DNA of 64,000 nt from assembly GCA_902462305.1 (NCBI GenBank), contig CABQBC010000008.1, forward strand, positions 20,775-84,774. The letters are read 5' to 3'. The notes beneath the pieces are model-generated. The model ran no database searches, had not been told where the DNA came from, and saw only the letters and a program-made list of their open reading frames with translations. This DNA is from an uncultured Flavobacteriales bacterium (GTDB lineage Bacteria > Bacteroidota > Bacteroidia > Flavobacteriales > UBA1820). Made by a program: the position numbers and the translations under genes. Every line of letters begins with the position of its first letter. Position 1 is the first letter of the stretch. Below are positions 1 through 64,000 of the stretch, in pieces.

Positions 1-487
1 TGTAGAACGTCATATTGAAATCGGCATTACCGTCCTTTACTATGCAGAGAGGTTTTTTCCAATACGTGTCGTACTTTTTGAGCGTGACTTCGGATGGTAC
101 GCCGCCTTTGTTGGCCACGGAAATAATGAGTACATCGTTTTCTATGGTGGTAGCTTCTTTGCCGTTAGCGGCTGAAGGCAATGTTCCCGAATATGCGAAA
201 TCTCCGAATGCACGCACCAAAGCAGGCGAAATGCCGGCAGAATCGCCCGGGAGGGTATCGTCTGCGGCCGAGGCAATGGCTTTCAAATCCAGAGTATCGG
301 CTTTTTCGGCGGCTTCCTTTGCCTGTCTCTCGGCTTCGAGGCGGACAGCCTCTGCCCTTTTAGCCTCCTGTTCCTCCGCCGAAGGCATTGTAAACCACAT
401 ATAACCGATGAAAAGCGCACCCAAAAGCGCGAAACTTATCAGTGAACCTGTTCCGGAATTGGAGTTGTTGTCTTGTCCTAACAGCAT
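1..487 (-). CDS. yidC: membrane protein insertase YidC, N-terminal part (3' end outside the window)
   Basis: Absent from the ORF track because no stop is reached. The reverse-strand ATG at 485-487 reads MLLGQDNNSNSGTGSLISFALLGALFIGYMWFTMPSAEEQEAKRAE... then ...TIENDVLIISVANKGGVPSEVTLKKYD. That is one TM helix followed by a YidC-type periplasmic domain. It lies directly downstream of pyrG, as is usual in Bacteroidota. Confidence 0.75.
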   Translation of the reverse strand, partial: MLLGQDNNSNSGTGSLISFALLGALFIGYMWFTMPSAEEQEAKRAEAVRLEAERQAKEAAEKADTLDLKAIASAADDTLPGDSAGISPALVRAFGDFAYSGTLPSAANGKEATTIENDVLIISVANKGGVPSEVTLKKYDTYWKKPLCIVKDGNADFNMTFY

Positions 488-545
488 CTAAAATCTATTT
501 TTCTGTATTTATAAATTCGTTTCTTTGCCCGCAAAAGACGGGATA

Positions 546-2204
<1,659 letters not shown>

Positions 2205-2255
2205 TCATATCCCGCCCGGACGACACTTTTGTTCACATTAAAAAGAGACTGTCTT

Positions 2256-2555
2256 TCAAACGAAAAACACGATGTAAACCAGTGCGAAAAACAGAAGAGT
2301 TACGGCAAAGGCCTTGAAATTGGAACCCATAACGTTCCTTATGGCCGCAACGGACACTTTTTTCGTGGTAAAAAGTATCATCATGCCGGTAAAAAGCGAC
2401 AGGAAAAAAGCACCGAAAATTATATACGGAATTACAGCCAGTATCCATTTGCCTACCGATGCCCATACCACGAGCGTTATCAGGGCAAGCGATGTGAAAT
2501 AGCTGAACACACCGAAGTATTTTTTCCCGGTAATGCTTTTTTCCTGCTCATCCAT
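2256..2555 (-). CDS. small integral membrane protein (3 predicted TM helices), unknown function
   Basis: 99-aa ORF with strongly hydrophobic segments (FSYFTSLALITLVVWASV, ILAVIPYIIFGAFFLSLFTGMMILF, FAVTLLFFALVYIVFFV). It fits tightly between the E1 gene and pyrG on the same strand. Confidence 0.6.
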   Translation of the reverse strand: MDEQEKSITGKKYFGVFSYFTSLALITLVVWASVGKWILAVIPYIIFGAFFLSLFTGMMILFTTKKVSVAAIRNVMGSNFKAFAVTLLFFALVYIVFFV

Positions 2556-2559
2556 TTTT

Positions 2560-4950
2560 TTAATATTTGGAAGGATTGGATTCGTGCATCATTGCCAATA
2601 TGCCTTCAGCGATATCATCGGCGTTAGGTTTGGCGTAATAATCACCGTCGTCGGCATACGTCGTACGATGGGCTTTGGCCGTTATCAGCAGCGGTTTGCT
2701 GTCGAGCCAGCGGTATCCGTCCTGCGAGTTCATTACGTTGTCAAGTATGTAGGCCGAGGCCCCGCCGGGAACGTCCTCGTCGGCAATGACAAGACGTCCT
2801 GTTTTTTTCAGGCTGTCTCCTATCACGTGCGTGAGATCCAACGGCAGGAGCGACTGCACATCTATAAGTTCGACGTTTATGCCAAGGCTTTCCAGTTCGC
2901 GCGCGGCTTTTTCAGCCACTGCAAAAGTAGAACCGTAGGATACGAGCGTCACGTCAGCGCCTTGTTTGACTACTTCGGCTACACCTATCGGCGTGCGCAA
3001 TTCAGACAGGTTTGATGGCATTTTTTCCTTTTTGCGGTAGCCGTTTAGATTTTCCACCACAAGCGCCGGAGTGTCCACATCGAGCAATGAGTTGTAAAAA
3101 CCTGCCGCTTTTGTCATATTGCGTGGTACGAGTACGTACATGCCTCTGAGCAAATGTACGAGCGCCCCCATCGGAGAGCCCGAATGCCATATCCCTTCGA
3201 GGCGGTGTCCCCTGGTACGTATTATGGCCGGTGCTTTCTGGCGTCCGGCAGTGCGGAAACGCAGCGATGCGAGGTCGTCGCTCATCGTCTGCAAACCGTA
3301 AAGTATATAATCTAAATACTGTATTTCAGCTATGGGACGCAGGCCGCGCATGGACAACCCTATGGCCTGCCCTATTATCGTTGCTTCGCGTATACCGGTA
3401 TCCGACACCCGTGTCTGTCCGTATTTCGCTTGCATGCCTTCCATACCCTGATTCACGTCGCCGATATGGCCGGTGTCCTCGCCGAAAGTAAGCACTTCGG
3501 GATGCGAGGAGAATATGAGATCGAAATTGTCGCGCAGGATTATGCGCCCGTCCACATCCTGTGTATCGGGAGCATAAACCGGTTTTACATCCGGCGACTG
3601 TGCACCTGTTTTATCGGACTGGCTGTACAAGTGAGTTCCGTAACGCTGTTCGTTTCCCTCAGATACCTTGTCTATCCATTTTTTTAGCGCATCCCTTGCC
3701 GGTATATGTTCCGCAGCTGTCATGCGCATGACACGCCTGGCCAGGGAAAGGCCGTCCTTGCGGAAAAGCGGCATTATGGTATCCAAGGCCCCCGATGCCG
3801 CGTTTATATCGTCCTTGTGTGCGGAGGAAGAAGCTATTTCGGCCAGTATACCCTGAAGTTCTTTCATTTCGGCCGTTATCGGCGCCATTACGGCTTTCCA
3901 TGCGGCGTTCTTTTCATCGCGGACGTATTTTACAGCTTTATCTTCCAAGGTTTTGAGTTCGTCATCCGTCGCTATGCCGCTCTCGGTTATCCACTGGCGC
4001 ATCTTCACATTGCAGTCGAACTCGGATTCCCATTGCAGGCGTTCAGGTGATTTGTATCTGGTATGTGAGCCGGATGTTGAGTGTCCCTGCGGCTGTGTCA
4101 GTTCGGTTACGTGTACCAGCACCGGAACGCTTTCCTTACGGGCCGTAGCCTCGGCTTTGCGGTAAGCATCGACAAGCGCGGGATAATCCCAGCCTTTGAC
4201 AGTAATTATCTCTATACCGTTTTTTTCAGGTGTGCGGCGGAATCCCTCCATCGCTTCCGATATGTTTTCCTTTGTAGTCTGGTATTCGCTGGGAACGGAA
4301 ATACCGTAACCGTCGTCCCATACGGACACGACCATCGGAAGCTGCATGACGGCGGCCGCGTTCATAGTTTCCCAGAAATGGCCTTCGGATGTGGATGCGT
4401 TGCCTATCGTTCCGAAAGCCACCTCCCACCCGTCCTTAGAGAACAGGCCGTTGTCTTTCAACTCAGGTACATCACGATATACTTTCGAGGCTTGCGCCAG
4501 TCCCGTAAGGCGCGGCATCTGCCCGGCGGTGGACGATATGTCGGATGCCGAATTGTACTGTGCGGTCTGGTCTTTCCACGACCCGTCGGGGTTTACAAGC
4601 GGAGTGGAAAAATGGTTCACCATCTGCCGTCCGCCGGCGAAAGGTTCGGCTTCGATGTTCGTATCGGCATAAAGCGCGGAAAACATGTTGAATGGTTTCA
4701 TCAATCCTTTGGCCAGCATGAATGTCTGGTCGCGGTAATATCCTGAGCGGAAATCGCCCTTTCGGAACACTTTCGCCATAGCTATCTGAGGCAATTCCTT
4801 GCCGTCGCCGAAAATACCGAATTTGGCGCGCCCGCCAAGCACTTCCCGGCGTCCGGTAAGGCTCATATTCCGGCTTACCAGAGCCGTATAATAGTCGTCC
4901 AGCACCTCTTTTTTGTATTGTGCCGCAGGAATTATTTTTTCGTTTTCCAT
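2560..4950 (-). CDS. 2-oxoacid (branched-chain alpha-keto acid type) dehydrogenase E1 component, fused alpha/beta subunits
   Basis: 796 aa. The N-terminal half resembles a TPP-binding E1 alpha subunit and the C-terminal half an E1 beta / transketolase-like pyrimidine-binding domain. This fused architecture is typical of Bacteroidota. Confidence 0.85.
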   Translation of the reverse strand: MENEKIIPAAQYKKEVLDDYYTALVSRNMSLTGRREVLGGRAKFGIFGDGKELPQIAMAKVFRKGDFRSGYYRDQTFMLAKGLMKPFNMFSALYADTNIEAEPFAGGRQMVNHFSTPLVNPDGSWKDQTAQYNSASDISSTAGQMPRLTGLAQASKVYRDVPELKDNGLFSKDGWEVAFGTIGNASTSEGHFWETMNAAAVMQLPMVVSVWDDGYGISVPSEYQTTKENISEAMEGFRRTPEKNGIEIITVKGWDYPALVDAYRKAEATARKESVPVLVHVTELTQPQGHSTSGSHTRYKSPERLQWESEFDCNVKMRQWITESGIATDDELKTLEDKAVKYVRDEKNAAWKAVMAPITAEMKELQGILAEIASSSAHKDDINAASGALDTIMPLFRKDGLSLARRVMRMTAAEHIPARDALKKWIDKVSEGNEQRYGTHLYSQSDKTGAQSPDVKPVYAPDTQDVDGRIILRDNFDLIFSSHPEVLTFGEDTGHIGDVNQGMEGMQAKYGQTRVSDTGIREATIIGQAIGLSMRGLRPIAEIQYLDYILYGLQTMSDDLASLRFRTAGRQKAPAIIRTRGHRLEGIWHSGSPMGALVHLLRGMYVLVPRNMTKAAGFYNSLLDVDTPALVVENLNGYRKKEKMPSNLSELRTPIGVAEVVKQGADVTLVSYGSTFAVAEKAARELESLGINVELIDVQSLLPLDLTHVIGDSLKKTGRLVIADEDVPGGASAYILDNVMNSQDGYRWLDSKPLLITAKAHRTTYADDGDYYAKPNADDIAEGILAMMHESNPSKY

Positions 4951-5077
4951 ATTTTTTAGCTTTTACACTTCGGATTTATCAAAAATGAGGCTGAAAAAGC
5001 CTTTCTTTCTACAAAGATAACAATTTATGCATATGTCTATCCTCTCATGCGGTTATTTAATTTTACTTTAACGGCTG

Positions 5078-5107
5078 AAAAAAAGCCCCGGCGCGTTGCG
5101 CCGGGGC
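5078..5107 (-). terminator. rho-independent terminator after the C1 peptidase gene
   Basis: A perfect 10-bp GC-rich stem (gccccggcgc / gcgccggggc) with a 3-nt loop, followed on the minus strand by T7. Confidence 0.8.
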
Positions 5108-5143
5108 AGAAATTTCACATATGCTTCCGTTTCACGGGAATAG

Positions 5144-6286
5144 CTATCTCAATTTGCCTTTCACATCGGAAGGCACACCGTCCTTATGCAGGACGATGCA
5201 TATCGTCTTGTAACGCACGTAAGCCTCGCTGACGTAATACATTCCGGAAAAACCCTTTTCCGTTCCCCAGGAATTTTTGACGATATAATATTTCTTGCCG
5301 TTCACATCGCGTGCGATGCCGGTTATGTGCATGGCATGGTCATCCACCGTCGAATAATCGTCGAATGCCTGCTGACGCATCTGTTCGGTTATTTTCTTTT
5401 CGGGTTTCGGGCCGTCGAAAAGAAGCGAGTCCTTCGGGTTTTGCGGCACCACGGCTATGCCAAGAGGCACGGAAAAACCGTCTTCGGTCATGTCGGCCGA
5501 CCACATGGCCGTATATCCGTTATCAAGGGCGTAATCGAGCGTGCGCATCATATCGTCCAGAGGAATGTTATAGTATTTCTCCCATGTCCAGTTATCCGGC
5601 ACAAGCAAATGCGACTTCTTATAATAAGGCTCATAAGTCCAAGACATGAAATACATATAGTCCGACGGATTTATACCTACAACCTTGTCTGCAAAAGTCC
5701 GTGGCGTGTACTTCTTGCCCCGATACGTGAATTCGGAAGGAAGTTCGCCCAGATAACGGTCCAGTATGCCGTCGAAACCTTTTTTCCAGTCCCCGCGTAT
5801 GACTCTGGATGCGACTACGCTCTTTACATAAGCGGACAACGCTTTGTGCAGTTCTCCGTGGTCGTTGGCCGTTTCGCTGCCAGTAAGCCCCATATACGCC
5901 TCCTGCGGCATAGCTCCGTACATACGTATCACGTCAAGCACGTCCGTACCCTCTCCTCCGGGTGAAAACGGCATGTTGCCGTGCATACGGACATATTTGT
6001 CGGCTTTTCCTTGATAGGCTTTGTATGCTACGTACATCTCGGACAAATCGACCGGTTTTTTGCCCATGCGGAGCATCTCGGACTCGACGAACGATATACC
6101 GGCGTAGTCCCAGCACGTGCCGGATTTAGCCTGGTCTTTTACAGGAGTGACAGGAAGCGACTTTACAGCAGCAAATCCGAATTTTTCCTTCCACTGCTTC
6201 TGGATGGCGGGGTCGGCTTTCTGGGCCGCCAGAGTAAACGGGAAAAATGCCGCCATAAACAAAGCGGCGAATACATGTTTTTCCAT
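5144..6286 (-). CDS. secreted C1-family cysteine peptidase (aminopeptidase C / bleomycin hydrolase-like)
   Basis: 380 aa with a signal peptide (MEKHVFAALFMAAFFPFTLAAQ). The catalytic Cys motif is QAKSGTCWDYAG, and the C-terminal block DDHAMHITG...KNSWG carries the catalytic His/Asn region. Confidence 0.88.
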   Translation of the reverse strand: MEKHVFAALFMAAFFPFTLAAQKADPAIQKQWKEKFGFAAVKSLPVTPVKDQAKSGTCWDYAGISFVESEMLRMGKKPVDLSEMYVAYKAYQGKADKYVRMHGNMPFSPGGEGTDVLDVIRMYGAMPQEAYMGLTGSETANDHGELHKALSAYVKSVVASRVIRGDWKKGFDGILDRYLGELPSEFTYRGKKYTPRTFADKVVGINPSDYMYFMSWTYEPYYKKSHLLVPDNWTWEKYYNIPLDDMMRTLDYALDNGYTAMWSADMTEDGFSVPLGIAVVPQNPKDSLLFDGPKPEKKITEQMRQQAFDDYSTVDDHAMHITGIARDVNGKKYYIVKNSWGTEKGFSGMYYVSEAYVRYKTICIVLHKDGVPSDVKGKLR

Positions 6287-6305
6287 GACGTAATTTCAGT
6301 GTGTT

Positions 6306-7463
6306 TTATTTGAGTTTTTTAGTTATGTCGTCCGGAACACCGTCCTTATGCAATATTATCGACGTGGTTTTGTAGCGCACGTAAGCCTCGCTCACATATA
6401 CCATGCCGCCGTCGCGTCCGCGTTCGGTACCCCAGGAATTTTTCACCAGATAGTATTTTTTACCGTTCTGGTCTTTCGCCGTACCTATTATGTGCATTCC
6501 GTGGTCATCCTGTGTGGTATAATCGTCGAATGCCTGCTGGCGCATCTGTTCGGTTATTTCTTTCTCCGGTTTAGGGCCGTCGAGCATGTCCTCGGCTTCT
6601 ATCTGAGGCACTACCCCCACGCCCAGTTTTGACGAAAATCCTTTTTCGGACACGTCGGCCGCCCACAGTATGGTGTAACCGTTGTCCAGCGCGTGGTCTA
6701 TCGTACGCATCATATCGTCCAGAGGTATGTTATAAAACTTTTCCCATGCCCAGTTGTCCGGTACGAGAAGTTGTATTTTTTCATAATACGGCTCACAGGC
6801 CCACGAGGTGATGTAAATATAATCGTCGGGGTTTATACCCACCACTTTGTCGGCAAATGTGCGCGGGGTGTATTTTTTCCCCTGATAAGTAAACTCCTGA
6901 GGCAGGGAACCTAGATAAGCGTCGAGTATGCCGTCGAAACCTTTTTTCCAATCCCCGCGTATGACTTTGGACGAAGCTACCTCCTTAACGTATTCGGCCA
7001 GCTTTTTATCCATTTCGTTATGGTTGTTCGTGGTTTCGCCGGGAATAAGTCCTTCATACACTTCCTGGGGGACTATTCCGTATTTGCGTATCACGTCGAA
7101 CACATCGGAGCCTTCCGCCCCTGGAGCGAATGTGAGGTTCCCGTGCAGGCGCACGTATTTGTCGGCTTTGTCCTGGTACACTTTGTACACTACGAACATC
7201 TCGGCAAGGTCGGCTGGTTTCTTACCCATGCGCAACATTTCCGATTCGATGAGCGAAAGGCCGGAATATGACCAGCACGTGGACGATTTAGCCTGGTTTT
7301 TGACGTCCGTGGCAGGCAATTTCTTATCTACTGCGAACTGGAATTTTTCCTTCGCCGCCTCGTCGCCCTGACTGGTTTTGGCTACGAGGTTTTCCTGAGC
7401 GAAAGACACGAGGCTCATAAGGACAAATGCCCACAGAGCCAGCATACGGCGTAATTTTACCAT
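6306..7463 (-). CDS. secreted C1-family cysteine peptidase, tandem paralogue of 5144-6286
   Basis: 385 aa with a signal peptide. Motifs QAKSSTCWSYSG and DDHGMHIIG...KNSWG are present. It is collinear with the neighbouring paralogue along the whole length. Confidence 0.88.
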   Translation of the reverse strand: MVKLRRMLALWAFVLMSLVSFAQENLVAKTSQGDEAAKEKFQFAVDKKLPATDVKNQAKSSTCWSYSGLSLIESEMLRMGKKPADLAEMFVVYKVYQDKADKYVRLHGNLTFAPGAEGSDVFDVIRKYGIVPQEVYEGLIPGETTNNHNEMDKKLAEYVKEVASSKVIRGDWKKGFDGILDAYLGSLPQEFTYQGKKYTPRTFADKVVGINPDDYIYITSWACEPYYEKIQLLVPDNWAWEKFYNIPLDDMMRTIDHALDNGYTILWAADVSEKGFSSKLGVGVVPQIEAEDMLDGPKPEKEITEQMRQQAFDDYTTQDDHGMHIIGTAKDQNGKKYYLVKNSWGTERGRDGGMVYVSEAYVRYKTTSIILHKDGVPDDITKKLK

Positions 7464-7796
7464 TTTGATTGTGCTTAAATGCTTTTGGTTATGTATATTG
7501 TGTTTATAAATTTCCGTATAAATAAATCATACAGCCGCCAAAACGGCAACGTACAAAAGTAATGAAAAAAACATATACCGGCGGGATATGTCGCCTGAAA
7601 AAGCCCGGCATGTGCACGGCGGCACGCCGTCACGGAACCTTAACAACGATAATAATACGACGGAAATAATTACATTTGCACAATACGGGAGTCGCGCCTG
7701 ACTATTTGAAAATGCCATGGCATCCGCCATATTTTAGCAATATGGGATGTACCTCGGAATAGCTCAAGCGAGCTTGGCTCTTCTCCCCGCATTCGC

Positions 7797-7804
7797 TATA
7801 TTTG
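7797..7804 (+). promoter_or_regulatory. Bacteroidota -7 promoter motif upstream of rlmD
   Basis: TATATTTG, 29 nt upstream of the ATG at 7833. Confidence 0.55.
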
Positions 7805-7832
7805 CACGGTAAACAAAAAAAATCACGACCTG

Positions 7833-9281
7833 ATGTCGAGACGCCATCCCAAAGACCTCGTATTAGAAAACTTAGAAGTAACCGACGCCGCAGCACAGGG
7901 CAAATCGGTAGCCCACAGCGAGGACGGCCGCGCCGTGCTTATACTAGGAGCCGTACCGGGCGATATTGTCGACGTGCGTGTTACGAAAAAGAAAAGCAAG
8001 TATTACGAAGGTACCGCGGAACGTATCGTAAAACCTTCGGAAAAACGCACGACGCCGCCATGCGCGCATTTCGGGGTGTGCGGCGGCTGCAAATGGCAAA
8101 ACATGGACTACCGTTGGCAGCTTTTCTACAAACAAAAGGAAGTCGGGAACAACCTGCGCCGTCTGGGGGGACTGGACATGCCCGATCCGTTGCCGATAAA
8201 AGGCTGCGGTAACGAATATTTTTACCGCAACAAAATGGAATTCTCGTTTGCCACGCGGCGGTGGTACACTAGGGAGGAACTGGACATGGCAGGCGACATA
8301 GGCGATGGCGAACCTGGACTCGGTTTTCACATACCGGGCCGTTGGGACAAGGTTCTGGACATAAAAAAATGCCACCTTCAAAGGGACCCTTCCAATGCCA
8401 TACGCCTTGAGATGAAAAAATACGCGACGGAACACGGTCTTGAATTTTTCGATCCGCGCACCAACGAAGGCTTTTTAAGGACCATGATGGTACGCACGTC
8501 GTCCGTATCGCCCGACGTGATGCTGATGGTGCAGTTTTACCGCGAGGATAAAACGGCGCGTGAAGCCCTGTTGGAACACATGCACCGCACTTTTCCCGAA
8601 ATCAGCTCGCTGTTGTACGCCATAAATCCGAAGGTAAACGACTCGATATACGACCTCGATATAAAAACGTACTACGGGCAGGACCATATATTTGAACAAA
8701 TGGAAGGGCTTCGTTTCAAAATCGGCCCCAAGTCGTTTTACCAGACCAATTCGGCACAGGCGTACGAACTGTACAAAACGGTACGCGAGTTTGCTCACCT
8801 CACGGGTAGCGAAACTGTTTACGACCTGTACACAGGCACCGGGACCATATCGCAGTTCGTTAGTTCCGGCGCAGGAAAAGTCATAGGCGTGGAAGCCGTG
8901 CCTGAGGCCATTGAAGCTGCGCGCGTAAACGCCGCGATAAACGGCATAACCAACTGCGAATACCTGGTAGGCGACATGAAGGACGTGTTCGACGACGGAT
9001 TTACGAGCCGCTACGGGCGTCCCGACGTAGTTATAACGGATCCCCCGCGCGACGGCATGCACAAGGACGTAGTGGCGCAGCTTCTCCGCCTTATGCCGCA
9101 GAGGATAGTCTACGTGAGCTGCAATTCAGCCACACAGGCGCGCGACCTTGCCATGATGAAAGATTTTTACGAGATAAAAAAATCACAGGCCGTCGATATG
9201 TTTCCCCAGACGTTCCATGTGGAGAACGTTGTACTGCTGGAAGCGAGGGAACAATCAGGGTTAACGGACGATAAAGAATGA
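7833..9281 (+). CDS. rlmD: 23S rRNA (uracil-C5)-methyltransferase RlmD/RumA family
   Basis: 482 aa. It has an N-terminal TRAM-like domain, the Fe-S cysteines CAHFGVCGGCKWQ, the SAM-methyltransferase motif DPPRDG, and the catalytic block YVSCNSATQARD. Confidence 0.93.
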   Translation: MSRRHPKDLVLENLEVTDAAAQGKSVAHSEDGRAVLILGAVPGDIVDVRVTKKKSKYYEGTAERIVKPSEKRTTPPCAHFGVCGGCKWQNMDYRWQLFYKQKEVGNNLRRLGGLDMPDPLPIKGCGNEYFYRNKMEFSFATRRWYTREELDMAGDIGDGEPGLGFHIPGRWDKVLDIKKCHLQRDPSNAIRLEMKKYATEHGLEFFDPRTNEGFLRTMMVRTSSVSPDVMLMVQFYREDKTAREALLEHMHRTFPEISSLLYAINPKVNDSIYDLDIKTYYGQDHIFEQMEGLRFKIGPKSFYQTNSAQAYELYKTVREFAHLTGSETVYDLYTGTGTISQFVSSGAGKVIGVEAVPEAIEAARVNAAINGITNCEYLVGDMKDVFDDGFTSRYGRPDVVITDPPRDGMHKDVVAQLLRLMPQRIVYVSCNSATQARDLAMMKDFYEIKKSQAVDMFPQTFHVENVVLLEAREQSGLTDDKE

Positions 9282-9844
9282 AATACGCAAAAACACTTTA
9301 CATACCGGTTATGGCGGTGACCGCGGCGCTCATGTTCTGGGCATGCGAAAAAGACGACATATGTCCCGAAAACTCGCCTAAGACGCCCGATGCGAGGGTA
9401 GAATTCTACGTCATGACTGACGGGCGGCCGGAAGAGTCGAAACGTACCGCACTGAATGTATTCGGACTTGATGGTAAGGAACGTAAAGAGGCCATAAAAA
9501 TACTTGGCAGCGGGGAATACGTAAATCTGCCTGTAAATTTCGAAACCGGCCAGTCGCGGTATCTTTTCGAGGAAGGAACGCTCACCGACACGCTTACGCT
9601 TTCATACGAACCTGAAATGTCGTTCGTATCGAAAGCATGCGGATACCGCTTCACGTTCCTCAACGTAACGGTATCGTGTACCACCGGCGGGCCTGTGGAA
9701 AGTTTTTCCGGCGATATAGAGGAACAACCCGCCGATGGCCACCTGTTCAACACGGCACAGGTCACGGCAAAACTGGTATTCAAGAACAATACGCCGTTGC
9801 CGGAAGACAACCCAACCGCAAATCATTATTCCGGACAAAAATGA
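9278..9844 (+). CDS. putative lipoprotein, unknown function
   Basis: 188 aa with a lipobox-like LMFWAC after the signal sequence. Its start overlaps the rlmD stop (ATGA at 9278-9281). Confidence 0.65.
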   Translation: MKYAKTLYIPVMAVTAALMFWACEKDDICPENSPKTPDARVEFYVMTDGRPEESKRTALNVFGLDGKERKEAIKILGSGEYVNLPVNFETGQSRYLFEEGTLTDTLTLSYEPEMSFVSKACGYRFTFLNVTVSCTTGGPVESFSGDIEEQPADGHLFNTAQVTAKLVFKNNTPLPEDNPTANHYSGQK

Positions 9845-10827
9845 CAGGCGCCATGAAAAAACACATATCCGGATACGGCATCATCGTACTGTGCGCCGCC
9901 GCTATGACATTTTTACCCCGTCCTGCCTCTGCAGGGCAAATACTCGGATTCCGGGCCGACACTACCCTGCTGACATCCCGCATGATAACGGCTGCCGATT
10001 CCCTCATATCAGGAAAAGCGCCGTCAAAGGACTCGCTGCTGAAAGCGGATTCCCTTTCTCTGGATACAAAACAGGCCGTTCCATCGGATACGGTGAGGAA
10101 GGATTCGCTTCAGGAAGTACAGCATGCACTGAGGATAGGATTCGATATCGCCGCACCGCTGATACCAGTCATAAGCGGAAAAGACTACGATAAAGGATGG
10201 ATGATACAGGCCGATTTCCGTCTTACACCTAAATTGTATGTTGCGGCGGATTTCGGATACTCAAAACGCAGGTTCGATTTTTCGGCACAAAAAATGGATA
10301 TAGACGGGTGGTTTGCCCGCGCCGGCATAAATTACTCGCTCATGCGCGGCATATTCAGTTACGACGATATGATGTTCGTGGGCCTTAAGGCAGGATACAG
10401 CCAGTACGACCGCCATCTGTACGGTGCTTCTATAAACAACGATTACTGGGGAGGCACTGAAAATATCGATATAAACGACAGGCCTTCGGCCATATGGGGT
10501 GATTTGTCGCTTGGAGTTATGGTGCGCGTGGTTAAAAACGTTTACCTGTCCATGCAGGGAGGGTACGACCTGATACTATCATCCACAAAACCTAACGGCA
10601 TAGGCCCTCTGGCAGTACCAGGTATGGGCCAGGTGTACAATTCTTCGGCAGGATTTTCGTTTTCCTATACCATTTCATACCGCATACCTCTGTATAAAAA
10701 AATGCACAGGGTAAAAATAAGGCAAAAACCAGAAACCGAGGAAGACAGACAGAAAGCTCAGCAGGAACGCGAAAAGGAGAAACCGCTGGAACCTGCATAC
10801 AACCCGGTGGAAATTCTGGAGGAATGA
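9841..10827 (+). CDS. putative outer-membrane beta-barrel-like protein with charged C-terminal tail
   Basis: The ORF track extends to 9637. The likely start is the ATG at 9841, which overlaps the upstream stop (ATGA), or alternatively the ATG at 9853. The signal peptide is MKKHISGYGIIVLCAAAMTFLPRPASA. Alternating aromatic/aliphatic beta-strand patterns are visible (LYVAADFGYS, WFARAGINYS, GFSFSYTISYRIPLY). Confidence 0.6.
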   Translation: MTGAMKKHISGYGIIVLCAAAMTFLPRPASAGQILGFRADTTLLTSRMITAADSLISGKAPSKDSLLKADSLSLDTKQAVPSDTVRKDSLQEVQHALRIGFDIAAPLIPVISGKDYDKGWMIQADFRLTPKLYVAADFGYSKRRFDFSAQKMDIDGWFARAGINYSLMRGIFSYDDMMFVGLKAGYSQYDRHLYGASINNDYWGGTENIDINDRPSAIWGDLSLGVMVRVVKNVYLSMQGGYDLILSSTKPNGIGPLAVPGMGQVYNSSAGFSFSYTISYRIPLYKKMHRVKIRQKPETEEDRQKAQQEREKEKPLEPAYNPVEILEE

Positions 10828-10943
10828 CGACGACATATAAAGTGAAACGTTTGTTTGCCTGATGTACTTACCGGGAGCAAAGATTTCGATGTATATTTTT
10901 CCAGCGTTTAACGTTATATAAACACCTGGTAACAGAAAACAAC

Positions 10944-10975
10944 AAAAAGGCTGGCCCATACGGGCCAGCCTTTTT
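10944..10975. terminator. bidirectional terminator between convergent genes (10827 end / tpiA end)
   Basis: The stem is ggctggccc / gggccagcc with loop atac, flanked by A5 on the left and T5 on the right. Confidence 0.85.
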
Positions 10976-11008
10976 GTTGTTCATAAAAGTCCTGTAAAGA
11001 CAGTCCCC

Positions 11009-11770
11009 TTACATGCGCGCCATTATAATGGCTTTAAAGTCGGCAGCCTTGAGCGAAGCTCCGCCTATAAGTCCTCCGTCGACATCCGGTTTCGCAAACA
11101 GCGAAGCGGCATTGGAAGGATTGCACGAACCGCCGTAAAGTATAGATACTTCTTCGGCCAGTTCCTTGCCGTACTTCGACGCTATCACCCCGCGTATGTG
11201 GGCATGCATCTGTTGAGCCTGTTCCGGAGTAGCCGTTTCTCCTGTTCCTATTGCCCATACAGGTTCGTAAGCCAGAACTATATTACTCCATGCCGATGCC
11301 GGAAGATGGAAAAGAGCGTTCTTTATCTGGTCTTCCACCACTTTGAAATGCTCGCCTGATTTGCGCTGTTCCAACACCTCGCCGATGCAGAAAATAACTT
11401 CCATGTTTTCAGCCAGGGCGGCATCCGTCTTTTCGGCAAGGAACTGGTCAGTCTCACCGAAATACTGGCGGCGTTCCGAATGTCCGAGGATTACCTTGGA
11501 CGCACCTGCGGACTTGGCTATCGGAGCCGAAACCTCTCCGGTGTAAGCTCCGGAAGCCTTCGGATATATGTTCTGCGCAGCCACGGCCACGCCTGTTCCT
11601 TTCAGTTCCTGTGCCACGGCGCTTATATTGGTAAATACCGGCGCTACCACCATCTCGACACCGCAAACGGGCATATCGGCCATAGCCGCTTTCAGATCCT
11701 TGGCCAAAGCCACGCTGTCGGTGAGCGTTTTGTTCATTTTCCAGTTGCCTGCTACGATTTTACGTCTCAT
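11009..11770 (-). CDS. tpiA: triose-phosphate isomerase
   Basis: 253 aa with the classic motifs VAGNWKMNK, ILGHSERR and AYEPVWAIGTG. Confidence 0.97.
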   Translation of the reverse strand: MRRKIVAGNWKMNKTLTDSVALAKDLKAAMADMPVCGVEMVVAPVFTNISAVAQELKGTGVAVAAQNIYPKASGAYTGEVSAPIAKSAGASKVILGHSERRQYFGETDQFLAEKTDAALAENMEVIFCIGEVLEQRKSGEHFKVVEDQIKNALFHLPASAWSNIVLAYEPVWAIGTGETATPEQAQQMHAHIRGVIASKYGKELAEEVSILYGGSCNPSNAASLFAKPDVDGGLIGGASLKAADFKAIIMARM

Positions 11771-11851
11771 TTCTTCTTTTGTTTTTGATTTATTTATTCA
11801 GTTTTATCTTTTGTCTATCTCCTCATCGTCCATACGCACGAATAAAAGCCG

Positions 11852-12922
11852 TTAAGAACGTATTCTTGGGTCGAGCCACGCATAAACCACGTCCACTGCC
11901 ATATTTATCAGTATGAAAATAGTGGCTACCACCAGCACCGCCCCCATTACCACCGGCAGGTCCATCGAATTGAGCGCGTCCACTATCGCCTTTCCCAATC
12001 CGTTCCATGCGAAAATATATTCTATGAACACCGCCCCCGCCAGCATCCCGGCAAACCATCCGGAAGCGGCGGTAATGACAGGGTTCAGCGCATTCCGCAT
12101 GGCATGGCGCACCACCACCGATGCCGTACCGAGGCCTTTGGCACGGGCAGTGCGTATGTAATCCTGGTTCATGACATCCAGCAACGAGCCGCGCATAAGC
12201 TGAATAACAACCGCCAACGGACGCATACCAAGGGTCACAGCCGGTAGTATTATCGCCGATACGGTGAGAAATTCCCCCCGTCCGAGGTTGTCTATCGTGT
12301 AGAGATTGCCTGTCATCGAAAGCCCTGTATAACTGTGGAGCAGATATCCGAATATCCAGGCTACTATTATAGCCGCGAAAAACGAAGGCAGACTCATACC
12401 GAGGCTTCCGAGTACCGATACTGCACGGTCGAACAGAGAATCCCTCCACAGAGCAGCCAGAACGCCGATGAAAATACCTATTATCATGGCTATCGTCATG
12501 GCTACCACGGCCAGTATCACGGTATTTGGCAATGTCTGCGCTATAATGCTGCTGACGTTGAGCCCGTCCCTCTGGTACGACTGGCGCAGGTACGGCCATT
12601 TGAGTATGAGGCTGTACTTGCCGAAATCCAATAGTTTTACATAAGAGTATTTGCCTTCCGGACAGGTATAATCGCCAGGAGTATTGCTGTTTACCGACAA
12701 AGGCAGAAGGTCGTTGATATAATAGACGTACTGCATCGGCAGCGGTTTGTCAAAACCGTATTTTGCGCGTATGGCTTTGAGTTGTTCTTCGTCTTCCCTC
12801 TGGTCCAGCATCATGCGTGCAGGATCCGAAGGTATGGCCTGGAAAAGTACGAACAATATAGTGGCAAGCCCCCACAGAGTGACAAGGGCCTGTAAAATCT
12901 TTTTAAACGCCAATTTAAGCAT
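11852..12922 (-). CDS. ABC transporter permease (Opp/Dpp-type binding-protein-dependent transport family)
   Basis: 356 aa with multiple TM segments and an EAA-like loop (DYIRTARAKGLGTASVVVRHAMRNAL). Confidence 0.85.
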   Translation of the reverse strand: MLKLAFKKILQALVTLWGLATILFVLFQAIPSDPARMMLDQREDEEQLKAIRAKYGFDKPLPMQYVYYINDLLPLSVNSNTPGDYTCPEGKYSYVKLLDFGKYSLILKWPYLRQSYQRDGLNVSSIIAQTLPNTVILAVVAMTIAMIIGIFIGVLAALWRDSLFDRAVSVLGSLGMSLPSFFAAIIVAWIFGYLLHSYTGLSMTGNLYTIDNLGRGEFLTVSAIILPAVTLGMRPLAVVIQLMRGSLLDVMNQDYIRTARAKGLGTASVVVRHAMRNALNPVITAASGWFAGMLAGAVFIEYIFAWNGLGKAIVDALNSMDLPVVMGAVLVVATIFILINMAVDVVYAWLDPRIRS

Positions 12923-12943
12923 TATGAACTTCTCTTCTTTTCC

Positions 12944-14056
12944 CTACCTGATATTAAAATAGCTCCATTTTCCCTCCACAGTGCCGCGCCTGAGCTCCAC
13001 CACCCCTGGGTTGGAACGTATTATCGTCTTGAGCGTAACCGGATCGGCAAAATATACAGGAATCTTTATGCCGTACATATCGGCATACTTATCGTCCGTG
13101 GAATTTGCCAGCACGATGACCGGATTTTTTGCGGCTGCGGCTTTCGCATTGATTTTCTCCCATTTTTTTGGCGAAGACGAGGCTATATCGTAAGACACGA
13201 TCACGAACACGCGTTCGAGAGACAGTATGGAATCCGTAACGTCGCGGCCGTCGCCGGTTTCTATGGAAAATCCCGTTATTTCAGGCTCAAAACCTTTTTT
13301 CACCAGTCTTGTGGTGCGGCTGACGAACTGCGCGCCCGGTATATCCCAAGGTTCGTCGGCATCGGTATATTCTTTTTCCACGCCGTCCACAGAATACACC
13401 CATGTGTTCTCGTACACCGGTTTTTCGGCATCATCGGGTACTTTCATGGCATCAGGGATGTTCACACCAGCTTTATACGGTCTCAAATCGACGAAAGGTT
13501 CATTGTGAAAAACATAATAGGCCGTTCCGAGAGAAATGGCAAAGATACCCGCTACCACGCTCATGGCGGTACGGAAACGAGCTGTCGGTTTTATGAATCT
13601 CTGCCATACGATAAGCAGGATTATCATGGCCGTAAGCGCTACGTTCTTGAAAAACGAAGGCCAGGGCTCCATGTGTACGGCATCGCCGAAACATCCGCAG
13701 TCGGAAACTTTTCCTGTCAGCGCCGAATAAAAAGTAACTATTGTAAAGCCTGAATTAAGAACAAGCAACGTCCACAAAGTAAAAACCTTAAATCGTCCCA
13801 TCAGAAGCGATGCGCCGAGTATCAGTTCCAGTGTTATAAGCGCTACGGCAAATTCCGTTGCCAATGGCGCTAGGAACTGCATGTTGAACACTCCCGGAGA
13901 GAAATATTCCTCGATTTTAAATGCCAGGCCCATAGGGTCGTTAAGCTTTATCAGCCCGGAAAAAAGGAACACGACCCCGAGCAGTATCCTTACCGCCAGT
14001 GCCGCCGTTTTCTTTCGGCCGCGCAAAGCCTGTTCTGCATCATTGTTACCACTCAT
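12944..14056 (-). CDS. DoxX/MauE-like membrane protein with soluble C-terminal (thioredoxin-fold-like) domain
   Basis: 370 aa. The N-terminal half has about five hydrophobic helices plus SDCGCFG. The C-terminal half is soluble. The family assignment is tentative. Confidence 0.6.
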   Translation of the reverse strand: MSGNNDAEQALRGRKKTAALAVRILLGVVFLFSGLIKLNDPMGLAFKIEEYFSPGVFNMQFLAPLATEFAVALITLELILGASLLMGRFKVFTLWTLLVLNSGFTIVTFYSALTGKVSDCGCFGDAVHMEPWPSFFKNVALTAMIILLIVWQRFIKPTARFRTAMSVVAGIFAISLGTAYYVFHNEPFVDLRPYKAGVNIPDAMKVPDDAEKPVYENTWVYSVDGVEKEYTDADEPWDIPGAQFVSRTTRLVKKGFEPEITGFSIETGDGRDVTDSILSLERVFVIVSYDIASSSPKKWEKINAKAAAAKNPVIVLANSTDDKYADMYGIKIPVYFADPVTLKTIIRSNPGVVELRRGTVEGKWSYFNIR

Positions 14057-14618
14057 CGTTTTCCATGAATTTTATAAGTGCGAATATCGAATAGTTCAGC
14101 ATGTCGTAATAGTTGGCATCGACGCCTTCGGATACTTTCGTCAACCCGCCGTTGTCCTCTATCTGTTTCACACGCAGCAGTTTCTGAAGGATGATATCGC
14201 AAAGCGACGATATGCGCATCTCGCGCCAGGCTTCGCCGTAATCGTGGTTCTTACGCATCATCAGTTCTTTAGCCTCGCGGGCGTATTTGTCGTACAACGC
14301 TTCGACTTCTTCATGCGACATGTCGGGCCGTTCGGCTACGCCTTTTTCAATCTGTATCAGTGCGATTATACAGTAGTTGACTATCGCTACGAACTCGCCG
14401 GCTTCGTCCTCGTCGACAAGGCGTGTTTCTGCCTGTTGTATCGAACGTATGCGCTGGGCTTTTATGAATATCTGATCCGTAAGGGACGGAAGACGCAGAA
14501 TACGCCATGCCGGACCGTAATCCTCCAGTTTTTTTGAAAAAAGGCCCCGGCAGCGCTTTATCACCGCGTCGAACTGTCGTGCGGTATCCGTAAAACCTTC
14601 TGTGGCAGGCTGTGTCAT
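14046..14618 (-). CDS. DUF1599-like protein
   Basis: The ORF track starts at 14729, but the likely start is the ATG at 14616-14618 (MTQPATEGF...). The two-repeat helical pattern (YGPAWRILR...QIFIKAQRIRSIQ and YGEAWREMR...DIILQKLLRVKQIE) is characteristic of DUF1599. Its stop overlaps the start of the downstream gene by 11 nt. Confidence 0.7.
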   Translation of the reverse strand: MTQPATEGFTDTARQFDAVIKRCRGLFSKKLEDYGPAWRILRLPSLTDQIFIKAQRIRSIQQAETRLVDEDEAGEFVAIVNYCIIALIQIEKGVAERPDMSHEEVEALYDKYAREAKELMMRKNHDYGEAWREMRISSLCDIILQKLLRVKQIEDNGGLTKVSEGVDANYYDMLNYSIFALIKFMENDEW

Positions 14619-14761
14619 TGCTGATTGTCGTTCGTTTTGGTGTTTCCAAAGATAGTGATTTTTTTCTTTAGATACCTGTCCTGGGCGCGTAAAAATGAGC
14701 CGGCGTTTTTTTCGTTTAAATGTTTTCACAAAAAACCGGATTGCCTGATACCGTTATTCGC

Positions 14762-14769
14762 TAAATTTG
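14762..14769 (+). promoter_or_regulatory. Bacteroidota -7 promoter motif upstream of the MATE gene
   Basis: TAAATTTG, 38 nt upstream of the ATG at 14807. Confidence 0.55.
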
Positions 14770-14806
14770 CGCGCTGAAATAAAAAACGAAAAAGAAAAGC
14801 TATCAA

Positions 14807-16216
14807 ATGCCTAAAGGACAGGAAAATATCAGAAGGCAATTCCGTGCCCTGGCAGGGCCGATATTTGTGGAAACGTTCCTGGTGATGCTGTTGGGAGCGA
14901 TAGACATTCTCATGCTCAGTCAGTATTCGGACGACAAAGTAGCCTCGGCCGGTATGGCGAACCAACTTCTGAGCATGGTGTTCCTGATATATGCGGTTAC
15001 TTCGATAGGTACTTCGGTATGCTGTTCGCAGTTTTTCGGTGCCGGTGAACGGCTCAGCGTGATGCAGATACTCGGAGTGTCTGTTATTTTCAATACGATG
15101 CTCGGAGCGATCACCAGCGCGTTTTTGTATTTCTTTTCCGGAAACCTGCTCCGCGCTATGGACCTGGATACGTCGCTGCTGCCCGATGCCGTGGACTACA
15201 TGCAGATTGTTGGCGGTTTTTCGTTCCTGCAAGCCGTGTCAATGACCCTTTCGGCATTCCTTCGCGCGGCCAACAAGGCGTACTACCCGATGTTCGTAAC
15301 CCTGCTGATAAACATAATGAACATATTCGGCAACTACGCGCTGATATTCGGAAAGTTCGGCCTGCCGGAAATGGGAGTCGCAGGTGCGGCGGTATCGACA
15401 TCGGCAAGCCGCGGCATATCCCTGGCAATACTGCTGGCGATAGTTTTCAGACACGAAATGAAAGACTTCACGCTCCGGTGCCTGCGGCCTTTTCCATGGG
15501 TAAAACTCAAGAACGTATTGTCGATAGGGCTTCCGGCAGGCGGAGAACAACTCTCGTACAGCCTTTCGCAGGTGACGATAACGTATTTCATCAACATGCT
15601 TGGCAACGACGCGCTGACAGCGCGTACGTATGTAGTGAACATAGTTATGTTCTCGTACCTTTTCTCTACGGCAATAGGTATGGGAGGAGCCATCTGCATA
15701 GGACGTCTGGTAGGACGCGGAAAGAAGAACGGAGCATATTATCTGGGGCTCTACTGCCTTAAACTGTCACTTTTGTGTACTATCGCGATATCCTCGCTCA
15801 CGGCGGTGTTCGGACGTGGAATAATGGAACTGCTCACCTCCAACCCGGAAATAATACGCATGGGAGCCACAATACTCATCGTCGACATAGGCGTGGAGAT
15901 AGGCCGTGCGGTGAATATTTTCGGCGGGGCAAGCCTGCGTGCCACAGGAGATGCGCGTTACCCGTTCGTCGTGGGACTGATATTCATGTGGAGTGTTGCC
16001 ACGGCAATGAGCTATGTATTCGGAATCGTAATGGGGCTGGGAATAATAGGCATGTGGACGGCATTTCTTCTGGACGAGAATATCCGTGCCGCCATACTGG
16101 TACGAAGATGGACAAGCAAAAAATGGAAGTCCAAAGGTTTCATAAGGGACGGCAAACCGTTCAAATCCCGATACGAACCTTCGGACTTCAGCAAAACAGG
16201 TGTCAAGGTATCTTAA
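14807..16216 (+). CDS. MATE family efflux transporter
   Basis: 469 aa with 12 predicted TM segments. The N-terminal motif ALAGPIFVETFLVMLLGAIDILMLS is typical of MATE/NorM transporters. Confidence 0.88.
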   Translation: MPKGQENIRRQFRALAGPIFVETFLVMLLGAIDILMLSQYSDDKVASAGMANQLLSMVFLIYAVTSIGTSVCCSQFFGAGERLSVMQILGVSVIFNTMLGAITSAFLYFFSGNLLRAMDLDTSLLPDAVDYMQIVGGFSFLQAVSMTLSAFLRAANKAYYPMFVTLLINIMNIFGNYALIFGKFGLPEMGVAGAAVSTSASRGISLAILLAIVFRHEMKDFTLRCLRPFPWVKLKNVLSIGLPAGGEQLSYSLSQVTITYFINMLGNDALTARTYVVNIVMFSYLFSTAIGMGGAICIGRLVGRGKKNGAYYLGLYCLKLSLLCTIAISSLTAVFGRGIMELLTSNPEIIRMGATILIVDIGVEIGRAVNIFGGASLRATGDARYPFVVGLIFMWSVATAMSYVFGIVMGLGIIGMWTAFLLDENIRAAILVRRWTSKKWKSKGFIRDGKPFKSRYEPSDFSKTGVKVS

Positions 16217-16512
16217 TCGAAAGCACCGCTTATTCCCGCAGCCGATATTATAGCACCGAAAAACAGGGCATAGAACAATATCAGAAGGACTATCTTTATA
16301 GCCACGAACAGAAGCGACGCTTTGGCCCAGTTGGCCCGGTTGCGGTTTCCGTCATCCGAAAAAGCCCATACGAACAGCATTATGATGTTAACCAGCGGGA
16401 TGATCATTATCAGCAGCGTGACAAGCCAGTCGCTGACAGACATCACACGGGTATCGTTGTTAAAATAAGGCGGCATCTGTCCGCCGGACTGTTGTTGGTC
16501 GAAGTTTTCCAT
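16213..16512 (-). CDS. small membrane protein, unknown function
   Basis: 99 aa with two long hydrophobic helices after a Gln/Gly-rich N-terminus. Its stop overlaps the MATE stop (TTAA at 16213-16216). Confidence 0.55.
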   Translation of the reverse strand: MENFDQQQSGGQMPPYFNNDTRVMSVSDWLVTLLIMIIPLVNIIMLFVWAFSDDGNRNRANWAKASLLFVAIKIVLLILFYALFFGAIISAAGISGAFD

Positions 16513-16605
16513 TTCAAAAAAAGTGTGTTATATTAATGAACATAGTGAATTTCAGCGATGTGCACATTTTACGACAGTAAAAAAATATAATTCTCATTAA
16601 GGACA

Positions 16606-17268
16606 TCATTCCAGTTTTTCGACCGTTATTTCAGGGAATCCGCCCATAAAGGACAACAGGCGGTTGTCGTCGTTTCTCAACTTGGTCTTTACCGCCATCG
16701 TCACCAGGAACACATCCGGCCGGTTTTCTTTTTCATCCACTTGAAAACTGACTATATGATATTCTTTCGGGTTCATGCTTTGGGATATACGCCCGACAAC
16801 GCTCTTGTCGGCAGTAGAGAATATGACCAACGAAGTACGCATGCTCACACTTTTGAACACCATGCTCAGTACTTCGAGCCCTACGAGCGTCAGTATTGTC
16901 GCAGCAACGCCGAGAGAATACATGCCGGCCCCTACCGCCAGACCTATACCGGCCGTAGCCCATACGCCGGCGGCTGTGGTCAGCCCGCGCACGAACTGAC
17001 GCTGTATTATTATCGTTCCGGCCCCTATGAAACCTATGCCGCTCACCACCTGCGCGGCGATACGGCTTGGGTCAAGACCTACGCCGGCATCGGCCAATAT
17101 ATCGGCAAAACCGTATTTCGACACTATCATCATAAGCGCACTGCCGAGCGACACCAGGAAATGAGTCCTGTACCCCGCTTCCTTGGCCCTGTATTCCCTT
17201 TCAAGTCCTATCACTGCGCCAAGCACTCCCGCAACGAGCAGTCTGACTGCAAAATTCCATTCTTCCAT
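16606..17268 (-). CDS. mgtC: MgtC/SapB family membrane protein
   Basis: 220 aa. The N-terminal block LLVAGVLGAVIGLEREYRAKEAGYRTHFLVSLGSAL is the MgtC signature. A soluble ACT-like C-terminal domain follows. Confidence 0.85.
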   Translation of the reverse strand: MEEWNFAVRLLVAGVLGAVIGLEREYRAKEAGYRTHFLVSLGSALMMIVSKYGFADILADAGVGLDPSRIAAQVVSGIGFIGAGTIIIQRQFVRGLTTAAGVWATAGIGLAVGAGMYSLGVAATILTLVGLEVLSMVFKSVSMRTSLVIFSTADKSVVGRISQSMNPKEYHIVSFQVDEKENRPDVFLVTMAVKTKLRNDDNRLLSFMGGFPEITVEKLE

Positions 17269-17365
17269 CTTGTCTGTGTCTTGACGTTTACTAAATTATA
17301 CCCGCTGTAAACATGGCAGCGCGTTTACCGTCACAATTTAATAACAATCGGCCTTTCCGCCGAAA

Positions 17366-17373
17366 TATATTTG
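17366..17373 (+). promoter_or_regulatory. orphan TAnnTTTG motif pointing into the non-coding structured element
   Basis: TATATTTG on the plus strand. No plus-strand gene lies downstream before metF, which is on the opposite strand. Confidence 0.35.
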
Positions 17374-17460
17374 AAAAAAAATTCACACTTACAATCAGCC
17401 TTAGTCATTAATGGCAAGTGTTTGAGAACCGTACTTTTATTCCGTAATATCCTCTCCTCT

Positions 17461-17695
17461 TCACTTTCTTTTGTTTCTCCAGAAGGCCGGTAGTCCCGGC
17501 GGAACAGAGGGAAACATCGGCCCGTTATGGTAGCGGAGCGTCTGTTTCCGAGCAGAACAGCCCTGGAAAGGAGGGTTTTACACGGCACTACAACCGCCTT
17601 TCCAGGGCGTAGGGATGCGAGAGAAACCGTTAGCTCCGCGCACGAGGTCGCTCTTTTTCTTTGCCACTTTCTTTTGGAGAAGCAAAAGAAAGTGG
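17461..17695. repeat. inverted-repeat-flanked, highly structured non-coding element (MITE-like or ncRNA)
   Basis: The left 20-mer tcactttcttttgtttctcc (17461-17480) matches the reverse complement of 17676-17695 (ccactttcttttgcttctcc) at 18 of 20 positions. A third, direct copy of cactttcttttg lies at 17665-17676. Internal perfect stems are 17560-17571/17597-17608 (12 bp), 17510-17516/17543-17549 (7 bp) and 17486-17490/17496-17500 (5 bp). Confidence 0.6.
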
Positions 17696-17759
17696 AATAA
17701 AAGGCGAACGAGGTAATTAAATAATGCCGATGATTAATAGTACTTTTAATCAATCACGC

Positions 17760-17806
17760 AAAAAAAAACTGAAACGCCATACATGACACCACGTATAGCG
17801 TTTCAG
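17760..17806 (-). terminator. terminator of metF
   Basis: On the minus strand the stem is ctgaaacgc ... gcgtttcag (9 bp) followed by T9. It lies 22 nt downstream of the metF stop. Confidence 0.7.
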
Positions 17807-17827
17807 CACTGCCCGTAACACGCCGTA

Positions 17828-18778
17828 TCAGAATACTCTGGAGGCTATCGATGCAATATTGTCCGGACGGCCCATCGAATAGAAATGCAGAGCCGGCACC
17901 CCTGCTTTTATCAGTTCCCGGCACTGCCCTACGGCCCATTCTATACCTATATTCCTGACATGTGCGTTGTCCGGTGCTTTATCCACGGCAGAGGCCAGTT
18001 CTTCTGGTATGTTCACTCCGAACACCTGAGGCAGTAGCGAAAGTTGCGCTTTGGTAGAAAACGGTTTAAGCCCCGGTATTACAGGTACTTCTATTCCTGC
18101 CGCACGGCATTCGTTCACAAAAGAGAAAAATCTGGAATTGTCGAAGAACATCTGTGTGACTATGTAATTGGCCCCTGCGTCGACTTTTTCCTTAAGTCGA
18201 GCTATGTCTGACTTGACGTTCGGCGATTCGGCATGTTTTTCAGGATATCCGGCCACGCCGATACAGAAATCCGTAGGCGCGCAGTGCTCCACCTCACCCG
18301 AAAGATACTCGCCGCGGTTCATGGAGGCTATCTGCGAAACGAGTTCGCTGGCATGGCAGTGCCCGCCTTCGTGCGGGCGGAAAGTATGTTCGCCCCTCAT
18401 GTTGTCCCCGCGCAGGGCCAGCACGTTGTCTATGCCCAGAAAATTCATCTCGATAAGTGCGTCTTCCGTTTCATCGGCCGAAAAACCGCCGCAGATAAGA
18501 TGCGGAACCACATCTATCGAATAACGCGCCTGTATAGCTGCCGATATACCCACCGTACCGGGACGCTTACGCACCACGCGGCGTTCCAGAAGCCCGCCTT
18601 CGCGCTCCACCAGCTTTATTTCCTCACGGTGGTAGGTAACGTTTATATACGACGGGGAAAACTCCCTGAGAGTGTCTATCGCTGAATATATGGATTCGAT
18701 GTTCTGCCCTTTGAGCGGAGGCAGCAATTCAAATGCGAAAAGTGTGCGTCCGTCAGTGAATTTATCAGTCAGTTTCAT
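17828..18778 (-). CDS. metF: methylenetetrahydrofolate reductase
   Basis: 316 aa. The N-terminus FAFELLPPLKG and the segments YINVTYH and HLICGG are typical of MetF. Confidence 0.9.
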   Translation of the reverse strand: MKLTDKFTDGRTLFAFELLPPLKGQNIESIYSAIDTLREFSPSYINVTYHREEIKLVEREGGLLERRVVRKRPGTVGISAAIQARYSIDVVPHLICGGFSADETEDALIEMNFLGIDNVLALRGDNMRGEHTFRPHEGGHCHASELVSQIASMNRGEYLSGEVEHCAPTDFCIGVAGYPEKHAESPNVKSDIARLKEKVDAGANYIVTQMFFDNSRFFSFVNECRAAGIEVPVIPGLKPFSTKAQLSLLPQVFGVNIPEELASAVDKAPDNAHVRNIGIEWAVGQCRELIKAGVPALHFYSMGRPDNIASIASRVF

Positions 18779-18938
18779 TTTTTTCCTCGTTTTGTGTTGC
18801 GATGTGCAAATATGCGCATTTTTGATTATTTGTTTTTACCGCCGCCGAGTTTTATTGTTGTTTTTTTAACACAGCAGCGCAAACGGACACTAACCGGCAA
18901 ACATGGTTTAAGCACAATACGGATATGATAAAACCTGC

Positions 18939-20177
18939 CTAAAGGCTAACCAAATCCCGGAATTCCTTGGGAAACGCTATGAAGTACTTGGTTTCCGTTT
19001 TGTCGGCCGTAAAATTTATCTGCTCCGAAACCTCCGTTATGTTCCTTACGCTGCCGTCGCGGAGCATTATCCTGATATTGTCTTCCCTCGGGCGGTAAAC
19101 GTGGTTTTTTATCTCGCGGTATGTCAAAAGGTATTTCACCTGTTCGCGGTCCAGACCGTACTCCGACGCTATGGCTTCGCCTATCCTGCTTACCACAGCC
19201 GGGTCAAGCGGCCGGGAAAGCAGTTTGGCAAAGAAAAGCCTTCTCTCGCAAATGCAGCGCGAGAGATACGAGAGTATGAAATCATCCTGGTGCTTCCACT
19301 GTTTGAACACGGACCACATGTCTGATTCGTCTATATCCATGTATGTGCTTATGAACTTCGGCGACAAATCGGCGCTCGAAGCTTTCGTGGCAAGGAGTTT
19401 TCTAAGGGGCTCCGGAGCTGGCAGTGAACGTCCGGCAGCCGTGAGTTCAGCCGCGCGGCGGACTATTCCGTCGACCAACGTATCGGCTCCGAGCACAGTC
19501 TTGTGAAGGTACACCTGCCAGTACATCATACGACGGGCTATTACGAATTTTTCGACCGAATAAAGCCCTTTTTCCTCGAAAACGATATCTCCTGCCGAAA
19601 CGTTGAGCATGGCTATGATGCGTTCATGGCTGACTATGCCTTCCGATGCGCCGGTAAAAAAACTGTCGCGGTTCAGGTAATCGAGACGGTCCATGTCCAA
19701 CTGGGACGAGATAAGACTGTGAAGGTAATGTTTACCGTAACCTCCTTTGAATATTTCGACCGCCGTGTCGAACACAGGATGTGTAAATTCGTCCCTCATC
19801 ATGGCCATTACCGCAAGGGAGATGTCCTCGTGGGTAATGCCGTCCAGGAACTCCCCTTCCAATGTGTGTGAAAACGGCGCGTGGCCTATATCGTGCAACA
19901 ATATGGCCAGTTTTGCCGCAGCAGCCTCATGTGGCGTTATTTCGAAACCTTTTTCCCGGAGCGTGGATATGGCCCTGGACATCAGATGCATCGCTCCTAT
20001 CGAATGAGTGAAGCGGTTATGCACTGCGCCGGGGTACACCAGCGAGGATAGTCCTATCTGGGATATGCGCCGCAGACGCTGCATATACGGATGGGATATT
20101 ACCGACGATATCAGAGGGTCGTCTATGCGGATAAAACCGTAAACCGGGTCATTTATGTTCCTGTTATGAGTACTCAT
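18939..20177 (-). CDS. HD-domain phosphohydrolase (dNTP triphosphohydrolase-like)
   Basis: 412 aa. HD motifs are NRFTHSIG and LLHDIGHAPFSH, followed by DMDRLDYLNRDS. Confidence 0.85.
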   Translation of the reverse strand: MSTHNRNINDPVYGFIRIDDPLISSVISHPYMQRLRRISQIGLSSLVYPGAVHNRFTHSIGAMHLMSRAISTLREKGFEITPHEAAAAKLAILLHDIGHAPFSHTLEGEFLDGITHEDISLAVMAMMRDEFTHPVFDTAVEIFKGGYGKHYLHSLISSQLDMDRLDYLNRDSFFTGASEGIVSHERIIAMLNVSAGDIVFEEKGLYSVEKFVIARRMMYWQVYLHKTVLGADTLVDGIVRRAAELTAAGRSLPAPEPLRKLLATKASSADLSPKFISTYMDIDESDMWSVFKQWKHQDDFILSYLSRCICERRLFFAKLLSRPLDPAVVSRIGEAIASEYGLDREQVKYLLTYREIKNHVYRPREDNIRIMLRDGSVRNITEVSEQINFTADKTETKYFIAFPKEFRDLVSL

Positions 20178-20628
20178 GCGATATATTGTATGGAAACTTC
20201 GGCAAAATTAGTCTTTTCAAAATTAAAACACCCATAAAACACTGCCTGTGTGTGAAAAATCAGCCCTAAAAATGGAAAAACCGCATCTCGATTCGCATCG
20301 GGCACGGTTTTCCTGTCATAGTTTCAGAGGGGATATTCGGTTCCCCACGGTTCATATACAAATTGTGTACTGCAAATATCGGTGCAAACATGCTCCGGCA
20401 CACTATAAAATGATGTCTTATTGAGAATTAGCATTCCCTGCACATTATCTGTTAGTACAAATATCCGAGTCCGATACTCGTTTTTAAGGGCAAATCCGCC
20501 GGCATTGAACTTCATTTTCACAAAACGGACACAAAAAAACATCCGTGTTTCGTTTTCCGCATTTGTGGCATTCGTCATGAAATACGTCCATTTTCCCGGA
20601 CCTCCGGATATTAAAACCGTAAAAAGGT

Positions 20629-20636
20629 TATATTTG
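20629..20636 (+). promoter_or_regulatory. Bacteroidota -7 promoter motif upstream of tsaE
   Basis: TATATTTG, 24 nt upstream of the ATG at 20660. Confidence 0.55.
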
Positions 20637-20659
20637 CAACGCACAACAAAACATCGACA

Positions 20660-21085
20660 ATGGCTTCCACGATATATTTCAAAGACGTAACGTTAGAAGA
20701 CCTTCCTGCTACAGCCAAAACCATCGCGGACAACATAAAGGACGGCGCCACCGTACTTCTCGAAGGGGAGATGGGTGCGGGCAAGACCACACTGGCCAAA
20801 CATCTGGTAAGCGCTATGGGATCGGCCGACCAGGTTTCCTCGCCTACGTTCTCGATAGTCAACCAATACGGCACACAAAGCGGTAAGACCATATACCACT
20901 TCGATTTTTACCGTATAGACGACCCTGCCGAGGCGTTCGACATGGGTTACGAGGAATATTTCTACGGCGGGGCCACCTGTATAGTGGAATGGGGGGAAAA
21001 AGTGGAAGGCTTGCTGCCCGAAAAAGTATCGCGCATACGTATAGAGAAAACGCCTGCCGGACGTGACATTACCTTTATGGAGTGA
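20660..21085 (+). CDS. tsaE: tRNA threonylcarbamoyladenosine biosynthesis ATPase TsaE
   Basis: 141 aa with Walker A GEMGAGKTTL, the SPTFSIVNQY block, HFDFYR, and EWGE at the C-terminus. Confidence 0.92.
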   Translation: MASTIYFKDVTLEDLPATAKTIADNIKDGATVLLEGEMGAGKTTLAKHLVSAMGSADQVSSPTFSIVNQYGTQSGKTIYHFDFYRIDDPAEAFDMGYEEYFYGGATCIVEWGEKVEGLLPEKVSRIRIEKTPAGRDITFME

Positions 21086-21101
21086 ATAACGTTTTTAGGC
21101 A

Positions 21102-21154
21102 TGTAAAACATAAAGTTCCGTGAGGCATTGCCTCACGGAACTTTATGTTTTACA
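21102..21154. terminator. long perfect palindrome / bidirectional terminator between tsaE and dapD
   Basis: The arms are 26 nt and perfectly complementary (tgtaaaacataaagttccgtgaggca / tgcctcacggaactttatgttttaca), separated by 1 nt. Confidence 0.7.
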
Positions 21155-21172
21155 GGAACAGGATGAAAAACG

Positions 21173-21991
21173 TCATCCGGCCACGTCGTACTGGCGCAAG
21201 GCGTCATTCAGCGACGTTTTCTTATCCGTGCTTTCTTTCCTTTGACCTATTATAAGCGCACATGGTACGCTGAATTCGCCTGCCGGATACGTTTTTTTAA
21301 ACGAACCGGGTATAACGACCGAACGGGGCGGCACATAACCTTTGTATTCTTTTTTCTCCGGAGTCGTGGCGTCTATTATTTTGGTAGAACCGGTGAGCAC
21401 TACGCCTGCGCCCAACACGGCCTCACGGCCAACGTGGCAACCTTCGACCACAATACACCGCGAACCGATGAACGCATTGTCCTCTATTATCACGGGGGCG
21501 GCCTGAAGCGGCTCAAGCACACCGCCTATACCCACACCACCCGACAAATGCACGTGTTTGCCTATCTGTGCGCAGGAACCTACCGTAGCCCACGTATCGA
21601 CCATAGTCCCTTCATCGACATAAGCGCCGATATTGACATAGGACGGCATCAGTATGACACCTTTGGATATGTATGCTCCGTAACGCGCTACGGCCGCAGG
21701 CACGCTCCGCACGCCGGACTGAAGATAGTCCTGTTTCAGAGGTATCTTGTCATACCATTGCAGGGGCCCGGCCTGAAGCGTTTCCATAGGTTGTATAGGG
21801 AAATACATAACTACCGCCTTTTTAACCCATTCGTTCACTTTCCACGAACCGTCGGGACATGGTTCCGCAACCCTCAGAGAACCTTTGTCCAAAAGGTCTA
21901 TGACCTCCCTTACGGCCGCCTGTACGCCTCCGTCCGACAACATCGAACGGTCGTCCCATGCGCGTTCTATTGTCTGCCTTATATTTTCCAT
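21173..21991 (-). CDS. dapD: 2,3,4,5-tetrahydropyridine-2,6-dicarboxylate N-succinyltransferase
   Basis: The ORF track starts at 22081, but the likely start is the ATG at 21989-21991 (MENIRQTIERAWDDR...). Hexapeptide-repeat left-handed beta-helix segments are visible (IGAYVDEGTMVDTWATVGSCAQIGKHVHLSGGVGIGG). Confidence 0.88.
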   Translation of the reverse strand: MENIRQTIERAWDDRSMLSDGGVQAAVREVIDLLDKGSLRVAEPCPDGSWKVNEWVKKAVVMYFPIQPMETLQAGPLQWYDKIPLKQDYLQSGVRSVPAAVARYGAYISKGVILMPSYVNIGAYVDEGTMVDTWATVGSCAQIGKHVHLSGGVGIGGVLEPLQAAPVIIEDNAFIGSRCIVVEGCHVGREAVLGAGVVLTGSTKIIDATTPEKKEYKGYVPPRSVVIPGSFKKTYPAGEFSVPCALIIGQRKESTDKKTSLNDALRQYDVAG

Positions 21992-22094
21992 ATGCTTTTC
22001 GTTTTTTATCAATGGTACAAAATTACGCACGGCGAGGACATTTTTTTGAACCGACCGGACGTATTTTGTAAAAAATCCCACAACAACGGTGCTA

Positions 22095-23963
22095 TCAGTA
22101 GTTGAGATTCAGGTGCACTTCCCCGCCCCAGATATCGGGCGGCCCCAATGGCCTTTCTTCGAACCTCAGGTTGAAACCGCGCAGGCGTTTCGTTTCTTCG
22201 ACCATGTCCGTCTCGTCGCCCAACACTCCCGAAGGCGATTTGAGGAACCATATGCCCTGTATCCTCGATTCCTTAAGAAAGACCCTCATAAGAGAAGCCA
22301 GACTGCGGTTTATTCCTATGCGGACATTCTTGTCGTTATAAGAATAGTATATGGTTTCCGCATTGCCTATGATATTGACTATACGCAGATCGTCGTCTAT
22401 TATTTTGCCTTTCATCACCGTGCCCTTTATCTGGTTGTAGGCATTGCGGTCCTTTTCATCGCGTGCTATTATAAAAGCGTTGCTTCTCAGCAATACCGAA
22501 TCCATCACCTCGCGCTTCATATCGCGTTTGAGGGTTATCGTATCGGCCGTTATCTGGTTCTGGTCCGAAAATATGACAGGCGTCCCGAACATATCCATAA
22601 CGCCGGTATGCTGGTCGTAAAATATAGAATCGCACAATCCGGACATGTCTTTTTTGTAGTATTTCACGTTGTGGAAAGCGCGCAGCACCCGCAGACTGTC
22701 GTCTTTTTTCAGCGTATCCGACCCTGCATACAGCGGCGGGGCCGCATTTACACTATCCATACCGGGAATACCGGCGTCTTCATCCTGCCTGGCAACGGAA
22801 TCTTCCTTGGCAGCCAACGTATCCCGTACTTGCGCAACATTTCCGTCAGCCAGGACAACTGAATGAGCAGCAGAGGTAGTATCGTTTTCATTTCCCATAG
22901 TATCGGCAGGAGAGCCGCTGCCCTTTTCCATCGCCTCTATCGCTTTTTTCAACGCCTCATTGCCTTTTTGTAAAGAAGGACTATCGGAACCGGCAGCCGA
23001 TAACTTCTCAGCAGGCCGCGGAGTCACCATCATGGTATCGGAACGCATGTAAAGCGTATCGCCCTGCATGATATACGCCGCTTTCGGGTTAAGGGGGATG
23101 ATGACCGAATCCCGCAACTCGAAATATTCGGCCCGGTCGCCGAAAACAGCTATACGGCGCAGCGTGTCCTGCATCTCGACATTGGACTTGGCGCGCGCAT
23201 AACCGGCGAAACGGTCGTAATGTATCGTATCGGCTCGGAGCATGCGGTTGTCGTATATTATCTTCGAATTTTTATAAAAATCGGATATTTCGGTACGGGT
23301 ATCGTACGTGCCGCGTTCGGTGTATATGTGGTTCTGTTCGCCTATGATGTTGGTCGGACCCTCGACTTCTATGACCTTCGTGACCGTATGGTAATGCATG
23401 GTGTCGGAATACATGCGGTAGTCGGGACTCTGTGCGTCCACGTCTATGAAAAAGTCCACAACGTCGTCGGCCACATAGTATATGCCTATAACGCTTTTAA
23501 GCGTATTCTTGTCATCGGTTATCGTAGCTCCGTTGAAGTAATAGGCTTTCTGGGTCAGGCGTTCGTAGTCCAGCGTATCGGTGCGCAGCGTGGTGGTCTT
23601 GTTGACCAGAACGACGTTACCGTAGGCTTTTATAAGCTGTTCGTCGCCCGTATAGTGCATGTAATCGCTGTCGAGCGTCAGAGTGTCGCCTTCGTTGACA
23701 TGCACGTTCCCGTAAGCGAAAAACGTGTTCTGCCCGCGGTTGTACTCGGCCTTGTCGCACGTCATAAGGGTATTGCCGTGATAAAAACGAACATTACCGG
23801 TGAGCACCTGCACTCCGGGGGCCATGTCTTCGTTGTTGCTTATAAGGTCGGCGTTGTCTATGCGTACTTTCGACTGCTTTTTCCCCTGAGGCTGGCCCCA
23901 GGAGGCATATACAGTCAGTAAAACCACACACAGCGCAAAAAGCGGCAATATTCTGTATTTCAT
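22095..23963 (-). CDS. OstA/LptD-N-like repeat protein, secreted
   Basis: 622 aa with a signal peptide. It shows repeated OstA-like beta-jelly-roll segments (GNVRFYHGNTLMTCDKAEY, GNVHVNEGDTLTL, GNVVLVN...) and a low-complexity linker. Confidence 0.65.
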   Translation of the reverse strand: MKYRILPLFALCVVLLTVYASWGQPQGKKQSKVRIDNADLISNNEDMAPGVQVLTGNVRFYHGNTLMTCDKAEYNRGQNTFFAYGNVHVNEGDTLTLDSDYMHYTGDEQLIKAYGNVVLVNKTTTLRTDTLDYERLTQKAYYFNGATITDDKNTLKSVIGIYYVADDVVDFFIDVDAQSPDYRMYSDTMHYHTVTKVIEVEGPTNIIGEQNHIYTERGTYDTRTEISDFYKNSKIIYDNRMLRADTIHYDRFAGYARAKSNVEMQDTLRRIAVFGDRAEYFELRDSVIIPLNPKAAYIMQGDTLYMRSDTMMVTPRPAEKLSAAGSDSPSLQKGNEALKKAIEAMEKGSGSPADTMGNENDTTSAAHSVVLADGNVAQVRDTLAAKEDSVARQDEDAGIPGMDSVNAAPPLYAGSDTLKKDDSLRVLRAFHNVKYYKKDMSGLCDSIFYDQHTGVMDMFGTPVIFSDQNQITADTITLKRDMKREVMDSVLLRSNAFIIARDEKDRNAYNQIKGTVMKGKIIDDDLRIVNIIGNAETIYYSYNDKNVRIGINRSLASLMRVFLKESRIQGIWFLKSPSGVLGDETDMVEETKRLRGFNLRFEERPLGPPDIWGGEVHLNLNY

Positions 23964-24066
23964 CTCTTACGCTCTGTAAATCCCGCAAACGCAGGGTAAG
24001 GGCAAAGATAGCGAAAAAACCTCTACCGGAAGAGTACGGGCTTTGCCGCATAACCAAAAATATTCT

Positions 24067-24074
24067 TAAATTTG
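24067..24074 (+). promoter_or_regulatory. Bacteroidota -7 promoter motif upstream of the acyl-ACP thioesterase gene
   Basis: TAAATTTG, 27 nt upstream of 24101. Confidence 0.55.
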
Positions 24075-24100
24075 GAAAAATTTACCGGACTATAAAAACA

Positions 24101-24850
24101 TTGGAACAGAAAGACACTGCCGTAAAGGCCGTACACACGGAAAAATTCAAAGTAGAATGGGCCGACACATGCGCTTCGGGACATCTGTCGCTACCCGGCA
24201 TGCTCAATTTCATACAGGTTACCGCAGGCAACCACGCCAACGAACTGGGTATAGGATACTACCACATGGCCGCCGCAGGGCAGGCCTGGGTGCTCAACAG
24301 GCTCAAAGCGCGTTTTACCCGCATGCCGCGCTGGACCGAAGAAATAGAAGCTAGCACGTGGATAGAAAGTTTCAACGACGTAATCTCGGAGCGAAACATA
24401 CTGATAACGCATAAGGGACAGACGATAGCCCAGGTAAGCACCGTATGGGTGTGCATCAACTACGAAAAACGTGCGCCGGAAGCCATTGCTGTGCCCTACC
24501 CGCCGGAAGTCGTACTGCCGGAAAAGAAACTTGACATAAAGACCGCTTCGCGTGTCAGGATGCCGTCGGATGCACGCCCGCTCAGAACATACCGCGTATC
24601 TTTCAGCGACATAGACGCCATGGGACATGTGAACAACATAAAATACACGCAATGGATAGTCGACAGCCTGCCTTATGAGGCAGCCGTGGGGATAACTTCA
24701 GGTGAAATAGAAGCTAATTTCCTGTCCGAACTGCACTATGGCGACACGGTAGATATCGAATCGGCCAAATCCGGCGACGGATTCACGTTCGCCGTGCGCA
24801 GGCAGGGCTGCGAAAAACCTGCATTCATATCGCATTTCAATCCTTTATAA
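24101..24850 (+). CDS. acyl-ACP thioesterase
   Basis: 249 aa (TTG start in the ORF track). Size and pattern fit a double hot-dog fold (D..GH.....L.N..Q and a second DIDAMGHVNNIKY). Confidence 0.8.
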   Translation: MEQKDTAVKAVHTEKFKVEWADTCASGHLSLPGMLNFIQVTAGNHANELGIGYYHMAAAGQAWVLNRLKARFTRMPRWTEEIEASTWIESFNDVISERNILITHKGQTIAQVSTVWVCINYEKRAPEAIAVPYPPEVVLPEKKLDIKTASRVRMPSDARPLRTYRVSFSDIDAMGHVNNIKYTQWIVDSLPYEAAVGITSGEIEANFLSELHYGDTVDIESAKSGDGFTFAVRRQGCEKPAFISHFNPL

Positions 24851-25080
24851 GCATAAACATAACGGAAACCGAGTGGAACCAGAAAAAAGCCGAAGGTTTC
24901 GCGAGGCGCATCCTAATATTGTCAAAATATGTATAAAATACCCGCCAAGGTATTGCCCCGGCACTGCGCTTATACTATTTTTGCATCGGAATACCGCACA
25001 CGGACGATCGCCTGGACGGCACTGACATATCTCCCAAGGCGGCAGGAACATATACACATATTATTCTTAAGCGTAAAAAA

Positions 25081-25710
25081 ATGTTGATAATAGGAATAGC
25101 AGGAGGTACAGGATCCGGAAAAACGACCGTAGTAAAACGCATAACCGATGCGCTCGCACCGGGCGAAGTCGTCGTTATGAGCCAGGACTCCTACTACCGG
25201 GACAACTCCGGCATACCTTTGGAAGAGCGTAAAAAACTCAACTTCGACCATCCGGATTCCATAGAGTTCGACCTTCTGGTACAACATATCGAAGAACTGA
25301 AAAAAGGCAACGCGATAGAACAGCCGACATATTCCTACCTCACTTGCACGCGTCAAAAGGAAACGGTGCATCTGGAACCGAGAAACGTGGTAATCGTCGA
25401 AGGCATTCTGGCCCTGCAGAACCAGAAACTGCGCAAGATGATGGACATAAAGATATTCGTCGAAGCGGACGACGACGACAGGCTTTCACGCGTAATCCGC
25501 CGCGATATAGTGGAACGCGGACGCTCGGCAATAGACGTGCTGGACAGGTGGGAAAAGACCCTCAAGCCGATGCACAAACTGTTCATCGAGCCTTCGCGCC
25601 GGCATGCGGACATCGTGGTGCTTAACTACGACTGCCTCGACGTGGCTATAAACATCATCCTTACCGTGATAGACAAAAAACTGGGCAACCACAAAAACGC
25701 CAGGTTCTGA
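25081..25710 (+). CDS. udk: uridine kinase
   Basis: 209 aa with the P-loop IGIAGGTGSGKTT, the block NFDHPDSIEFDLL, and the RRDIVERGR lid. Confidence 0.95.
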   Translation: MLIIGIAGGTGSGKTTVVKRITDALAPGEVVVMSQDSYYRDNSGIPLEERKKLNFDHPDSIEFDLLVQHIEELKKGNAIEQPTYSYLTCTRQKETVHLEPRNVVIVEGILALQNQKLRKMMDIKIFVEADDDDRLSRVIRRDIVERGRSAIDVLDRWEKTLKPMHKLFIEPSRRHADIVVLNYDCLDVAINIILTVIDKKLGNHKNARF

Positions 25711-25740
25711 CCTTGCGCCGCCACAAAACATACCACATCC

Positions 25741-26070
25741 ATGAAAGAGAAAATAACGGCATACGTAAACGCCCGCCCCGCACTGCGCCGGAGCATAGAT
25801 TATGCCATGCGGCACAAAATACTTGTTATTATACTGGCTTTTCTGGTGTGGATGACATTTTTCGACCGCAATTCACTTATACTGCACGCCGAACGCGAAC
25901 GCTCGATAGCCGCATTGCAGGATTCGATAGCGTATTACAAACGCGAGATACAGCGCCAGCGCCAGTACCTGAACGAACTGAAGAGCGACCCGAAACAGAT
26001 GGAAAAATTCGCCCGGGAACGTTACAATATGAAAAAAAAGGGCGAAGACATCTATATCATCAAAAGATAA
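25741..26070 (+). CDS. septum formation initiator (FtsB/DivIC family)
   Basis: 109 aa with a single N-terminal TM helix followed by a coiled coil, ending in the conserved EKFARERYNMKKKGEDIYII. Confidence 0.85.
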   Translation: MKEKITAYVNARPALRRSIDYAMRHKILVIILAFLVWMTFFDRNSLILHAERERSIAALQDSIAYYKREIQRQRQYLNELKSDPKQMEKFARERYNMKKKGEDIYIIKR

Positions 26071-26106
26071 CCGCCGGCCGTCTTATAAAAAAACGTGCGG
26101 TACGTC

Positions 26107-26160
26107 TGCAAGCAATAAAAACGCGGGAGCTTGAAAGCTCCCGCGTTTTTATTGCTTGCA
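26107..26160. terminator. long perfect palindrome / bidirectional terminator between ftsB-like and 26175 genes
   Basis: The arms are 26 nt and perfectly complementary (tgcaagcaataaaaacgcgggagctt / aagctcccgcgtttttattgcttgca), separated by 2 nt. The core is a GC stem flanked by A5/T5. Confidence 0.75.
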
Positions 26161-26174
26161 ACACGTATGACCCG

Positions 26175-27167
26175 TCATAAAGGTTCCTCGCATATTAAAT
26201 CCGTATAAGCCCTCGGCCCCCAGAACACATACCCCCTGCCCTGGTAACCGGTTCCGGAGAGCATGGTATCTATAAATCCGTTGCGCTCCACCAACACGGT
26301 ATGGAATATCTCCCCATCAGGATTTTTCTTCAGTTTGAACACTGCACGGCCTGCTGGGGAATAAAAATTCAGGAACTGGCCGTCTTCCTTTTTTTCAAAG
26401 CGGAAAAAATCCGACAATCCCGTCTGCATATGCTTGCTGCGCCACCACGTACCGCCATGAGGACTTACCAACGGCTTGCCGTTGTACACGACCGTCGAAT
26501 CCTGGTACGAAGTCACGTTCAGGAAATGTTTTTTAGAGCGCGAAAGCCAATCGGCAAGTTTCTTAAGATGAAGGCTGTCCTCGTACCCGTAAGTACTGTC
26601 CAAAAATACTATCCGCTCCACCGTATCGGGAATACGGTCCTGAGTACGTATGTATTCGAAGATGAAATATCCTCCTCCGGAATGGCTGGAAAGCGTCACC
26701 GAAGGACGATACCTGCCGAACATGGAGGTTATATCGGCAATAACGGCAGGCAATATGTCCTTAGAATCCTGCCTGTGTTCGGTGCGCCATACCCCCCAGC
26801 TTTTCTTCGAAGCCATCATGTAAACGGTAACATAATTGTATTTAGCCGCATTTTCACGCAAAAAACGCGTCTGCGCCGCTATATGCTGTATATCGAAATG
26901 CCAGTCGTCGCCTTCGGATATTGTTTTCCCGGCAGTCCACTCTATTGTGTTGCCGTTGGGGAGGGCGTAAAACACTATTTTAGTTTTCTTGCGGGAGTCC
27001 ATTTCAGCAGGAAAATTCACCGCTATGCGCATATCGGGATATTTGTCTTCAATCAGAAGTATTTTTTCCCCCGGACATGAAGCGTCCCTGGCCTGCGTTA
27101 TATCCTGCGCCACAATATGCGCGCATGCCAACATCAGAAAAACCGGCAGCAATATGAGTTTTTTCAT
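26175..27167 (-). CDS. secreted protein of unknown function (possible esterase-like fold)
   Basis: The likely start is the ATG at 27165-27167 (MKKLILLPVFLMLACAHIVAQD, a signal peptide). It contains a nucleophile-elbow-like SSHSGGGY. There is no firm family assignment. Confidence 0.55.
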   Translation of the reverse strand: MKKLILLPVFLMLACAHIVAQDITQARDASCPGEKILLIEDKYPDMRIAVNFPAEMDSRKKTKIVFYALPNGNTIEWTAGKTISEGDDWHFDIQHIAAQTRFLRENAAKYNYVTVYMMASKKSWGVWRTEHRQDSKDILPAVIADITSMFGRYRPSVTLSSHSGGGYFIFEYIRTQDRIPDTVERIVFLDSTYGYEDSLHLKKLADWLSRSKKHFLNVTSYQDSTVVYNGKPLVSPHGGTWWRSKHMQTGLSDFFRFEKKEDGQFLNFYSPAGRAVFKLKKNPDGEIFHTVLVERNGFIDTMLSGTGYQGRGYVFWGPRAYTDLICEEPL

Positions 27168-27400
27168 CTTGAAAAAATAAATACGGTTAACGATTATCCG
27201 GCAAATGTAGCAAAAACCGCTTATCGAAACACTTTTTACCATCGGGAAACAACAATAAACATCGGACGACCTGTATACGCCGACGAGAGCCCGGCCATGT
27301 TTCGGCTTTTAAGCCCATTGATAACGGAAAATGCGGCTGCCGCACGTCGTTTTAACATTTACCGGAGGAAAAGACAGCCGTTTTCTTCCAGGAAAATGAC

Positions 27401-27408
27401 TACATTTG
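27401..27408 (+). promoter_or_regulatory. Bacteroidota -7 promoter motif upstream of dnaX
   Basis: TACATTTG, 41 nt upstream of the ATG at 27449. Confidence 0.5.
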
Positions 27409-27448
27409 TATTGTCTTAAAACAAAAAAGCAGAACAAAGGCAACGCAG

Positions 27449-28537
27449 ATGGAGCATTTCGTAGTATCGGCACGTAAATACCGCCCCCGCACTTTCGACC
27501 AGGTGGTAGGACAACAACACGTGGCCCGCACGCTTGAAAACGCCATAGAGAACAACCAGCTGGCACAGGCCATGCTGTTTTGCGGGCCGCGCGGAGTAGG
27601 CAAAACCACCTGCGCGCGAATACTGGCGCGCGAGATAAACCGCCGCACGATGCCCGATGCGCAGGACGAGGATTTCGCGTTCAACATACACGAACTCGAC
27701 GCTGCCTCCAACAACTCGGTAGAAGACATACGAACCCTGATAGACCAGGTGCGCTTTGCCCCGCAGACCGGCAAATACAAAGTGTACATCATCGACGAGG
27801 TTCATATGCTGTCTCAGGCGGCGTTCAATGCGTTCCTCAAGACATTGGAAGAGCCGCCGGCGCACGCCATTTTCATACTCGCCACAACCGAAAAGCACAA
27901 GATACTGCCCACGATACTGTCCCGCTGCCAGATATTCGACTTCAAACTCATATCGGTAGAGGACATACGCGAACACCTGGCAAGGATAGCTGCCGACCAA
28001 GGCGTTACGGCGGACGGCGAATCCCTGCACATGATAGCCACGAAAGCCGAAGGCGCATTACGCGACGCGCTGTCGATATACGACCGCGTGGTCAGCTTTT
28101 GCGGACGTGAACTGACAGGGGCCAAAGTGGCCGAAACGCTCAACGTGCTGGATTACCAGACTTATTTCGACCTTACGGATGCCATTCTGGGCTGCGACAT
28201 ACCCTCTGCCATGCTCCAGTTCGACAAAATACTGCGTACGGGATTCGACGCGCAGTATATGCTCTCTGGGCTGGCCTCGCACATACGCGATTTGATGGTA
28301 TCGAAAAATCCGGCCACCGTGTCGCTTCTTACCGTACCGGACGACGTCAAAGCCCGCTATTCACAACAGGCGTCCCGCCTGGATTGCGATGCGGCGGTGG
28401 AAGCGCTCACCATACTGGCACAGGCACAGGCTGAATACCGCCTGTCCAAAAATCCACGCCTTCTGACCGAAATAACGCTCATGAGGCTCGCTTCGCTGGG
28501 TATGGACCCTTCAAAAAAAAAAGCCCTGACTTTATAA
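27449..28537 (+). CDS. dnaX: DNA polymerase III subunit gamma/tau, clamp-loader domains I-III; this frame ends just after an A10 run
   Basis: 362 aa with RPRTFDQVVGQQH, Walker A GPRGVGKTT, Walker B IIDEVHMLS, and sensor SRCQ. The frame stops 5 codons after A10 (28513-28522). Confidence 0.93.
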   Translation: MEHFVVSARKYRPRTFDQVVGQQHVARTLENAIENNQLAQAMLFCGPRGVGKTTCARILAREINRRTMPDAQDEDFAFNIHELDAASNNSVEDIRTLIDQVRFAPQTGKYKVYIIDEVHMLSQAAFNAFLKTLEEPPAHAIFILATTEKHKILPTILSRCQIFDFKLISVEDIREHLARIAADQGVTADGESLHMIATKAEGALRDALSIYDRVVSFCGRELTGAKVAETLNVLDYQTYFDLTDAILGCDIPSAMLQFDKILRTGFDAQYMLSGLASHIRDLMVSKNPATVSLLTVPDDVKARYSQQASRLDCDAAVEALTILAQAQAEYRLSKNPRLLTEITLMRLASLGMDPSKKKALTL

Positions 28538-28572
28538 TCCCGCCTCAGGTTTACAGGCATTTTTCGTCCGCC

Positions 28573-29277
28573 TTGCCTTCCAGAGAGGAAATACTGTCTT
28601 TTATAGGCGAACTCCGACGCGGCCTGCAAGTGCCTTTTACGGAAAAAAAACTCCACTCCCCCGCCCCGCAGGCGCAAAACGCCAATCCGCAAATCAGGGA
28701 GAACCCGCCAGCGGCGTCGGAAAATAAACCTGTAGCCCCGGCACATATCTCCACCCCGCACACCGGGGAAAAGAAACCCGCCGTAGAACTGCGTCCCACG
28801 GAAATAACGGCCATTAAAGCGCGTTCGGCATTGTCGATAAGCAATATGCTAGCCCCTAAAAAGGAACCGGCTGCCCAGGAAACAGAAGAGAGCGAAGAAA
28901 GAAAAGACGATGCCTTCACCTGCGAACAATTACTCTCAATGTGGAGCAAATATGCCTCTCAGGCAAAAGATGACAAACGCATAGGACTATACACAGCCAT
29001 GTGTTCGGCCGATGTATCGCTGGAAGAAAACCATACTATAGGAATAACGGTAAGCTCGACAGTAATAGCCCGCGAAATAGAAGACGAAATACTGGATATA
29101 CTCCGTTTTTTAAAAGACGCTCTGAACAACACACAGATAACGCACAACATAACAGTAAGCGAAAGCGCGCGCGAACACATACCGTACACCCCGCGCGAGA
29201 AATACGAATATCTGCGCCTTAAAAATCCATTGATAGAAGAACTGAGGCGCACTCTGGACCTTAACATAGACTTCTGA
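28573..29277 (+). CDS. dnaX: C-terminal (tau-specific-like) portion of DnaX, in the -1 frame
   Basis: This frame is open from 28435, so it overlaps the end of the upstream ORF across the A10 run. A low-complexity Pro/Ala/Glu linker is followed by the conserved C-terminal block (WSKYA...LNNTQITHNITV...LKNPLIEELRRTLDLNIDF), as in full-length Bacteroidota DnaX. Confidence 0.8.
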   Translation: MPSREEILSFIGELRRGLQVPFTEKKLHSPAPQAQNANPQIRENPPAASENKPVAPAHISTPHTGEKKPAVELRPTEITAIKARSALSISNMLAPKKEPAAQETEESEERKDDAFTCEQLLSMWSKYASQAKDDKRIGLYTAMCSADVSLEENHTIGITVSSTVIAREIEDEILDILRFLKDALNNTQITHNITVSESAREHIPYTPREKYEYLRLKNPLIEELRRTLDLNIDF

Positions 29278-29281
29278 ACAA

Positions 29282-30364
29282 ATGGGACGACGATACTTAC
29301 GACTGATACTGCTTCCTCTGTGTCCCGTATGGGCACTCGTAACGCAACTGCGCAACGAATTGTACCGCGCAGGCGTGGTACGTAGGCGGGAATTTCCGCT
29401 GCCTACGTTCGTGGCCGGAAACCTGTCGGCCGGCGGCACAGGCAAAAGCCCTCATACCGAATTCCTGGCGCGCAAACTCTCACGCGCAGGAATAAAAACG
29501 GCCATACTCAGCCGTGGATACGGACGCCGCAGCCTCGGATTCATACTCTCGGACGATACGAGTACCGCCGCCACGATAGGCGACGAACCTATGATGATGA
29601 AACGCAGCCTAAAAGGCGTTGACATCGCGGTAGCCGAAGACAGGGCGTTCGGCATCGAAAAACTCATTGAAAAGATATCGCCGGAGGCTATCGTAATGGA
29701 CGATGCGTACCAACATCTGAAAGTCCGGGCATCGTGCTATTTCCTGCTTACGACATTCGCCCGTCCGTTTACCTCCGACTACCTGTTGCCGGCCGGCGAC
29801 CTGCGCGAAATGCGTATGAACGCCGAACGCGCACACTGCGTCATCGTGACCAAGACCCCCGAACAGTACACAGGAAGTACACCTGAAGCCATCGCAGGGA
29901 GAGAACGTTACAGACATGCCATTAAACGCTATACGTCGGCGCCGGTCATCTTTTCCACATACAGTTACAGCCCGCGCGTAATATCCTGCTCCGGCGACGA
30001 GATAAAGTCTGAAGAACTGAAAAAATACGGCCTGCTTCTGGTAACGGGAGTAGCCGACCCCACACAATTCCTGGAGCATATCGGCTCGCTCGGAGCGTCA
30101 TTCAGGCATTTGAATTTCCCGGACCATCATTTTTTCAGCCTGAAGGATGCGCAAAAAATAGAATCGGCGTTACATGATATGCCGGGGGACAAAAAAAACA
30201 TAATCCTTACCACCGAAAAAGACCTTGTAAGACTCCAGGGTATATTGCCGGCGCATTTGCCTCTTTATTCCATGCCGATAGAGGTACGTATGTCGGAGGA
30301 AGACGAAGCGGTTTTCGATTCCGTCGTTTCGTCCGCATTGGAAAAATATAATCTGAAAATATAG
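29282..30364 (+). CDS. lpxK: tetraacyldisaccharide 4'-kinase
   Basis: 360 aa with the P-loop GNLSAGGTGKSP preceded by the typical N-terminal membrane anchor. SRGYGR and DDAYQH blocks are present. Confidence 0.92.
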   Translation: MGRRYLRLILLPLCPVWALVTQLRNELYRAGVVRRREFPLPTFVAGNLSAGGTGKSPHTEFLARKLSRAGIKTAILSRGYGRRSLGFILSDDTSTAATIGDEPMMMKRSLKGVDIAVAEDRAFGIEKLIEKISPEAIVMDDAYQHLKVRASCYFLLTTFARPFTSDYLLPAGDLREMRMNAERAHCVIVTKTPEQYTGSTPEAIAGRERYRHAIKRYTSAPVIFSTYSYSPRVISCSGDEIKSEELKKYGLLLVTGVADPTQFLEHIGSLGASFRHLNFPDHHFFSLKDAQKIESALHDMPGDKKNIILTTEKDLVRLQGILPAHLPLYSMPIEVRMSEEDEAVFDSVVSSALEKYNLKI

Positions 30365-30448
30365 CGTGCAAACCGCTCTGCAATGTAAGCCAGCTTTCTT
30401 GATATCGTGCGGGGCGCAGGCCATATTTATGTAAACATATAATATACC

Positions 30449-31273
30449 ATGATTGAAAAACTCGAAGAAACAGCAAATTACCTCTCGCGTTATGCGGAAA
30501 AACCGATCGAATGGGGAATAATCCTGGGCACAGGTCTGGGCGATCTGGCAGGCGAGATAGACGTGAGGCACCGCGTGCCGTATTCGGAGATACCCAATTT
30601 TCCGGTTTCGACCGTCGAAGGACATTCCGGGGAACTTGTTTTCGGATACCTGGCAGGAAAATACGTCATGGCCATGAAGGGGCGGTTCCACTACTACGAG
30701 GGTTACCCGATGGAAAAGGTAACGTACCCCGTGCGCGTGATGAAACTGATGGGCATCGAACGCCTTATCGTGTCCAACGCGGCAGGCGGCATAAACCCGG
30801 CCCACGAAATAGGCGACATAATGATCATCAAAGACCACATAAACATGATACCGGAGCATCCATTGCGCGGACGCAATATCGATGCGTTGGGCCCGCGTTT
30901 TGTGGATATGAAGGACGCCTACAATCCGGATATGATACGCACAGTGGAAAAAATAGCATCCGACAATGGCATAAAAGTGTGCAAAGGCGTATATATGGCG
31001 CTCCAGGGCCCGACGTTCGAAACTCAGGCCGAATATTCTATGGTGCATATACTTGGCGGGGACGCTGTGGGCATGAGTACCGTGCCGGAAGTAATCGTGG
31101 CGCGGCACATGGGAATGGAAGTGTTCGGCCTGTCGATAATAACGGACCTGGGACTTCCAGGCAAAATGGCCAACGTATCTCACGAGGAAGTACAGGAAAT
31201 AGGCCGCCGCGCTACTCCGAAAGTTATTTTCCTCGTTAAAGAATTAGTGCGTACCTTTGGGGCGGAAAATTAA
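30449..31273 (+). CDS. purine nucleoside phosphorylase (PNP family I, inosine/guanosine type)
   Basis: 274 aa with the motifs GRFHYYEGY, NAAGGIN, GPTFET and GMSTVPEV. Confidence 0.92.
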   Translation: MIEKLEETANYLSRYAEKPIEWGIILGTGLGDLAGEIDVRHRVPYSEIPNFPVSTVEGHSGELVFGYLAGKYVMAMKGRFHYYEGYPMEKVTYPVRVMKLMGIERLIVSNAAGGINPAHEIGDIMIIKDHINMIPEHPLRGRNIDALGPRFVDMKDAYNPDMIRTVEKIASDNGIKVCKGVYMALQGPTFETQAEYSMVHILGGDAVGMSTVPEVIVARHMGMEVFGLSIITDLGLPGKMANVSHEEVQEIGRRATPKVIFLVKELVRTFGAEN

Positions 31274-31297
31274 AAACAAAGACATAAAAGACAGACA

Positions 31298-31864
31298 ATG
31301 GTTTCAAGAATCATCCGTATTTTCCTCATAGCGGCCCTTACGGGAGTATCCGTATGGCAGTTCTGGGACGGCAATATCGGCAACGGTATATTCAGTATAA
31401 TCCTTGCCCTTATCGTGCTTTTCACTTATTTTAAAAACGAATGGATGCTCATGGCCATGTTCGCCATGAGAAAAAACAACACGGAAAAAGCTGAGCGCTA
31501 CCTTATGCGCATAAAAGACCCTGACCGTGCGCTGGTGCGCCGTGAACGCGCCACTTATTACTTCCTTATCGCTGCGCTCAACTCGCAGAAAAACCTCACG
31601 GAAAGCGAAAAACTGTTCAAACGCTCGCTCGAAATAGGTCTTTCACGTCAGGAACAGGCCATGGCAAAACTCCAGCTATCGGCCATCGCCATGCAGAAAG
31701 GTCGCAAACGCGAAGCCGAGATACTGGTAAACGAAGCTAAGAAACTGGACAAAGGCAACCTTCTGGACGAACAGATAACGATGATAAAACAGGGGCTTAA
31801 ACGCGCACAGGGACAGCCCGGATTTTTCCAGCAACAGCAAATGCGCGGTATGCGCCGCCGTTAA
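31298..31864 (+). CDS. membrane-anchored helical-repeat (TPR-like) protein, unknown function
   Basis: 188 aa with two N-terminal TM helices followed by helical-repeat-like sequence. Confidence 0.55.
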   Translation: MVSRIIRIFLIAALTGVSVWQFWDGNIGNGIFSIILALIVLFTYFKNEWMLMAMFAMRKNNTEKAERYLMRIKDPDRALVRRERATYYFLIAALNSQKNLTESEKLFKRSLEIGLSRQEQAMAKLQLSAIAMQKGRKREAEILVNEAKKLDKGNLLDEQITMIKQGLKRAQGQPGFFQQQQMRGMRRR

Positions 31865-31880
31865 CCGTCACAAAAAAGCA

Positions 31881-32099
31881 ATGGAAGAAAAACGGTTCAG
31901 TCTCTGCGGGGCGGAATACATCGAATTGGACAAACTGCTGAAAATCCTGCGGTTGGTCGAAAGCGGAGGGCAGGCGCACGAATTGATATCCCGCGGACTG
32001 GTACGACGCGACGGCGTTGCCGAAACGCGCAAACGAGCCAAACTGCGCTCCGGTGACTCGGTAGTTTTTCTGGGAAACAGAATAACGGTAGAGCCGTGA
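31881..32099 (+). CDS. RNA-binding S4-domain protein (YbcJ-like)
   Basis: 72 aa. IELDKLLKILRLVESGGQAHELI....V..DG..ETRKRAKLRSGD matches the small S4 domain family. Confidence 0.8.
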   Translation: MEEKRFSLCGAEYIELDKLLKILRLVESGGQAHELISRGLVRRDGVAETRKRAKLRSGDSVVFLGNRITVEP

Positions 32100-32118
32100 T
32101 TTCCACGAGTCTAAACAA

Positions 32119-32155
32119 TAAAAAACCGGCGTGACAATGTCACGCCGGTTTTTTA
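32119..32155. terminator. bidirectional terminator between S4-domain gene and propeller gene
   Basis: A 12-bp perfect stem (accggcgtgaca / tgtcacgccggt) flanked by an A-run and a T-run. Confidence 0.85.
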
Positions 32156-32179
32156 TCCGAACGGCACGTTATTGCGCTT

Positions 32180-33364
32180 TCACCGTTTCAACTTACAGAT
32201 AAGCACTACCGGATTGTCATGCGGATTTATATTTTCAACAGCATTTTTCAAATCCGAAGAAAAATTCCCGCTGAAAACACGCCCGTCGTTTATTTTATCA
32301 AGTATTGCCGCTTTCGACTGATTTATCGTGAATGCATTATAAGAAAGTACAACACAACCGTCCTGTATGAAGCGTAACGTCATATTGAACGGAATTTTTG
32401 TAAATATCTTCCCGGCAAGCGTGGTCGTACCGGATGTTTTGTCGTATATGGCAGTATAAAAATCTACGCCAATATGAAAACCTAAAAACAGCAGATCGTG
32501 CGTACTGCTTACATAATCCGTAGAAACGACATATCGCCCCATATGACCTCCCCGTATCATCTCCAACGGATTTTTGCTTTTCAATTCATATGGAAGGTGC
32601 ATATCGCCAAAATCCAATTTGTATGCCGGCGCTACCTTACCGTTTTTTATCCTGTAAACAGTATCGTCCGTTTGCGTTAAAAACAATACCTCGCCGGCGG
32701 AAGCGGAATAACAATAGAGACCGCTTACCGACGTATATATATCATCTCTGTTGTAAGGGATATATTTTTCGACATTACGGCCATACTTATCCGACGAAAA
32801 AAGCTGGTACGTTTTACCGTCATTGGATTTTGAAGACACATTTACCGAAAAAAGCCTGTCACCGGAAGTAAAAATCATGTTCGAGAAAAAACCTTCGGTC
32901 TTAAAATCACGCACGAAATGTCCGTCAAGCCCGTAGACCAATATTCTGTTTATATAATAATCGGTTATAAATATATTATTCTCATCTATAAACACGTCTG
33001 AAATATCGGTGTACTCGCCAGGGCCTGCACCTATGGAGTGCACTTTATTCACATACTTGCCGGACATATCGAATATGTAAACTCCTTTGGTTTGTTTATC
33101 GAAAACATAAATATGCCCGTTTAAAACGAATATTCGGGAAACTTCAGCTATAAGGCAGTCCTGGTTTGTCTCCAATGGCACTATCTTTATATCGGAAGTA
33201 TCCATTAACGGGGTAATGTCGTATTCTTTTTCCGCAGAAGAAACATCCATCCTTATAACCGGTATATTATTACCGCCTCCGGCATCTTCGCCGGCACATG
33301 AAAATATGATAAAAAGAAACGGTAATACAAACAACGCAGCAAATAAATTCAGTGTAGTTTTCAT
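32180..33364 (-). CDS. 6-bladed beta-propeller lipoprotein (BF3164-like family)
   Basis: 394 aa with the lipobox FSCAG. Family-typical blocks are IVPLETNQDCLIAEVSRI, IYVFD...GVYIFDMSGKYVNKV..IGAGPGEY and DVFIDENN. Confidence 0.8.
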   Translation of the reverse strand: MKTTLNLFAALFVLPFLFIIFSCAGEDAGGGNNIPVIRMDVSSAEKEYDITPLMDTSDIKIVPLETNQDCLIAEVSRIFVLNGHIYVFDKQTKGVYIFDMSGKYVNKVHSIGAGPGEYTDISDVFIDENNIFITDYYINRILVYGLDGHFVRDFKTEGFFSNMIFTSGDRLFSVNVSSKSNDGKTYQLFSSDKYGRNVEKYIPYNRDDIYTSVSGLYCYSASAGEVLFLTQTDDTVYRIKNGKVAPAYKLDFGDMHLPYELKSKNPLEMIRGGHMGRYVVSTDYVSSTHDLLFLGFHIGVDFYTAIYDKTSGTTTLAGKIFTKIPFNMTLRFIQDGCVVLSYNAFTINQSKAAILDKINDGRVFSGNFSSDLKNAVENINPHDNPVVLICKLKR

Positions 33365-33379
33365 AATTTCAAGTATTTT

Positions 33380-33712
33380 TTAATTCCACGCCGAGCTGCA
33401 TGGCTTAGTAGTACATGTTTCCCCTTCGTTATCAATACACTCTATTCTATACCCATGATCTGCTTTGATTAATTGCCCTCCATCAGGAATGTCTTCGAGT
33501 GTATTGGCCTGCCATACGCCAGGTCCGTGATTCGGATGGTCGTAATAGTACAGAATATACAAGCAATAAACCATTTTACCTGATTTATCCTGATATGTCT
33601 GTGTTTCTCCCTCATTTCCTCCGCCGTCATCGCCGGCTTTTGCGAAATTGATAAAAGCTACAGCGAAAAAAAACACGCCTGCAACGATTAAAAATGAATT
33701 TTTCAGTTTCAT
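33380..33712 (-). CDS. small secreted Cys-containing protein, unknown function
   Basis: The likely start is the ATG at 33710-33712 (MKLKNSFLIVAGVFFFAVAFINFAKA, a signal or anchor sequence). The mature part has a Gly/Asp-rich spacer and a C-terminal region with four Cys (C..ECIDNEGETCTTKPC). It ends 16 nt upstream of the propeller gene start. Confidence 0.5.
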   Translation of the reverse strand: MKLKNSFLIVAGVFFFAVAFINFAKAGDDGGGNEGETQTYQDKSGKMVYCLYILYYYDHPNHGPGVWQANTLEDIPDGGQLIKADHGYRIECIDNEGETCTTKPCSSAWN

Positions 33713-33806
33713 AGCACTAATGTTTTGATTGATAAGGCAATTATACACAAAATATTTGTATATAAAAACAATGTTTATTATGTTTGTTAACTAAACAAAA
33801 TAAGCC

Positions 33807-34772
33807 ATGAGAAACTACGCAATCACCATCGCATTTATCGTCATCTCCGCCGGAGTTGTCTTCTGCAAAGGCAGGGAAGTAAAAGGACTACAAAAATGGG
33901 CCACATTCCCCGAACCGGAAAATGTCAAAGGAATATATCCTGAAGGCACTTCCGAGATGGACATTTTCGCCGATAAAATGGAGGGGCTCATATCAATGCT
34001 CCCTTACCCTGCCCGAGAGTGGAAAGAAGGCATAGAAGACATAGCATTCCTGACGATCAAGATAGATAAAAACGGCCGTCCCAGCGGAATGATAAGCAAG
34101 GACACACTCAACGCATTCGATTCGACGGCGCTGAAATTGTTGGATCTGATGCCTAAAAAAATGATACCTGCAATAGCCGACGACGGTAAACCGATAGGCA
34201 TAATGTTCATGCAACCGATTGTTTTCAGAAAAGGCGGAAAAGTCATGCCAGAGGTGAAACACCAGGCAGTGTTCGAAGGCGGGGAAAAATACATTGGCAA
34301 AGAAAAAGAGCTGGAAAAATACAATACCGAAATGATAATCAAATACCTGCGCAAGAATATAAAATACCGGAACTCGGTACAGGAAATGGCAAAAAACGAC
34401 GGTATTGTCGTTAAAATGACTGTCGGAGCGGACGGAAAAGCGAACTGTTACATGGTAAAAAAGTGCTGTTTCCCCGCACTTAACGATGCCATAATGACCG
34501 CACTTAACGCCTACGGCGGCAATATCGAACCGGCACAATACGTAACCGGAGAAAAAACAGAATCGACAATATACCTGCACATAAATCCTGTCAAAGGCGG
34601 GCTTAACAAATATCCGCCTAAAAATTATCATGAAGAATACATGAAGACCATATGGAATGATATTAAATACAGAGAAAATAATGGACCGGCCATCCGTAAC
34701 TACAAACCTCTCGTAAAGCCAAACGGCACTACTTCAAGTCAGACAACAAGCCATTATTCCATAAAGATATAA
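33807..34772 (+). CDS. secreted protein with two TonB-C-terminal-like domains
   Basis: 321 aa with a signal peptide. Two segments resemble the TonB_C fold pattern (YPAREWKEGIEDIAFLTIKIDKNGRPSGM and YRNSVQEMAKNDGIVVKMTVGADGKANCYMV). The assignment is tentative. Confidence 0.5.
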   Translation: MRNYAITIAFIVISAGVVFCKGREVKGLQKWATFPEPENVKGIYPEGTSEMDIFADKMEGLISMLPYPAREWKEGIEDIAFLTIKIDKNGRPSGMISKDTLNAFDSTALKLLDLMPKKMIPAIADDGKPIGIMFMQPIVFRKGGKVMPEVKHQAVFEGGEKYIGKEKELEKYNTEMIIKYLRKNIKYRNSVQEMAKNDGIVVKMTVGADGKANCYMVKKCCFPALNDAIMTALNAYGGNIEPAQYVTGEKTESTIYLHINPVKGGLNKYPPKNYHEEYMKTIWNDIKYRENNGPAIRNYKPLVKPNGTTSSQTTSHYSIKI

Positions 34773-34794
34773 ATCGTGACGGGAAAAACATCCC

Positions 34795-34828
34795 AAAGCC
34801 CCGTTCCTTCGGTTAGGAACGGGGCTTT
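34795..34828 (+). terminator. terminator after 33807-34772
   Basis: A 13-bp perfect stem (aaagccccgttcc / ggaacggggcttt) with an 8-nt loop and a T-rich trail. Confidence 0.75.
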
Positions 34829-35046
34829 ATCTTATCCAGTGACATTGAGGACAACTTACCGGAAAACAAGGACTTTTCCGCCGACGGCATTTTGACAACC
34901 TTTGCCAACCGAAAAACCGCCCTTCGAAAAGTGAAATGCAAAACAGCACCATACCGTAAAATAAAAATATTTGGCAGCCCGGATAAAAGGCCATACATTT
35001 AGCATCCTGAATAAATATATAACAGTACTTATTTAGTTAATAGCAT

Positions 35047-35922
35047 ATGAGATACACCCTGATATCCATACTGTGCATCGTATTGTGTAACGCCGCATAC
35101 GCACAGCAGGATTACAAGAAAAAAGATACGACAAGGCACAAGAACGAATGGCTTGAAAAACGCGACTATCCTTTGCGCGACAGCGTAAGGAGGGAACTGG
35201 AAACCATACCGCCTTTCAGCATTTACAAAGACAATTATTTCGTTACCGGTACGAATTTCGACGGAGGCGTCAACCAGAACAACAGCGACGCGAAGTTTCA
35301 GATAAGTATCATGCACCGCCTTATAAAAGGAGTGCTGCCTCACGACATGTACCTTTTCATCACGTATACACAGAAATCTTTCTGGGATATATACCGCAAA
35401 TCGGCTCCGTTTGAAGACTCGAACTACAATCCGTCCATAGGAATAGGCAACAACATAGTCGTCGACGACCGCGTACTCGGAGTAGGATTCCTTCAGATAG
35501 AACACGAATCGAACGGGTTGGACAGCATATGGAACCGCAGCTGGAACCGGGTGAGCTTTACCGCCATATACATGGTCAACCGCAATTTCAATGTTCAGTT
35601 CAAAGCCTGGATACCGTTCTGGAAAGCCAAGGAAAACAAGGACATAACGCGTTACGCCGGATACTGGCACGTGGCGGGGAATTTCCGGACACAAAACCAG
35701 CGTTTTTCTTTTTCGTCCGTGATAACCAAACGCGGAGGGTGGGACCTCAATGCCAACGTATTCCTCGAAGCGGCATTCCGGCTGACGAAAAAAAGCAATC
35801 AATATATATGCCTGCAATACTACAACGGGTATGCCGAAGGACTGCTCGATTACAACCGTTTCCAGAGCTATCTGCGTTTCGGCATACTGATAAAACCGAA
35901 CAAATGGGTAAGCATATACTGA
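35047..35922 (+). CDS. pldA: outer-membrane phospholipase A
   Basis: 291 aa with a signal peptide, the catalytic HxSNG motif (QIEHESNGLDSIWNRSWNR), and a beta-barrel C-terminus ending in an aromatic residue. Confidence 0.88.
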   Translation: MRYTLISILCIVLCNAAYAQQDYKKKDTTRHKNEWLEKRDYPLRDSVRRELETIPPFSIYKDNYFVTGTNFDGGVNQNNSDAKFQISIMHRLIKGVLPHDMYLFITYTQKSFWDIYRKSAPFEDSNYNPSIGIGNNIVVDDRVLGVGFLQIEHESNGLDSIWNRSWNRVSFTAIYMVNRNFNVQFKAWIPFWKAKENKDITRYAGYWHVAGNFRTQNQRFSFSSVITKRGGWDLNANVFLEAAFRLTKKSNQYICLQYYNGYAEGLLDYNRFQSYLRFGILIKPNKWVSIY

Positions 35923-36084
35923 CGGGAGCGTTTTGCCGCTAAAACCCTGCAATGCGCCTCTTAAAACCATCATATCCGATTTTTTACCGTCATACGGAGG
36001 ATATGTTTGTTTTCGGTCGCAAAATAGCCCTGCGTAACGATAAAAGTCCTATATTTACTCTCGTGCAATAAACGTACGTACAAT

Positions 36085-37170
36085 ATGATAAAGGACAAGT
36101 TCTTAAGGAAAGTCTTCATCCTGCTTGCGCTGGCGTTCCTGTTCTGGTTCCTATGGGCGGTAAAAGGTATTATAATGTACATGGCCGTAGCCTCGATAGT
36201 ATCGCTTGTGGCTACTCCTGCCGTGGATTTCCTGGATGGTCTGCACATAGGGCGCGTTAAAGTGCCGGATACGGCGGCCATAATAATCGTAATGCTCCTC
36301 ATGTTCGTTGTATGCGCCGGAGTGCTGGCGCTGCTGGTCCCGCTGGTGACATCCCAGGCGGAAAACCTTTCGCTTCTCGATGCGGCCAAAGCCAAGGAAA
36401 ACGCCCTTTTGATATACCACAACGCTATGGACATGCTCAAAGACTATGGCGTGATAAAACAAACCCCGGAACTGACCACCGATTACATAAAGACAGTGGA
36501 TTTTTCGTTTATCCCTAACTTTATCAATTCGGTCGTATCGTCCCTCGGCTCGATAATAACGTTCGTGTTTTCGGTCGTATTTTTCGCATTCTTTTTCTTA
36601 AAAGAACGAGGCCGGGCCTCGTCGTTCATACTTTCGGTAGTTCCCGACGGTACGGAAAAAAAAGTGTCCGACATGATGCAGAAAACACGCAGCCTGCTCT
36701 CGCGGTACGTGATAGGGCTGTTGGTGCAGCAGTCGCTGATATTCTGTTTCACGCTCATACTTTTACTTAGTTTCGGAGTGCAGAATCCGTTTATAATAGC
36801 GTTTATAGTGGCGCTTCTCAACATTGTCCCGTACATAGGGCCTTTTATGGGAGGAGTGCTTCTGGTATCGCTGACAATGCTGAGCAATATCTCCCAGCCG
36901 ATAGGCGAACTGATGCCTGTGACACTATGGGTGCTCGGAGGTTTCATAGTCATACAGCTGTTCGACAATTTCGTGTCGCAGCCGCTTATATTCTCAAACT
37001 CGGTAAAAGCCCACCCGATAGAAATATTCACCGTCACGCTCATAGGAGGCACGCTTTTCGGAGTACTCGGCATGATAGTGGCAGTACCGGCATACACCAT
37101 CATACGCATAATGGCAAAAGAATTCTTCTGGGAGTCCAAAATCGTAAGGGTACTGACCAAAAACATATGA
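36085..37170 (+). CDS. AI-2E family transporter (PerM-like permease)
   Basis: 361 aa with about eight TM helices. The conserved block is LNIVPYIGPFMGGVL....QLFDNFVSQPLIFSNSVKAHPIEIF. Confidence 0.85.
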   Translation: MIKDKFLRKVFILLALAFLFWFLWAVKGIIMYMAVASIVSLVATPAVDFLDGLHIGRVKVPDTAAIIIVMLLMFVVCAGVLALLVPLVTSQAENLSLLDAAKAKENALLIYHNAMDMLKDYGVIKQTPELTTDYIKTVDFSFIPNFINSVVSSLGSIITFVFSVVFFAFFFLKERGRASSFILSVVPDGTEKKVSDMMQKTRSLLSRYVIGLLVQQSLIFCFTLILLLSFGVQNPFIIAFIVALLNIVPYIGPFMGGVLLVSLTMLSNISQPIGELMPVTLWVLGGFIVIQLFDNFVSQPLIFSNSVKAHPIEIFTVTLIGGTLFGVLGMIVAVPAYTIIRIMAKEFFWESKIVRVLTKNI

Positions 37171-37188
37171 GCGCGGACATAAATTTCA

Positions 37189-37196
37189 TACCTTTG
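37189..37196 (+). promoter_or_regulatory. Bacteroidota -7 promoter motif upstream of obgE
   Basis: TACCTTTG, 46 nt upstream of the ATG at 37242. Confidence 0.5.
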
Positions 37197-37241
37197 CGAG
37201 ATAAACGGTTTAACGCCCTAAAGGCATAAAATGAAAGGAAA

Positions 37242-38327
37242 ATGGCGGAAAACAATTTCGTGGACTATATAAAAATTCACCTGACTTCAGGCAACGGAGG
37301 AGCGGGGTCCGCACACCTGCGCCGGGAAAAATACATCCCGAAAGGAGGCCCGGACGGCGGCGACGGAGGCCGCGGAGGCCACGTGATAGTAGAAGGCAAT
37401 TCGCACCTGTGGACACTGCAACACCTGCGTTTCCAGCGTCACATAAAAGCCGGACACGGCGACAACGGACACAGAAGCCGCTCATTCGGAGCGGACGGAC
37501 GCGACGAAGTGATACAAGTACCCATAGGAACCGTGATACGCGATGCCGAAACGAAAGAAATCATAGGCGAGATAATGGAGGACGGTCAGCGCATCATAGT
37601 CAAAGAAGGCGGAAAAGGAGGGTTGGGCAACTGGCACTTCCGCTCTTCCACCAACCAGACACCGCGTTATGCCCAGCCCGGCACGCCGGGACAGGAGGGT
37701 TGGGTGATAATGGAACTGAAAGTACTGGCCGACGTCGGTCTGGTAGGCTTTCCCAATGCCGGCAAATCCACACTGCTCGCATCCATAACGGCTGCAAAAC
37801 CTGAAATAGGCGACTATCCGTTCACCACGCTCACGCCTAACCTCGGCATAGTGCCCTACCGCGACGAACGTAGTTTCGTCATGGCCGACATACCGGGTAT
37901 AATAGAAGGCGCAGCCGAAGGGAAAGGCCTGGGCCACCGTTTTTTGCGGCATATCGAACGTAACTCAACGCTGCTGTTCATGATACCGGCGGACAGCCCC
38001 GACCCGATAAAGGAGTACGGCATACTGCTCGGAGAGTTGGAAAAATACAACCCCGAACTGCTGGACAAAGCGCGGGTATTGGCTATAAGCAAGAGCGATA
38101 TTCTCGACAGCGCGCGGATGGACGAAATAGAGGCCGTGCTTCCGGACGACGTACCGCACGTGTTCATATCGTCCGTCACGGGGATGGGGCTCGTATGGCT
38201 CAAGGACATGTTGTGGGAGGCTATGAACAAACAGGCGCGGGATAAAGAGCGCCGCAGTTTCGAGGAGGAACACGACCCCGGCATGCTCGGTGTCCCGTCA
38301 GGCGACCTTCTCGGCGGGGAAGAATAG
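37242..38327 (+). CDS. obgE: GTPase ObgE/CgtA
   Basis: 361 aa with the Obg fold [42 protein letters not shown]1 [11 protein letters not shown]3 DIPG and G4 SKSD. Confidence 0.96.
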
Positions 38328-38402
38328 GCAATCGGTGCATATCGTCCGGTAACGGACATCCTCGGCGGTGTTGAAAGCGACATACAAAACTATATATAAC
38401 AG

Positions 38403-39476
38403 ATGGATATAAACGAAAAAAAGATAAACCGCACGCGTTCGTTTGTAAACTGGACGGTAACTATAGTGCTGGCTTTGTTTTTGATACTCCTTTCCTCGTC
38501 CATACTCTACGATATGGGGTCGTCGGTAAAACAGCCGCGATACGAACATTTCACCTCCACTTCGGAAATAACTTCGGCAAGGCGGCATATCGACTCACTG
38601 GAAACATTCCGCACAGCTGTCTTGCGCGAGATAGACACTTTGGAGAAAAAACACGAAGCGTCCAATGCCGATTATGCACGTAAAAAGGAATCGTTCGACA
38701 ACTGGGTGGCCACACGCCGCGCATTGGGACGTCCCGACACCGACAGCGAAGTAGTATCCCGAACAATGGAAACGGACCGCCTGCTCGACACCCTCAAAAA
38801 CGAAGAGGCCGCAATCGGTCAGGCACGCTCCAGGCTCGGAGCCATATCCGAACAGCGGGACGATGCTGAAAACGGATTGAGGGCACTTGAGGAAAAGGCA
38901 ACAGAACTTTTCGAATCGGCCTACAACGTATACCAGTTGAAAATATTCGGGCTGAGGCTTCTTTTGGCAGCTCCTGTACTGGCTCTGGGGATTTGGTTCT
39001 TCATACGTTTCCGCCACCACAAATACAAAGCCCTGTTCCTCGGCTTCTCCCTGTATTCGCTGTACGTTTTCTTCGTAGGGCTTGTGCCTTACCTTCCCAG
39101 TTTCGGAGGATATGTGCGGTACGGAGTGGGCGTATTGCTGGCAGTGTCGCTCGGTTATTACGCGATAAAGTACATAAACACCTATGTGGAGCGCAAACAG
39201 GCCGCACTGAAGGAAGCGGCAGTACAAAGGGCAGCAAAGATACGTCAGGATACGGCTCAAAAGGCTTACGATGCCCATGTATGCCCTTCGTGCGGCAAGG
39301 ACTTTCTGGTCAAACCGTGGGAATACACTGAAAAAGGGCCGAAGGCCAGCTCCTTCTGCCAACACTGCGGCATGGAACTTTATATATCGTGCCCAAATTG
39401 CGGACATGAAAATTTCGCACATTTCCACTACTGCAAATCATGTGGAAAACCGCTCAAAAAAGAACAAAACGATTAA
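38403..39476 (+). CDS. membrane protein with coiled-coil region and C-terminal double zinc ribbon
   Basis: 357 aa. It has an N-terminal TM helix, a charged helical segment, three more TM helices, then CPSCGKDF...CQHCG...CPNCGHEN...CKSCGKPL. Confidence 0.6.
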   Translation: MDINEKKINRTRSFVNWTVTIVLALFLILLSSSILYDMGSSVKQPRYEHFTSTSEITSARRHIDSLETFRTAVLREIDTLEKKHEASNADYARKKESFDNWVATRRALGRPDTDSEVVSRTMETDRLLDTLKNEEAAIGQARSRLGAISEQRDDAENGLRALEEKATELFESAYNVYQLKIFGLRLLLAAPVLALGIWFFIRFRHHKYKALFLGFSLYSLYVFFVGLVPYLPSFGGYVRYGVGVLLAVSLGYYAIKYINTYVERKQAALKEAAVQRAAKIRQDTAQKAYDAHVCPSCGKDFLVKPWEYTEKGPKASSFCQHCGMELYISCPNCGHENFAHFHYCKSCGKPLKKEQND

Positions 39477-39485
39477 GGAAAAAGT

Positions 39486-40151
39486 ATGAACGTAAGAATA
39501 TCGGAAGGATGGGGCCGTATGCTCCGGGAAGAGTTCGACAAGGACTATTTCACTTCCCTGACTGATTTCGTCAGGACCGAATACAAAACTTACAGGGTGT
39601 ATCCGCCTGCGGCGAAGATATTTTCGGCGTTCGATACATGCCCTTTTGAAAACACGAAAGTAGTGATAATAGGCCAGGACCCATACCACGGTTACGGCCA
39701 GGCGCACGGATTGTGTTTCTCGGTAAACGACGGGGTACCCTTCCCCCCTTCCCTTCGCAATATTTTCATAGAGATACAAAACGAAACCGGGAAACCGATA
39801 CCGCCGTCAGGATGCCTTGACCGTTGGGCACGGCAGGGAGTGCTGTTGCTAAACGCCACTCTGACAGTACGCGAAGCCTCTCCCGGCTCGCATCAGGGCA
39901 AAGGCTGGGAACGGTTTACCGACAGCGTAATCGAAACGGTATCGAGGGAAAAAAATAACGTCGTGTTCATGCTTTGGGGCGCATACGCCAGAAGCAAAGC
40001 CCGTCTTATCGACCCCACGCGGCATCTTATACTCGAAGCCAACCATCCAAGCCCATTAAGCGCCAACCGCGGAGGGTGGTTCGGATGCGGACATTTCATG
40101 AAGGCCAACCAGTACCTCCAGTCCAAGGGCTTGCCTATGATAGAATGGTAA
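39486..40151 (+). CDS. ung: uracil-DNA glycosylase (family 1)
   Basis: 221 aa with VVIIGQDPYHG, GVLLLNATLTV and HPSPLSA. Confidence 0.96.
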   Translation: MNVRISEGWGRMLREEFDKDYFTSLTDFVRTEYKTYRVYPPAAKIFSAFDTCPFENTKVVIIGQDPYHGYGQAHGLCFSVNDGVPFPPSLRNIFIEIQNETGKPIPPSGCLDRWARQGVLLLNATLTVREASPGSHQGKGWERFTDSVIETVSREKNNVVFMLWGAYARSKARLIDPTRHLILEANHPSPLSANRGGWFGCGHFMKANQYLQSKGLPMIEW

Positions 40152-40252
40152 AAACGCCACGTGCTAATATGCCGGGCAAAGCATGTAAAAAAAGCATATC
40201 AGTAAAAGAAACGTAAAAAGCAAAACAAAAACACTGTTCCCACACACATAAA

Positions 40253-41317
40253 ATGGCAGCAAACACATTCGGCGAAATTCTGCGCCTTACCACATTCGGA
40301 GAATCGCACGGCCATGCAATAGGCGGCGTGCTGGACGGCATGCCCTCCGGCATACTGCTGGATACCGATGCGGTACAACACGCACTTGACCGACGCCGTC
40401 CCGGACAATCCGGCATTTCCACTCCGAGAAAAGAAAGCGACACGGTGAAAATACTCTCCGGCGTATTCGAAGGGCTCACCACCGGAACACCGATAGGCCT
40501 GCTGATTGAAAACGAAAACCAGCATTCTTCCGACTACTCGGATATGAAAGACAAATTCCGCCCTTCACATGCCGACTACACGTATTTCAAAAAGTACGGC
40601 GTGAGGGACTACCGCGGAGGCGGGCGTTCTTCGGCGCGGGAAACCGCAGTCCGTGTAGCTGCCGGGGCAATAGCAGCGCAAACTCTGCCTGCCGAAGTGA
40701 AAATAACCGCCTATGTTTCGTCCGTGGGAGGCATCTCGTTGTGGGGCGGGTATGAAGATTACGACCTTTCCCGCATAGACGACAATCCTGTGCGTTGTCC
40801 CGATGCGGCAAAGGCCGCGGAAATGGAAGCCCTTATAAAAGAAGTGCGCGCATCAGGAGACAGCATAGGCGGTATAGTGACGTGTATCGCCAGCGGAGTG
40901 CCGGCCGGATGGGGAGAACCGGTATTCGACCGCCTCGAATCTCGTCTTGCGGCAGCGTGCCTGAGCATACCGGCGGCCAAAGGTTTCGAGATAGGAAGCG
41001 GTTTTGCGGGTTCGGCGATGAGAGGGAGCGAACACAACGACGCAATACTTCCGTCGGGACGTACGGCCACAAACCGTTCCGGCGGCGTACAGGGCGGCAT
41101 ATCCAACGGTATGGACATCATGTTCCGCGTGGCATTCAAACCCGTTGCGACAATAATGACTGAGCAAAATACCATCGATATAAACGGAAACGCTGCGGTG
41201 ATAAAATGCCGGGGCCGACACGACCCTTGTGTCGTACCACGCGCAGTGCCTGTGGTAGAAGCTATGACCGCGCTGACATTAGCGGATTTTTTCTTAATTT
41301 CGTCCTCGCGGAAATAG
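40253..41317 (+). CDS. aroC: chorismate synthase
   Basis: 354 aa with N-terminal [15 protein letters not shown], then [17 protein letters not shown] and RHDPCV. Confidence 0.96.
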
Positions 41318-41509
41318 CGCCTCTGCCCTACCCGCCAACAAACACTTAAAAACCAACAAAAAAGGCAAAAGTAAAATGTGAGACAGGCCTCATCCGGGGA
41401 AAAACCGGAAATTCATCGCGCGCATACATGGCTGATGACCATGTCCGTACAACATTCGCGCCGGCATTAAGACATTGAAATACAGAAAACATACAATCGA
41501 TTTTTTAAA

Positions 41510-42022
41510 ATGGAACTGACAAAATACATACGCGACATACACGATTTTCCGAAAAAAGGCATACTGTTCAAGGATATTACCCCCTTGCTGTTGAGCCCCG
41601 AAGCCACAACCGAAGCCCTTACGCAACTGTGCGCACAGGCGGACGGTCTGGGTGTGACGAAAGTTGCGGCCGTGGAGTCGCGCGGATTCTTTTTCGGCTC
41701 TCTGATAGCCCATCAGTTAGGCGTAGGTTATGTGCCGGTGCGAAAGAAAGGCAAACTGCCCTACGATACTATAAGCATGTCCTATGACCTGGAATACGGT
41801 ACGGACGAACTGGAGATACACACCGATGCCATAAAACCGGGCGATAAAGTCCTGGTGCACGACGATGTGCTGGCTACCGGTGGTACTGCCGAAGCTGTCG
41901 TAAAACTGATAGAGAAAGCCGGAGGTCAGGTAGTGCTGGTATCGTTCCTGATGGAGTTAAAAGCCCTCGGAGGGGCCTCAAAACTCACAGGCCGGAACGT
42001 AAAATGCCTCATGGAATTTTAA
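41510..42022 (+). CDS. apt: adenine phosphoribosyltransferase
   Basis: 170 aa with FPKKGILFKDITPLL and the PRPP motif VLVHDDVLATGGTA. Confidence 0.95.
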   Translation: MELTKYIRDIHDFPKKGILFKDITPLLLSPEATTEALTQLCAQADGLGVTKVAAVESRGFFFGSLIAHQLGVGYVPVRKKGKLPYDTISMSYDLEYGTDELEIHTDAIKPGDKVLVHDDVLATGGTAEAVVKLIEKAGGQVVLVSFLMELKALGGASKLTGRNVKCLMEF

Positions 42023-42196
42023 GAAACGCCGCGTGCGGAAATACCGCACGTTAACAACTCTCGGTCCTTCGCGGATATGTTCCGCGTTAAAGGATTTATC
42101 GCATTTACATGACGGTACGGGAATGCAGTACATATATCATACGCAGTGTTACCACGGATATCCGTACCGTTTTTACAACTTCTAAAGACAAATTAT

Positions 42197-43444
42197 ATGA
42201 TTGAAATAAGAGACATTAATTATGAACGCGCCGTTCTGGTAGGGCTCGTAACGCCGTACCAGGATGAGAAAAAACTCGTCGAATACCTCGACGAACTGGA
42301 ATTCCTGGCACAAACGGCCGGAGCCGTGGTCGAAAAACGCTTTTCCCAAAAACTCGACATGCCCAACCCAAGGACTTTCGTGGGCGCTGGGAAACTCGAA
42401 GAGATAAAGCAATACATCGACGAGCACGGCAGTATAGATGTGGTTATTTTCGACGACGAACTTTCGTCAGGCCAGCTGCGCAATATCGAGCGTGAACTCC
42501 AGATAAAAATACTGGACCGTACGAACCTCATACTCGACATCTTTGCCCGGCGCGCCCAGACGTCCTATGCACGCACGCAGGTAGAACTGGCACAGTACCA
42601 ATACCTTCTGCCCCGCCTTACGCGCATGTGGACACACCTTGAACGCCAAAGGGGAGGTATCGGTCTGCGCGGTCCCGGTGAAACGGAAATAGAAACAGAC
42701 CGCCGTATAGTGCGCGACCGCATATCGCTGCTCAAGGAAAAACTGTCGTCGATAGACAAGCAAATGGCCACGCAGCGCAAAAACCGTGGCAAAACGGTGC
42801 GTGTTGCCCTGGTCGGATATACCAACGTGGGCAAATCAACGCTTATGAATCTGTTGAGCAAATCGGACGTCTTTGCCGAGAACAAACTGTTCGCCACACT
42901 CGATACCACAGTACGAAAGGTGGTGATAGCCAACCTTCCCGTCCTTCTCACGGATACGGTAGGTTTCATACGCAAACTGCCTACACAGCTCATCGAATCG
43001 TTCAAATCGACGCTTGACGAAGTGCGCGAGGCCGATGTGGTGCTTCACGTAGCCGATATTTCCCATCCGAGCTTCGAGGACCACATAGCTTCGGTAAACA
43101 AAATCCTATCGGAGATAGGAGCGTCCGACAAGCCGACGATAATGGTTTTCAACAAAATAGACGCTTACAACTACGTGCCTCGGGAAGAGGGCGACCTGTC
43201 CTCACCTTTGCCGGAGAACATTCCGCTCGAAGAACTGGAACGCACATGGATGGGCCGTACGGGAGAAAACACGGTATTCATATCGGCCAAATCGCGTATC
43301 AACATACCGGAACTCAGGCACAAGATATACGATACCGCCGCGCGGATACACATGGAACGTTTCCCGTACAACGATTTTCTCTTCGAGTATTACGACGAAC
43401 CGGAGGAAGACGAAGCGTCTGGAAACGACGGCAAAACCGAGTAA
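42197..43444 (+). CDS. hflX: GTPase HflX
   Basis: The ORF track starts at 42146, but the ATG at 42197 (MIEIRDINYERAVLVGL) fits the family N-terminus. Motifs are G1 GYTNVGKSTL, DTVGF and NKID. Confidence 0.92.
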   Translation: MIEIRDINYERAVLVGLVTPYQDEKKLVEYLDELEFLAQTAGAVVEKRFSQKLDMPNPRTFVGAGKLEEIKQYIDEHGSIDVVIFDDELSSGQLRNIERELQIKILDRTNLILDIFARRAQTSYARTQVELAQYQYLLPRLTRMWTHLERQRGGIGLRGPGETEIETDRRIVRDRISLLKEKLSSIDKQMATQRKNRGKTVRVALVGYTNVGKSTLMNLLSKSDVFAENKLFATLDTTVRKVVIANLPVLLTDTVGFIRKLPTQLIESFKSTLDEVREADVVLHVADISHPSFEDHIASVNKILSEIGASDKPTIMVFNKIDAYNYVPREEGDLSSPLPENIPLEELERTWMGRTGENTVFISAKSRINIPELRHKIYDTAARIHMERFPYNDFLFEYYDEPEEDEASGNDGKTE

Positions 43445-43452
43445 CGATCCTA

Positions 43453-43659
43453 ATGAGCGGAAAGAAGACATACGGTTTTTCATTTTCATGGAAGCGTGCG
43501 CTGGGCATATCGGGCCTTAGGCAGAAACTAGCCCGAAGGACAGGTGTCCCCACTACTCTTTCTGGTATGGAGCGCAAAACGGGTTCTTTGATCATAAGAA
43601 CTATAACGGATTCTTTCTCCTGGCTGTATCACAGGATTGGTAACAAAACCGGTAAATAA
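43453..43659 (+). CDS. small basic protein, unknown function (68 aa)
   Basis: This in-frame ATG lies inside track ORF 43246-43659, 9 nt after the hflX stop, and reads MSGKKTYGFSFSWKRALGISGLRQKLARRTGVP.... A hairpin plus T-run at 43671-43701 follows immediately. There is no family recognition. Confidence 0.4.
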   Translation: MSGKKTYGFSFSWKRALGISGLRQKLARRTGVPTTLSGMERKTGSLIIRTITDSFSWLYHRIGNKTGK

Positions 43660-43670
43660 ACAAGAATAAA

Positions 43671-43701
43671 CCGGCTACGGCCTGTTCCGTGGCCGGTTTT
43701 T
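43671..43701 (+). terminator. terminator upstream of mnmE (ends the hflX / small-ORF transcript)
   Basis: A 10-bp stem (ccggctacgg / ccgtggccgg, with one G-T wobble) and a 6-nt loop, followed by T5. Confidence 0.7.
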
Positions 43702-43724
43702 AAATATTTAAAACTATAAAAAAC

Positions 43725-45086
43725 ATGAACGAAGACACCATAGCGGCTCTTTCCACCCCGGCAGGGATGGGTGCTATATCCGTCATACGTATCAGCGGGC
43801 CTGAGGCTTTGCAGATAGCCGGCAAGGTATTCGTTTCCCCTTCGGGAAAAAGCCTTTCCGCCGCTGCCACGCACACGGCGCATTTCGGCACTGTCATGGA
43901 CGGTGATTCCGCCATCGACGAGGTCATTGCAACGGTATTTCGAGCTCCAAAATCTTTTACAGGCGAGGATACGGTCGAATTTTCATGCCATGGTTCGGTG
44001 TTCATACAACAGCAGATGCTTCAGCTTCTGGTGCGACGCGGGGCCCGTATGGCTATGGCGGGGGAATTTACAAAAAGGGCTTTCCTGAACGGCCGTATGG
44101 ACCTTTCACAGGCCGAGGCGGTGGCAGACCTTATAGAATCCGAGTCCTACGCTTCGCACGCTACGGCTATGAACCAGATGAGGGGCGGATACTCCGGTAA
44201 AATAGCTTCGCTGAAAAATTCGCTGACTGACTTTGCGGCTCTTTTGGAACTCGAACTCGATTTTTCCGACCAGGATGTCGAATTTGCTGACCGCACCCGC
44301 CTTACCGCCCTGGTACATGAAATAAAAAGCCTTACACGTAGCCTGGCTGATTCTTTTTCCGTGGGCAATGCGATAAAAAACGGCATTCCTGTGTCCATAA
44401 TCGGAGCTCCCAATGTCGGCAAATCTACTTTGCTGAATGCTCTTCTGGGCGAAGAAAAGGCTATCGTGTCGCATATTCCCGGTACTACCCGCGATTCTAT
44501 CGAGGACAGGATAACTATTTCGGGACTTTCGTTCCGTTTTATAGATACTGCCGGGCTGAGGGATACGGACGATTTTGTGGAAAAAATAGGCATCGAACGC
44601 ACTTACAAAAAAATCGACGAGGCTTCGGTTATCATTTATCTGCTCGATGCCGGGCGCGTATCGGCTTCCGATATGGATACTGTGACCGTATTAAAAAAGA
44701 AATACCCGGATAAGCATTTTATCGTAGCTGCAAATAAATCGGATGAATATGGCGGCGATTTTTTCGATTCGTTTTCCGATGTGCTGATGATTTCCGCACT
44801 CACTGGGGATGGTCTTGACGAATTGCGGGAAAAGATCGTCGGTTTTGTCAATATAGGGGATGTTTCCGACCGTATAATAGTGACAAATGCACGCCATTAC
44901 GAGGCACTGGTAAATGCGTGTTCATCTCTTGAAAATGTAGAGGCCGGGCTTTCCAACGGCTTTTCGGCAGATCTTCTGGCTGTAGATGTTAGAGATGCCA
45001 TATCGCACTTGGGAGAGATTACCGGCGATATTTCTTCGGACGATATTCTCGGTGTTATTTTCTCCAGGTTCTGCATCGGTAAGTAA
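43725..45086 (+). CDS. mnmE: tRNA modification GTPase MnmE (TrmE/ThdF)
   Basis: 453 aa. N-terminal DTIAALSTPAGMGAISVIRISG, G1 GAPNVGKSTLLN, DTAGLR, and the C-terminal FCIGK motif are all present. Confidence 0.96.
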   Translation: MNEDTIAALSTPAGMGAISVIRISGPEALQIAGKVFVSPSGKSLSAAATHTAHFGTVMDGDSAIDEVIATVFRAPKSFTGEDTVEFSCHGSVFIQQQMLQLLVRRGARMAMAGEFTKRAFLNGRMDLSQAEAVADLIESESYASHATAMNQMRGGYSGKIASLKNSLTDFAALLELELDFSDQDVEFADRTRLTALVHEIKSLTRSLADSFSVGNAIKNGIPVSIIGAPNVGKSTLLNALLGEEKAIVSHIPGTTRDSIEDRITISGLSFRFIDTAGLRDTDDFVEKIGIERTYKKIDEASVIIYLLDAGRVSASDMDTVTVLKKKYPDKHFIVAANKSDEYGGDFFDSFSDVLMISALTGDGLDELREKIVGFVNIGDVSDRIIVTNARHYEALVNACSSLENVEAGLSNGFSADLLAVDVRDAISHLGEITGDISSDDILGVIFSRFCIGK

Positions 45087-45218
45087 CTTAACTAATTGAC
45101 TTACAATTATTTACTATTTACGTAAATGTAAAACACTGATAAAATAGCACTTAAATAGAGGAAAAATAAGCTATTTTAGGAGTCATATTTTCTCTTGTTT
45201 GCTTATTTTTTCAGCATT

Positions 45219-45268
45219 TTTGTCCCCCGTTTGTTCCCTGAACGGATACAAGGGACAAAATTCTGTCC
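45219..45268. repeat. cluster of four TGTCCC-type heptamers at the island junction
   Basis: The copies are ttgtccc (45219-45225), ttgttccc (45230-45237), gggacaa (45251-45257, inverted) and tgtccc (45263-45268), all within 50 bp and about 130 bp after the mnmE stop. Confidence 0.5.
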
Positions 45269-45953
45269 CTCGTGCAATTTAACGGTGGTAAATAGACAAA
45301 TTTTATCAGCACCACTAAAACTTATCCAAATTACAGATAATATTCGAATAGAACTGAATTGTTTTTTAGCCAAAATAGATTCTGATAATCAAGCGATTGG
45401 TATATTTGAATATAACAGCAGAAATCATCACCAATGAGATTTCATATAATACATTTGATAAATATTCCCAACCATTATTGCGAAGTATTCGAATCATGGC
45501 ATATTGAACATCCTCTTAAGTCTCACAGTAATTTTTATAGGGTGATTTGAAGAATTCACTGAAAAATATTTGGAGTATTGCGAAATTATTCTGTACATCT
45601 GCGCCCCTTTTGAAAATTTACCATGCTGCAAAATAGAATGAACATATTATCCCAAACGACAATTCGAGGCAACAAATGCTTCGGAGTTCGGTCGTATGTT
45701 CTTCATGTTTGGAGCATTGAAACGTCTACAAATTTCATAAATACTTTCCAGCGAACACATATAGGGGATAAGATGCGATAGATGCTCGTATCTTAATCTT
45801 AGAATAAACAACAGAATAGTTGGAGAGTCCTTACCGAACTTTCCAACTATTTTGTTTTATGCCCATTGGTGACTGTTTGCTCCGTGCAATTCCTCTCCCG
45901 TCATTTCCGTCCAATGAGCGCAAGAACAACCAATTTTAATTAACCGCACAGCG

Positions 45954-46559
45954 ATGTGCACAAAAGAGAGCAAAATGAATTACAAATTTGACGGAAGCAA
46001 GGTGTATTTTACATCGGACACGCACTTTTATCATTCGAATATTATTAGCTTTTGCAAGAGGCCATTCAAGAATGTAGAAGATATGAATGAAACACTGATC
46101 GAAAATTGGAACCGGGTAGTTAGTCAAGATGATATCGTATTTCATCTGGGGGATTTTTGCCTGGGAGGATCCCATGAATGGACCAAGATTCTTAACAGAC
46201 TGAATGGGAAAATCTATCTCATTCTCGGTAATCATGATCTAAAAAATATCAGGCAAGGGTACACCTGTAGGTTTGAATTGACAACCATGCAAATGCACAT
46301 AGAGGTCGATAAGCAGAAAATCTACCTGAACCACTGTCCGCTCCTCTGTTATGGAGGTGCTTACGGGAATACGTGGCAACTGTTTGGGCACGTGCATACG
46401 TGCAAATATAACACGGGAAAAGACGCTTCACGACTGGATATGCTCTTTCCAACGCAATATGATGTGGGAGTGGATAATAATGACTTTACTCCGGTCTCAT
46501 TCGCGCAGGTAAAAAGGATAATCCAAAAGCAGATTGAACAATCAAATAAAAAACAGTAA
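45954..46559 (+). CDS. metallophosphoesterase (calcineurin-like, small COG4186-like type)
   Basis: 201 aa (an alternative start is the ATG at 45975). Motifs are FTSDTHFYH, HLGDF, LGNHD and GHVH. Confidence 0.8.
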   Translation: MCTKESKMNYKFDGSKVYFTSDTHFYHSNIISFCKRPFKNVEDMNETLIENWNRVVSQDDIVFHLGDFCLGGSHEWTKILNRLNGKIYLILGNHDLKNIRQGYTCRFELTTMQMHIEVDKQKIYLNHCPLLCYGGAYGNTWQLFGHVHTCKYNTGKDASRLDMLFPTQYDVGVDNNDFTPVSFAQVKRIIQKQIEQSNKKQ

Positions 46560-46560
46560 T

Positions 46561-47283
46561 ATGACAATACAATACATGAGCGATCTGCATTTTGAGTTCC
46601 GGGAGAACAGCAGATACATAAAACATAACGAATTCCCTGTAACGGGCGATATACTCGTATTGGCCGGAGACATTTTCTATCTGAAAGACAGAGTGGCTCC
46701 TTTGGGGAATTTCTGGAAATGGGCTTCTAAAAACTACAGACAGGTTCTTATTGTTCCCGGAAACCACGAGTATTACAATTATTGTGATGTAATGGAACGG
46801 GGATTACAATGGCGATGGATGTTCAAAGAGAATGTCGGTTATTATCAAAATAAAGTTTTGATAATAACCGACACCGATTTCATAATGAGCACACTCGGGT
46901 CGCATATCGAACCTGCAGACGAATATTTCGTTTGGAAAGGACTTAACGATTTCCGTCAGACCATGTATAAAGGGAAACTGCTCCAAACGGAAGCATATAA
47001 TCAGATGCATGACTTCTGTTTAGGTCATATCAAAAAGAGTCTTGCCGAAAGTACGGCAAAACACATAATGGTCGTAACTCACCACCCGCCTACTTTGCAG
47101 GTTGTTGCTCCTCAGCATAAAGGTTCCGTATTGAACATTGCATTTGCCAGTGAATACAGAGACCTGATCGGTAACAGCCGGATCGATGCTTGGATTTACG
47201 GACATTCGCATACCAACATCGACACGGAAATCGGGAGTACAAAAGTGAATTGCAACCAGATGGGATATATATTTAAAAACTAG
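46561..47283 (+). CDS. metallophosphoesterase (calcineurin-like)
   Basis: The track ORF uses a TTG at 46534. The ATG at 46561 lies 2 nt after the upstream stop and gives MTIQYMSDLHFEF. Further motifs are AGDIF, PGNHEYY, VTHHPP and GHSHTN. Confidence 0.82.
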   Translation: MTIQYMSDLHFEFRENSRYIKHNEFPVTGDILVLAGDIFYLKDRVAPLGNFWKWASKNYRQVLIVPGNHEYYNYCDVMERGLQWRWMFKENVGYYQNKVLIITDTDFIMSTLGSHIEPADEYFVWKGLNDFRQTMYKGKLLQTEAYNQMHDFCLGHIKKSLAESTAKHIMVVTHHPPTLQVVAPQHKGSVLNIAFASEYRDLIGNSRIDAWIYGHSHTNIDTEIGSTKVNCNQMGYIFKN

Positions 47284-47341
47284 CATGTAATCAACGGATT
47301 TGATCCAGGGAAATTTTTAACCATTTGACAAGAAAGAACAT

Positions 47342-48684
47342 ATGAAACAAAATAAGAAGACAAACTTTACCAGGCTTTTTTTCATAGACTTGGCAAAGGA
47401 ATACGGTTTGAATGCTACGATATTCAAACAGCTTGGAAGCAGGCGCGATACAGAAATCGTGGTTGATAACGATACATTGGAGATGTTAGTTAAACTTCAA
47501 GAGCAATTTGCTCGGCTGGAAGAGATGGGTGACGATGAATATAGAGGATTTTATATCGAATTGCCCCGCCCTACTCCGGAAGAATGGGGAGATTGCGAAG
47601 CGTCGATTGCAGACGGAGAATATGAGAGCACGGAAGAATACCTCCGGGATTGGGAATTGTCAAATCCCAGGGAAATGGCATGATATCATGTTAGCTCCGC
47701 CAGATACAAGGAAAAGCGTACCATACAATTCACGGACAGGAAACACTCGTATTTTACTATTGCGAATTATTCTCGATATATAAACCGAGTAGGTAACAAT
47801 TTTCCCAATGAATGGCAAAGGGATTTCTTGGCAAAGTTGGCCTTATATTTTCATAAGCTAATCGATGCTATCATACAAGATCCGAAAGGGTTCAATGATT
47901 ATGTGGCGAATCATCTTCCTTACCAGCAGCGAGACGGGAAAATTGCGAGAAAGGAGTTCAACAGAATCGAACCGAGATTTAAAATTGAGATCGAAGACGA
48001 GACGACGGCAATAAAAGCACTGGAGGATTCCGTCTGCAAGAATTTCGGGTGGCCGTTAGATACAATGACGATACGCGTTCGTATTGCAAATATTATCGGA
48101 TCGCTCATGAAGCCTATGGCCGGTATTTTGAAAGGTTTGATACTACACGAAAGAAGCGTACCCTTCCGAATGGAGTGCCATTGGAATTACAGGATGTCGC
48201 ATATTACAACATGGTTAAATTCTGTGATTTGCAGGATAAATACGCTCTCGACAGTGAAACGGATTTCAACAAATTCGCCTCGGACCATTATGGGGAACTG
48301 GGATTGTCGCGGCTGAACATACTCGCATCGGATTTTGACAGACCCGGATGGAGAATCATTGTTTCCAACAGTTACTCGGCGTATGTGGATGTTGCGGTAG
48401 AAGTCGCCACCGCGCTTTACAAGTCCGGCGCTCCTTTGGAAATACACGACGCTGACAAACTTTTGCGAATACTCAACAAGGAGGATCATGTGAAATTGAT
48501 TCCATACACATTCCACGATTACATGGGCCATCATGAAGAAGGAACCGTTTATCAACTTCCATGGGAGTACGAATGTATGGATAGCGAAGAGAATTCTTTA
48601 TCATTGGAACAATACCATGAAATCATCTCTCTGGCAGAATGGGATGAAATAGAAAAAGTAAACATTGACAAAAACGGGATATAA
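47342..48684 (+). pseudogene. disrupted gene of unknown function (one in-frame TGA plus one frameshift)
   Basis: ORFs 47342-47683 and 47828-48316 are in the same frame and separated only by the TGA at 47681-47683. Read-through gives ...NPREMA*YHVSSARYKEK.... The plausible protein then continues in another frame (48049-48684), with the junction near 48060-48080. Confidence 0.6.
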
Positions 48685-48952
48685 TCCCATAATTATTACT
48701 AACATATTTGGTAAATAATAATAGTCTGCCAAATATGTTACAATTAGCTATATAATTAAAAACAAGAGGAATTATTAAGAAGCGTGTGAAAGTATGGAAC
48801 TTGACGCAGATTTTATAGCATTCTGCAAGCAGAGCGTCGCATTGGAACAACGAATGGCGAAACAGGCGGGAAAACGGTTGAATGAAGCAATGCGCAACAA
48901 TATCCAAGATATTAATGTATTGGATCGGATTGCAGACTAGCTACTTGACACT

Positions 48953-49622
48953 ATGTCAGGGCTATCAGGTGCGGGAGAACGGACTTATATGAAATATATC
49001 AAATACTTGGGAACGTTTAACCCTAAAGCTACAAAAGAAACAAAAGATGCCTATGAAGATATCATGGGATATAAGATACATGTAGCATACGCAGCGACAC
49101 GATTGGTCAAAGAATTGCACAAAGGACAGGTAGATCAAGCAGATAAAGATTACTTTGAAGGACATTTATCGTCTGTCGGACGAAACGGTTTCGACTGGAA
49201 AGAAAAAACTGTGGGATTTCTACACGATGCAGCTGAAGATACAGGTCATACCGTAAAAGAGATCATTAGAAAACTGAAAGCGATACTGGATGACTGGGAG
49301 CAGAACAAGGAAAAACATGACTGGATTTATGAATTTGAAGATATCGTAGTATCAAAAATACCACAAATTAACAAAGCAAGAATAGGACGAGATTGAAGAG
49401 GCTCTCAATCTGATGGACTTCCGCACAACTGCCAATCGTGAAACATATATCGAGCGTTTCTGCAGACATCGTTTGGCCATCAAAGTCAAATTGAATGACC
49501 TTCAGCACAATATGAATATTGCCTGCATTCTACACCCGACAGACAAAGACCTTGAAAGTGTTGAGAAATACCAAAAAGAATACAATCTTTTACTAAAAAT
49601 GTTGGAAGAATATAAAACATAA
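48953..49622 (+). pseudogene. RelA/SpoT-type HD hydrolase-like protein, interrupted by a frameshift near 49386-49393
   Basis: The N-terminal ORF has LHKGQVDQADKDYFEGHLSSV...FLHDAAEDTGHTVKEI (the H...HD..ED pattern of the SpoT-like HD domain). The family-typical C-terminus EEALNLM...ETYIERF...AIKVKLNDLQHNMN continues in another frame (49386-49622). Confidence 0.6.
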
Positions 49623-50066
49623 CATTTATAGAAATATAATGTGACCATAAGGAGTTGCTTGACATGCACACATTTAAGAATGAGAAAGCAAGTCTTAGGT
49701 TCAGCGTTCTGATAACCTACATGGATAAACTCAAAAGATTCCTTGATGCAATAGCGAACCTCTTCCCGGAAACTACAGTCATACCGCGCATATCACAACC
49801 AGTTACATAAGGGAACCAAAAACCAAGATATCTTTCTGAAAAAACGCAAATTAAACTGTAACAAAAAAATAATTTTAAGGCATAATTTGATTCTTAGTAA
49901 TAAGGACTTGAATTTTGAACAATTCAGGTCAGATACTTAGAAAGTTATGTACTATGTAATCGCAAGTTACTAACAAACAAACGGGTATGGTTCATATGTG
50001 ATATTTGCCGCTTTCAGCATTGGCGAAAATTGACAAAGAGCCGGAAATAAAAAGGAAGGATTTTTA

Positions 50067-50097
50067 TTATCGCACATCTTTTCATATCTTTATCGCA
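50067..50097 (+). promoter_or_regulatory. direct repeat TTATCGCA x2 upstream of the XRE regulator (candidate operator / C-box)
   Basis: ttatcgca occurs at 50067-50074 and again at 50090-50097 (23-bp spacing), 20-50 nt upstream of the ATG at 50118 and followed by an AT-rich stretch. Confidence 0.35.
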
Positions 50098-50117
50098 AAA
50101 TATAATATATATTTTAT

Positions 50118-50309
50118 ATGAACCGCATAAAAGACGTGCTGACAGAAAAAGGCATCAAACAGACTTGGCTTGCCGAGAAACTCGGCAAGAGTTTCAGCGT
50201 AGTCAATTCCTATGTCTGTAACCGCCGCCAGCCGAGTTTGGAGGTACTGTTTGAGATAGCAAAGATTCTTCAAGTCAACCCGAAAGATTTAATTGAAAGC
50301 AAAGAATAA
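50118..50309 (+). CDS. XRE-family helix-turn-helix regulator (controller-protein-like), heads the type III R-M module
   Basis: 63 aa. IKDVLTEKGIKQTWLAEKLGKSFSVVNSYVCNRRQPSLEVLFEIAKILQV is a canonical HTH_3 pattern. Confidence 0.85.
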   Translation: MNRIKDVLTEKGIKQTWLAEKLGKSFSVVNSYVCNRRQPSLEVLFEIAKILQVNPKDLIESKE

Positions 50310-50315
50310 AATATT

Positions 50316-50459
50316 ATGGCAAAAATGCATTATTGGGTATTCCAGATATGGGAAAAATCTCAAATCGTAGCAAAAAAGAGACTTGCGAAAGGCTATTCAG
50401 CCTTAATAGCCGTCTACGACGAATGTATAACAAAAGCAACGGAACTTTTAAAAGTATAA
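50316..50459 (+). CDS. 47-aa ORF between the regulator and mod, unknown function
   Basis: Below the ORF-track cutoff. ATG at 50316 and TAA at 50457-50459 give MAKMHYWVFQIWEKSQIVAKKRLAKGYSALIAVYDECITKATELLKV. It starts 6 nt after the HTH stop and ends 4 nt before the mod ATG, so it fills the gap exactly. Confidence 0.4.
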   Translation: MAKMHYWVFQIWEKSQIVAKKRLAKGYSALIAVYDECITKATELLKV

Positions 50460-50463
50460 AAAT

Positions 50464-52107
50464 ATGCCTACACTGACTTGGATAGGAAAAGATAAAGTTG
50501 TGAATCATCATCAGGAGGTGCCATATCGGGTGCTGGAACACCAGTACGGGTTTCGGGCGGAGGATACAGATGATAAGACACCGACAAACAGCGGCAACAA
50601 GATCATACACGGCGACAACTTAGAGGCGCTGAAATCATTGCTACCCGAATACGAAGGTCGCGTTAAGTGCATCTATATCGATCCGCCGTACAATACGGGC
50701 AACGAAAAGTGGGTTTACAATGACAATGTGAACGACCCGAAAATCAAGAAGTGGCTGGGCGAGGTAGTCGGCAAGCAGGGCGAGGATTTGAGCCGTCATG
50801 ACAAGTGGCTTTGCATGATGTATCCGCGCCTGAAACTGCTGCACAAGTTATTGGCGGAAGACGGAGTTATTTTCATTTCGATTGACGATAACGAGCAGGC
50901 GAATTTGAAATTGCTGTGCGATGAAATATTCGGGGCGAATAAATTTGTCGGACAAGCAGTTTGGTTCAAAAAAAGAAAAGGATCATACTTGTCTAAAGAA
51001 TTTGTAAGCCTTACGGAGTACGTAATTTGTTATAGAAAAAATGATAAATTGAATCTATATGGAGGAAAGCCTAATAGTGGAGAATCTCAACCACTAGTAA
51101 AAAGAACCAACACTGTTGGATTACTAACTTTTCCAGCTAATATTGTTAGAACAAGACTTTTAGATAAGACATATCAATCGGGAATATACGGCAAAGGATC
51201 AAGTTCTGTTGAATTGTTAACGGATATTCATATCGAAAATGGAAGAATCATTAATGAATTTCAGCTTAAAGGGCCTTTTATTTGGACGCAAGACTTTTTA
51301 AATAGTGAATTAAAACAAGGTGCTGAAATCGTAATTAATACAATAAATTTACAGCCTCGAGTATTTAGAAATTCAGATGATAAATATAAAGGATTCCCAT
51401 CTTTTATTGATGGGCGTGAATTTTCTGCAACAAATGATGATGCTTATGAAAATTTAATAGACATCTTTGAAGAAGAAGGTATTTTCAATTATTCCAAACC
51501 TATGGAATTTGTTTCATTTTGTATCAATTCAATAGCATATTTCGATAAAAACGCCATTATCCTCGACTCCTTCGCCGGTTCAGGGACAACAGCCCATGCC
51601 GTACTGAATCTGAATAAGAAAGATGACGGTAACCGCAAATTCATTTTGGTTGAAATGGAAGATTATGCCGAAAACATTACTGCTGAGCGTGTACGGCGAG
51701 TAATGAAAGGTTACGGCGAGGGTAAAAATGCCGTAGCCGGAACGGGCGGCGCATTCGACTATTACGAGTTGGGCGAACGGATGTTCGACGAGAATCAAAA
51801 CCTCAACGAGAATATCGGCGAAGAGAAGATCCGCGAATATATCTACTACACCGAAACCAAGCGACATTTGGAACGCGAACGCACCAAAGTCGCTAAATAT
51901 CTGTTGGATACATACAATGCGACGGGTTACTATTTCTATTATGAAAAAGATTGTCTTACGACGCTAAGCATCGATACGCTGCATATCGTGACGGAGCGTG
52001 CCGAGCAGTATGTTATTTACGCCGACATCTGCACTGTACCGCCTCAAGTGATGGCAGCCCAAAATATTATTTTCAAAAAGATTCCGCGCGACATCAAACG
52101 ATTCTAA
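50464..52107 (+). CDS. mod: type III restriction-modification methyltransferase (Mod), beta-class N6-adenine/N4-cytosine type
   Basis: 547 aa. Motif IV DPPYNTG (50680-) precedes a variable middle region, which precedes motif I DSFAGSGTTAHA. This IV-TRD-I order is typical of Mod. The gene is directly followed by res. Confidence 0.88.
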   Translation: MPTLTWIGKDKVVNHHQEVPYRVLEHQYGFRAEDTDDKTPTNSGNKIIHGDNLEALKSLLPEYEGRVKCIYIDPPYNTGNEKWVYNDNVNDPKIKKWLGEVVGKQGEDLSRHDKWLCMMYPRLKLLHKLLAEDGVIFISIDDNEQANLKLLCDEIFGANKFVGQAVWFKKRKGSYLSKEFVSLTEYVICYRKNDKLNLYGGKPNSGESQPLVKRTNTVGLLTFPANIVRTRLLDKTYQSGIYGKGSSSVELLTDIHIENGRIINEFQLKGPFIWTQDFLNSELKQGAEIVINTINLQPRVFRNSDDKYKGFPSFIDGREFSATNDDAYENLIDIFEEEGIFNYSKPMEFVSFCINSIAYFDKNAIILDSFAGSGTTAHAVLNLNKKDDGNRKFILVEMEDYAENITAERVRRVMKGYGEGKNAVAGTGGAFDYYELGERMFDENQNLNENIGEEKIREYIYYTETKRHLERERTKVAKYLLDTYNATGYYFYYEKDCLTTLSIDTLHIVTERAEQYVIYADICTVPPQVMAAQNIIFKKIPRDIKRF

Positions 52108-52111
52108 CCTT

Positions 52112-54739
52112 ATGGAACTCAAACAATATCAAAAAGAGGTAATCGCCGATTTGGATGCATATATCGGGTATGTTGAAAAATACAACCGCCCCGATACGGC
52201 ATTCCATAAATTCTGGGAAGACAAAGGTATTCCGATCTCGGCAATCGACAATTACTATCTGCACCCGTACGACAACAGCATTACCGATTTGCCTCATGTA
52301 ACGGTCAAAGTGCCAACCGCCGGCGGCAAGACTTTTATAGCCTGCAATGCACTGAATACGATATTCAAGCATCTGCCCGCTGACAAGCCGAAAGTCGTGG
52401 CGTGGTTCGTGCCGTCGGATACGATTCTGAAACAGACCTATAAAAATCTGAACGACCCGTCGCACCCCTACCGGCAGAAGATCGACAGTCATTTCGGCAA
52501 TGCCGTATGCGTTGTCGACAAAGAAGCAGCATTGTTCGGGCATGGCATAAGTCCGACGGAGATTCGCGAGCAGCTGACTATTTTCGTATTGAGCGTGCAA
52601 TCGTTCGCCGCCAACAACAAGGACGGGCGACGTGTCTACCGTGAAAACGAGAATCTGGCGGAGTATGCCAAATTGTACGACACGATGACCAAACGAGTGG
52701 AAGGCTCAGACGAAACGGGATTGATCCAGGTACTGTCGTATCTGAATCCGGTCGTCATCATCGACGAAAGTCATAACTTCGAGGCCAACCTACGTGTGGA
52801 TATGCTTAAGGCTATCAATCCGTGTTTCATTCTCGACCTGACGGCGACGCCCCGCAATAAGAGCAATATCATCAGTTTCGTGGATGCCATTAAGCTCAAA
52901 CGGGCTAATATGGTGAAATTGCCGGTTATCGTATATAACCATCGCTCGACGAATGATGTCGTTTCGAGTGCGATACAGATGCAGCGTAGTCTGGAACAAA
53001 AAGCCATTGCGATGGAGGCAGAAGGTAGCCGGTACATTCGACCGATTGTGCTGTTCCAAGCCCAGCCGAAAACCGATGACGACAATATTACGTTCGACAA
53101 GATCAAAAAGAAGCTTATCGAAATCGGCATTCCTGAAGACCAAATAAAAATCAAAACGGCGAACAAAGACGAAATTAGAAACACCGACTTGTTGTCCCGC
53201 GACTGTCCGGTGCGTTACATCATTACGGTCAATGCGCTGAAAGAGGGCTGGGATTGTCCGTTCGCCTACATTCTCGCATCGCTGGCCAACAAGACCTCGC
53301 GGGTGGATGTCGAACAGATACTGGGCCGCGTATTGCGTCTGCCCTATACGACCAAGCACAAAGAGGAATTGCTTAACCTGTCATATGTATTTACCTCGTC
53401 CAACGATTTTCGGAATACGGTCGAGAATATCATAGAGGGGTTGAACCGTGCAGGCTTCAGCAAAAAGGATTACCGCGTAGCCGAGGCCCAGACAGAACCC
53501 GCTCCCGTTCCGACCGGGCAATCGTCTCCGAACCTGTTCGGCGACGACGAGCCGGTGCACGATACGCCTGCAATCACGACAACCGACGACATCGATGAGC
53601 AGATAAACACCGAAACGATTAAAACGGCGATTGCAACACCCTCCGAAAATACGGGGACGATCGAACTGGAGTCTTTTGCCCGGAAGGAGAATGAGAGCTA
53701 CAATCAACAGATGGCGCAGCAGACAGATAATAACGACATTCCGAATGATATTAAAGGTATGATAACCACATATCCGATTAAAGATATTTTTGCGGACAAA
53801 GCCAAAGAACTGGCATTGCCCCAATTCGTGAAAAAGATAAATGCCAACTTGATATTTGACGATGAATATGTTCCGTTGGACAAGGCTATGCTTGCTGAAG
53901 GGTTCGATTTGGACAAGTGCGACCACAATATCGACTTTACCCGAACCGAAAGTGAAGCGGTGCGTGTAGACCTGGAAAAATCCAGCGGAGATGAATATGC
54001 CGTTACAAGAAGAAACCTGACTGCAAATCAATTATCATTCATCAAACAACACTTTGCGACCTTATCGCCGGAAAGCAAACAGAGGCAACTGGCAGACATG
54101 TTAGCAAAAGGCCTTCGTTTCGACGAAATCTCCGAACCGCAGGTTGCACGTTATATCAAAAGGGCTATTGCAGGCGTAGATTCCGAGCAACTCGAAGATT
54201 TATACACGAACGATTGGCAGACAAGAAATACGATTCGCCAGAAGATCGAGTCGCTGCTGTCTGCCTATCAAGAAAAGAAATTCAAAGAGTGGCTCGACAC
54301 CGGTCAGATAAAATGTCAAGCTACATATCGCCTTCCGGAGCGGATAACCGTGAAAACAAAGTCCATCGGCTTGGCAAAAGGGCTTTATACGGAAGAGGAA
54401 AACATCAACGGTTTCGAGTATGACGTTATAAACGCTGTTGCCAATTTGGATAATGTTCTATTTTGGCATAGAAATCCGAGCCGCACGGGGTTCTGTATAA
54501 ACGGTTATATAAATCATTATCCCGACTTTATCGTCCTATTGAATAGCAACATTACCGTTCTTCTTGAAACAAAAGGCGATGATAGAGATAACTCAGACAG
54601 TCGGACGAAGGTCGAGTTAGGAAGGACTTGGGCCCATAAAGCAGGCGAGCAGTATCGTTATTTTATGGTATTCGAGAAGCAACAGATGGATGGTGCGGTT
54701 ACTATCAAGGAACTTTTGCAAAGATTGAGTGCAATGTAA
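52112..54739 (+). CDS. res: type III restriction enzyme Res subunit (SF2 helicase-nuclease)
   Basis: 875 aa with Walker A VPTAGGKT, DEAH-like IIDESHN, helicase C motifs (LKEGWDCPF, QILGRVLR), and a C-terminal PD-(D/E)xK-like block YPDFIVLL...VLLETKGDD. Confidence 0.88.
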   Translation: MELKQYQKEVIADLDAYIGYVEKYNRPDTAFHKFWEDKGIPISAIDNYYLHPYDNSITDLPHVTVKVPTAGGKTFIACNALNTIFKHLPADKPKVVAWFVPSDTILKQTYKNLNDPSHPYRQKIDSHFGNAVCVVDKEAALFGHGISPTEIREQLTIFVLSVQSFAANNKDGRRVYRENENLAEYAKLYDTMTKRVEGSDETGLIQVLSYLNPVVIIDESHNFEANLRVDMLKAINPCFILDLTATPRNKSNIISFVDAIKLKRANMVKLPVIVYNHRSTNDVVSSAIQMQRSLEQKAIAMEAEGSRYIRPIVLFQAQPKTDDDNITFDKIKKKLIEIGIPEDQIKIKTANKDEIRNTDLLSRDCPVRYIITVNALKEGWDCPFAYILASLANKTSRVDVEQILGRVLRLPYTTKHKEELLNLSYVFTSSNDFRNTVENIIEGLNRAGFSKKDYRVAEAQTEPAPVPTGQSSPNLFGDDEPVHDTPAITTTDDIDEQINTETIKTAIATPSENTGTIELESFARKENESYNQQMAQQTDNNDIPNDIKGMITTYPIKDIFADKAKELALPQFVKKINANLIFDDEYVPLDKAMLAEGFDLDKCDHNIDFTRTESEAVRVDLEKSSGDEYAVTRRNLTANQLSFIKQHFATLSPESKQRQLADMLAKGLRFDEISEPQVARYIKRAIAGVDSEQLEDLYTNDWQTRNTIRQKIESLLSAYQEKKFKEWLDTGQIKCQATYRLPERITVKTKSIGLAKGLYTEEENINGFEYDVINAVANLDNVLFWHRNPSRTGFCINGYINHYPDFIVLLNSNITVLLETKGDDRDNSDSRTKVELGRTWAHKAGEQYRYFMVFEKQQMDGAVTIKELLQRLSAM

Positions 54740-54752
54740 TTAGCAGATAGCT

Positions 54753-55661
54753 ATGGACGATAATAAAATAATTATTTACCAAGACGATAACGACGTAACG
54801 CGAGTGTCCGTTCGTTTTGCTGACGAAGATTTGTGGCTTACGCAGAATCAGCTGGCTGAGATATACGATACGACGCAGGAGAATATCTCCATGCACATTG
54901 CGAACATATATCGAGACGGAGAGTTGGAGTTGGACCGAACTTATAAGAAATTCTTATTAGTTCGTACCGAAGGTTCTCGGCAAGTGAAACGCAATATCGA
55001 CCATTACAACCTAGATATGGTTATCGCGTTGGGCTATCGCGTTCAATCACAGATCGCCACACGATTCCGTCGCTGGGCAACGCTTCGGCTTCACGAATAT
55101 ATCCAGAAGGGCTTTGTGATGGACGATGAACGACTCAAACAGGGCGGGAATCGCTATTTCAGGGAACTCTTGCAGCGCATACGGGATATTCGCAGCAGTG
55201 AACGCAATTTCTATCAGCAGGTTACGGATATTTACGCGACCGCCGTCGACTATGATCCACGCAGCGATATGACCAAAACATTCTTCGCTACGGTTCAGAA
55301 TAAGCTGCACTATGCCGTTCACGAGAATACCGCAGCCGAGGTAATCTATAACCACGTGGACAACGAAAAGCCTTTTGTCGGAATGACAAACTTCAAAGGC
55401 AACTATGTAACCAAAGACGATGTGAAAATTGCCAAGAACTATTTATCGGAAATCGAATTGCAACGGTTGAATCTTTTAGTATCGGGATTTTTGGATTTCG
55501 CAGAATTTCAGGCGTTGGAGATGAATCCGATGACAATGAAAGATTGGATTGAGACGCTCGATAATCAAATTATCGCCAACAAGTGCAAGGTATTGGCAGG
55601 CAAAGGCACTGTTTCCAAAAAGCTGAAAAGGAGTTCGACATATACCGTCGGCGCGAAATGA
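54753..55661 (+). CDS. rhuM: RhuM-family protein, C-terminal tail shifted out of frame
   Basis: 302 aa with IIYQDDNDVTRVSVRFADEDLWLTQNQLAEIY...NISMHI..IY, YNLDMVIALGYRV and FYQQVTDIYATAVDYD. The expected tail AEKEFDIYRRREMSLFESDFDRAIKML is encoded from 55622 to 55723 in another frame, after an A5 run at 55617-55621. Confidence 0.8.
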   Translation: MDDNKIIIYQDDNDVTRVSVRFADEDLWLTQNQLAEIYDTTQENISMHIANIYRDGELELDRTYKKFLLVRTEGSRQVKRNIDHYNLDMVIALGYRVQSQIATRFRRWATLRLHEYIQKGFVMDDERLKQGGNRYFRELLQRIRDIRSSERNFYQQVTDIYATAVDYDPRSDMTKTFFATVQNKLHYAVHENTAAEVIYNHVDNEKPFVGMTNFKGNYVTKDDVKIAKNYLSEIELQRLNLLVSGFLDFAEFQALEMNPMTMKDWIETLDNQIIANKCKVLAGKGTVSKKLKRSSTYTVGAK

Positions 55662-55730
55662 GCCTGTTCGAAAGTGATTTTGACAGGGCCATTAAAATGT
55701 TGAAAGGAAAAGACGAAAAATAGATTTCGT

Positions 55731-56360
55731 ATGATTCGCGAACTAACCTACAATAACAGGATACTGTCCGAACAAGAACGTGCAGAGTTCTGCAAAAAAT
55801 CAGATGAAGATATACACGAGTTTTCCGAGTGTATTGAGGGAATATGCCAACTTGCAAAGGAGGTTCCGGAATCTGAAAATTCTGATTATAACAAAATAAC
55901 TAATACAATAATCAATATCAGCACTTTTACAGGTTACTCTTTTTGTGATTGCATCGTATTGACAAAATTATTTGTCAAGGCGACGAATCCGTATGAAAAA
56001 AGTTTTCTTCGGGGCAAACTGAAGGTTCAACTGAATGAAGGCTTCAAAAAGCTATATGGGTTTAACAAGAAGGGGTATAAAGATTCATATTGCGCACATT
56101 TAGAAGATATTATAACAATGTTCCCCGGATTCAAGGACGAATTTGATGAACTATTGTCAGACTTGGAGCAAATTTCAAAAAATTCTTGGTGGAAAGACGA
56201 AAGAGATGCTGAAGTACACATCGACGCGACCAAACTCTATGAACTACGACATGAAGAGATAAATGAGAGTAAAATTGTCATGGAAGCAGTGCAATTAACG
56301 GATTTATTCAACCGTTTTAATCATCTTGTAGCCAGATTGCATCGAGTGTATCTCAATTAA
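55731..56360 (+). CDS. hypothetical protein (209 aa), no recognisable domain
   Basis: A clean ORF starting 8 nt after the out-of-frame rhuM tail. It is predicted helical, with several Cys near the N-terminus (CKK...CIEGIC...CDC). Confidence 0.55.
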   Translation: MIRELTYNNRILSEQERAEFCKKSDEDIHEFSECIEGICQLAKEVPESENSDYNKITNTIINISTFTGYSFCDCIVLTKLFVKATNPYEKSFLRGKLKVQLNEGFKKLYGFNKKGYKDSYCAHLEDIITMFPGFKDEFDELLSDLEQISKNSWWKDERDAEVHIDATKLYELRHEEINESKIVMEAVQLTDLFNRFNHLVARLHRVYLN

Positions 56361-56364
56361 TTAT

Positions 56365-56523
56365 ATGTTCTTCAAGGAGTACATGCCACGCTACGGTTAC
56401 AAATACCTCTGCACCGAAGATGATGACTACAAGTATTATCAGACACTTGGCTTGCAACTTATCCATCAAGACCTGTTCGGACAGGATAATTATGGATTAG
56501 CGATGAAAGATTTGAATATCTGA
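56365..56523 (+). CDS. 52-aa ORF, unknown function
   Basis: Below the track cutoff. It reads MFFKEYMPRYGYKYLCTEDDDYKYYQTLGLQLIHQDLFGQDNYGLAMKDLNI, starts 5 nt after the upstream stop, and is followed by a terminator-like hairpin. Confidence 0.35.
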   Translation: MFFKEYMPRYGYKYLCTEDDDYKYYQTLGLQLIHQDLFGQDNYGLAMKDLNI

Positions 56524-56539
56524 TACTTGGTTTAGAGTT

Positions 56540-56570
56540 AAGGAGGAGATTTTTTCCTCTCCTTTTATCT
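56540..56570 (+). terminator. probable terminator closing the type III R-M / rhuM module
   Basis: An imperfect hairpin, aaggaggaga-ttttt-tcctctcctt (9 of 10 positions pair, including one G-T wobble), followed by T-rich sequence. Confidence 0.45.
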
Positions 56571-56859
56571 TTATATAGCATAAGATTTTATATCTATGAC
56601 GTAAAAGCTATCAAATCTATGATTATGGTGTGTCAATTGCGTAATGATTTTAATACCATTCGCAAGATGCTACCGGACGGCGTATATCGTGTATCCTGAA
56701 ACTATTCCGTATGATGGCAAGAAGTGCTATTATCTTTCTCATCGTTCTCCAGATAGCAGCTTTCCAAAAAGTTGATGAATTTTCCAGAAAACATCATTGG
56801 TATATCGAAATAAATCACTAATTATGCAAAATACGCAATACTAATAGCGGTTTTTACAA

Positions 56860-57078
56860 ATGGGAAAAGAACTCAATCGACTAAAAGTGGTGCTTGCTGA
56901 AAAGAGACGCACTAATAAATGGTTGGCACAACAGCTTGGTAAAGACCCTGCTACTGTATCCAAATGGTGTACTAATACAGCGCAGCCTTCACTTGAGACA
57001 CTTTCTGATATTGCCATGAGTCTTGAAGTTGACGTTAAGGATTTACTTCAATCGTCAATTAAGAAACAGGATTATTAA
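56860..57078 (+). CDS. XRE-family helix-turn-helix regulator (controller-protein-like), heads the M/S/kinase operon
   Basis: 72 aa. LKVVLAEKRRTNKWLAQQLGKDPATVSKWCTNTAQPSLETLSDIAMSLEVDVKDLL follows the same HTH_3 pattern as the 50118 gene. Confidence 0.85.
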   Translation: MGKELNRLKVVLAEKRRTNKWLAQQLGKDPATVSKWCTNTAQPSLETLSDIAMSLEVDVKDLLQSSIKKQDY

Positions 57079-57132
57079 AATAGACCAAGATGGATATGGC
57101 AATAACTTTAAACTTATGTAATTTTGTATAAT

Positions 57133-59154
57133 ATGGCTAACTATGACATCGACAAAAAGCAGTTGCAGGATGAGGTTGTCCTTGATGACAACCAACTTGT
57201 CTGTGTCTTGACCAATTCTATAAAAACCGCCACCGAGAAAGAACTTCTTCTTCAATCTATAATCAACCAGATGGACGAGGAATATGAATTTGATCTTTCC
57301 GATATGAAACGCAACTATTCTTTCTCATATGAAGATGATGAGGGAAAGAAAAAGCGCATGACTATAGACTTGGCAATATTCCCTCATGGAGCAGAGAAAG
57401 AACCGGAAAATATAGAGCGTATTTGCATTGTCTTTGACTCTAAGGCAAAAGAAAGCGATAAGAAGAAGGGTGTCGAGGCTACTCTTCATAAGGCACTCCA
57501 AGCTACAGGGTGCGACTTCGGAATGTGGACTAATGGAGATAAACAATTCTTTGCCTATAGAAAAGAAGATGAGATTGGCAATGAACGAATTGAAGATATT
57601 AGCGATTTCCCCGGTTGCGATGAAACCATAGAAGATCTTGAAAGCATGGGCGACCGTGCCCAACCTCGTAAGGCTGCCAATGATACTCTTATTCGCACGT
57701 TTAAGCGTTGTCATGACTATCTTTACGGAAACGAGGGTAGAAAAAAGGATGCGTTTTGGGAACTTCTCAATCTGATATTTTGTAAGATTTTCGATGAAAA
57801 ACGTCGCTTTTCGGATACCGAGAAGGGGTTCAGTTATCGCCGCCAGTTCTGGGTTGGCGTTACAGAACAGAATACACCTGAAGGTCAAGCTACAGTTGCC
57901 AAACGAATTAAGGATATCTTTGAGAAACTGAAAAAGGATGACCTTTTTAAAACAGTCTTTGACGGAAACGAGCAGATTAGTTTGTCTGACCGAGGCGTTG
58001 CCTATGTCGCATCGCAGATAGCCAAATACAATTTCCTTGATGCTACTGTTGACGTCAAGGGTACTGCTTACGAAACAATCGTAAGCAATACTCTCAAACA
58101 GGAGGCTGGTCAGTTCTTCACACCACGCAATATAATAAAGTGTATGGTTGAGATTATGAATCCAAACCAGAATTGTCGCGTGCTCGACCCAGCTTGTGGT
58201 AGTGGAGGTTTTCTTGTAATGGTTCTCGACCATGTACGTCGCCAAATAACCCGCAATATCTATTCAGCTCGTTCCGAAGCTGAGATTGAGGCTCTATCAA
58301 ATACTGATGAAATAGTCAATAGAATTGTTCGTCAATATGCTGAGTCGATGATATTCGGTTTCGATTTTGACCCTGACTTGAAGAAAGCCGCAAAGATGAA
58401 TATGGTTATGGCAGGTGACGGACATAGCAACATATTCAATATCAACTCACTTGAATATCCTAATGGTTCATTGCCTGACCTCGGACGTATAAATGAAGCG
58501 ATCAAGACAAGCGTTGACCATAGAGGCGACTATGCCACATGTGACCAACATGCGGCTAAAGACAGTGCCTTCGGCAAGTTCGATATGATATTTACAAATC
58601 CACCCTTTGGCTCAAAGGTTGAGGTTGCACAGGGCATTGTGGAACACTATGAACTGTCAGCATGGATAAAATCGCCAGAGGGACTGTTCATAGAGCAATG
58701 TTATAACTTCCTAAAACCGGGTGGTAAAATGGCTATAGTCTTACCTGATGGCATACTCAGCAACCCCAATACTGAAAAGGTTCGTGAATGGATACTTTCA
58801 AAGTTCAAGCTGATTGCATCCATAGACCTTCCGGTCGAGGCATTTCTGCCGCAAGTAGGCGTTCAGTCATCACTACTCTTCTTACAGAAGAAGACAGGTA
58901 TTGAACTTGGTCAGAAGGAAGATTATGAAGTATTCATGGCAATAGCCGAAAAGGTTGGCAAAGACCGCAGAGGCAATCCTATTTACAAACGGGATGACGA
59001 TGGTGCAGAAATTCTCTACCCGACAAAGAAAGAATGGGCAGCCCGTAATCGTCATGGAGAACTCGTAACTCGCAGTCGTATAGAACGAGTGCGCCAGCTC
59101 GATGATGACCTTCCGGAAATTTCAGAGGAATATAAAAAAATTATGGGGATATGA
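57133..59154 (+). CDS. N6-adenine DNA methyltransferase, HsdM-like core with an N-terminal HsdR_N / PD-(D/E)xK-like module
   Basis: The track ORF starts at a TTG at 57124; the first ATG is at 57133 (MANYDIDKK). Core motifs are QFFTPRNIIKCMV, DPACGSGGFL (motif I) and FTNPPFGSK (motif IV). The N-terminal region contains KKRMTIDLAIF...ERICIVFDSKAK. Confidence 0.88.
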   Translation: MANYDIDKKQLQDEVVLDDNQLVCVLTNSIKTATEKELLLQSIINQMDEEYEFDLSDMKRNYSFSYEDDEGKKKRMTIDLAIFPHGAEKEPENIERICIVFDSKAKESDKKKGVEATLHKALQATGCDFGMWTNGDKQFFAYRKEDEIGNERIEDISDFPGCDETIEDLESMGDRAQPRKAANDTLIRTFKRCHDYLYGNEGRKKDAFWELLNLIFCKIFDEKRRFSDTEKGFSYRRQFWVGVTEQNTPEGQATVAKRIKDIFEKLKKDDLFKTVFDGNEQISLSDRGVAYVASQIAKYNFLDATVDVKGTAYETIVSNTLKQEAGQFFTPRNIIKCMVEIMNPNQNCRVLDPACGSGGFLVMVLDHVRRQITRNIYSARSEAEIEALSNTDEIVNRIVRQYAESMIFGFDFDPDLKKAAKMNMVMAGDGHSNIFNINSLEYPNGSLPDLGRINEAIKTSVDHRGDYATCDQHAAKDSAFGKFDMIFTNPPFGSKVEVAQGIVEHYELSAWIKSPEGLFIEQCYNFLKPGGKMAIVLPDGILSNPNTEKVREWILSKFKLIASIDLPVEAFLPQVGVQSSLLFLQKKTGIELGQKEDYEVFMAIAEKVGKDRRGNPIYKRDDDGAEILYPTKKEWAARNRHGELVTRSRIERVRQLDDDLPEISEEYKKIMGI

Positions 59155-60554
59155 TAGCCGGTAAAATGAAAATATCAGCTGTTGGAGAATGTCGTTCTCG
59201 CTTAGATGGTTCATATCATTTAAGTGAGGCTCAAATTGTAAAAAAGAAAATAGCGGCTTCTCCTTACCCCCTTTTGAATATAGGGAAAGTAACTGAAAGA
59301 ATCTGGCACGCTGGTCGTTGGAAAAGAGTATATGTTGATAATCCTAAGACTGGCATTACACTTTTAGGCAGCTCTGCCATGCTTAAAGGCGATTTATCTC
59401 ACGAAAAGCTTGTATCCAAGAGATACACAGATGACATTTCGGATAAAATCCTGCAAGCAGGATGGATTCTTATATCATGTTCTGGCACAATAGGTAATTG
59501 CGCGTTTACAAACGCGCAACATGCTGGGAAGCTTGCTTCCCAGGATGTTATTCGGCTTAAGCCGAATAACATCCTGGGGGCTGGACTGATATATGCATAT
59601 CTTGCCTCAAAATATGGGTATGTCATGCTCACACAAGGAACATCAGGCTCTGTTATACAGCATATTGAACCAGAAAATGTCGAAGTAATTCCAATTCCCA
59701 ACTTTCCGGATTCATTTAAAAATAATGTAAACCAACTTATACAAGACTCTTCAAAACTAAGAGATGAAGCTATGTATGAGTTAGATGCAGCGGACAAACT
59801 TTTAAAAGAGAAGGCCGGATTGCGGCCATTAACACCGGAAGACTATGATTACTTTGGTCAGCATAGTGCAACTCGGAAGCCAAGTTGCTTTATTCGCAAC
59901 AGTAATGAGATATCGACCCGTTCAATAAATGCGTTCAACTATTCACAAAGACTTGAACGACTGAAAAGATTACTTCCAGCGTCAAGGCCTTTGCGTAATA
60001 TTCTTTTGAATAATACAACATTTTCTACCGGTTCTTTTCCTCGAATAGAAGTAAAAAGGGGGAACGGAGTAATGCTTATTAATCAGTCTGATGCCTTTGA
60101 CACAATCATAAATGGCAAATGGATTTCATCACGCAATGTCAATCTTTCCAATCTTGTATCTTATGGAGAAGTTATTGTGGCGGGAGTAGGCACACTTGGC
60201 GAAAATGAAACCTTTTGTAGGACATTTTTCGCTAATGAAGATTTGAAAGGACAACTCATATCCGGAGAGTTCATCCGTATGAAAACTACGAGTGATATAC
60301 CTTCAGGATTCCTCTATGCATGGCTTAATTCTGAATATGGTTTTCGCCTTATTAGAGGGACACAGGCTGGCACAAAATTATGCCGTCCCATCCCGGAAGC
60401 ATTTCTCGACATACCTGTCCCAATTCTTGCAAATGAAGACATGAACGAGATTGATCGTATGGTCAGAGACGCACACACAAAACGCCGTCTGGCTAACGAG
60501 AAAGAATTGAAAGCCATAGCAATGGTAGAGGCTGAGATAGAGAAATGGAATTAG
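59151..60554 (+). CDS. restriction-modification specificity subunit (HsdS-like, two target-recognition domains)
   Basis: 467 aa. The ATG overlaps the methylase stop (ATGA). Two homologous halves each end in a helical spacer (…IPIPNFPDSFKNNVNQLIQDSSKLRDEAMYELDAADKLLKEK and …IPVPILANEDMNEIDRMVRDAHTKRRLANEKELKAIAMVEAEIEKW). Confidence 0.85.
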   Translation: MIAGKMKISAVGECRSRLDGSYHLSEAQIVKKKIAASPYPLLNIGKVTERIWHAGRWKRVYVDNPKTGITLLGSSAMLKGDLSHEKLVSKRYTDDISDKILQAGWILISCSGTIGNCAFTNAQHAGKLASQDVIRLKPNNILGAGLIYAYLASKYGYVMLTQGTSGSVIQHIEPENVEVIPIPNFPDSFKNNVNQLIQDSSKLRDEAMYELDAADKLLKEKAGLRPLTPEDYDYFGQHSATRKPSCFIRNSNEISTRSINAFNYSQRLERLKRLLPASRPLRNILLNNTTFSTGSFPRIEVKRGNGVMLINQSDAFDTIINGKWISSRNVNLSNLVSYGEVIVAGVGTLGENETFCRTFFANEDLKGQLISGEFIRMKTTSDIPSGFLYAWLNSEYGFRLIRGTQAGTKLCRPIPEAFLDIPVPILANEDMNEIDRMVRDAHTKRRLANEKELKAIAMVEAEIEKWN

Positions 60555-60580
60555 AACAATAGATAACACCAATCATACCA

Positions 60581-63500
60581 ATGGCAAAACTTTGTACTCC
60601 AATACATAGCACAGGACCCGTGAATGCCGGAGAGAAGCATTTATTTGACTTCCTACAAGTTAACTTGCCTGACAGCTATTATATCATACCCAATGGTGAA
60701 TATCCCTATATCAATCCGAATGGGGGTACTCAGTTCATGGAGTGCGACTGCATCGTGGTTGCTCCCCATGCAATCTATCTTATCGAAAACAAGGACTACA
60801 AAGGCCGTCTTGAAGCATACGATAGCGCATGGTTTCATAACGACCGAGAAATTAAGAATCCTATTAAGGGTGTTACATTCAAAGGCAAAGTCCTTAGCGA
60901 CTATCTAAAACGCAAGAACGGACATTGGAAGGCTGCATGGATTGAATCTATTGTAACCCTAAGTAACCTCAATCAGAACAAATCAGGATTTGAGGCCGGC
61001 TCTGCCAGCGACAACAAGACATTCCTGCTCAATGATGAACTTATCAATTTCATTAAGGAGCCTGACAGGTTGCCTCATTATGTCCCGGCAAGTGCGATTG
61101 CGTCTTACCAATTCGACATTACCGACTATCTTATGGGTAGCAGTGTTAGTCGGGCTCACGTCCGCACTAATGTATGTGGTATGATTATCGACGAGATACT
61201 TGATACTACTGATGATTATGTAGAATACCTTTGCCATAAGAAATTCCCAACTGACAAAAAGTATAAGGTTCGCGATTACGCATTAAATCAGGTCGGTATG
61301 TCGCCCGTTCAGATTGAGAAGTATGAAAAGTTGGTCCATAATGGTGAGATTACCGAGGATTATCTTCCTGACAATACCGGGGTAATCATTAAGAGTCGGT
61401 TTGAGTCGGAGGAGAATCACTATTATGTGATAACGCCCTATCAAGATGACCGTTCTCTACGAAGTGAGATGGCTCGCAACACATTCACAGAGTTGGATAA
61501 GATTCAGATTTTGTTGAATGTCGCTGAGGCTCTCTCTTTAGCTCATGAACAGAATGTGATACATAGAGATGTGCGTCCGGAGAATATTTTTATCCAATCA
61601 GACCGCAGGGCTGCGCTTGCTAATTTTGGGTTGGCATATAACGAAGCTCACGATGACGCAAGCTTTAATGTCACTGTAGATTTAGAGGATTTCGACTTGA
61701 ATGCCTATACTTCTGAGGATGTATTTATTGGAGACTACTCAGCAGCATCGGATGTTTATTCTTTCGGAGTTCTTGCCTATGAGCTAATGACAGGACAGAA
61801 GTTGCCATTCGACAATTTCAAAGAGTTGTTGATGAAAGGTGGTAAACTTCCCAAGGATTTGCTTCCCTCTGCGGTAAATTCCAACGTTGAGAAATGGGTG
61901 GATGAACTTTGCGAAAGAACAATAGTTGTTGATCCGACCGAAAGATGGGCCAACATAGATGAAGTACGCCAATTCATCTTTGAGAATGGTATAATTGCCC
62001 ACACGCAGCAATCCTCAGCTCCTGAAGCCAATGGAAGTCTTGATGACTTGAAACCTACAGACCGTATTACCAACGACATAGTTCTTGGTGAAATGCTTGG
62101 CGAAGGTGGATTCTCAAAGGTTTTCAAAGCAAAACACCAATATCAGCCCGGTGCTTTATATGTCGCCAAAATATTCAAAGAGGGCGTAAGCCCACAAGCA
62201 ACTGTTGATGAATTCAAGGCATTGAATGACCTGAATCATCCGAACATAGTGAGATTCCGTGGAAACGGGACAACCAATGGAGGGTTGTTCTATACTCTTA
62301 TGGACTATGTTGATGGAACAGACATCCGCCGCTATGCGAGTGGCGACACATTCCTTCCTCTCACACTGGTGAAATCATTTCTCAAACAAATGATTTCTGC
62401 TCTTGTGTATATACAGGAAAAACAGCCTCCGGTAATACACAGAGACATCAAGCCTGAAAATATAATGTATCGCAAAGATGGGGCGTTCGTGCTCATCGAT
62501 TTCAACATAGCTACAAACAAGGAAGGAGATCGACATAAGGTAGGCACTTATCGTTATGTGGCACCCGACCTGACAGTCGGAAGCAAGATGAACTGGGACT
62601 TAGGTGCAGATACATTTGCTCTAGGAGTCACGGCATATGAATTATTAAGCCATATCTATCCTTGGGGAAGTAGTCAGACACCTGTTCTTGACCAGACTCC
62701 GGTCAACATCCTTGACAGGAATCACCTCATTTCCGATAAATTCGCAAAATTCATAATGAAGGCTTGCGAAACACGAAAGGAGAACCGATTCCAAAACGCC
62801 AAAGAAATGCAAGAGGCATTTGATACTCTTGATCGTATAGATTCCTCTATTGAATTTTATAGTAAGGATGGGACAGAATACAATATCGTCGATTATATTA
62901 ATTCCCTCTATAGTCAGAGTGAACGAGGTAATGCCGGAACTCGTGCAGGATTTAAGAACGACAACATTCTTGACAAACTGACATATACCGAGACGCGCCT
63001 CGACTCCAAACTTTTAGAAGACATAAAGCATGGTGACTATAAGCTTATAATCATAACCGGTAATGCCGGCGATGGCAAGACTGCGTTTATACGTCAGGTT
63101 GAGAACGCCGGAACAGATCTCAATTATGTTGAGTCCCGCAATGGCGCAAAATTCCGTCTGGGTGGCGTCATATTTGAAAGTAACTACGATGGTTCTCAAG
63201 ATGAACATAACCTAAAGAATAACGATGTTCTGGCAAAGTTTTTTGAGCCATTCATCGGTATTGAGGATTATCGAAGTGCTGTGGAGGGCCGCATAATTGC
63301 TATTAATGAAGGTCGATTGATGGAATATCTGGAGTCAACTCCGGAGCTTACGGGATTACATAATGCCATTGACGAATACTTTTACAAAGAGGGTGTTGCC
63401 ACCCTTCCTGACGGCGTCATGGTTATTAATCTTAATCTTCGTTCGGTTACTGCCCTTGACGAAAATGGAGAGTCATTGTTGCGCAAACAGGTAAAGGTTT

Positions 63501-64000
63501 TGACCGATAAGAAGTTTTGGAACAAATGTCTGGGATGTCCGATAGCCGACCGTTGCTTCATTAAATATAACGTCGATTCACTCAACGATTCGGCTGTTGG
63601 CAACGAGATAATAAAACGTCTGGAGTGGATAGTCCGCACAATCGTATATAAACGGGAACTCCATATAACCATGCGTGATTTGCGCTCAATGATAGCGTGG
63701 ATGCTTACTCGTGATTATTCGTGCGCAGACATGCCCCACCTTATTGAATTATTAGATAAGGCAAAAAAAGAATACGAAGAGACACTGGAAGATGCGACTG
63801 ACGAGGAAAAGAATAATCGCAGGACCACATACGAACTTGAACGGCAAAGGTGGTGGACGCGCTATTATTTCAACATTACGGCGCCTGAACATTCATGGTT
63901 CCCCAATCAGCACTCCGAAGACCGAGTCGTAAAACTTCTGCGTGAAACAGATATTGCAAATGTTGCAATACCAGAGCTTGATCGAAATCTCTATTTCAGT
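60581..64000 (+). CDS. giant multidomain protein with NERD, kinase-like (degenerate), Ser/Thr kinase, P-loop NTPase and Cys cluster; C-terminus outside the window
   Basis: Not in the ORF track because there is no stop. I translated 60581-64000 by hand and found 1140 codons with no stop. Key motifs are ECDCIVVAPHAIYLIENK (NERD), HRDVRPEN + NFG, GEGGFS / YVAKIF / HRDIKPEN / DFN / GTYRYVAPD, ITGNAGDGKT and CLGCPIADRC. Confidence 0.85.
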   Translation, partial: MAKLCTPIHSTGPVNAGEKHLFDFLQVNLPDSYYIIPNGEYPYINPNGGTQFMECDCIVVAPHAIYLIENKDYKGRLEAYDSAWFHNDREIKNPIKGVTFKGKVLSDYLKRKNGHWKAAWIESIVTLSNLNQNKSGFEAGSASDNKTFLLNDELINFIKEPDRLPHYVPASAIASYQFDITDYLMGSSVSRAHVRTNVCGMIIDEILDTTDDYVEYLCHKKFPTDKKYKVRDYALNQVGMSPVQIEKYEKLVHNGEITEDYLPDNTGVIIKSRFESEENHYYVITPYQDDRSLRSEMARNTFTELDKIQILLNVAEALSLAHEQNVIHRDVRPENIFIQSDRRAALANFGLAYNEAHDDASFNVTVDLEDFDLNAYTSEDVFIGDYSAASDVYSFGVLAYELMTGQKLPFDNFKELLMKGGKLPKDLLPSAVNSNVEKWVDELCERTIVVDPTERWANIDEVRQFIFENGIIAHTQQSSAPEANGSLDDLKPTDRITNDIVLGEMLGEGGFSKVFKAKHQYQPGALYVAKIFKEGVSPQATVDEFKALNDLNHPNIVRFRGNGTTNGGLFYTLMDYVDGTDIRRYASGDTFLPLTLVKSFLKQMISALVYIQEKQPPVIHRDIKPENIMYRKDGAFVLIDFNIATNKEGDRHKVGTYRYVAPDLTVGSKMNWDLGADTFALGVTAYELLSHIYPWGSSQTPVLDQTPVNILDRNHLISDKFAKFIMKACETRKENRFQNAKEMQEAFDTLDRIDSSIEFYSKDGTEYNIVDYINSLYSQSERGNAGTRAGFKNDNILDKLTYTETRLDSKLLEDIKHGDYKLIIITGNAGDGKTAFIRQVENAGTDLNYVESRNGAKFRLGGVIFESNYDGSQDEHNLKNNDVLAKFFEPFIGIEDYRSAVEGRIIAINEGRLMEYLESTPELTGLHNAIDEYFYKEGVATLPDGVMVINLNLRSVTALDENGESLLRKQVKVLTDKKFWNKCLGCPIADRCFIKYNVDSLNDSAVGNEIIKRLEWIVRTIVYKRELHITMRDLRSMIAWMLTRDYSCADMPHLIELLDKAKKEYEETLEDATDEEKNNRRTTYELERQRWWTRYYFNITAPEHSWFPNQHSEDRVVKLLRETDIANVAIPELDRNLYFS

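What the first reader, a model, noticed from the sequence alone, without database searches (positions are those of the whole stretch)
60581..64000. Domain architecture of the giant ORF: NERD, then a degenerate (pseudo)kinase, an apparently active kinase, a P-loop NTPase and a Cys cluster
I translated 60581-64000 by hand in one frame and found no stop. Residues ~15-125 look NERD-like (GEKHLFDFL..., ECDCIVVAPHAIYLIENK). Residues ~200-465 have a kinase fold with catalytic loop HRDVRPEN (from 61562). This first kinase domain lacks a glycine-rich loop (LDTTDDYVEY sits there instead). Its Mg-binding DFG is replaced by NFG (61622-61630), which is a typical pseudokinase signature. Residues ~495-750 form a second kinase with the G-loop GEGGFS (62099-62116), the lysine block YVAKIF, HRDIKPEN (from 62438), DFN (62498-62506) and GTYRYVAPD. 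Residues ~820-915 form a P-loop NTPase (ITGNAGDGKT at 63059-63082, then VIFESNYDGSQDE and AINEGR). A CLGCPIADRC cysteine cluster follows, and at least 150 further residues continue before the window ends. A kinase-pseudokinase tandem resembles the architecture of plant tandem-kinase immune receptors and is also reported for PglW. A version with an N-terminal nuclease-related domain and a fused NTPase is, as far as I know, not characterised.
Basis: partly seen in the sequence, partly recalled or inferred. Interest (0 to 1): 0.85.

Follow-up and report, generated by a model that had tools for sequence, protein, structure and literature searches.

The report
MAD6 kinase of a MADS defence operon

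Summary
Window 60581-64000 is one open frame of 1140 codons that runs off the window end; full-length relatives are about 1390 aa. It contains NERD (15-127), a degenerate kinase (about 198-475), an active kinase (about 497-752), a P-loop domain and an invariant CxxCx5C cluster.

The claim that this is uncharacterised is wrong. The fragment scores 575.7 bits (cutoff 460) on NCBI's equivalog model for MADS protein kinase MAD6. The two genes upstream pass the MAD2 (methyltransferase) and MAD5 (specificity subunit) models. In every near-identical locus the operon continues with MAD7, MAD8 and a PP2C phosphatase. RefSeq already names homologues MAD6. A canonical 8-gene Piscinibacter MADS has a collinear 1391-aa MAD6.

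The "P-loop NTPase plus Cys cluster" is the published DndF/SspF core: canonical Walker A, Asn in Walker B, a large helical lid with a Zn-chelating insert. The fusion of NERD, inactive kinase and active kinase to that core was described in 2024. It is not PglW (222.7 bits against a cutoff of 990, different C-terminus, no BREX genes).

The one mildly new point is the subtype. Bacteroidota loci lack MAD3/MAD4 and add a translationally coupled PP2C. Interest is low.

The parts
56860..57078 (+). Small Cro/C1-type HTH regulator, in the position of mad1
   Evidence: Pfam HTH_26/HTH_3. The same 72-aa gene precedes the methylase in L001, L014 and L018. No MAD1-specific model hit, so the equivalence is positional only.
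57124..59154 (+). MAD2: N6-adenine DNA methyltransferase with an HSDR_N_2 N-terminal domain. The true start is probably a few codons downstream of the TTG.
   Evidence: NCBIfam NF047738 antiphage_MADS2, 763.2 bits against cutoff 720. Pfam N6_Mtase, Eco57I, HSDR_N_2.
59151..60554 (+). MAD5: Type I-like specificity (S) subunit. It overlaps the MAD2 stop by 4 nt.
   Evidence: NCBIfam NF047740 antiphage_MADS5, 490.3 bits against cutoff 400. Only 62% identical to the S subunit of otherwise 96%-identical systems.
60581..64000 (+). MAD6 (first 1140 of about 1390 codons): the ORF of the finding
   Evidence: NCBIfam NF047741 antiphage_MADS6, 575.7 bits against cutoff 460. 96% identical to the 1390-aa P0001. 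Collinear with a canonical 1391-aa MAD6.
60623..60961 (+). NERD (PD-(D/E)xK) nuclease domain, residues 15-127, catalytic D56/E69/K71 intact
   Evidence: Pfam PF08378, E 7e-14. D56, E69, K71 and E18 invariant in 116 homologues.
61172..62005 (+). Kinase-fold domain 1 (residues about 198-475), a pseudokinase: no Gly-rich loop, Arg231 at the beta3 Lys position, NFG instead of DFG
   Evidence: Pfam PK_Tyr_Ser-Thr on 276-415. AF2 kinase-like secondary structure. TYK2 pseudokinase-kinase is the top Foldseek hit. Conservation pattern. dN/dS 0.036.
62069..62836 (+). Kinase domain 2 (residues about 497-752), Hanks-type Ser/Thr kinase with all catalytic residues
   Evidence: Pfam Pkinase on 503-742. All catalytic motifs invariant, 116/116. 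PknB-like by Foldseek, TM about 0.8.
62885..63430 (+). DndF/SspF-type derived P-loop kinase core (residues about 769-950): N-terminal helical extension, Walker A GNAGDGKT (63059-63082), strand-2 SNYDG, Walker B IAINEG with Asn909
   Evidence: PADLOC SspF E 2.4e-19 and DndF E 1.7e-7 on the C-terminal half. Motifs invariant. Features match the DndF description in PMC10853773. AF2 pLDDT 85.
63431..64000 (+). Start of the enlarged helical lid of the P-loop kinase, including the CxxCx5C Zn-chelating insert (C983, C986, C992; 63527-63556). The lid continues and a C-terminal alpha+beta domain follows beyond the window.
   Evidence: The AF2 model of P0001 745-1390 is helical from about 966 to 1242, then alpha+beta from 1254 to 1382. 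The Cys residues are invariant, including in Piscinibacter. [quoted passage not shown]

Best explanation
The ORF encodes MAD6, the largest regulatory/sensor subunit of a MADS (methylation-associated defence system) operon. The operon sits on a mobile cassette in a gut Bacteroidales genome. Its order is HTH, MAD2 (m6A methyltransferase), MAD5 (specificity subunit), MAD6, then beyond the window MAD7 (DndG/SspG-like), MAD8 (about 1845 aa, HerA-type ATPase at the C-terminus, DndH-like) and a PP2C phosphatase.

Shown elsewhere (P. aeruginosa MADS):
- MAD2 methylates a bipartite motif on host DNA.
- DNA carrying the unmethylated motif is restricted.
- mad6, mad7 and mad8 are each required for defence.

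Shown here:
- MAD6 is a five-part protein: an intact NERD nuclease, a pseudokinase, a catalytically complete Ser/Thr kinase, and a DndF/SspF-type nucleotide-binding P-loop kinase with a Zn-bearing lid and a C-terminal alpha+beta domain.
- All parts are under strong purifying selection.

Inferred mechanism:
- MAD6-MAD7-MAD8 form a DndFGH-like restriction complex in which m6A, written by MAD2/MAD5, replaces phosphorothioate as the self mark.
- The DndF-like half of MAD6 binds a nucleotide and docks to MAD7/MAD8.
- On sensing unmodified invader DNA, the active kinase, allosterically controlled by its pseudokinase partner as in JAK-type tandems, phosphorylates complex or cellular targets.
- The NERD domain then acts as a (back-up) DNase.
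- The PP2C in this subtype resets or guards the phosphorylation state.
For: Family assignment:
- MADS6 model 575.7 bits against cutoff 460 on the window fragment.
- MADS2 763 against 720 and MADS5 490 against 400 on the two upstream genes.
- MADS7 538 against 410 and MADS8 178.7 against 175 on the downstream genes of the 96%-identical locus L001.
- The same operon occurs in L001, L004, L007, L010, L012, L013, L014 and L016.
- RefSeq names cluster members 'methylation-associated defense system protein kinase MAD6'.
- End-to-end BLASTP collinearity (E 3e-116) with the MAD6 of a locus where MAD3-8 all pass their models.

Domains.

DndF/SspF relationship:
- PADLOC SspF 2.4e-19 and DndF 1.7e-7 for the C-half; MAD7 hits SspG at 1e-9; the MAD8 C-terminus hits HerA.
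- Standalone relatives of about 590 aa hit SspF nearly full length at about 1e-27.
- The MADS authors noted Mad7~DndG and Mad8~HerA.

Function of MADS: bioRxiv 10.1101/2023.03.30.534895.

Selection: dN/dS 0.03-0.09.
Against: - The window ends inside MAD6, so MAD7, MAD8 and PP2C are inferred from relatives, not seen here.
- MAD3 and MAD4, which are required in P. aeruginosa, are absent, so the mechanism may differ in this subtype.
- No solved structure resembles the C-terminal half. Foldseek against the PDB gives only weak P-loop hits (E >= 7e-3), and phmmer finds nothing.
- The NCBIfam search did not list a DptF model at E <= 0.1, so the DndF link rests on PADLOC profiles and motif/architecture agreement.
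- No biochemical data exist for MAD6. The kinase substrates, the role of NERD and nucleotide binding are all inference.
Confidence: 0.88

Rival explanations
1. It is PglW, the kinase of a type 2 BREX / Pgl system.
For: PglW shares the N-terminal NERD + pseudokinase + kinase triad. The PADLOC PglW profile (positions 48-771 of 1403) aligns to residues 51-749 at E 4e-65. The PglW architecture is described in PMC12839542.
Against: - NCBIfam BREX_PglW scores 222.7 bits against a cutoff of 990 and covers only the N-terminal half.
- A genuine annotated PglW (Polaromonas, H9) matches only residues 290-747 at 26% identity.
- PglW's C-terminal half is alphaCTD-like + three wHTH + an inactive STAND domain with degenerate Walker motifs. 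This protein has an invariant Walker A and a DndF-type core.
- No PglX/BrxC/PglZ genes are in the window or in related loci. The neighbours are MAD2/5/7/8.
Confidence: 0.02
2. It is the DndF/SspF subunit of a phosphorothioate-dependent DndFGH/SspFGH restriction system that merely happens to lie next to a Type I-like methylase.
For: The C-terminal half hits SspF and DndF profiles, MAD7 hits SspG, and MAD8 has a HerA-type C-terminus. PMC10853773 files NERD + kinase-bearing proteins under DndF variants.
Against: - No dnd/ssp modification genes are in the window or in any related locus.
- The M and S genes overlap their neighbours and co-travel with MAD6-8 across Bacteroidota and Proteobacteria.
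- All of these genes pass MADS-specific equivalog models.
- In P. aeruginosa the self mark is m6A made by mad2.

So this is a homologous module in a different, already named system.
Confidence: 0.05
3. It is a self-contained abortive-infection kinase (Stk2 / PD-T4-6-like) that kills or arrests the cell by phosphorylating host proteins, with the neighbouring genes unrelated.
For: There are strong hits of kinase 2 to PD-T4-6 single-gene kinase models (E 6e-66). PMC10853773 proposes that the fused kinase/NERD act as suicidal co-effectors.
Against: PD-T4-6 matches cover only one kinase domain of about 260 aa. The other roughly 1100 residues, the tight operon (4-nt overlaps) and its conservation across phyla argue for a multi-subunit system. 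This reading is compatible with a sub-function of MAD6, but not with it being a stand-alone system.
Confidence: 0.04
4. The long ORF is an artefact: a pseudogene or a fusion created by a sequencing or assembly error.
For: None, beyond the unusual length and the truncation by the window end.
Against: 116 homologues of 1300-1500 aa are collinear. The codon alignment to an independent B. finegoldii assembly is gapless, with dN/dS 0.06. AF2 models of both halves are confident.
Confidence: 0.01

Closest known systems
MAD6 of the MADS system (prototype P. aeruginosa SMC4386; Maestri et al., bioRxiv 10.1101/2023.03.30.534895, published Cell Host Microbe 2024;32:1412; NCBIfam NF047741)
   Same: It passes the equivalog model. 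The length (about 1390 aa) and the order of all five modules match a canonical MAD6 (Piscinibacter L018). It shares the operon partners MAD2, MAD5, MAD7 and MAD8.
   Different: It is only 27% identical to the proteobacterial MAD6. The operon lacks MAD3 (AAA/OLD-like) and MAD4 (DUF4276) and has an added PP2C phosphatase gene coupled to MAD8. The pseudokinase is degenerate at different positions (NFG here; HRN with DFD there).
DndF/DptF and SspF (restriction subunits of the phosphorothioate-linked DndFGH / SspFGH systems), including the NERD + inactive/active kinase-fused DndF variants described in PMC10853773
   Same: The C-terminal half has the defining DndF core: helical N-extension, canonical Walker A, Asn in Walker B, a polar N..D at the end of strand 2, a helical lid of about 200+ residues with a Zn-chelating insert, and a C-terminal alpha+beta domain. 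Its partners resemble DndG/SspG and DndH (HerA).
   Different: There are no PT-modification genes; self-marking is by an m6A methyltransferase plus S subunit. Sequence similarity is detectable only at profile level (E 1e-7 to 1e-19), and the NCBIfam search listed no DptF model at E <= 0.1.
PglW (type 2 BREX / Pgl)
   Same: The N-terminal NERD, pseudokinase, active kinase triad is the same, and it also sits in a methylation-based defence system.
   Different: The C-terminal half is different (PglW: alphaCTD-like, three wHTH, inactive STAND). The PglW model cutoff is failed (222.7 against 990). There are no PglX/BrxC/PglZ partners.
JAK-family pseudokinase-kinase tandems (TYK2, PDB 4oli) and plant tandem-kinase immune proteins
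   Same: A pseudokinase immediately N-terminal to an active kinase. TYK2 JH2-JH1 is the top structural match of the N-terminal model (E 4e-20).
   Different: This is an architectural analogy only. Both kinase domains are bacterial Hanks-type (PknB-like), and there is no evidence of common descent of the tandem.

Membership tests
MAD6 (MADS system) | Scores above the curated cutoff of the NCBIfam equivalog model NF047741 (antiphage_MADS6) | tested here: met
   575.7 bits against cutoff 460 for the window fragment, covering model positions 1-610 of 612.
MAD6 (MADS system) | Operon with an N6-adenine methyltransferase (MAD2) and a specificity subunit (MAD5) | tested here: met
   Window 57124-59154 is MADS2 (763.2 against 720). 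Window 59151-60554 is MADS5 (490.3 against 400). They are on the same strand, with a 4-nt overlap and a 26-nt gap.
MAD6 (MADS system) | MAD7 and MAD8 immediately downstream (mandatory with MAD6 in the authors' MacSyFinder model) | not testable with these tools
   The window ends inside MAD6. In every relative with sequence downstream (L001-L007, L010-L018) MAD7 and MAD8 follow. The L001 proteins pass MADS7 (538 against 410) and MADS8 (178.7 against 175).
MAD6 (MADS system) | Full-length collinearity with the MAD6 of a canonical 8-gene MADS locus | tested here: met
   BLASTP of P0001 against Piscinibacter MAD6 aligns residues 1-1369, E 3e-116, with all motifs aligned. The neighbours of that locus pass MADS3, 4, 5, 7 and 8.
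MAD6 (MADS system) | Presence of MAD3 and MAD4 (accessory in the detection model, required for defence in P. aeruginosa) | tested here: not met
   There is no gene between MAD5 and MAD6 in the window. tblastn with MAD3/MAD4 finds nothing in the window or in any Bacteroidota locus.
MAD6 (MADS system) | Confers methylation-dependent protection against phage or plasmids | not testable with these tools
   Shown only for the P. aeruginosa prototype.
PglW (BREX type 2) | Scores above the cutoff of NCBIfam NF033442 (BREX_PglW) | tested here: not met
   222.7 bits against cutoff 990. Only model positions 45-766 of 1391 are aligned.
PglW (BREX type 2) | N-terminal NERD + pseudokinase + active kinase | tested here: met
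PglW (BREX type 2) | C-terminal alphaCTD-like helix bundle, three wHTH and an inactive STAND with degenerate Walker motifs (PMC12839542) | tested here: not met
   The C-half has an invariant Walker A GNAGDGKT and hits SspF/DndF, not PglW. The AF2 topology is a P-loop kinase + helical lid + alpha+beta domain.
PglW (BREX type 2) | Neighbourhood with PglX, BrxC/PglY, PglZ, BrxD, BrxHI | tested here: not met
   None are among the window's neighbours or in the related loci.
DndF / SspF | Derived P-loop kinase: canonical Walker A, Asn replacing Asp in Walker B, conserved N..D at the end of strand 2 | tested here: met
   GNAGDGKT, IAI-N909-EG and S-N868-Y-D870-G are all invariant in 116 homologues and in Piscinibacter. 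The strands are placed by AF2. The definition comes from PMC10853773.
DndF / SspF | Greatly enlarged helical lid (optionally with a Zn-chelating insert) followed by a C-terminal alpha+beta domain | tested here: met
   In the AF2 model of P0001 745-1390 (pLDDT 85, pTM 0.85), helices span about 966-1242, the CxxCx5C cluster lies between lid helices 1-3, and the alpha+beta domain spans 1254-1382. Zn binding itself was not tested.
DndF / SspF | Significant match to DndF/SspF sequence profiles | tested here: inconclusive
   PADLOC SspF E 2.4e-19 (partial: profile positions 39-272) and DndF 1.7e-7. Standalone relatives hit SspF nearly full length. No NCBIfam DptF model was listed at E <= 0.1. This supports homology, not membership sensu stricto.
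DndF / SspF | Partnered with phosphorothioate modification genes (dndABCDE / sspABCD) | tested here: not met
   No such genes are in the window's island or in the related loci. An M + S pair is present instead.

The most novel reading that the evidence does not exclude
The Bacteroidota loci form a distinct, experimentally unstudied MADS subtype. It has dispensed with MAD3/MAD4 (the OLD/Toprim-like pair that is essential in P. aeruginosa) and has instead recruited a PP2C phosphatase translationally coupled to MAD8.

In this reading the MAD6 kinase and the PP2C form a built-in phospho-switch on a DndFGH-like restriction complex. The switch would either gate the NERD/MAD8 nucleases or strip inhibitory phosphates added by phage kinases, of the kind shown to inactivate DndFGH (PMC12345140).
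Probability: 0.3. Interest if true: 0.45.

Novelty: already known. Interest (0 to 1): 0.18.

Why it matters
For the scan, this removes a false 'uncharacterised architecture' flag. The gene is a textbook MAD6, and current RefSeq rules would name it so.

It also gives a clear annotation of the last 7.6 kb of the window as the 5' half of a MADS cassette, next to a Type III R-M system in an mnmE-adjacent defence island.

Biologically, MADS has no known mechanism. The explicit mapping of MAD6-MAD7-MAD8 onto DndF/G/H-like modules, together with the observation that gut Bacteroidales carry a compact PP2C-containing version with rapidly swapping specificity subunits, gives concrete mutants to test. 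These are refinements of published ideas, not a new kind of system.

Tried and rejected
1. A PDB profile search with the full-length alignment A2 was swamped by kinase hits and told nothing about the C-half.
2. phmmer of the C-half against PDB sequences gave only a chance hit, E 0.75.
3. Foldseek of the confident C-half model against the PDB gave only weak generic P-loop/AAA+ matches (best E 7e-3; local TsaE/YjeE matches at prob 0.96-0.97). No solved DndF-like structure was found, so the DndF link could not be confirmed structurally.
4. The published Cell Host & Microbe MADS paper is not held. I therefore could not check whether it already states the MAD6-DndF equivalence or mentions PP2C. The preprint calls Mad6 only 'a protein kinase'.
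5. Model coordinates are not exposed, so the Zn-site geometry and the fourth ligand (candidates: invariant C1048 or H1028) could not be tested.
6. The PglW, stand-alone Abi kinase, PT-dependent DndF and artefact readings were considered and rejected (see rivals).
7. tRNA and Rfam scans of the window were empty.
8. The search of protein representatives and the third homology search were not used, because the family assignment was already decisive.


Full report
**Observation.** Window 60581-64000 (+) translates without a stop for 1140 codons, starting at an ATG, and runs off the window end. Pfam finds NERD on residues 15-127 (E 7e-14) and two separate protein-kinase stretches, 276-415 and 503-742. 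It gives only sub-threshold AAA/STAND hints around the Walker A at 809-842.

**Is it a real, intact gene?** A search of 5.8 billion proteins returned more than 370 clusters at E < 1e-10. Almost all are 1360-1390 aa and cover 100% of the query. The closest, P0001, is 96% identical and 1390 aa, so the window lacks about 250 C-terminal residues. The codon alignment to the independently assembled B. finegoldii copy is gapless. dN/dS is 0.06 overall and 0.03-0.09 in each domain, including the pseudokinase. A hidden frameshift or pseudogene is excluded.

**Domain details, from 116 full-length homologues.**
- NERD keeps the PD-(D/E)xK residues D56, E69 and K71 invariant.
- Kinase 1 (about 198-475) has no glycine-rich loop, has Arg231 where the beta3 lysine should be (113/116), keeps the HRD aspartate in only 70/116, and has Asn348 in place of the DFG aspartate in 112/116.
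- Kinase 2 (about 497-752) keeps every catalytic residue in 116/116: GxGxF, K530, E544, HRD D622, K624, N627, D640 and APD.
- Downstream, GNAGDGKT (Walker A), SNYDGSQDE, IAINEGR and C983/C986/C992 are invariant.
- The P-loop and lid region is the best conserved part of the protein (61-64% mean identity).

An AF2 model of residues 1-790 (pLDDT 84) shows two kinase folds. Its top PDB match is the TYK2 pseudokinase-kinase tandem (4oli, E 4e-20 over 600 columns), followed by PknB-type kinases.

**What it is.** The gene context decides the question. Directly upstream on the same strand are:
- an HTH gene (56860-57078);
- an N6-adenine methyltransferase (57124-59154);
- a specificity subunit (59151-60554), which overlaps the methylase stop by 4 nt.

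These score above the curated cutoffs of NCBI's equivalog models for MADS components MAD2 (763.2 against 720) and MAD5 (490.3 against 400). The window's ORF fragment scores 575.7 against a cutoff of 460 on antiphage_MADS6, 'methylation-associated defense system protein kinase MAD6'.

In every related locus with downstream sequence, the operon continues with a Pfam MAD7 protein (about 520 aa), a protein of about 1845 aa and a PP2C phosphatase. The L001 proteins pass MADS7 (538 against 410) and MADS8 (178.7 against 175). RefSeq already names cluster members from Bacteroides nordii and Prevotella denticola 'MAD6'.

A Piscinibacter plasmid carries the canonical eight-gene layout. Its MAD3, 4, 5, 6, 7 and 8 all pass their models, and its 1391-aa MAD6 aligns with P0001 from residue 1 to 1369 (E 3e-116). 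NERD, both kinases, Walker A, NYDGSQDE, IAINEGR and CxxCx5C are all in register.

MADS was discovered and validated in P. aeruginosa SMC4386. There mad2 makes m6A in a bipartite motif, unmethylated DNA is restricted, and mad2-4 and mad6-8 are required (bioRxiv 10.1101/2023.03.30.534895; published as Cell Host Microbe 2024;32:1412, cited).

**The C-terminal half.** Residues about 755-1390 of P0001 hit PADLOC SspF (E 2.4e-19) and DndF (E 1.7e-7). MAD7 hits SspG (1e-9), and the MAD8 C-terminus hits HerA. Searching with the C-half alone finds standalone proteins of about 590 aa (31-33% identity over 96% of the query). These in turn match SspF almost end to end at about 1e-27.

PMC10853773 defines the DndF core as follows:
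- a derived P-loop kinase with a helical N-extension;
- a canonical Walker A;
- Asn instead of Asp in Walker B;
- a conserved N..D at the end of strand 2;
- a helical lid of about 200 residues, sometimes with a Zn-chelating insert between lid helices 1 and 2;
- a fast-evolving C-terminal alpha+beta domain.

It states that some DndF proteins carry wHTH/NERD + inactive + active S/T/Y kinase at the N-terminus.

The AF2 model of the C-half (pLDDT 85, pTM 0.85) and the invariant motifs match each of these points. PMC12839542 repeats the description and contrasts it with PglW. The MADS authors themselves noted Mad7~DndG and Mad8~HerA. No solved structure resembles the C-half, so this link rests on profiles, motifs and predicted topology.

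**Not PglW.** The PglW model scores 222.7 against a cutoff of 990 and aligns only to the N-terminal triad. A genuine PglW (Polaromonas) matches only residues 290-747. PglW's C-terminal half (alphaCTD-like, three wHTH, inactive STAND) is different, and no BREX genes are nearby. The shared triad is a real modular resemblance, not family membership.

[quoted passage not shown] The rest is inferred.
- MAD6-MAD7-MAD8 are the counterpart of a DndFGH/SspFGH restriction complex, with m6A from MAD2/MAD5 replacing phosphorothioate as the self mark.
- The DndF-like half of MAD6 binds a nucleotide and interfaces with its partners.
- The active kinase, paired with a conserved but catalytically relaxed pseudokinase, signals by phosphorylation.
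- The intact NERD is a DNase effector or back-up effector.

Phosphorylation is known to switch off DndFGH when imposed by a phage kinase (PMC12345140). A resident kinase/phosphatase pair acting on such a complex is therefore plausible, but it is untested.

**What is mildly new.** All Bacteroidales loci examined (46-97% identity) and a Cytophagales plasmid lack MAD3/MAD4 and carry a PP2C gene overlapping the MAD8 stop by 4 nt. The canonical proteobacterial locus has MAD3/4 and no PP2C. Hymenobacter has neither, and a Bacillus plasmid has MAD6-8 without a recognisable M/S pair. The preprint does not mention a phosphatase. This looks like a compact subtype worth a line in an annotation, not a new kind of system.

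**Context.** The cassette shared with B. finegoldii, B. muris and Duncaniella starts at window position ~56367 at 88% nucleotide identity. In B. finegoldii it lies in an integrase/relaxase element beside mnmE. The window also has mnmE, at 43725-45086, followed by other defence genes. Near-identical copies in several Bacteroidales families indicate horizontal spread.

**Verdict.** The ORF is MAD6 of a MADS operon, which is already known. Interest is low (0.18).

Noticed in passing
window 59151-60554 (MAD5) against L001/L007/L014: The specificity subunit is only 62% identical to that of systems whose MAD2 and MAD6 are 96% identical (77% in L010, 91% in L009). This suggests swapping of target-recognition domains, so near-identical MADS machines probably recognise different motifs.
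   Followed up: partly
L001 21302-21967; L004 21213-21899; L016 15632-16336; also L007, L010, L012, L013, L014: A PP2C phosphatase gene overlaps the MAD8 stop codon by 4 nt in all Bacteroidales loci and in Chondrinema, and these loci lack MAD3/MAD4. The canonical Piscinibacter MADS has MAD3/4 and no PP2C. This is a possible distinct subtype with a kinase/phosphatase switch.
   Followed up: partly
window 50464-54739: A Type III restriction-modification pair lies just upstream of the MADS cassette: Mod at 50464-52107 (PADLOC MTase_III, E 5e-169) and Res at 52112-54739 (REase_III, E 4e-74).
   Followed up: partly
window 54753-55661 and 55731-56360: A RhuM-family gene (Pfam E 1e-101; PADLOC candidate PDC-S05) and a 209-aa ORF with no family hit lie between the Type III R-M system and the MADS cassette. 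A RhuM gene also flanks the MADS cassette in L001 and L014.
   Followed up: no
window ~56367: This is the left boundary of DNA homology (88% identity, continuing to the window end) with the B. finegoldii / L001 MADS cassette. Upstream of it the window and those loci differ, which is consistent with modular cassette exchange.
   Followed up: partly
window 42146-45086: Housekeeping hflX (42146-43444) and mnmE (43725-45086) precede the defence genes. In B. finegoldii the MADS-bearing integrase/relaxase element is inserted directly beside mnmE, which suggests an mnmE-adjacent integration hotspot or defence island.
   Followed up: partly
window 45954-47283: Two calcineurin-like metallophosphoesterase ORFs (45954-46559 and 46534-47283) overlap in different frames. 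They may be one frameshifted gene or two short paralogues.
   Followed up: no
L018 11053-15228 (Piscinibacter MAD6): The pseudokinase domain is degenerate at different positions than in the window's protein: HRN with the catalytic-loop Asn lost, but DFD retained. Loss of catalysis in kinase 1 is therefore ancient, while the individual substitutions are lineage-specific.
   Followed up: partly
L015 (B. thuringiensis pKK1) 7254-22785: A MAD6 that barely passes the model (463.8 against 460) is followed by MAD7- and MAD8-like genes. It has no recognisable MAD2/MAD5; instead, 255-aa and 1308-aa hypothetical proteins lie upstream. This may be a MADS relative with a different modification module.
   Followed up: no
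L004/L005 7052-9987: In the 46%-identity Bacteroides clade, two extra genes sit between MAD5 and MAD6, where MAD3/MAD4 would otherwise be: a CpXC-domain protein (223 aa) and a 754-aa protein with faint WG_beta_rep hits.
   Followed up: no
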